This document shows, one piece after another, positions 1 to 24,000 of a DNA stretch of 24,000 nt. The position numbers and the translations under genes were made by a program. The notes under the pieces are model-generated. The model searched no databases and had not been told where the DNA came from. It was given only the letters and a program-made list of their open reading frames with translations. The DNA is from Rhodobacterales bacterium (GTDB taxonomy: Bacteria > Pseudomonadota > Alphaproteobacteria > Rhodobacterales > CAZPXZ01). Location: the NCBI GenBank assembly GCA_965222665.1, contig CBDCUM010000012.1, positions 303,253 to 327,252 of the forward strand, read 5' to 3'. The stretch's first letter is position 1, and every line of letters starts with the position of its first letter.

Positions 1-128
1 GATCTAGAACCTAACTCATTGATCAGTATAACTCTTATCGGTTTTTGGGCAAGCACCAATTATCAACCCGGAGTCGAGAATCCGGTAGTCGTCATCTAAC
101 GGTCAACCTTCTTGCCATCTGCGCCGCT

Positions 129-731
129 TCATCCGGCACGGAGAAAGGCTCCCGATTTTCGGAATTCCGCCGGGCTCCGGAGGCAAAGCCAAGCGCGCAA
201 TTCGCGCCGCCAGATGAAGCCGCCTGGACTTCTGCCTCTGGCTGAACCCGACGAACCGGTCAGCCCCGCGGCCAATGCCTCGCGTTCGCCTGTCGTCCGG
301 CCAGGCCAACCCAAATCCCGCCGAACGCGGCCACGCGCCGCGGACGCCGGCCGGAATCCGGAAAGCCGGGATCGTCGCCCTCGTCGATCGGCCAGGAGCC
401 CGCGCAGGCCGGCGGTCACCGGTTCCGGCGTGTCGGGGTCCGAACTCGATTTGTGCTCGATGGGGGCCACCGCATTCGGCTTGTCCAGGGTTCCGCCAAC
501 CAGGTACACCTTGTTCGCGCGGAGCTGCCTGAGGTTGCCGTGCACCAGCGCCGGGTCGATCGGGCGTGCGGGCTCGCCCGTCAGCATCCAGCGCAGCGCC
601 TTCGGCCAATGGGCGTGGATCAGCGCGTTGGCGCGCTCGCTGTCGCTGAGGATCGCACGGAAGAATGCGTCATGGCAGTGGCGCGTGAAGGCGCGGAGTG
701 CGCTTGCATCGGGCTGGTGCATCGCCGGCAT
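129..731 (-). pseudogene. Rpn/YhgA-like recombination-promoting nuclease / putative transposase, decayed copy 1
   Basis: Minus-strand frame of track ORF 129..1049, read from ATG 731: MPAMHQPDASALRAFTRHCHDAFFRAILSDSERANALIHAHWPKAL...NAVAPIEHKSSSDPDTPEPVTAGLRGLL. This fits the conserved N-terminal core of the Rpn/YhgA PD-(D/E)XK family (HDxxF..S.. then EHxSxxD). Similarity is lost after about residue 95. A possibly homologous segment (IPAF..GAWPRS) appears in a second frame (track 103..609). The locus is about 200 codons, against about 300 for intact family members. It is called as decayed on those grounds. Confidence 0.45.
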
Positions 732-839
732 GGCTCCTGGCTGCGATCGGGAATGCCCTGGCGGCGGAAGGCGCCCGGGTCGCGTCGAGCCTTGCGGCCC
801 GATCCGGGCGGCGCAACACGGGAGCGGCCCCATTCCGCC

Positions 840-852
840 GGGGGGGGGGGGG
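840..852. repeat. G13 homopolymer tract
   Basis: Read directly: ...ccgcc then 13 g then ttcgg. It lies in the ~0.8-kb spacer between the divergent Rpn-like start (731) and the autotransporter start (1545). Confidence 0.9.
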
Positions 853-1544
853 TTCGGTGAACGTTGCCGGTACGGCCTCCGGTTGCACGCCGAACGAACG
901 GGGAACACGCGGAATTGCCGGCATGGGAAGAAATCTCCGGAATTCGGTACCAAAAATGACGCGCAAAGGGACGCTGAGGCGCCGACCCCCGGGTTCCCGT
1001 GCAGAACCCGGGGGACCGAATCGTGGCGTTGCGACGCGAATCGGGACATGGCGCGGACTCGGCGGAGCCACTCGTCGAGCCATCAATACAACGAAGTCGA
1101 ACCACGAGTCACTGAAATCCAATCACCTCGCCAACCGGGTCTTCCCGGTGGTCGAGGGTGTCTGTGTCGGCGTCAAAGTGGCATGGCCCGAGTTCGAGGA
1201 CGCTCCCGACCTCATCAAATCCATCAGAAGCCGAAAACGGGCTGCGACAGAGGTCTTCAACAGGAAACCCTCTACGAGCAATTAGTGGATTCTGTATCAC
1301 CGTATTATCGGAAGGCGAGACAAGCGGTCCGACCAACCAGCAAGCGTTACCAGTCGCTCAACGAGCCGTGCCGTGCCGGGGATCGGAATTCCGATCCCGC
1401 AGAGTCTTGCAACTGCTTCACTCGACGGGATATTTGATCGCAGATCCGGGAGACTGCGTGTCGCTTGACATGGCGCTCCGGAACATGTTCCAATCCATGT
1501 GTCGGCAGATAAAATGAATACGATAGATAGGTTGAATTAATTAT

Positions 1545-4335
1545 ATGTGTGCTGTACGCAATGCAACGGTGTCGCAGATGTCTTGCGTGCACGCTGTCTT
1601 CGGACAGGAGCTTGCGGACGCCGGGCAGGGACGTTGGGTTCGACGGTTTGCGGGTGCGGCCTTGCCCGGGCGGGTCCGGCTGACAGCGGCGCTCGCTGTT
1701 GCCGTCCTGGGCGCATTCAGCGCCCCGGCGCTTGCGCAGAACTCCACCGGCGCGCCCGCGATTTCGGGCACCGCACGGGTCGGCGAAACCCTGACCGCCA
1801 CGACGGGCTCCATCGCGGACCCGGACGGTCTGCCGAACACATTCATCTATCAGTGGATACGGGTCGATGCGGGGGTCGGGACCGACATCGACAACGAGAC
1901 CTTGGCCACCTACACGCTCGTCGCTGCCGACGGGGGCAAGAAGGTCAAGGTGCGGGTGTCCTTCACCGATGATGCGAACAACGCGGAATCGCGGACGAGC
2001 GGCGCCTACCCGTCGAGCGGCGCCGTCGTCGTACCGCCGGGCTCGCCCGCGAGCCTGACGGCCGAGACGGGCGACGGGCGGGTGCGGCTGGTCTGGGAGG
2101 AGCCTGCGGACGAGAATAGTCCGGACGGCTACCAAATCCGCCATGCCGCGGGCGCCTCGGTGCCGGCGGAGATGGGCTGGACCGAAACAGCCAGTGTCGA
2201 GATATTGACCGCACTGGTCTCGGGACTCACGAACGGCACGGCTCATACCTTCGAGGTGCGGGCGGTCCGTGGCAACGTACCGGGTCCACCGGCCAGGGTG
2301 TCGGCAACGCCGGTGGCGGCCGTGTGCAGCGCACCCGCCCTCGGCACCAGACGGGAAGTCTGGTCCGGCACGATGACGGTGGGGCACGATTTTCAAACAC
2401 AGGTGGGCGCTTACGGTCTAGGCGAAAATGATGCGGGGTTCGAGGCAGGAGAGTTTGGCAGCCTGTCCGTAGCACCCCACTTTTCGATCGGCGCCACGCG
2501 CTACGACATAAGCGAGATGATTGCCGATATCCGCCGCGATGGCGAGAGGAGGTTTATGTACCTCACCTTCTCCAACAGGCTGCCGAATCCGGTCAAGGCC
2601 GCGCTCCGGCTTCATTCCTGCGGCGAAACACGGGATGTCAGCAGCAGTAGTTTTGCTAATGCTCCTGGTGGTCGGTCGCGATATAGATGGATTGGGCGAT
2701 CGCTCGCTATCGACTTCTCCCTCTACCCCACGCGCGAGATTGCGCTGAGCCTGCCGGCGAACAACGCCGCGACGGGGGAGCCGGCGATCGTGAGCGACAT
2801 CGCCGACAAGGCGCATGTCGGCCGGACGCTGACCGCCTCGGCGGGCACGGTGGCGGATGACGACGGGCTGCCGTCCGCGCTGACCTACCAGTGGTACCGA
2901 GTGGACGGCAGCAACAGCGTCGAAACGGAGATAGGCAGCGCCACCACATACACGCCGACCGCGGCCGATATCGGCCACACGCTCAAGGTGAAGGCGCTCT
3001 TCCAGGACGATCTCGGCGGGGTGGAAGAGCGCGAGAGCGTGGAGACCCCGACGGTCGAGCAGCCGACCCTGACGATCGCGGAGGCGAGCGCGACCGAGGG
3101 CAGTGCGCTGAGCTTCGCCGTGACGCTCTCGCCGGCGACCGACCGGCCGGTGACCGTCAACTGGGCGGTCTCGACCTCCGGCGGGAACACCGCCTCGGCG
3201 AACGACCTTTCCGGGACGACGAGCGGGTCGCTCACATTTGCCGCGAACGAAACCTCGAAGACAATTACGGTGAGCACCGTCCAGGACGAGGTCTACGAGG
3301 GGAACGAGACCTTCACGGTGACGCTCTCCGGCCCGGCCAGCGCCGTGCTCGGAACGGCGAGCGTGGCCACCGGTACGATCACCAACGACGAGGCATTACC
3401 GACGATGACTCTGGTGCTGGCCGACGACACGATCCGGGAGTCGGACGACCCGGACCAGCCGGGATACCAGCACCGGACCACGGTGACGGCGACCCTGGAC
3501 ATCGCAATCGAAGGGGACTTGAGGATCAGCGTCGCAAGCGGGCCTGCATTGCGAATCGGCATCCCCGCCGACTTGGAAAGATCCAGACTGACCATCCGGG
3601 CGGGGCAGAAGACGAGCGAGACACTGGGTGTGGTGCCCTTGGACAACACTGTCGATGAGCCGGACCGGATGGTGGTGTTAGAGGCGACTAGCAATTGGGT
3701 AAATTCTGGCTATCTGGACCAAACCACTTATCCTCAGGCGCCGAACCCTTCCCTCACCATAATCGACGATGACGAAGCGCCGACGGTGACACTGGCGCTC
3801 TCTCCGGCGTCGATCCGCGAGTCGGACGACGCCGGCACGGCGGGTATCGACGATCATGTCGGCACGGTGACGGCGAGTCTCTCCCATCCGTCGAGCGAGG
3901 CGACGACGGTGACGGTGTCGGCGGCGGCGGTCGGCGCGGCGGTTTCCGGCGATTTCACGCTGAGCGGCAACAGGGTGCTCACCATCCCGGCCCGGCAGAC
4001 GCGGAGCACCGGGACGGTGACGGTGAGCGCCAACGACAACAATGTCGACGCGGCGGACAAGCAGGTGACGGTTTCCGGCGCGGCAGCGAACACCCAGGGC
4101 ATTGCGGGCGACCCGCCCGATCAGACGCTGGCGATCCGCGACGACGAGGAGGCGCCCCGGGTGGCGCTGGTGCTGGGCGCGGGCTCGATCAGCGAGAATG
4201 CCGGATCGACGACGGTGAAGGCGACGATCCCCTACCCGTCGAGCCACGAGACCGTCGTGACGATCTCGGCGGCGCCCGGGGACTTCACGGCAAGCGGGAC
4301 GCTGACGATCCCGGCGGGGCAGACCGAGAGCCCGA
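1545..4335 (+). CDS. Autotransporter passenger region (exon 1): signal peptide, Ig-like repeats, FN3, unassigned module, Calx-beta-like repeats
   Basis: Track ORF 1545..4406. It has a signal peptide (RVRLTAALAVAVLGAFSAPALA/QN). It has two Ig-like repeats (G.PAI...VG.TLTA..G..aD.DGLP...YQW.RVD) and one FN3-like module (PGSPASLTAETGDGRVRLVWEEP...TFEVRAVRG). An unassigned ~150-aa module follows, then four ~110-aa repeats. The first repeat is a typical Calx-beta (LTIAEASATEGSALSFAVTLS..VTVNWAV..TITVSTVQDEVYEGNETFTVTLS). Family-like sequence stops at ...TLTIPAGQTESP (about 4334). The last ~24 codons of the track ORF are read-through of intron RNA. The true start may be ATG 1545 or ATG 1578, and an AT-rich patch at 1505-1550 sits just upstream. 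Confidence 0.8.
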
Positions 4336-5098
4336 GTGCGCCGTGGAAAGGCGCGTTTTCCTGGTGGGTGCGAATCCCACCCAGCAACTGTCCTTCCGGC
4401 TGGTAGCGGCCGGAGCGGTTCGTGGAGGTAACGACATGGACTGAAGCACTCCGGAGAGAAGGGCTGCGTTGAGCAGCTCAGCGACCATGCAGGCCGGAGC
4501 GTGAAGCGAACGCCGAGCAGGCCTCGAAACAGGCAACGCGGGGGCCGACCCTCCTTGGGTTAGGGGAAGGCCGATGGCGGTTTGGGAAGAGAAGCGACAC
4601 ATGCACCAGACCGCGCCCGCCGGGGTAGTGGCGCCAGCATGCATGGAAGATGGAAGACGCGGCAACACGGGAAGCCCTGTCGGTGATGTGCACGCATCAA
4701 CCGGACCCCCGTGAGGGGCAGGCTGGGCCGGCAGGGTGGCGGAGGGGTCCGTACTACTGGCGACGCCGAGTAATACCGGTCGAGGAAAGGGACCCCAGGT
4801 GAGGAAGGATGTTGAAGGGCGACAGGTATCGGGAGTGGCATGGCCTATTACCCCGGAGAATGCCGGAGAGCCTGGACGCATCACATGCGGAAGTGAAGGG
4901 CGGGTCCCCGGCGGCGGTGGTTTCTCCGGCGTCCGAGGTCTCGGACCATCAAGGCGTCGACAGGCTTGCTGGCAGGCGAGGCCGCAGCCACAGTCAAGGC
5001 GGGAGCCGTGCAGCTCCTCGCGGCCGAACCCATGCGGCCAAGACCCTTGCTGTTGCTGGAACTCGTCGCCCGTGTGCGAAGTGCATGATCCCACTGGA

Positions 5099-5131
5099 GA
5101 GCCCGGTGCCGGAAATCGGCACGCCGGGTTC
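5099..5131 (+). ncRNA. Group II intron domain V (catalytic hairpin)
   Basis: Sequence GAGCCCGGU-GCCG-GAAAU-CGGC-AC-GCCGGGUUC. The 9-bp lower helix opens with the A-G-C catalytic triad (A5100-U5130, G5101.U5129, C5102-G5128). A 2-nt AC bulge lies at 5121-5122, followed by a 4-bp upper helix and a GAAA-type loop. At 33 nt it fits the general group II domain V consensus of about 34 nt. Confidence 0.85.
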
Positions 5132-5214
5132 GGGGAGCGGGGGACTGGAAACGTAGCCAAGGGAGCCGGACTGAGGCCCGTCGCGAAAGCGCCGGAACTG
5201 CCACCGGACCCTAC
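5132..5214 (+). ncRNA. Group II intron domain VI candidate with bulged branch-point A5208
   Basis: Hand fold only. G5132-G5135 pair with C5209-U5212 (4-bp basal helix). A5208 is unpaired and lies 7 nt from the end. Further pairs are C5138-G5140 with C5204-G5206 and G5142-G5143 with C5201-C5202. There is an internal CGC-GAAA-GCG hairpin (5182-5191), and the 3' terminus is UAC. Confidence 0.45.
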
Positions 5215-6826
5215 CGCGGGCGCGCCAGCCCCCGACTCTACCATCGTCAACTCCGGCCCGATACCGGAGGCGTGGATTGTGCGGTTCGGGCGCACCGTGG
5301 CCGAGCAGGCGATGGAAGCGGTGGAGGCGCGCTTCGAGGCGCCGCGCGTACCGGGCCTCGCGGGGAGTCTCGCGGGCCAAGTCGTCACCGGCTTCGGGGT
5401 GCGCGCGGATGGGGAGGCGCAAGACGCGCGCGAGGGGCTGGATGGGTTCGCCGCGTGGCTCGGAGGCAAGGACGGGCATGCCGGGGCGTCGGAATCCCGG
5501 CCGCTCACCGGGCGCGAGGTGCTGGCGGGCTCGACGTTTGCGCTGACCGGCGGGACGGCGGAGTCGGGGCTTGCGTCGATCTGGGGTCGGGGCGCGGTCA
5601 CTCGCTTCGATGGTCGCGACGGCGCGCTCAGCCTCGACGGCGAGGTGGCGAGCGGGATGCTGGGGGCGGACTGGACGAGGGACCGAGTGCTCGCGGGCCT
5701 CATGCTCTCGCATTCCCGGGGCAAGGGCGGTTATCGGGGTAACTCGGAAATGAGCATGGGGTCGGTCGAATCGACGCTGACCGCGCTTTTCCCTTACGGG
5801 CGTTATGCGCTGTCGGAGCGGGTCTCGGTGTGGGGGATCGCCGGAGTGGGCGAGGGGACGCTGACGCTCACTCCCGGGGGCGCGACGCCGATGCGCCCCG
5901 ACATGGCCTTCCTGATGGGGGCGGTTGGCGTGCGCGGCATACTCTTCGACGGCGCCGGCGGGTGGCCGACTCTGGCTGCGAAATCCGACGCGTTTGCCGT
6001 GCGTACGTGCACCGATGGGGTGTCGGCGAGCCCCAGCCTCGGGGCGTCGCAGGGCGACGTGACGCGCGTGCGTTTCGCGCTGGAGGGCTCGCAGCCCCTG
6101 CGCCTCTGGGGCGATGTGGTGCTGACGCCGGGTCTGGAACTCGGCGTGCGCCACGACGGGGGCGATGCGGAGACCGGCTTCGGGGCCGACATCGGGGCGG
6201 GTCTTGCGCTCTCGGCCCCGTCGCAGGGGGTCTCCGCGGATCTCCGCGCGCGCGGTCTCCTGACTCACGAGGCGGGGAGCATGCGCGAGCAGGGCGTCTC
6301 CGGCACGTTTGCCTTCGATCCGGCGCCCGACAGCGACCGGGGGATCTCGCTCAGCCTCTCGCAGACGGTTGGGTCACAGGCGTCGGGCGGGGCGGACGCA
6401 CTGTTTGAGCGCCCGACACTTGCCGGAATCGGCGCGGAACAGGACGAGGGGCCGCTCGCGCGGCGCTTCGAAGCGCGGCTCGGCTACGGGCTCGGCGTGT
6501 TCGACGATCGCTGGACGGCGACGCCGGAGATCGGGCTCGGGCTCTCTGGCAGCGATCGCGATGTTCGCTTCGGCGCGCGCCTCACCGAGCGGGTGGCGGC
6601 GGGGCTCGCCTTCGAGCTCGGGGTGGAGGCCTCGCTGCGCCAGAGCGGGGACGGCGCCGCGAACCCCGAGCACGGGCTCGGGGTCGACCTAGGCTGGCGG
6701 CTCGCGGGGGCGCGCACGAGCCATCGGTCGTTCGAGATGGGCATCGACGCGATGCGCCTCGACACCGCGAACGACGACGCATCACGGCAGGATCGCATCG
6801 GGCTCAAGCTGAGCGTGCACTGGTGA
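5215..6826 (+). CDS. Autotransporter linker plus outer-membrane beta-barrel translocator domain (exon 2; codon frame 5216..6826)
   Basis: This is the 3' part of track ORF 4736..6826. It has a linker helix (...PIPEAWIVRFGRTVAEQAMEAVEARF) and the classic junction motif (SIWGRGAVTRFDGRDGALSLDGEVASGMLGADW). Long runs of alternating beta-strand-like sequence follow, ending in a terminal aromatic (...IGLKLSVHW). The first ~160 codons of the track ORF are intron RNA, not protein. Confidence 0.8.
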
Positions 6827-7307
6827 TGCGCTGTGGGCCCGGGCGACGCGGCGCTCGCCTGCCCGGGGCTTGTCGGGGAATCGATCCGCCGCCGCTCGCC
6901 GGAGTCGTTGAGAAGGTTCACAGGGCCCACTGCTCCCTCTTGAGCGAAGCTGGCCAGCCGCTCCGGATGGATGTTCTGCCCGAGATCCGCCGGCAACGAG
7001 CGGGAATGGATGAATCTCAGCCTTGCCAGGCCAATGCGGCTTACAGCGTTTCGTCCACGGCGTCGTTGATCACCTGAACGGCACAGCGGCGGGCACGGGT
7101 GCGTCCGGCTGGACCGATGCGTTCCAATGCGATTGTTGCATATCGACCACGAAACCCGCCAGATGCCCCTCCGTTGGCCAGTCCTGCAGTAATGGCGGCA
7201 ACAGCCAGGACGTCTCATGATTTGTCCGTCCTGCGAACATCCCGCGGCATCCGCAGAGCTCAACCTCAACTTTCGCGCTGGGAACAATGCATATTGATCG
7301 TGCAGTG

Positions 7308-7313
7308 GCTAAG
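7308..7313. repeat. Target-site duplication GCTAAG (left)
   Basis: GCTAAG directly abuts IR-L, and an identical hexamer abuts IR-R at 11753-11758. Confidence 0.8.
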
Positions 7314-7334
7314 CTGAAGTTCTGACGGGATTTT
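7314..7334. repeat. IS left terminal inverted repeat
   Basis: CTGAAGTTCTGACGGGATTTT. The first 12 nt are identical to the reverse complement of the right end, followed by GGG and ATTTT blocks with one mismatch and one indel. Confidence 0.8.
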
Positions 7335-7391
7335 GGGTAAAATGCGTGATATGGCAATCAATTGCGCAATTTCGGAAATCGGATTTTCTGC

Positions 7392-7865
7392 CTACATTTT
7401 GCGTTCGCCCGGGTTGTGCTGTTGTTTTGGGCGGCGAATGGTTTCCAGCAACTCTATCGCCTTTGTTTGGGATTTGGTCGGCGTTGTGTCCATATCGAAG
7501 GTTTCGGGCGCGGGATTGGTACCCGGCTGGCCGCGCTGGATCCTGCATGTATTTCGGGTAATGGTTTCCAGGCTTTCGATCAGGGTTCGGAAGCAGTGGG
7601 TTTCGGAGCCATCCTCGAGCCATCCTGCGGCCTTGCGTTTGGCGCGCTGCGAGCGTTCGGCCGGAGCGACGGGATCGCGGGTGCGGGTGATTTCCTCGAG
7701 TTCCGGATCGGAGAACAACCGGTCCCGCCAGACTTCCCTCATATGACATTCGACATAGTACGCGAGCGTGCACAAGAAGATGTGGGCGCGCACCCGTTGC
7801 GCGATGCGATGGTAGATCGGCCGAACGTGCAGGTTGACCGTCTTCATGGATCGAAATGCGCGCTC
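7392..7865 (-). pseudogene. IS1634-family transposase, C-terminal fragment
   Basis: Track ORF 7392..7901 (-). (V)ERAFRSMKTVNLHVRPIYHRIAQRVRAHIFLCTLAYYVECHMREVW... continues the transposase exactly where the other fragment stops. The family motif is YK.L..VE.aFR.lK..L..RPi.H....R..aH....LAY. Confidence 0.8.
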
Positions 7866-7868
7866 GAC
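7863..7868. repeat. Left junction core (CTCGAC), putative attL crossover region
   Basis: CTC-GAC on the left and CTC-CAC on the right (10247-10252). The shared CTC is the likely crossover region for a serine recombinase, which would produce no true target duplication. Confidence 0.45.
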
Positions 7869-7894
7869 TATATGAACGCATACCCGCCAAAGAG

Positions 7895-7923
7895 TTGACA
7901 AATGAGGAAATCCCGCCTATTCT
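7895..7923 (+). promoter_or_regulatory. Sigma70-like promoter inside the left end of the recombinase element
   Basis: TTGACA (7895-7900), a 17-nt spacer, then TATTCT (7918-7923), reading toward the recombinase. It would give a ~150-160-nt leader that contains the perfect hairpin GGCGGA-GGCU-UCCGCC (about 8014-8029). Confidence 0.45.
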
Positions 7924-8082
7924 GGGCGTTGAGGCATTGTTGCAGCTGTCGAACTGGTATGCGCTCAGGAAAGCAAGCGGCGAACGCGATCGATGCGGCG
8001 ATCTGGCGGAGGCTTCCGCCGGAGAGGAAGCGCCGGATTGTGCTTCGGATTGCGCATGCGGTTCGGGGTCTGGCGGACAGCC

Positions 8083-10218
8083 ATGAGCAGGATCGCGGAG
8101 AACGGCGGCCCGGTTCGGGAACTTTCCGAAGGGAAGATTCAGACTAGACATCTGGGTCGGAAGGCGGTGGTGTATGTGCGCCAGTCGTCGCCCGGCCAGG
8201 TCGCCCGGCATCGAGAATCGACAGCGCTGCAGTATGATCTGCAGGCACGGGCCCGGCTTCTCGGCTGGGCGGCGGATCGCATCGAAGTGATTGACGAGGA
8301 TCTCGGGCGCACGGCGCGCCCGGGGTCGAGCCGTGCCGGTTTCACGGAACTGGTTGCCGGGGTTGGGCTCGGGCACGTTGGGATCGTGCTCAGTTGGGAA
8401 GTGTCCCGCCTGGCTCGGAACCTGGCGGATTGGGGCCGGATGCTGGAGTTGTGCGGTCAGCGCGACACATTGATCGGCGATTGCGAAGTCGTGTACGATT
8501 TGAGCTGCTTCAATGATCGGTTTATTTTGGGGATCCGTGGCTCGATGTCGGAAGCGGAGCTACACCTGATGCGGCAGCGGCTGCATGCGGGTCAGGAGGC
8601 GAAGGCTTCGCGTGGCGCGCTGCGGTTTGGCCTGCCGCGGGGTTATGTACACGGCCCCGACCAGGAGATTCAGCAGGATCCGGACGAGGAAGTGCGTGCG
8701 TCGGTGCGCCGAGTGTTCGATTTGTTTGCGAAATGCGGTTCCCTGCAGCGGGTTGTGCGGACGCTGGCGGGGGATGGTGAGCAACTTCCCCACCGCGCAC
8801 GGAGTGGACCGGGAAAGGGGGAGGTTGTGTGGGGGCGTCCGAGCGCGGCGACGGTTTACCACATGCTGACCAACCCGGTCTATGCCGGTGCCTACGCATG
8901 GGGGCGGATACGTGGGGCGGCGAGAGGAGACGACGATCGGATTGAAGATCGCTGGCGGTATTTGCTGCGGGATCGTCATCCGGCATACATCAGCTGGGAG
9001 ACGCTGGAACTCAACGTGCAGCAGCTTGCGTCGAACCGCGGGGGGCCGAAGGGGCGCTCACCGGGTATGCTGAGCGGCCGCTTGCGGTGCGGGCGCTGCG
9101 GACGAAGCATGATGGCCGGTTACAACAATGGCGGGCGGTCGTTGCGCTACTCCTGTTTCCGCGGGCGGCTGGATTACGGCGAAGCGAAGTGCCAGTCGTT
9201 CTCCGGGGGTGCGATTGATACGCACGTTTCGCGAGAGATTCTCGGCGCCCTGGCTCCGGCTGCGGTAGAGGCGTCGTTGGCCGCCTTGTCGCACGTGGAG
9301 TCGGAGCGGGCGCGCCAGCACGAGAAGTGGCGGCAGCGGCTTGCGCGGGTGGAACACGGGGTGGAACGCGCCTGGCGCCAGTTCGATGCGACGGATCCGG
9401 GGAACCGGCTGGTGGCGCAGAGCCTCGAGGATCGGTGGGAAGCGGCACTGCGCGCGCAGGCGACGTTGCGCGAGGAGTACGAGCGCTTCTGCGCCGCCCT
9501 CCCCCGCGAACTGACGGAGGACCAGCGCAGGGCCATTCGTGAAGCGGCGGAGGATGTTGCCGGGTTGTGGCAGGGTGGGGGCTTGCCGCCGGCCGATCGG
9601 ATCGACATTCTGCGCCTGCTGGTCGACCGCGTCATCGCGACGGTGGAGGAAGACAGCGAGCAGGTTGCCGTGGAGATTCAGTGGCAGGGCGGGTCCCGGT
9701 CAATCTCCCGGATCCACAGACCCGTCCGCGACTGGCGCCAGATGAGCTGCTTTCCCGAACTGCAGGCGCATGTCCACTCGCTGCGGGAGCAGGGACGTAG
9801 CTACCGCGAGATTGCGGATCAGCTCAATGCGGAGGGCTGGCGGCCGGCCCGCAGGACGGCATTCACGATCCACTCCGTAAAGCGACTGTGCAAGATCATG
9901 GAACCGGTTGAAGAACAGCAGCGGCGTTCGCATCCCCCGCCAACGGATCGGCGCCCAGACGAGTGGACCCTCGAGGAATTATCCGGGAAGCTGAACATTC
10001 CTCTGACCACGCTCTACAACTGGATCCAGAAAGGCATCCTGTCTGCACGACGGTCGGATGCACAACCCTTCAGAGGGCCCCGGCGCTGGCTGATCCAGGC
10101 GAATGAAGTGGAACTCGACAGAATTCGCAAACGGCGGACAGACTGGGAGACCCTGCACAGAGACGGAACGCCGAGGCTCCCCGCAGCAACGCCACCAAGC
10201 CCGACAGCAATGAATTGA
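8083..10218 (+). CDS. Large serine recombinase (711 aa) with extra C-terminal HTH-containing tail
   Basis: Track ORF 7993..10218, with the likely start at ATG 8083 (MSRIAENGG...). It has a resolvase catalytic domain with the nucleophile motif KAVVYVRQSSPGQ (Ser codons 8185-8190) and ..GIVLSWEVSRLARN. It has a recombinase domain (..LPRGY..VYHMLTNPVYAGAYAWGR..) and a Zn-ribbon (RLRCGRCGRSMMAGYNNGGRSLRYSCFRGRLDYGEAKCQSF). An Arg/Glu-rich coiled-coil follows. The tail has two HTH-like segments (GRSYREIADQLNAEGWRPARR..., WTLEELSGKLNIPLTTLYNWIQKGILSARR). Confidence 0.9.
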   Translation: MSRIAENGGPVRELSEGKIQTRHLGRKAVVYVRQSSPGQVARHRESTALQYDLQARARLLGWAADRIEVIDEDLGRTARPGSSRAGFTELVAGVGLGHVGIVLSWEVSRLARNLADWGRMLELCGQRDTLIGDCEVVYDLSCFNDRFILGIRGSMSEAELHLMRQRLHAGQEAKASRGALRFGLPRGYVHGPDQEIQQDPDEEVRASVRRVFDLFAKCGSLQRVVRTLAGDGEQLPHRARSGPGKGEVVWGRPSAATVYHMLTNPVYAGAYAWGRIRGAARGDDDRIEDRWRYLLRDRHPAYISWETLELNVQQLASNRGGPKGRSPGMLSGRLRCGRCGRSMMAGYNNGGRSLRYSCFRGRLDYGEAKCQSFSGGAIDTHVSREILGALAPAAVEASLAALSHVESERARQHEKWRQRLARVEHGVERAWRQFDATDPGNRLVAQSLEDRWEAALRAQATLREEYERFCAALPRELTEDQRRAIREAAEDVAGLWQGGGLPPADRIDILRLLVDRVIATVEEDSEQVAVEIQWQGGSRSISRIHRPVRDWRQMSCFPELQAHVHSLREQGRSYREIADQLNAEGWRPARRTAFTIHSVKRLCKIMEPVEEQQRRSHPPPTDRRPDEWTLEELSGKLNIPLTTLYNWIQKGILSARRSDAQPFRGPRRWLIQANEVELDRIRKRRTDWETLHRDGTPRLPAATPPSPTAMN

Positions 10219-10246
10219 GTTTTAGGAGGCAGTATGTCAAGACCGT

Positions 10247-10252
10247 CTCCAC
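10247..10252. repeat. Right junction core (CTCCAC), putative attR crossover region
   Basis: See the left junction. A CATAC motif lies 9-13 nt inside each end in inverted orientation (7879-7883, and the reverse complement of 10233-10237), giving weak dyad symmetry as expected for an attP-type site. Confidence 0.45.
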
Positions 10253-11566
10253 GCGCGTCAAGGCCTTGTAGATCCTCACACAATTGTCTGCCACCATGTC
10301 TTGTTCCGGAAGCGAGGTGCGGATGACATAGATGCCGTCGAGAGCCGCTTCCCGGGCAATGTTTTCGGCGTTGCGGGAGAAGGCGAAGGACGTATCGTCA
10401 ATCTCGTAGTTCATGTGCTTCTTCATCCGGAACCGGTTGATGGCCTGGCCGACCCGGACGCCGATCTCGGCGCGGCCTCGGAGGGTTCCGCCATCGACGC
10501 TCTTGCGGATGACAGCGAGGTCGGCTTCCGTCGCTTTCAGCAGGGATTCGCGCGTGTGGGCGCGCCGCGCTGCCAGCCGCGGGTTGCGACAGGCCACCAG
10601 CCGCTCACCGGGATAGTCCGGGTGAAGGACCTCGAACAGATTGACTTCGTCGAACCGGGCGACATCAAGAGAGCTGGTGCGGATGAGCTTCTGGATGGTT
10701 GCGCTCTTCAGCGCGGTGATCCAATCCACGCCATCCAGCTTCTTGAGTTCGGTGATGCGGGTCTGCGCGATCATGCCGCGATCGCCCACAATGACCACCC
10801 GCTGGAGGCCGAAGCGCTTCTGCAGGCGCGCGACCTCAGGCAGAAGGGTCTTCGGATCCCCGATATTGCCCGCGTAGACCGAGACGGAAACCGGGCAGCC
10901 GCCGACGTCGCACAGCAGTCCGAAGTTGACCTGAAGCTTTCCCTTCTTGCCGTCCCGGTTGTGCCCGCGGCGGCCAAGCGGGCAGGTCGTCCCTTCGAAG
11001 TAACTTGATGTCAGATCAAACAAAACCAGGCCGCCGTCCCGGAAGTGGCGCCGCGCGAGCTTGCCCTGGATCCGGTTCTGCCGCTTGCCCAGCCAGTCCA
11101 TTGCCGCATAGAGTTCGTCAACCTCGGCGTCGTCGACGCCGAACATCTCGCCCAGCGTGGTGTCTTTCCACCACCGGGTCGTCGCAAGCTTGCTGTGCGG
11201 TCGGATGATGCGGGCGGCAATCATGGCGCAGACCAGGTCGCGCTCCCGGCACGGCTCGGAGCCGATCAGTTCAATCATGCCAAGCCGGTCAAACGCAGCC
11301 GCAATCGCTGCCACCGGTCCATGCTTGCGGGACCGCAGGATCTCAAAGGCGTCACTGGCCTCGACATACTGCTTCCCCGCCAGGCTGCCCCGAACCAATG
11401 CAAGGGTCTCGTCGGAGAGGCTCGAGAGATTCGCCAGCGTTTTCTTCTGAACCTTGCCGCTCTCGTCGCGAAAGGACCGGCGCAGGAGTTTGGAATAGTA
11501 GGTCTTGCCGCCCTGCTTGCTGGCGATAATGGCGACATGCATCGCTGGCATGGCCCCGTGCCTCAT
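10247..11566 (-). pseudogene. IS1634-family transposase, N-terminal ~80% (interrupted)
   Basis: Track ORF 10070..11641 (-). Sequences ...MHVAIIASKQGGKTYYSKLLRRSFRDESGKVQKKTLANLS..., ..VVIVGDRGMIAQTRITELKK.. and ..IYVIRTSLP..CVRIYKALTRVE are typical of IS1634-type transposases. Family similarity stops at the E codon at 10247-10249, and the rest of the track ORF is read-through into the inserted element. The start may be ATG 11566, 11551 or 11542. Confidence 0.8.
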
Positions 11567-11730
11567 ATAGTGTCCACACTCTTTCGATTGCGGTCTGCTC
11601 GGTATTGCCCGCAATATATAGCATATTAAAGCTGGTGTCAACCAGACAATAACGTATCTAGTGCCTACAATACCGAAAAATATTGGCCGTTTTCGGCCGA
11701 AATCACACGTGCTAACAAAGAGTTACGCGG

Positions 11731-11752
11731 AAAATACCCTTCAGAACTTCAG
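11731..11752. repeat. IS right terminal inverted repeat
   Basis: The plus strand reads AAAATACCCTTCAGAACTTCAG, whose reverse complement is CTGAAGTTCTGAAGGGTATTTT. Confidence 0.8.
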
Positions 11753-11758
11753 GCTAAG
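11753..11758. repeat. Target-site duplication GCTAAG (right)
   Basis: GCTAAG directly abuts IR-R, and an identical hexamer abuts IR-L at 7308-7313. Confidence 0.8.
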
Positions 11759-12158
11759 GACAGGGCTGGCCAGGAGACCACGGGGCGTGGCCCGGCCGCC
11801 ATCTGCGGCGTGGTTGAGCCTTGGTCATGCCGGTGCCCCCGGGGCAAATCCGACAGGCTCCTGGTGCGTCAACCGCCTTGAAATGATGGATATGAGCAGT
11901 TCAGCTTGATGCGCTTGCCGGCTGCCTCGAATCTCCGGTCAACAGAATTGTTGTCAGGATTGCGCCGCTCCTGTAGCGCTTTGGTCTCGCGGCAGGCACT
12001 GCCGCGAAAGCATCCGGCGGTCCCGATCACTGCGTTTTCCGCGAAGCTTCCGCGCTTGGGCGTGGTGGATTTCCCGGTGCTGCCCGATGCGCAGCGCGTA
12101 CTGCGGCTTCGACCGCGCCATCCGTGCGCAGTCGGCCTCCGGCGGGCCCATCCGCCGT

Positions 12159-12990
12159 TCAGGGGGCGCCTCCATTCCGGAAGACGTCGTCAAGCTTCCG
12201 CGCATCGAACAGGGCATCCGCCCACGCTTCCGGATACTGCAGCGGCGCCGACCTGACCTTCACATCCACACCCTCGGGAATGGCACCGAAGCGCTGTCGT
12301 AACAGGCGAAGCGGAAGATCCGCTCTTCCTTCAACCTTCCCTTCTGCCTTTCCTTCTGCCAGGGCTTCCGGAATCAGCGGCTGAGTGATCAGGTCCATGT
12401 CGATCTCCCCGGCTTCCAGGCCCGCATCGAGGGCCAAGTCGTACAGCGTCTCCGGTCATCATTGTGGATGTAGCCAACGCGTAGGAGAGCACGTAGGCCA
12501 GCGTCTCCGGGTCGATCCGGCTGCCCGCCAGGTCCGTGCTCCAGATCCGGCGCAACTCATCCACCGGGTACGGTGTGAGGCAGGCGATGTTCATCATGCC
12601 GACCATGGCGCGGGGTACAGGCTCCTTCGAGAGCGCCTCGTAGGGGACCCTCCGGGTGATCCGCGCGAAATACCGTTCGCCCCAGGTCAATTGCCTCACG
12701 ATGTCGATCGCACTGCGAGTTTCGACAATGGCTCCGGGCACGCTCCACGAGAGCCTCCTTGTGCTGAAGATGAACGGAACGCGAGGGCGTGTCCTTCCGG
12801 GCGAATGGCGCCTGCAGCCCGCGCAGCCGGGCGGCCACCTGTCCGGGCGTGTCGGAGCCTGGACTCGATACATGCTCGATCTGGACCACGGCATTCGAAA
12901 GGTTCCCGACGAATAGCCCCCCGGGGGGGCGCTGACGCCGCCGCGGCTGAGAACCCGTCGACGAAGCGTGCCCCGATCGCTTCCTTTCGT
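12159..12990 (-). pseudogene. Rpn/YhgA-like recombination-promoting nuclease / putative transposase, frameshifted copy 2
   Basis: Family-like sequence is spread over three minus-strand frames. Track 12557..12889 gives GGLFVGNLSNAVVQIEHVSSPGSDTPGQVAARLRGL. Track 12331..13047 gives VPFIFSTRRLSWSVPGAIVE...LSKEPVPRAMVGMMNIACL...ETLAYVLSYALATSTMMTG. Track 12159..12437 and the open frame upstream of it give (PETLYDL)ALDAGLEAGEIDMDLITQPLIPEALAEGKAEGKVEGRADLPLRLLRQRFGAIPEGV...DARKLDDVF. There are at least two frameshifts (about 12775 and about 12455). The 5' limit is uncertain. Confidence 0.6.
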
Positions 12991-13036
12991 CCTTGCTACC
13001 GGGTTCCGGGCTTGAGGAACCTGTCGGCGTACACTG

Positions 13037-13321
13037 TCAGGAAGCACTCCGCGACCTTCGCCGCCGTCGCGGCGCGCCCGCTGGCTCCACGAGACCGTCC
13101 CGCAACACGTGCTTCATGGGATGGCCATCATCCTCCAGGGCATGGATGGACAGAAGCCGCGTGATTTCTTCCTGCGCATTGGCATCATCCGGCAGTCCGA
13201 GCGCCCAGTCCAGGAAGATCGACCGGCAGGCCTCCGGTGTGATTCCATCGATGCGGAACGCTTCCTGAATCAGGCCGCGCGGGTCGCCTGGCGTTCCCTT
13301 GCGCCTCGGCCTATCCGACAA
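13037..13321 (-). CDS. Small conserved hypothetical protein (94 aa)
   Basis: Track ORF 13037..13321 (-), with a TTG start. The sequence ..GLIQEAFRIDGITPEACRSIFLDWALGLP....HPMKHVLRDGL..., with an Arg-rich tail, resembles (from memory) a small alphaproteobacterial hypothetical protein family. No function is known. Confidence 0.5.
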   Translation of the reverse strand: MSDRPRRKGTPGDPRGLIQEAFRIDGITPEACRSIFLDWALGLPDDANAQEEITRLLSIHALEDDGHPMKHVLRDGLVEPAGAPRRRRRSRSAS

Positions 13322-13446
13322 GCGACCGGCTCCGGTGGGGCTTCGCAGTGCGGGAGGACCGATTCATGGTTGGACCCGTGTTCCCGCGTCCGGTTGTTCG
13401 CTCCAGCATTCCGGTCCGGGGCTGCACGCCGCAGCGGCGGGTGCCT

Positions 13447-14196
13447 TCATGCTGCGAGTTCCTCCAGCAGCTCGTCCGGGACTTCAAAATTTGCGTAGAC
13501 TTCCTGCACGTCGTCATCCTCGGCAAGGGATTCATAGAGCCGGATCACACGGCCGGCGTCCTCGCCGGCTACCGGGACGGTCGCAAGCGGTGACCAGACC
13601 AGCCGCGAGCTGCCGGGGGGCGCCCCGAGTTGCTCCTCTAGTTCCCGGGAAACGTCTACGAGTTCCTCGCGTGTGCAGCGGATGCGATGCCCATCCTCCT
13701 CCGAGACCGCGTCATCGGCGCCAGCCTCGATTGCCGCCTCGAGCACGGCATCCGCGTCGGCCACGTCGGCATCGAACACGATCTCGCCAATGCGTTCGAA
13801 TTGGAAGGTAACGGCCCCGCCTTCCGCCAGCGAGCCGCCATGGCGGTTGAACCGGGAGCGGATGCTCGCGGCAGTGCGGTTGCGGTTGTCCGTCATTGCC
13901 TCCACGACGAAGGCGACGCCACCGGGTCCATACCCTTCGTAGACGATCTCCTGCAGATCGTCGGCTGCGTCGCCCTCCACCTTGGCGATGGCGCGCTCGA
14001 TATTGTCCTTGGGCATGTTCTGCCCCCGTGCCTCCTGCATGGCGAGTCGAAGGCGCGGGTTCGCGGTGGGGTCGATGCCACCAAGCCTTGCGGCCACCAT
14101 GATTTCGCGCGCCAGCCTTGAGAAGACCCGCGTGCGCTTGCGGTCCTGCGCACCCTTCCGGTGCATGATGTTCTTGAATTTCGAATGGCCCGCCAA
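13447..14196 (-). CDS. yebC: YebC/PmpR-family DNA-binding transcriptional regulator
   Basis: (M)AGHSKFKNIMHRKGAQDRKRTRVFSRLAREI...YEGYGPGGVAFVVEAMTDNRNRTA... is full length at 249 aa. It has a TTG start with a GGGAGG Shine-Dalgarno 5 nt upstream. Confidence 0.95.
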   Translation of the reverse strand: MAGHSKFKNIMHRKGAQDRKRTRVFSRLAREIMVAARLGGIDPTANPRLRLAMQEARGQNMPKDNIERAIAKVEGDAADDLQEIVYEGYGPGGVAFVVEAMTDNRNRTAASIRSRFNRHGGSLAEGGAVTFQFERIGEIVFDADVADADAVLEAAIEAGADDAVSEEDGHRIRCTREELVDVSRELEEQLGAPPGSSRLVWSPLATVPVAGEDAGRVIRLYESLAEDDDVQEVYANFEVPDELLEELAA

Positions 14197-14231
14197 ACTG
14201 GCCTCCCTCGCAACCGCGGTCCTTCGCTCTC

Positions 14232-15053
14232 CTAGTCAAGCACAGGAATGCGTTCCTCCAGCAACCCGCCGACGCGAACCGGTGCGGTGCGCGTCGCCAG
14301 CCCGGAATTGTCATCGGTTTCCACGAACATAGCGCACAGCGTGGGGTCCCCGGTTGCCGGATGCGGTCGCTCGACGCGGAGTCCGGAGGCGAAGCGCCTG
14401 ACGGGCTCGGGCTTGTCCATCCCGATCACCGAGTCGTAACAGCCGCACATGCCGACATCGGTCATGTAGGCAGTTCCTCCCGGTAGAATTCGCGCGTCCG
14501 CGGTCGGGATGTGGGTGTGCGTTCCCACCACCAGGCTTGCGCGCCCATCGCACCAGGCACCCATGGCGCACTTTTCCGAGGTCACCTCGGCGTGGAAGTC
14601 CACTACGGTGGCTGAGACCACCCGTCCAAGCGGATGAGCCTCCAGAACATCGTCGACGACGGTGAACGGATTGCCGAATGCCGGCTCCATGTTCCGTTGC
14701 CCGAGCGCGTTCATGACCAGAATGGTCTGGCCGCCCGGCGCCTCGAAGACGCGATGTCCCGCCCCCGGGGGGGTCCGGGCAATATTGAGCGGGCGGAGAA
14801 TTCTCGGCTCCCGCTCCAGATACAGGAGGATCTGCCGTTCGTCGAAAGCGTGGTTGCCGAGCGTGATGACATCGATACCGCACTCGAACAGTCGATCCGC
14901 ATGCGCGGGAGTGATGCCAGCCCCATGGGTTGCATTCTCCCCGTTGGCAATGGTGAAGTCGATCTTCAGCCGTTCCTGAAGGTGCGGAATCCAGGATGCC
15001 ACCACCTTGCGCCCCGCTGCGCCGAAGACGTCTCCAACCATCAGAATTCGCAT
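14232..15053 (-). CDS. YmdB-family metallophosphoesterase (2',3'-cyclic-nucleotide phosphodiesterase-like)
   Basis: MRILMVGDVFGAAGRKVV...FTIANGENATHGAGIT...GNHAFD...VVDFHAEVTSEK...VVGTHTHIPTADARILPGGTAYMTDVGMCG. ATG 15053 is preferred over the track start 15065 because GGAG lies 8 nt upstream of it. Confidence 0.9.
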   Translation of the reverse strand: MRILMVGDVFGAAGRKVVASWIPHLQERLKIDFTIANGENATHGAGITPAHADRLFECGIDVITLGNHAFDERQILLYLEREPRILRPLNIARTPPGAGHRVFEAPGGQTILVMNALGQRNMEPAFGNPFTVVDDVLEAHPLGRVVSATVVDFHAEVTSEKCAMGAWCDGRASLVVGTHTHIPTADARILPGGTAYMTDVGMCGCYDSVIGMDKPEPVRRFASGLRVERPHPATGDPTLCAMFVETDDNSGLATRTAPVRVGGLLEERIPVLD

Positions 15054-15682
15054 GGGTTGCTCCAAGCCAGGGTCTCGAGTTCCGTTGCAAGCGCATCCAG
15101 AAGCGCGTCGCGGACATCGCGGGGCACCTTCGGCACTTCCTGCGCGGCAAAGGCGAATCCGACCGCTCGGTGCAAACGCCCGGTCGCCCGCAGGGCGCCC
15201 AGCGTGCGATCGTAGAAACCGCCGCCGTAACCGAGCCGGGCACCGGTCCGGTCCCAGGCGAGCAGGGGCACAACCGCCTTGGTTGGGGTGCAGTCCTCTC
15301 CGCCCGCGGGAACCTCGACGCCGAATGCGCCCCGCAGGAGAGGCTCACCCGGTTGCCAGGTCCGGAACGCGAGAGGCTCTCCCGGAGCGATGACAACGGG
15401 CAGGCAGAGCCGGGCGCCCCGTCGGCGCAGTTCCTCCATGGCCGGGCACGGGTCGAGCTCCGAGCGGAAGGCACGGTATCCGGCGACCGTTTCGCCTGCC
15501 GAGGGCATGAGCGCCTCGACAAGGCGCCGCCCGGCGATCCGGGAGGCGTCGGGGTTCGTTCGTGCAGTCTCGTCGCGCATGGCCGCGCAGCGGGTACGCA
15601 GTTCGCGCTTCTCGCGGACGACATCCGGAACCATGGTGGGAGTGGGCAGCGGGGACTGCTTCAACCTATCTTTGGCGGGCAT
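15041..15682 (-). CDS. 5-formyltetrahydrofolate cyclo-ligase
   Basis: The 213-aa product carries ...LLAWDRTGARLGYGGGFYDRTL..., the family GYGGG(F/Y)YDR signature. It overlaps the downstream ymdB-like start by 13 nt. Confidence 0.9.
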   Translation of the reverse strand: MPAKDRLKQSPLPTPTMVPDVVREKRELRTRCAAMRDETARTNPDASRIAGRRLVEALMPSAGETVAGYRAFRSELDPCPAMEELRRRGARLCLPVVIAPGEPLAFRTWQPGEPLLRGAFGVEVPAGGEDCTPTKAVVPLLAWDRTGARLGYGGGFYDRTLGALRATGRLHRAVGFAFAAQEVPKVPRDVRDALLDALATELETLAWSNPCEF

Positions 15683-15683
15683 C

Positions 15684-15880
15684 CTTGTGAGCCTGGATGC
15701 CAGGTGGGCGACGTTTGCGAAGCGCCACGGCTCTTCACAGTGACATCTCCCGTAAGTTTTTAATTAGCGCTCCCAGGATTCGCCGTGATTTCGAAATCCG
15801 CAGCCACCCGCACGCACAGCCTAGCACTCAGTGCGAGGCGAGGCAATTGCTGTCCCTGCGTGCGGGCCCGTTCACGGTCG
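15684..15880 (-). ncRNA. Candidate 6S RNA (ssrS) or other structured RNA in the zapA / 5-FCL spacer
   Basis: The call rests on position only. The 198-nt non-coding spacer lies directly upstream of, and co-oriented with, the 5-formyl-THF cyclo-ligase gene and downstream of zapA, the classical ssrS location in many proteobacteria. It is strongly structured, with a 10-bp perfect inverted repeat and an imperfect long helix between about 15701-15731 and 15782-15810. I could not reproduce the canonical 6S rod with a central bubble by hand. Confidence 0.3.
15807..15866. repeat. Perfect 10-bp inverted repeat (CCCGCACGCA / TGCGTGCGGG) closing a 60-nt stem-loop
   Basis: 15807-15816 is the exact reverse complement of 15857-15866. 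Additional internal pairing includes a GCAC-UGA-GUGC hairpin. It starts 15 nt after the zapA stop on the minus strand and has no U-tract. Confidence 0.85.
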
Positions 15881-16183
15881 TCACGTCAACTTGCCGATTC
15901 TCTCTGCGAGCAGGGAAACCCGTCCTGCGGCTTCGCGAAGCGCGACCGTGGTCTCTTCCATGACGGCGATGGTCTCGACGGCCGACCCGTCCCTGGAATC
16001 GTCAAGCGCCAGAATGCTGGCAAGCAGAACCAGGAGCGTTCGCTCTATGCGTCCATGCTCCCCCTGGAGCCGCTCGGCGTATTGCTCCAGCGTACGGACG
16101 TGGGCATGGACACGCTCTTCCGAACCCGCTTCAACGACGAGGGAGTAGTTGCGTCCGTCAAAGGAAACCTCGATGTCAGGCAT
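15881..16183 (-). CDS. zapA: Cell division protein ZapA
   Basis: From ATG 16183: MPDIEVSFDGRNYSLVVEAGSEERVHAHVRTLEQYAERLQGEHGRIERTLLVLLASILALDD..., a typical ZapA N-terminus of about 100 aa. The upstream part of track ORF 15881..16417 is out-of-family read-through. Confidence 0.8.
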   Translation of the reverse strand: MPDIEVSFDGRNYSLVVEAGSEERVHAHVRTLEQYAERLQGEHGRIERTLLVLLASILALDDSRDGSAVETIAVMEETTVALREAAGRVSLLAERIGKLT

Positions 16184-16421
16184 TGGTGGGTTCCATTTGC
16201 GCCGCAACCTGCTCCAGCCCCGCCGCAATGTCCTCAAGCTGCTCCGCCAGCCGCTCCGTGCGGTCCTGACCGTCATCCCGCGAGGACGGATTGCGCTGTT
16301 CGCGCTCGGTGACCAGTACTTCGAGCCGAGCGACAGCGTCCTGTAGAACCTGGGCGGCTTGCCGCACGCGCCTGGCAGCAGCCAAGGGTTCATTTTCTGG
16401 AGCCGGCCCGTCGCCAATCAT
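16176..16421 (-). CDS. DUF4164 / ZauP-like coiled-coil protein (ZapA-associated)
   Basis: The 81-aa helical, heptad-like product (..AAQVLQDAVARLEVLVTEREQ..RTERLAEQLEDIAAGLEQVAAQ) sits immediately upstream of zapA with an 8-nt ATGCCTGA overlap. This is the arrangement known for the zauP-zapA pair in alphaproteobacteria. Confidence 0.6.
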   Translation of the reverse strand: MIGDGPAPENEPLAAARRVRQAAQVLQDAVARLEVLVTEREQRNPSSRDDGQDRTERLAEQLEDIAAGLEQVAAQMEPTNA

Positions 16422-16710
16422 CCCCGGGGTCCTCCGAGCAGTGCGTTGTTCCGTCCGGTTTCGACAATTCCATTATATCCATGTCGGAGCAAGATACGGG
16501 ACTGCGCCGGATCGCTGCCGCAACTCGTCTGGTGGTCCCGGACGCGCCGTGCGGGTGCCCGGACTTCCATGGTGGCGGCAGGGCTGTAACCTGCGGCTCG
16601 GTCGCGGCGCTGGGTCCCCCTCCAGACGGTTCCGCAGCCGTTTCGTTCTCGACGCAAGGCGGGTGCACCGCTATGATGTCATATCGTCCCGCAGCAGCAG
16701 TGACTTCAGG

Positions 16711-17912
16711 ATGAAGAGGGTTTTCGCCGCAATGGAACTGACAGTCAATCAGCAGGATTTTCTTCGTGCTTCGAATCGCACCCACAACATCGTGGAATCG
16801 AGGCGAATCTTGGAAGTCGAGCGCTGTGTCAGGTTTGAAGCGGCGGAAGGGATGGTCGAATTCCGCACATCCTCCGCCGGACGGGTCATCATCGAGTCCA
16901 TTCCTGCGCTGGTTTCGGAGCCGGGAACCGCTGTCGTCGACAGCGCCGTCCTCAATCAGATCGCCCGACGTCTTCCGAGCGACTCGGAGGTGGCGCTTAG
17001 CACCAGGGCAGGCGCGGAATCCCACGAGCCAGGGGCCGGCGACGGCCTCGACACGCTGGACGACGCTCCGGAGGAGGAGCGGCGACTCCGCCTGCGGGCG
17101 GGCCGGGCCGAATTCTGGCTTTCCCTGGTGGATCCGGACGAGTTTCCCGCAAGCCCGGATGACGAGTACGGGGGCAGTTTCCAGATCTCCGGGGCAGACC
17201 TGAAACTGCTCCTCGACAAGACCCACCGCGCCATACCCTCGTCGGATGACGCCCGTTACTACCTGCAGGGCGTATACCTTCATTCCTCCGCCGAGGACGG
17301 TGAGCAACGATTGACGACCGTAGCGAGCGATTCGCACCGGCTGTCCCGGATGTCGCTTCCGGCCCCGGAGGGGTCGGACCATTTCCCGGGCGTGATCATC
17401 CCGGCGGAAACGGTCGCAACGCTTCGGGCCTGCATCGAGGACGAGGACGCCCTTCGCATCTCCACCGCGCAGAACAAGTTCCGGGTCGCCGGGGAGACCT
17501 TCGCAATCATTTCGCAAGTCGTCGACGCCAAGTTTCCAGACTACAACCGGGTCATACCCCGGGACTGCGATACTCGCCTCGAGTTCGAACGGCGGGCGCT
17601 GGCGACCTGTATCGGCAGGGTCACGGCCATCGCGGGTTCGGAAAGCGAGCGCATTCACTTTAGCGTCGCCGACGGCGTGGCAAATCTGTCAATTCGCTCC
17701 CGGACCGGCCAGTCGGAGGACCGGATCGCCGTGATTTACGCGGGACCCGAAGTCTCGTTCATCCTGCAGGACAAGCATCTCATGGATGCCCTCGCCCAGA
17801 TCGACGGCGACAGCGTGGTTGTGATGATGCGGGACAACCGGTCTGCGTTTCTGGTATCGGAGCGGAGCGGGGACGGCTCAATGACCTGCGTAATCATGCC
17901 GCACAGGGCCTG

Positions 17913-17913
<1 letters not shown>
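16711..17913 (+). CDS. dnaN: DNA polymerase III subunit beta (sliding clamp)
   Basis: MKRVFAAMELTVNQQDFLRAS...LTTVASDSHRLS...VVDAKFPDYNRVIP...VIMPHRA. The start is ATG 16711 or ATG 16732 (MELTV...). The track ORF start at 16291 is upstream read-through. Confidence 0.93.
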
Positions 17914-21523
<3,610 letters not shown>

Positions 21524-21567
21524 CGCGCCGCAACTCGGTTCAGCGTTCCGTCCGCGCGCCGCCGCGA

Positions 21568-23169
21568 TCATGTGAGCCGCGGCAGCACCTCATGGGTGTG
21601 GGCGGGCGGCGGCGAGGGCAGGGTCCATTCCAGCGTGTCTGCGCCTTCGCCCCACGGGTTGGCTTCGCACCGCTTGCCACGGTACAGCGTCCATACCATC
21701 ACGCCGATGAAGAACAGGAAGGAGGCACCGGAGAGAAACGCCCCGAGGGAGGAAATATAGTTCCATCCGGCAAAGGCTTCCGGATAGTCGATATAGCGCC
21801 GCGGCATGCCCGCGAGGCCCGAGAAGTGCATCGGGAAGAAGGTGATGTTGACACCGATGAACGTGGTCCAGAAATGCACCTTTCCGGCCCACTCCGGATA
21901 CTGGCGCCCGGTCATCTTTCCGATCCAGTAGTAGATTCCCGCAAAGATGCAGAACACTGCGCCGATCGACATCACGTAGTGGAAATGGGCCACGACATAG
22001 TAGGTGTCGTGCAGAGCCCGGTCGATTCCCGCCTGAGCGAGCACGATGCCGGTGACCCCTCCAAATGTGAACAGGAAGAGGAATCCGATCGCCCAGAGCA
22101 GCGGTGTCCGGAATTCGATCGAGCCGCCCCACATGGTGGCAATCCACGAGAAAATCTTGATTCCCGTCGGCACGGCGATAACCATGGTCGCCAGCATGAA
22201 ATAGGCTTGCGTCGCCGGCCCGATTCCCACTGTGTACATGTGGTGGGCCCACACCACGAAGCCGAGGGCGCCGATCCCGACCATCGCGTACACCATTCCG
22301 AGATAGCCGAAGATTGGCTTCTTGGAGAATGTCGCGATAACGTGGCTGACAATGCCGAAACCGGGAACGACGATGATGTAGACCTCCGGGTGTCCGAAGA
22401 ACCAGAGCAGATGCTGGTAGAGAATCGGGTCTCCGCCACCGGCCGGATCGAAGAATGTGGTGCCGAAATTCCGATCCGTCAGCAGCATTGTCACCGCGCC
22501 GGCGAGAACCGGCAGCGCAAGCAGGATCAGGAACGCTGTCACGAAGATCGACCACGGGAAGAGCGGGGTCTTGTGCAGGGTCATCCCCGGTGCCCGCATG
22601 TTGAGGAAGGTCGTGATCATGTTGATCGCGCCGAGAACCGAGGAAGCGCCGGAAAGGTGGACCGCAAAGATCGCGAAGTCCATCGCCATGCCCGGCGACC
22701 CGTAGGTCGAGAGGGGTGCGTACAGCACCCAGCCTACACCGACGCCGCCGTCGACAAAGACCGCGATGGTGGCGAAGGTCAAGCCGCACAGGTAGAGCCA
22801 GTAGCTCAGGTTGTTGAGCCGCGGGAACGCCATGTCCGGCGCGCCGAGCATCAGCGGCATGAAGTAATTGCCGAAGCCGCCGAAGAGCGCCGGAATCACG
22901 ACGAAGAACATCATCAGGATGCCGTGCCCGGTCGTGAGCACGTTCCAGAGTTGTCCGTCCGGCTGCCCGTCCGCCGTCAGCATGTACTGCACGCCGGGCT
23001 CCATGAGTTCCAGCCGCATGTACATCGAGAAGGCTACAGCGATGACACCTGCGACGAATGCCGTCAGGATGTACAGGACTCCGATGTCCTTGTGGTTGGT
23101 GGAGCAGAACCACCGGGTAAAGAACCCGGTTTCATGCCCGTGCGCGTCGTGCGCAGCCGCTTCTGCCAT
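21568..23169 (-). CDS. ctaD: Cytochrome c oxidase subunit I
   Basis: ...[15 protein letters not shown]...[23 protein letters not shown]...[10 protein letters not shown]...HHMYTVG...[10 protein letters not shown]... The product is 533 aa, with a GGAGGA Shine-Dalgarno upstream. Confidence 0.97.
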
Positions 23170-23292
23170 GTGGGTCCTCCACGAACCTGCCGCGGCTCTC
23201 CGCCGTGGGGCGAATATTATTCAAGCTGCCGGTTTGCGCAAGCGCACGGCCTTCGTTCCGGGTGATGTTCCGCCGAATTCGCGCCGGGGAAA

Positions 23293-23679
23293 TCAGACAT
23301 CGATTCGATACTTGAGATCTGCGGCCTCATCCCCCCTCATGCCTCGAAAGCCCCAGCAATGGGCGGGCTGCTCGCATATGATGATCTCGATGTCCATGGG
23401 CGCAATGGAATGCCTGCGGTCGATTTCCTCGAACAGCGCCTTGATCAGGGCCTTTTTCGTCTCTGTCCTGCGGCCGGACATCATGTTGATCTCAATGACG
23501 GTGTAACGGTCGGAGCGGCCGTCGGGAACAAAGAAGCTCTCCGCGTCCAGGATCACGAATCGATGCGCGCGCTTGTCTTCCGGCCGGCCGAGAACGGCTT
23601 GCATGCAATGGTGGATCGTGTCCGACAGCTGCTTGCGGATGGGGCCGAGGTGCTCCCGAGCCCCGTACACGACGATCAT
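23293..23679 (-). CDS. Tautomerase-family protein (128 aa)
   Basis: From ATG 23679, with a GGGAGAA Shine-Dalgarno upstream: MIVVYGAREHLGPIRKQLSDTIHHCMQAVLGRPEDKRAHRFVILDAESFFVPDGRSDRYTVIEINMMSGRRTETKKALIKALFEEI... This resembles the ~130-aa tautomerase-superfamily group. The N-terminal 31 codons of the track ORF were rejected. Confidence 0.75.
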   Translation of the reverse strand: MIVVYGAREHLGPIRKQLSDTIHHCMQAVLGRPEDKRAHRFVILDAESFFVPDGRSDRYTVIEINMMSGRRTETKKALIKALFEEIDRRHSIAPMDIEIIICEQPAHCWGFRGMRGDEAADLKYRIDV

Positions 23680-23692
23680 CAGGTTCTCCCTT

Positions 23693-24000
23693 CTACCGGC
23701 CCGGCGTATCCCGCGGCCGGACACCTGCCAGTCCCAGCGCCTCGGGGAATGCCCTTCGCAACGCGGCGTCAACCTCGTCTTGGGTCGCGGACAGACCCAG
23801 GTCGCGCAGGCTCGTCACCCCGTGCTCCCGGATGCCGCAGGGGATGATTCCCTGGAACGCGGCAAGCTCCGGATCAATGTTGAGCGCGATGCCGTGCATG
23901 GAGACCCACCGGCGAACCCGCACGCCCAGGGCTGCGATCTTCGCCTCGCCACCGGATGTCTCGACCCAGACGCCGATCCTCTCCGCCCGGCGCCGCCCGT
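23693..24000 (-). CDS. lipB: Octanoyltransferase LipB, 3' part (gene continues beyond the window)
   Basis: The frame is open to the window edge: [68 protein letters not shown]... This is the typical LipB C-terminal half. The track start at 23923 is an internal GTG. Confidence 0.88.

Follow-up and report, generated by a model that had tools for sequence, protein, structure and literature searches.

The 24,000-nt stretch of DNA analysed here (the window) carries on its + strand a 906-nt group II intron lacking an ORF (4336–5241), and on balance we favour the view that this non-autonomous element sits at a rearrangement junction between two autotransporter genes, designated A and B. An earlier sequence-only reading had described an ORF-less group II intron splitting a single surface autotransporter gene. 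Its intron is indeed present, and comparison with related elements supports a sharper assignment: it belongs to an ORF-less lineage with multiple copies and has a maintained structure. At the locus itself two adhesin genes would have been fused into a broken one, unless the contig is mis-joined; the intron is genuine but does not serve an autotransporter as a splicing switch. Provided that the junction is real, a group II intron naturally marks a rearrangement between paralogous surface-protein genes, which is raw material for intron-mediated exon shuffling, and the wider weight of the locus lies in the abundance of the ORF-less lineage and in this possible intron-associated adhesin fusion.

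To the identification of the intron contributed Rfam matches, BLASTN, empty alleles, a family alignment and the predicted fold. The Rfam model group-II-D1D4-4 (RF02003) matches 4362–4504 on the + strand, exceeding its gathering score of 49 with 85.6 bits (E 9e-18) and revealing the domain I architecture. In a permissive scan Intron_gpII (RF00029), the model for domains V and VI, was aligned to 5097–5241; the long domain VI keeps this match, at 35.9 bits, under the gathering score of 40. The 5' terminus GUGCG (4336–4340) is of the GUGYG type and had already been placed correctly: the intron-less contig L016 from a sister strain is 99.84% identical on the DNA level to positions 57–4335, with the identity stopping exactly at 4335 and L016 running on as coding sequence (...GAGCCCGA/CGGCGACGTTGACC, the slash marking the insertion point here and below), and 46 related or identical copies begin with GTGCGCCG. 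A BLASTN search against plasmids gave about 50 records from genera such as Microvirga, Bradyrhizobium, Paraburkholderia and Buttiauxella, whose introns align to 4336–4798 with approximately 70% identity and carry ltrA where they are annotated. Nearly all of the alignments that reach the 5' end begin at the G of GUGCG and one begins 2 nt in.

The 3' end had been read from a UAC at 5214, giving a length of 879 nt, and must be moved to 5241 (...CGACUCUAC) according to the empty alleles, the ends of the family members, the RF00029 alignment and covariation. In alleles of the downstream gene that lack the intron, identity to the window (99.8% for L006, 99.7% for L017 and 97.9% for L005) opens at 5239–5242, and as the TAC of the empty site B (...GCGACCGGTAC/CATCGTCAAC) is common to the end of the intron, the canonical cut behind AC was placed after 5241. 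Sequence of gene B therefore resumes at 5242 and not, as first assumed for the barrel, at 5215. The terminus CGACTCTAC is found in the Microvirga and Buttiauxella introns, in at least 41 full-length relatives and in five identical copies. Every one of the 46 family members closes with CUAC and has its branch A at position −7.

Domain V (5099–5131) with its AGC triad (5100–5102), AC bulge (5121–5122) and GAAA(U) loop was recovered as originally recognized, both in the RF00029 alignment and by RNAalifold, and four of its 13 pairs show double changes across 20 relatives, the helix being kept by compensatory changes. Domain VI is extended to 106 nt (5134–5239), and the short helix with a bulged A5208 that had been taken for the whole domain is just its inner part. 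In the MFE fold 5134–5148 pairs with 5225–5239, starting with a basal helix of G5135–G5137 and C5236–C5238, followed by the bulged A5235 and the pairing of CGGGGG (5138–5143) with CCCCCG (5229–5234). RNAalifold recovered the domain VI helix from 20 diverse relatives, with compensatory changes at 11 of 31 pairs. Bulged, invariant and located at −7 from the UAC terminus (5239–5241), A5235 is the branch point as judged from fold and alignment. The inner CCUAC (5210–5214) mimics a 3' terminus, is conserved and lies inside domain VI in the alignments of the relatives; the Rfam model was likewise led astray by it in the Microvirga intron (L014). A 3' splice site that is called too short due to extra RNA is known as well from B.c.I4 of Bacillus cereus (PMC1865049), where the additional segment (‘domain VII’) follows domain VI, whereas in the window it is domain VI that holds the about 75 extra nt, and the terminus is normal, with the bulged A and 6 nt ending in AC. 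Taken from sequence and fold, the ribozyme looks intact; catalytic splicing of such a group II intron would produce a lariat and ligated exons.

EBS1 (UUGGGUU, 4555–4561) is located in the loop of the hairpin 4549–4565 and faces IBS1 (AGCCCGA, 4329–4335), with UUGGGU and the core GCCCGA forming six of six possible pairs including two G–U. What had been a tentative proposal is borne out by the relatives, in which the loop covaries with the last five to seven exon nucleotides (CAAUGGC with GCCAUUG, UGAAU with AUUCA, GGUAAA with UUUACC), and by the identical copies. EBS2 (CAGGCA, 4530–4535, in the loop 4526–4538) covaries in the relatives with a motif of the 5' flank at −17 to −11. In the window its pairing with an IBS2 is missing, the flank at −15 to −11 reading AGACC against CAGGCA of EBS2, which suggests that the site is an ectopic, IBS1-only one.

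A 115-aa ORF inside the intron (4809–5156) has also been recorded outside the window, on five contigs of related samples (L127–L131), and these carry copies that are 100.000% identical over 906 nt, have the same ends and occupy four other sites. The population thus holds at least six fully identical copies at no fewer than five sites. L127 and L128 share one site (5' flank ...TAGCCTGcaaaACCCAG/, ACCCAG), L129 shows ...ATCCAA/ and L130 ...ACCCAA/, and in L131 the 5' flank is missing at the contig start. All readable flanks, like GCCCGA of the window, pair six of six with EBS1, but among the identical-copy sites only that of L127/L128 fits EBS2 as well (GCCUG) and is therefore the probable homing site. 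These contigs are short and of low coverage, and one of them ends exactly at the intron. A link between L127 and gene A was considered and dropped, since the two share nothing beyond a common IS copy. Six identical copies at different sites would point to a very recent mobility, with the mobilisation presumably being carried out by a related maturase/RT supplied in trans.

The two flanks of the intron derive from different genes. Upstream, 1545–4335 (+ strand) encodes a signal peptide (judged by eye) and the first 930 codons of the giant autotransporter gene A, with fn3 and Calx-beta repeats found by Pfam and 99.9% identity to residues 1–930 of P0124. This protein (4576 aa) runs on uninterrupted beyond residue 930 and possesses its own AWLARFGRT linker at residue 3642, and thus gene A appears to be an autotransporter in its own right. 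Downstream, 5242–6826 (+ strand) encodes the end of the last Calx-beta repeat, the linker (IVNSGPIPEAWIVRFGRTVAE) and the beta-barrel of gene B, with 99.8% identity to L006/L017 and 97.9% to L005. The same linker (...ATGT/IVNSGPIPEAWIVRFGRTVAE) and barrel close sister-strain proteins of 1451, 1569, 2798 and 14447 aa. Pfam gave no match on the barrel segment of the window; its homologues show PF03797 together with the junction motif ATGTI..P.P.AW.ARFGRTVAE. Empty forms of site A occur in L016/L126, L124 and L125 (...GAGCCCGA/CGGCGACG) and those of site B in L005, L006 and L017, reading ...ACCGGTAC/CATCGTC in the latter two. Hence the flanks are not contiguous in these alleles, the 5' flank continuing with CGGCGACG... 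and the 3' flank being preceded by ...ACCGGTAC. A protein search with the gene A passenger listed no giant homologues, and exact-protein look-ups for P0001, YebC and the 307-aa upstream ORF gave no match.

In two other assemblies both loci are found on separate large contigs of similar coverage. Locus A, running from DHDPS to gene A, lies on ctg117954 (2.80 Mb, 27x) in ERZ26694896 and on ctg587012 (2.36 Mb, 21x) in ERZ25069191, the latter with the suffix _rc, which we take to denote a circular contig. Locus B, with the barrel, dnaN, recF and gyrB, lies on ctg117948 (2.78 Mb, 25x) and ctg586736 (1.14 Mb, 20x), respectively, and the DHDPS of the locus A cluster was recorded on neither of these two locus B contigs. 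By this placement A and B are distinct, distant genes that are joined in the window through the intron. An internal deletion in one giant gene, namely the 14447-aa gene of L006 with A and B at its ends, was also considered and is rejected, as the loci are on separate contigs of 1–2.8 Mb in two samples.

As the 5' flank is continued otherwise in the four empty A alleles and the 3' flank is preceded by other sequence in the several empty B alleles, the arrangement argues for a rearrangement junction and not for a simple insertion into one gene, which is ruled out by these empty sites and by the frame arithmetic given below. The junction between A and the 5' end of the intron resembles a normal reverse-splicing product, and the EBS1/IBS1 fit would be in line with the entry of a copy into gene A at a site that is ectopic and IBS1-only. 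The 3' end of this copy now adjoins the linker and barrel of gene B. At site B the 5' flank CCGGUAC pairs with EBS1 at only two of seven positions by hand count, compared to six of six at the known sites, arguing against reverse splicing as the origin of the junction between intron and B. This second junction might have arisen by homologous recombination with another intron copy located ectopically at site B, or by illegitimate joining where the intron end CGAC-TC-TAC/C resembles CGACCGGTAC/C of site B. A join at the exact last nucleotide of the intron would be difficult to account for unless B had held a second copy, and yet B has no IBS1. For the recombination option there is a precedent in the relaxase genes of the Ll.LtrB/Ef.PcfG introns, where chimeric genes joined exactly at the intron site, as in the window, have been attributed to recombination between intron copies (PMC7947834). 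In that case, however, both parents carry the intron at a homologous site and in the same phase and the chimeras are in frame and functional (PMC7947834), whereas here the two sites are unlike each other in sequence as well as in phase, and the resulting chimera is not in frame. It counts against a rearrangement that the arrangement is known from one assembly alone and at the contig level. Both reciprocal junctions, B5'–intron (GCGACCGGTAC/GTGCGCCGTG) and intron–A3' (CGACTCTAC/CGGCGACGTTGACC), are absent from all fetched loci, and a metagenome scan for the intron–A3' junction gave one match, which was unrelated and due to chance.

An assembly chimera would explain the same arrangement by two ordinary, splice-restorable insertions, one in A and one in B, with the assembler having crossed the repeat from the 5' exon of A to the 3' exon of B. 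We regard this as doubtful, yet as the main alternative. A repeat of 906 bp that recurs exactly at five sites or more would invite such an error, the short, low-coverage contigs of the other copies, one of them ending at the intron, and the separate multi-megabase contigs of A and B fit it, and so does the unequal divergence of the two halves of the window from the main strains, about 1.1% for the lineage of the left flank and 0.2–0.4% for the right one. But a true insertion at B would still be needed despite the poor pairing of the B flank with EBS1, all observed B alleles are empty without any B5'–intron junction in the fetched loci, and a 0.9-kb repeat is normally bridged by long reads, the contig having 2.8 Mb.

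Returning to the intron itself, its ORF-less state, already noted in the sequence-only reading, was confirmed, as Pfam detected neither RVT_1 nor GIIM in the ORFs inside the intron and TBLASTN with the intron-encoded proteins (IEP) of two relatives gave in the window a best E of 3.6, outside the intron. The element is accordingly no autonomous retroelement with an RT/maturase ORF in domain IV. Its domain IV (4799–5096) is colinear with that of 41 ORF-less relatives and retains from the lost IEP gene the Shine-Dalgarno sequence and ATG (GGAAGGATG, 4803–4811), a remnant of the first codons (about 4874–4897, ...CAUGCGAAAGCGAAGG...) and the stop region (GCATGA, 5083–5088, in the RNA GCAUGAU). These ends were found in a by-eye comparison with the ORF-containing introns L031, L038 and L014 and persist at the nucleotide level only, a remnant at the protein level being rejected for want of any similarity by Pfam or TBLASTN. 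They are the leftovers expected from an internal deletion that would have removed the IEP gene while sparing both gene ends inside domain IV. The IEPs of the relatives (ltrA, 429–464 aa) show RVT_1 and GIIM and no HNH/endonuclease domain, and the ancestor was probably an intron whose RT/maturase likewise had no endonuclease domain. Identical copies turned up on five other contigs, whereas the fetched loci of the population, about 250 kb and just a small part of the genome, yielded no IEP gene. One Bryobacterales MAG (L028) harbours relatives of both kinds, with and without an ORF.

Scanning species-representative genomes with the domain V/VI junction of the window gave at least 99 loci, with the window's own genome not among the matches listed. 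At least 41 full-length ORF-less relatives (860–940 nt, 70–77% identity) align end to end with the window intron, and as this includes domain IV the ORF-less architecture is common to them. The lineage occurs with dozens of copies per MAG in Acidobacteriota, Spirochaetota, Gemmatimonadota, Chloroflexota and Alphaproteobacteria. Compared to 32 distinct relatives the window intron departs at 16 of 382 invariant positions with domain V unchanged; eight of these changes make up four fully compensated pairs and two are wobble changes, and compensated pairs in domain IV are 4948/4970 and 4952/4966. The mostly compensated departures together with the intact domain V argue for a maintained structure. 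None of the identical-copy sites and relatives' sites examined for ORF restoration by splicing was located in a convincing gene.

Against this background it seems unlikely that the intron is an inert relic, that is a ribozyme no longer splicing or moving and without a cognate maturase, left as a fossil insertion in a disrupted pseudogene. Such a dead insertion had been named as fallback in the sequence-only reading and comes closer to the truth for the host gene than for the intron, which looks recently mobile. The lack of an RT in the window and in the population loci, the EBS2 without partner and the highest number of departures from family-conserved positions of any copy (39 of 503) would be in line with decay. 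On the other hand, six copies fully identical at different sites point to very recent mobility, helix compensation accounts for most of the changes at invariant positions, and the IEP search reached just a small part of the genome.

ORF-less introns served in trans are also known from the family of Thermosynechococcus elongatus. In general ORF-less bacterial group II introns have been called rare and are said to be usually found alongside related IEP-encoding introns (PMC4424553, a review from 2015), and the four ORF-less dnaN introns of Trichodesmium are served in trans by a related IEP (PMC12584367). Introns of the Trichodesmium type and the window intron share a full ribozyme, a domain IV without RT gene and the occurrence in multiple near-identical copies, and the window intron keeps the former ORF start, the place where the IEP binds in engineered delta-ORF introns. 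Unlike them, the window copy has non-cognate exons and the wider lineage spans several phyla with its dozens of copies per MAG.

Splicing had been suggested as a possible gate for production of the full autotransporter, an idea that does not hold with flanks from two genes. Gene A is interrupted after codon position 1 (A/CG), so that its flank stops at the A of ACG, and gene B after position 2 (AC/C), its flank opening with the C of ACC at codon position 3. Because of these different phases canonical splicing leads to a frameshift without barrel: joining 4335 to 5242 (...QTESPTSSTPARYRRRG...) adds 101 further codons before a stop and gives 1031 aa, and the previously assumed joint of 4335 to 5215 would give 1040 aa, also frameshifted and without barrel. 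The unspliced RNA encodes a 953-aa product, again lacking the barrel, and both this and the 1031-aa spliced product keep the signal peptide. As the signal peptide, passenger and barrel, which a type Va autotransporter combines in one polypeptide, are not in one frame before or after removal of the intron, the chimeric gene is, from this frame arithmetic, most likely dead and autotransporter expression not gated by the intron.

In-frame joins are possible only at non-canonical sites, either at 5240/5241 (...ESP-T-IVNSGPIPEAW...) or with the 5' site at 4333 or 4336, and a functional A–B gene gated by such shifted splicing is highly improbable, even if each of the three shifts gives a continuous protein of 1457–1458 aa with signal peptide, passenger, linker and barrel and group II introns are able to shuffle exons in RNA as well as in DNA (PMC7947834): EBS1/IBS1 fixes the 5' site at 4335/4336 with no other register pairing, 46 of 46 family members have the canonical CUAC end and branch A at −7, and the last Calx-beta repeat would be cut mid-domain with a loss of about 45 residues. 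A model for shifted sites is C.te.I1 in the S-layer gene of Clostridium tetani, which like the window intron is ORF-less, lies between surface-protein segments and leaves the frames unfused at the canonical boundary, and fuses frames by a 5' splice site 8 nt upstream of GUGYG with an altered IBS1–EBS1 and four alternative splicings (PMC3919590). The window intron, known here from sequence alone, differs from it in the canonical IBS1/EBS1 and the single domain V, and a search for additional domain V–VI cassettes as in C.te.I1 found none in the window. We give equally little credence to the intron as a natural exon shuffler that would fuse the passenger of one adhesin to the barrel of another across replicons, in frame by a 3' site shifted by 1 nt or by trans-splicing. 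If this were the case, a non-autonomous ribozyme would diversify and gate the surface antigens of a (probably host-associated) bacterium.

Among the relatives, L087 and L115 show tandem head-to-tail copies. Self-targeting is rejected as source of these arrays, as EBS1 of L087 fits just the exon of the first copy, and the published mechanism of re-homing fits them instead (PMC12584367), tandem integration of delta-ORF introns having been demonstrated experimentally (PMC12584367). [quoted passage not shown]

A scan of species-representative genomes with the domain V/VI junction of the window's intron returned at least 99 matches (L024–L122), among which ORF-less group II introns of about 865–920 nt form a large lineage (e.g. 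L087 190–4664, L115 2922–5610 and L039 112–1153) with many copies per genome. The MAG hosts of this lineage among the matches listed belong to Vicinamibacterales, Bryobacterales, Spirochaetia, Longimicrobiales, Chloroflexota, Paracoccaceae, Amylibacter and other Alphaproteobacteria. Exact head-to-tail tandem arrays of at least five copies with a period of 895 nt also occur within the lineage, and in these arrays only the first copy possesses a cognate IBS1.

Comparing the 5' flanks, we found that most relatives have CTAACCCG or CTAGCCCG as their IBS2 motif, located ~11–17 nt upstream of the insertion site, and that the corresponding motif for the window's intron (4336–5241, plus strand) is TAGCCTG, so that a TAA or TAG lies within the motif. 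Most copies of the lineage are also located outside long ORFs. These observations hint that the lineage targets sequence just past stop codons, or intergenic or IS DNA.

Several ORF-less copies (L026, L032, L061, L066, L072, L082 and L042) are interrupted in domain I by inserts of 2–3.5 kb, with the break point at nucleotide ~159–175 (or ~300) of the domain. The inserts of L042, L066 and L072 encode a different RT, which is about 32% identical to the RT/maturase of the ORF-containing Microvirga relative, and the split copies are probably nested introns (twintrons). Other relatives carry inserts of 1.1–1.95 kb in domain IV (L040, 3237–4351; L084; L093; L071; L121; L027, 1980–3930), and neither RT similarity nor a convincing ORF was found in these inserts.

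The region 3' of the intron (5242–6826) belongs together with its homologues P0003–P0122 to a widespread autotransporter-like family, in which an almost invariant junction (...ATGTI.N..P.P.AW.ARFGRTVAE) joins the last Calx-beta repeat to the barrel. The window's barrel itself gave no Pfam match, and across strains with barrels 96–100% identical the passenger length ranges from 1451 to 14447 aa. A Tn5-like IS with DruA/DDE Pfam matches is common to the sister-strain contig L016 (22419–23773), where it is located at the end of the intron-less giant autotransporter gene, and to L127 (10635–14355), where it lies in the neighbourhood of another intron copy. The 4576-aa protein called for the giant gene probably extends into this IS, which is on the opposite strand.

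Further downstream, a 2.4-kb segment (7866–10246) encodes a 741-aa large serine recombinase with Resolvase, Recombinase, Zn_ribbon_recom and HTH_17 domains. The segment is absent from the sister contig L002/L005, and the adjoining DDE transposase has 591 aa there but 493 aa in the window. The segment represents an inserted element, by which the transposase gene is truncated.

Two matches to non-coding RNA families were also obtained, both on the minus strand. The weak M23 sRNA match at 4357–4412 (21.8 bits, E 0.2), antisense to intron domain I, is almost certainly a by-product of GC-rich intron hairpins. The 6S RNA match (RF00013, 15649–15809) stays below the gathering score (27.2 versus 46.4 bits) and is located exactly between the ZapA-like gene and the 5-formyltetrahydrofolate cyclo-ligase gene, the classical zapA-ssrS-ygfA arrangement; it probably represents a genuine, divergent 6S RNA.

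Follow-up and report, generated by a model that had tools for sequence, protein, structure and literature searches.

A probable cargo-less mobile element with a large serine recombinase inside an IS1634-family transposase gene, and its wider family

The segment at 7866..10246 (plus strand) of the window (the whole stretch of 24,000 nucleotides analysed here) is very probably a mobile element without cargo that moves by means of a large serine recombinase (LSR) and is inserted site-specifically in the transposase gene of an IS1634-family insertion sequence (IS). Such an autonomous element would have integrated through conservative attP x attB recombination, with the crossover probably inside the core CTC, at the dinucleotide TC. 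This reading is carried by exact empty sites in other copies of the same IS, an identical junction at about 10 genomic positions, a history of the insert distinct from that of the surrounding IS, and relatives from several phyla, of similar size and content, in unrelated target genes.

The insert, its boundaries and the interrupted transposase

The host IS (7314-11752, minus strand; 2058 bp without the insert) is flanked by a 6-bp target-site duplication, GCTAAG, at 7308-7313 and 11753-11758 (whole span 7308..11758), and its 21-bp terminal inverted repeats (7314-7334 vs. 11732-11752) are 86% complementary. Similarity among IS copies ends at 7314 and at 11752-11758, and each copy examined, filled or empty, has a 6-bp duplication of its own (9/9). 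These inverted repeats and the target duplication, together with a score of 243 bits against NF033559 (cutoff 100), place the host element in the IS1634 family. Its transposase gene lies in two minus-strand pieces. The N-terminal fragment (MPAMHVAII...YKALTRVE, 10247..11551), which also matches PF01609 (DDE_Tnp_1), is part of an ORF at 10070..11641 that aligns with positions 3-386 of the NF033559 profile (IS1634 family transposase; E 6e-72), while the C-terminal fragment, (E)RAFRSMKTVNLHVRPIYH... up to the stop codon (7392..7865), is part of an ORF at 7392..7901 covering profile positions 385-455 (E 2e-16); the two pieces thus adjoin on the profile (positions 386/385). The earlier note had read this as a precise split of one frame, and rightly so: a single open frame is regained once 7866-10246 is deleted in silico, and at least 23 intact 591-aa transposases (P0138-P0160) match the rejoined protein (591-aa version) with 96-98% identity across 98-100% of the length. 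Many intact, empty IS copies coexist with filled ones in the same genomes, some intact transposases even sharing contigs with filled copies, and the insert destroys the transposase; these observations speak against the recombinase gene being a natural passenger of this IS, which the earlier note had named as a possible counter-case.

Comparison with uninterrupted IS copies, as that note had suggested, allowed attB to be read directly. Nine empty copies (L019-L027) have GGTTCGAAATGCGCGCTC|CACGCGCGTCAAAGCC at the predicted site, i.e., the predicted junction ..GCGCGCTC|CACGCGCG.. without the insert. The insert is therefore exactly 2381 bp long (its placement being ambiguous by the 3-bp core), and CTC is the sole sequence common to attL (7863-7865), attR (10247-10249) and attB, as had been proposed from the junctions. 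In terms of filled vs. empty sites, attL (7840..7890, plus) consists of the IS-derived left arm, the core CTC at 7863-7865 and the element left arm GACTATATGAACGCATACC..., and attR (10222..10272, plus) of the element right arm ..GTATGTCAAGACCGT, the core CTC at 10247-10249 and the IS-derived right arm. The insertion produced no target duplication, the overlap common to the junctions being 3 bp, and the reconstructed attP has its dyad centre on the TC of the core (11/22 positions in the window, 10/22 in L037, 13/22 in L039). All of these features favour the conservative site-specific integration that the earlier note had suggested, as do the incongruent phylogenies and the step in divergence described below.

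The core coincides with a functionally critical codon. CTC is the antisense of the GAG codon (10247-10249, minus strand) for the catalytic Glu, which is the last codon of the N-terminal fragment, and the split motif is the transposase Y-R-E-K region (..YKALTRV-E-RAFRSMK..); the host IS is therefore inactivated. Thus, the target does lie within another mobile element, as the note had it, and it is not an arbitrary sequence but a catalytic codon, a theme conserved across the family. The element would gain from such a site, which exists in many copies, is strongly conserved and can be occupied without harm to the cell.

Assembly errors classically arise at IS elements, and some filled copies lie on short contigs ending at the junction (the stand-alone contigs L017 and L018, which terminate at the right junction), so an artefactual break in the transposase gene has to be weighed. 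Against it, several samples yielded long-read contigs (2.0-5.0 Mb) with identical junctions, in addition to the window. The same junctions recur at 14 loci in at least five assemblies and therefore do not represent an assembly chimera, of which the earlier note had warned; an artefact appears extremely improbable.

The sole long ORF of the insert is the LSR gene (8083-10218, plus; 711 aa, or 741 aa from an alternative upstream ATG at 7993), which, in agreement with the initial description, ends 28 bp before the end of the element. The gene carries the catalytic Ser codon at 8185-8187 (motif VYVRQSS), a Resolvase domain (8164-8619; PF00239, 6e-18), a Recombinase domain (8692-9027; PF07508, 6e-20) and a zinc ribbon (9067-9240; Zn_ribbon_recom, PF13408, 2.5e-7), the latter two matches both exceeding their cutoffs, all on the plus strand; the N-terminal catalytic domain corresponds to residues 58-209 of the 741-aa frame. 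Heptad-like sequence with abundant Arg, Glu and Leu follows the zinc ribbon, and the C-terminal tail contains a sub-threshold HTH_17/excisionase-like motif (9967-10113, plus; PF12728, 1.5e-4), with PHROG matches to both an integrase (phrog_95, 7e-55) and an excisionase family (phrog_2907, 0.004). In an alignment of 37 LSR sequences, Ser35, Arg33, the SRLxR motif and the zinc-ribbon Cys residues C336, C339, C358 and C370 are invariant, and the profile built from this alignment matches the structure of SPbeta SprA (9dxh) with E 4e-17 over positions 77-535. A Pfam search (E up to 0.01) detected no DUF4368 in the LSR, and no recombination directionality factor was identified. Inside the insert there is no further ORF with a family match and no terminator-like site was found, its content amounting to the LSR gene and a 78-codon leader ORF only.

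Separate histories of the insert and the IS

All 14 loci of this LSR lineage are in the same IS at the same junction, which is occupied at about 10 genomic positions. Identity of the insert to that of the window is 99.5% in L015-L018 and 97.7% in L028-L036, and near-identical copies are present on single contigs (L015 and L032 on ctg117948; L033 and L034 on ctg117971). Insert variants A and B are 54-64 positions apart, with at most 12 differences among the members of A and at most 5 among those of B (17-22 for the outlier L034). These variants are spread incongruently over the IS backbones: the backbones of L016 (variant A) and L035 (variant B) differ at 5 positions vs. 23 for L031 and L035 (both variant B), and the backbones of L031-33 (variant B) differ from empty copies at 5-9. 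Between the window and L015, the IS flanks differ at 13/300 positions just left of the junction and at 6/300 just right of it, as compared to 0/300 at each end of the insert (10/2381 overall). The disagreement between the insert and backbone trees and the step in divergence exactly at the junctions mean that the insert moved independently of the IS; its history is not that of the IS around it.

A single ancestral insertion, followed by DDE transposition of the resulting IS::LSR composite (~4.4 kb) with transposase supplied in trans, would also place every copy of the lineage in one IS at one junction. Intact IS ends with a separate 6-bp target duplication at each filled copy, the presence of intact transposase genes in the same genomes, and the pair L031/L033 (identical inserts, backbones 1 position apart, different genomic sites) are all in keeping with such a course. 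However, identical junctions are equally predicted by site-specific integration into a multi-copy attB, and a single lineage would diverge equally on both sides of the att junctions, exactly where the observed divergence falls from 2-4% to 0%. Considering also the incongruent trees and the entry of relatives into unrelated genes as LSR-only units within one genome, we regard transposition of a composite as an unlikely explanation for the distribution as a whole.

Flank mosaics show that IS copies do recombine with each other (the left-flank genes of L029 and L030 are common, and the right flank is identical in L030 and L032), and close LSR variants (window vs. L031) are separated by 27 non-synonymous vs. 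20 synonymous changes. Both observations would suit a fossil insert whose recombinase is no longer active and which is passed between IS copies only passively, through gene conversion or homologous recombination. Yet conversion tracts should end variably within the IS, whereas identity ends 13-45 bp from both att junctions. The LSR ORF is intact in all copies except one, and purifying selection on it is evident at greater distances (substitutions vs. L037 of 66/68/180 by codon position, i.e., a third-position bias); moreover, its catalytic Ser and zinc-ribbon Cys residues are invariant, and the Shine-Dalgarno sequence (SD), start codon and ATGA overlap described below are all kept. A purely passive spread is thus quite unlikely.

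Part of the spread may have proceeded through in-trans transposition of the composite or recombination between IS copies, because every copy of this LSR lineage is in the same IS. No orthologous IS copy was seen in both filled and empty state, for which reason excision is a step that we infer; a scan of JGI metagenomes for the attP pattern gave 0 matches and the left-end motif followed the LSR stop in 0/80 contigs, so that no excised circle or attP junction was found in this material.

A leader ORF split by integration and its proposed role

What the earlier note had taken for a structured leader is instead a conserved small ORF, and the right-hand "GTATG" of the CATAC dyad suggested there turns out to be the start-codon context of this ORF. 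Its 5' piece (10224..10249, plus; AGGAGG at 10224-10229, ATG at 10234-10236, MSRPS(R)) runs into the crossover core at the right end of the element, and its 3' piece (7866..8086, plus; ..RLYERIPAKELTNEEIPPILGVEALLQLSNWYALRK..GGQP) begins at the left end and closes with a stop (TGA, 8084-8086) that overlaps the LSR start codon (ATGA). In the circularised element, the right-end ATG opens a 78-codon frame spanning attP; with its ribosome-binding site (RBS) and start codon at the right end of the element, the ORF is therefore whole only in the excised circle. Accordingly, the description as an integrase-only element holds insofar as there is no cargo, but not insofar as the recombinase was taken for the only gene.

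This arrangement is widely conserved. The ORF is exactly 78 codons long in the window, in L031 and in relatives of 83% and 74% identity; an in-frame ORF across the junction was verified in 11 lineages, the SD and start are conserved in L037, L039, L040, L120, L002, L003, L007, L011/L073 and L067 (SD and start codon being present downstream of the LSR stop in ~16/22 loci), and the stop overlaps the LSR-frame ATG in 24/26 motif-bearing loci. A central motif, [IV]x[IV]xxxALLxLAxW, is kept while its codons change synonymously. Among close relatives, substitutions in the small ORF are distributed 14/15/14 by codon position, i.e., with no third-position bias, and the ORF has no Pfam or PHROG match; the peptide is weakly constrained outside the central motif, and its role may be translational only. 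The ORF is not universal, being replaced in more distant subclades by a DUF5372-like upstream ORF.

A sigma-70-like promoter-like site, TTGACA-17-TATTCT, is predicted at 7895-7923 (plus), inside the small ORF, matching at 10/12 positions and agreeing with the promoter that the initial inspection had marked. Two promoter-like sites were found in the region vs. 0.3 expected from shuffles, and both hexamers are kept in L037 and L039, with a variable spacer.

In the life cycle that we propose, the LSR would excise the element as a non-replicating 2.4-kb circle, and the joining of its ends would rebuild a two-gene operon in which the right-end RBS and ATG lead into the small ORF across attP and, via the ATGA overlap, to the LSR start. 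Translation of the recombinase would thereby be boosted specifically in the circle, so that the element re-integrates into a further copy of the IS. Once integrated, the small ORF is cut off from its initiation region, and LSR synthesis would stay at a basal level, depending on the promoter-like site within the element and on the weak initiation signals of the LSR gene itself. We lean somewhat toward this circle-specific mechanism of LSR expression.

A family of LSR mini-elements and its relation to known systems

Relatives at 35-83% identity are likewise LSR-only units, of 2.4-2.9 kb, multi-copy in some genomes, and they interrupt conserved motifs in genes for several kinds of transposase (IS4, IS1634, IS701, Tn5-like and IS481/IS3-type), for IstB and for a tyrosine integrase, and in DUF1559 genes. 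Where the target is one of the first four kinds of transposase, the catalytic Glu codon is once more the point of interruption. The 83% relative splits a different IS1634-family transposase (..ARIE|RAFRSVK) and the 74% relative a Tn5-like one (RWSIE|EFFRVLK); L002 and L003 break IS4 transposases at profile positions 290-292, and comparable splits are RWTIE|ECFEAAK in L120 (Skermanella plasmid), IE|AVFRSLK in L040 and RWSAE|IELDIR in L067. A Mariniblastus MAG holds three copies, two in IstB genes and one in a DUF1559 gene, whose common stretch is just 2.6 kb at 99.9% identity and which all occupy the site GC(C/G)GTTCAGCA(A/G)GTG; both copies in an Isosphaeraceae MAG (n=2) are in tyrosine-integrase genes. 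The flank peptides of 80 further loci matched families that are nearly all IS transposases, IstB or group II intron RT, and many homologues are carried on stand-alone contigs of 2.3-2.7 kb. Such near-identical copies in different targets of a single genome strengthen the minimal-element interpretation made from the window.

LSRs usually mobilise phages, ICEs, SCC elements and cargo transposons, and the top PHROG match is a phage integrase family, both of which could point to the leftover integrase module of a larger prophage, ICE or IME after deletion of its cargo. Such an origin is very improbable in view of the precise ends and restored target of the 2381-bp att-bounded unit, the recurrence of the same size and gene content in Planctomycetota, Alphaproteobacteria, Cyanobacteria and Actinomycetota, and the gene tables of 13 loci, in which no phage or conjugation gene is beside any copy. 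In addition, the conserved operon split over both ends indicates that these ends belong together.

The family of LSR mini-elements is large and widespread: more than 7900 homologues (E <= 1e-20; a protein count that takes in LSRs outside this family too) and 507 plasmid records were found, the genes being labelled in databases merely as "recombinase family protein." Full-text literature searches found no paper describing this class, in line with its being called poorly described at the outset. On balance, we slightly favour the view that these are unnamed, phylogenetically broad, cargo-less "LSR insertion elements," hyperparasites of mobile DNA that would home to the most strongly conserved catalytic or motif codons of DDE transposases (the YREK Glu in IS4, IS1634, IS701 and Tn5-like; sites in IS481/IS3-type), tyrosine integrases, IstB and, possibly, the RT genes of group II introns. 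They would disable the element that hosts them, whose copies would serve as landing pads that are safe, numerous and spread horizontally, and the split gene rebuilt across attP would make translation of the recombinase depend on excision.

Phage serine integrases (phiC31, Bxb1, TP901-1, SPbeta SprA) have the same domain architecture as this LSR, SprA (9dxh) being its nearest solved structure, and they likewise recombine attP and attB at a central dinucleotide in imperfect dyads. They differ in serving genomes of 40-130 kb, with single-copy host-gene targets and a separate directionality factor for excision, whereas the LSR described here is extended at its C-terminus by ~175 aa that include an excisionase-like HTH, a tail with no solved counterpart. 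End joining also activates the recombinase gene from Pjunc in IS911/IS30/IS21-type IS. Similarly, the joined ends of the excised element switch on the recombinase gene from Pcirc of ICEclc and P3'end of ICEKp1 (PMC13023037). In all of these systems a promoter is assembled or placed upstream, whereas here a leader ORF that has lost its 5' end, and to which recombinase translation is coupled, would regain an in-frame RBS and start.

The clostridial elements Tn4451/Tn4453 (TnpX) and Tn5397 (TndX) are alike in that a single LSR both excises them as a non-replicating circle and re-integrates them at a 2-bp overlap, as it would here, and TnpX needs no directionality factor (PMC5704250). According to Lyras & Rood (2000), as cited in PMC13023037, the circle junction of Tn4451 creates a promoter for tnpX; on that account, the logic of excision-switched expression would be the same as proposed here, although the Tn4451 circle supplies a promoter only and not a rebuilt, translated ORF coupled to the recombinase. 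Furthermore, Tn4451/Tn5397-type elements are 6-21 kb long with cargo (catP, a mobilisation gene, tet(M), conjugation genes) and enter many GA-containing sites rather than a specific transposase codon, and their LSR clade typically has the DUF4368 (PMC10083194) that was not detected here. The IS607 family, which is IS-sized, uses a serine recombinase and a circular intermediate and lacks both inverted-repeat DDE ends and a target duplication (PMC4058570), resembles the mini-element in size, recombinase type, missing target duplication and circular intermediate (the latter proposed here). However, IS607 TnpA is small, with an N-terminal HTH and a C-terminal catalytic domain, target specificity is minimal and TnpB is usual, in contrast to a 711-aa canonical LSR with the catalytic domain first, a recombinase domain, a zinc ribbon and a specific target. 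Finally, serine-recombinase IMEs within ICEs, such as IME_Sco1050 in traG of Tn5252-like ICEs (PMC5704250, Table 1), also have a specific target within a gene of another mobile element, but they are Firmicutes elements with replication, mobilisation or toxin-antitoxin cargo, for which targeting of transposase catalytic codons is not reported.

If this reading is true, IS607 would not be the only way in which serine recombinases give rise to IS-like mobility: canonical LSRs would offer a second one, hidden in databases under a generic label. The element is also a clear example of mobile DNA that parasitises other mobile DNA at its catalytic codon. Each insertion kills one transposase, which bears on the control of genomic IS loads, and the attP-spanning ORF would be a compact mechanism tying recombinase synthesis to the excised state. 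Because the elements are tiny and both junctions can be read, each copy yields a matched set of LSR, attP and attB, the raw material sought for genome-engineering integrases; if the family reading is true, there would be thousands of members, each contributing a naturally occurring LSR together with its matching attP and attB.

Host IS, insert and recombinase

The host IS1634-family IS (window 7314-11752) has 21-bp terminal inverted repeats, a transposase gene on the minus strand and a 6-bp target duplication (GCTAAG, 7308-7313 and 11753-11758). The transposase is split into two minus-strand ORFs, 10070..11641 and 7392..7901, which match positions 3-386 and 385-455, respectively, of the NCBIfam IS1634 model. 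Deletion of 7866-10246 in silico, which the earlier note had said to restore the family motif, yields a single open frame, and over its full length the rejoined transposase (591-aa version) shares 96-98% identity with 23 intact proteins of the protein collection. Nine out of nine empty IS copies (loci L019-L027), one of which shares its 2.78-Mb contig with a filled copy, carry the predicted site GGTTCGAAATGCGCGCTC/CACGCGCGTCAAAGCC (slash, insertion point), and the insert is thus exactly 2381 bp long. The same uninterrupted copies confirmed that the junctions share only CTC, the sole sequence common to attL and attR (the two junctions) and attB (the uninterrupted site), with no duplication. Identical junctions recur at 14 loci, spread over at least five assemblies and in part on long-read contigs of 2-5 Mb, and thereby exclude an assembly artefact, i.e., the chimera that had been considered as a possible source of the break.

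The gene within the insert (8083-10218, 711 aa) encodes a canonical large serine recombinase (LSR) with Resolvase, Recombinase and zinc-ribbon domains, each above the Pfam cutoff; across 37 homologues, no variation is seen at its catalytic serine (VYVRQSS) or at four cysteines of the zinc ribbon. A single-sequence search of PDB gave no match, and a profile search alone succeeded, the family profile matching the solved SPbeta SprA integrase, followed by TnpX, TP901-1 and phiC31. The last ~175 residues, which have no solved counterpart, contain a sub-threshold HTH_17/excisionase-like motif. In a Pfam domain search, the window LSR lacked DUF4368, a marker of the TndX-like "multi-targeting" LSR clade (PMC10083194).

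With respect to its chromosomal setting, the IS lies ~4.5 kb from dnaN-recF-gyrB (16291-21523; individually 16291-17913, 17913-19097 and 19094-21523), a cluster with a yebC-like gene (13447-14196, minus strand) on one side and a cytochrome oxidase subunit I gene (21568-23169, minus strand) on the other, and this neighbourhood (13447-23169) places the nested elements close to a replication-origin gene cluster. Upstream of the IS (1545-6826) are two large ORFs, one for a protein of 953 aa whose repeats are Calx-beta/LapA-like, the other Gly/Ala-rich, of 696 aa, without a Pfam match and overlapping long antisense ORFs, an overlap typical of high-GC DNA. The 6-bp duplications compared for the window and the flanks of L015, L016, L020, L021, L027, L031 and L033 (GCTAAG, TCTAGT, CTTAAG, CTTAAT, TTTAAT, TTTAAG, GTTAGA, TCTAGA) roughly follow NYTARN, indicating that the IS1634-family element has a target preference of its own.

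Movement of the insert relative to its host IS

Every retrieved copy of the insert lineage lies in the window's IS1634-family IS. Two variants are distinguished, A (members differing by at most 12 positions) and B (at most 5, with the exception of the outlier L034), whose inserts are 54-64 positions apart and whose distribution over the IS backbones is incongruent: the backbones of one A-type and one B-type copy are separated by just 5 differences, B-type copies occupy backbones 23-26 differences apart, and certain filled backbones differ from empty ones at 5-9 positions. The window's own backbone is ~2.4% from all others, whereas its insert is 0.4-0.5% from those of the filled copies L015 and L016. 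In a comparison with L015, 13 differences per 300 bp are observed in the IS left of the junction and 6 per 300 bp right of it, vs. zero in the first and last 300 bp of the insert; this step at both att sites speaks against gene conversion, since converted tracts would not have their limits at the two recombination sites. Taken together, the incongruent variants, the divergence gap between backbone and insert and the abrupt att-site step point to an insert with a history of its own, and argue that it has moved independently of the IS. An IS passenger recombinase with the same junctions in all copies, which the earlier note had envisaged as the contrary case, does not fit the nine empty copies or the differing histories of insert and backbone.

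Copies at the family level agree with independent movement. Three copies in one Mariniblastus genome have only 2.6 kb in common (99.9% identical), two being located in IstB genes and one in DUF1559, at a common target GC(C/G)GTTCAGCA(A/G)GTG with core TTCAG. Many LSR homologues are found on contigs of their own, 2.3-2.7 kb long, as is usual for repeats of this size. The IS transposase may also have mobilised some IS::LSR composite copies in trans; filled copies L031 and L033 are near-identical throughout. Flanks are also reshuffled by recombination between IS copies: among filled copies, left-flank genes are common to L029 and L030, and the right flank is 100% identical in L030 and L032, copies thus agreeing on one side only, which indicates that chromosomes in these populations have been rearranged through homologous recombination of IS copies.

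Within the LSR gene past the zinc ribbon, 8 of the 10 differences between the window and L015 inserts cluster in ~115 bp (9387-9500), which points to either local hypervariability or a small patch introduced by recombination. In L034 (4232-11979), a three-level nesting is observed, another IS with a 740-aa DruA/DDE transposase (7366-9588) and an IS110-type gene interrupting the IS1634::LSR composite just past the LSR; the remaining right part of IS1634 resumes at 11478.

Catalytic-codon targets among relatives

On the transposase strand, the core reads GAG, the Glu codon of ..YKALTRV-E-RAFRSMK.., known as the Y-R-E-K signature of IS4/IS1634-type DDE transposases, with GAG as the catalytic glutamate codon. 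Judged from the sequences of interrupted genes, catalytic-Glu targeting is kept as a theme among relatives. An 83%-identical LSR (L037/L038) interrupts another IS1634-family transposase (AYKSLARIE/RAFRSVK, core CTCG), and a 74%-identical one (L039) a Tn5-like transposase with a DruA domain (RWSIE/EFFRVLK, core TCGAT). The elements of L002 and L003 (LSR ~40% identical) break IS4 transposases at profile positions 290-292; further breaks are found in an IS1634/IS4-like target (L040, IE/AVFRSLK), an IS4-like target (L067, YRQRWSAE/IELDIR) and an IS701-like target (L120, a Skermanella rosea plasmid copy, RWTIE/ECFEAAK). Targets of relatives also include IstB (Pfam profile position 198/238, three lineages), an IS481/IS3-type transposase interrupted at a conserved motif, a tyrosine integrase (Pfam profile position 145/172) and a DUF1559 gene broken in its prepilin-like N-terminal motif.

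A survey of 140 element-flanking peptides from 80 further metagenomic loci matched almost exclusively mobile-element proteins (IS481, 10; group II intron RT, 9; IS630, 8; IS701, 7; ISNCY, 5; IstB, 4; IS3, 4; IS21, 3; IS4, 3; IS5, 2). The motif W-x-[ILVMA]-[ED] was present at most 40-45 residues from the element-proximal end in 14/140 peptides, compared to 0/94 in the distal control.

In L022, L023 and L024 (5845-7776), a truncated RVT_1 ORF (220 aa) adjoins another, different LSR, which has 734 aa and an HTH_17 tail. This arrangement, along with the 9/140 flank peptides (L040-L119) matching group II intron reverse transcriptase/maturase, suggests that group II intron RT genes may also host LSR mini-elements. 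A genome with the IS1634-targeting element also has a second lineage of LSR (724/718 aa, 74% identical; L032, 1-3190; L039, 5001-9046). The host of this second lineage is a second IS type, whose Tn5-like DruA transposase (~740 aa when intact) is cut to 495 aa in L032 or 683 aa in L039; two related LSR elements have partitioned two IS families within one host.

Split leader ORF and comparison with known systems

The 217-bp stretch that leads from the left end to the LSR start, previously described as a structured leader, codes for a conserved peptide, [IV]x[IV]xxxALLxLAxWxxxR, whose Ala and Leu codons vary synonymously (e.g., TTG/CTT/TTA/CTC) across relatives 35-47% identical; given this pattern and the lack of an Rfam family match, a structured RNA was dropped in favor of a coding leader. 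Within the left end, this frame lacks a start codon. The right end provides a strong ribosome-binding site with a start codon (AGGAGGcagtATG, 10224-10236) just past the LSR stop, and upon in-silico circularisation this ATG opens a 78-codon ORF across attP, the junction predicted in the circle. The CATAC/GTATG dyad reported at both ends was rejected as a main binding-site reading because its right-hand copy is conserved start-codon context. Of the proposed minimal unit, the LSR as one long ORF stands, with the qualification that a split small ORF is also encoded.

An in-frame ORF across attP was found by hand-checking in 11 lineages (window, L037, L039, L040, L120, L002, L003, L067, L007, L011/L073), an outcome expected ~6 times per million for random frames. 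The small-ORF stop overlaps the ATG of the LSR frame (ATGA or TGATG) in 24/26 motif-bearing loci, a Shine-Dalgarno sequence and start codon follow the LSR stop in ~16/22 loci, and the length is exactly 78 codons in the window, variant B and the 83% and 74% relatives. Substitutions show no third-position bias, so that what is constrained seems to be translation and the central motif, not the peptide in its entirety. The small ORF had no significant Pfam or PHROG match, and a protein search returned a single entry, 99% identical. A predicted sigma-70-like promoter (7895-7923) with hexamers kept in close relatives lies inside this ORF; no terminator-like sites were found in the element.

In the integrated state, an in-frame ATG in the IS flank (7856), antisense to the conserved Ala-Phe codons of ..ERAF.., provides a substitute start for the decapitated ORF (76 aa, 7856-8086); the 83% relative has the same arrangement with a candidate start. 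More distant subclades lack the 78-codon-type ORF and have instead a weakly DUF5372-like one, a similarity that is below threshold (E 0.03-0.05) and a lead at most. In the 35-37%-identical subclade (L121, B. diazoefficiens NK6 pNK6a, 2461-5094; left ends of L097 and L112), the upstream small ORF differs (..VTIxDPxHxxFGxxLEV..). The L121-type right end keeps a strong SD and ATG (AAGGAGGcatcATG), with no demonstrable in-frame link to the upstream ORF.

Excision would rebuild the leader cistron across attP, the right end, core and left end joining as ..GTATGTCAAGACCGTCTCGACTATATGAACGC.. in the window lineage. Translational coupling from this cistron would boost recombinase synthesis in the non-replicating circle, and expression in the integrated state would be basal; we infer such a circle-dependent boost from the layout of the two ends. 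The attP-junction pattern (ATGTCAAGANNNTCTCGANNNNNNGAANNNNNNNCNGNCAAAGA) had 0 matches in JGI metagenome contigs, a weak result as the lineage comes from ENA samples. None of 80 loci had the left-end motif past the LSR stop, which would be a sign of a circle or tandem copy, and among 20 loci, no IS copy was filled in one assembly while being empty in a second one.

LSR-mobilised units known so far carry cargo (phages, ICEs, IMEs, SCC elements, Tn4451, Tn5397), phage serine integrases need a directionality factor, and IS607 is, to our knowledge, the sole recognised serine-recombinase IS family. TnpX acts in both directions without a partner, and the nested LSR element of the window has a partial precedent in serine-recombinase IMEs located within ICE genes (PMC5704250). 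The IS607 recombinase is small, its domain order is inverted and its target specificity is minimal (PMC4058570), whereas the window enzyme is a canonical LSR. Parallels to the proposed switch are the junction promoter for TnpX formed in the Tn4451 circle (Lyras & Rood 2000, as cited in PMC13023037) and the junction-dependent expression from Pcirc of ICEclc and P3'end of ICEKp1 (PMC13023037), from which the window element would differ in acting via a translated ORF.

LSR relatives occur in 507 plasmid records (Rhizobium, Sinorhizobium, Bradyrhizobium, Mesorhizobium, Azospirillum, Streptomyces, cyanobacteria), the nearest plasmid-borne ones being from Rhodospirillales, under the generic label "recombinase family protein" and, in one case, "transposase". 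Cultured strains with relatives include Skermanella rosea KEMB 2255-458 (pSR-1, LSR gene at 517038-519167), Bradyrhizobium diazoefficiens NK6 (pNK6a, NK6_a_152) and Rhizobium sp. T1470, a single plasmid of which has 8 such places. In line with the earlier view of a poorly described class, neither cargo-less LSR elements nor targeting of transposase catalytic codons was described in the full-text literature that was searched. Overall, the chemistry and the enzyme class are already known; cargo-less LSR elements hitting transposase catalytic codons appear to be new.
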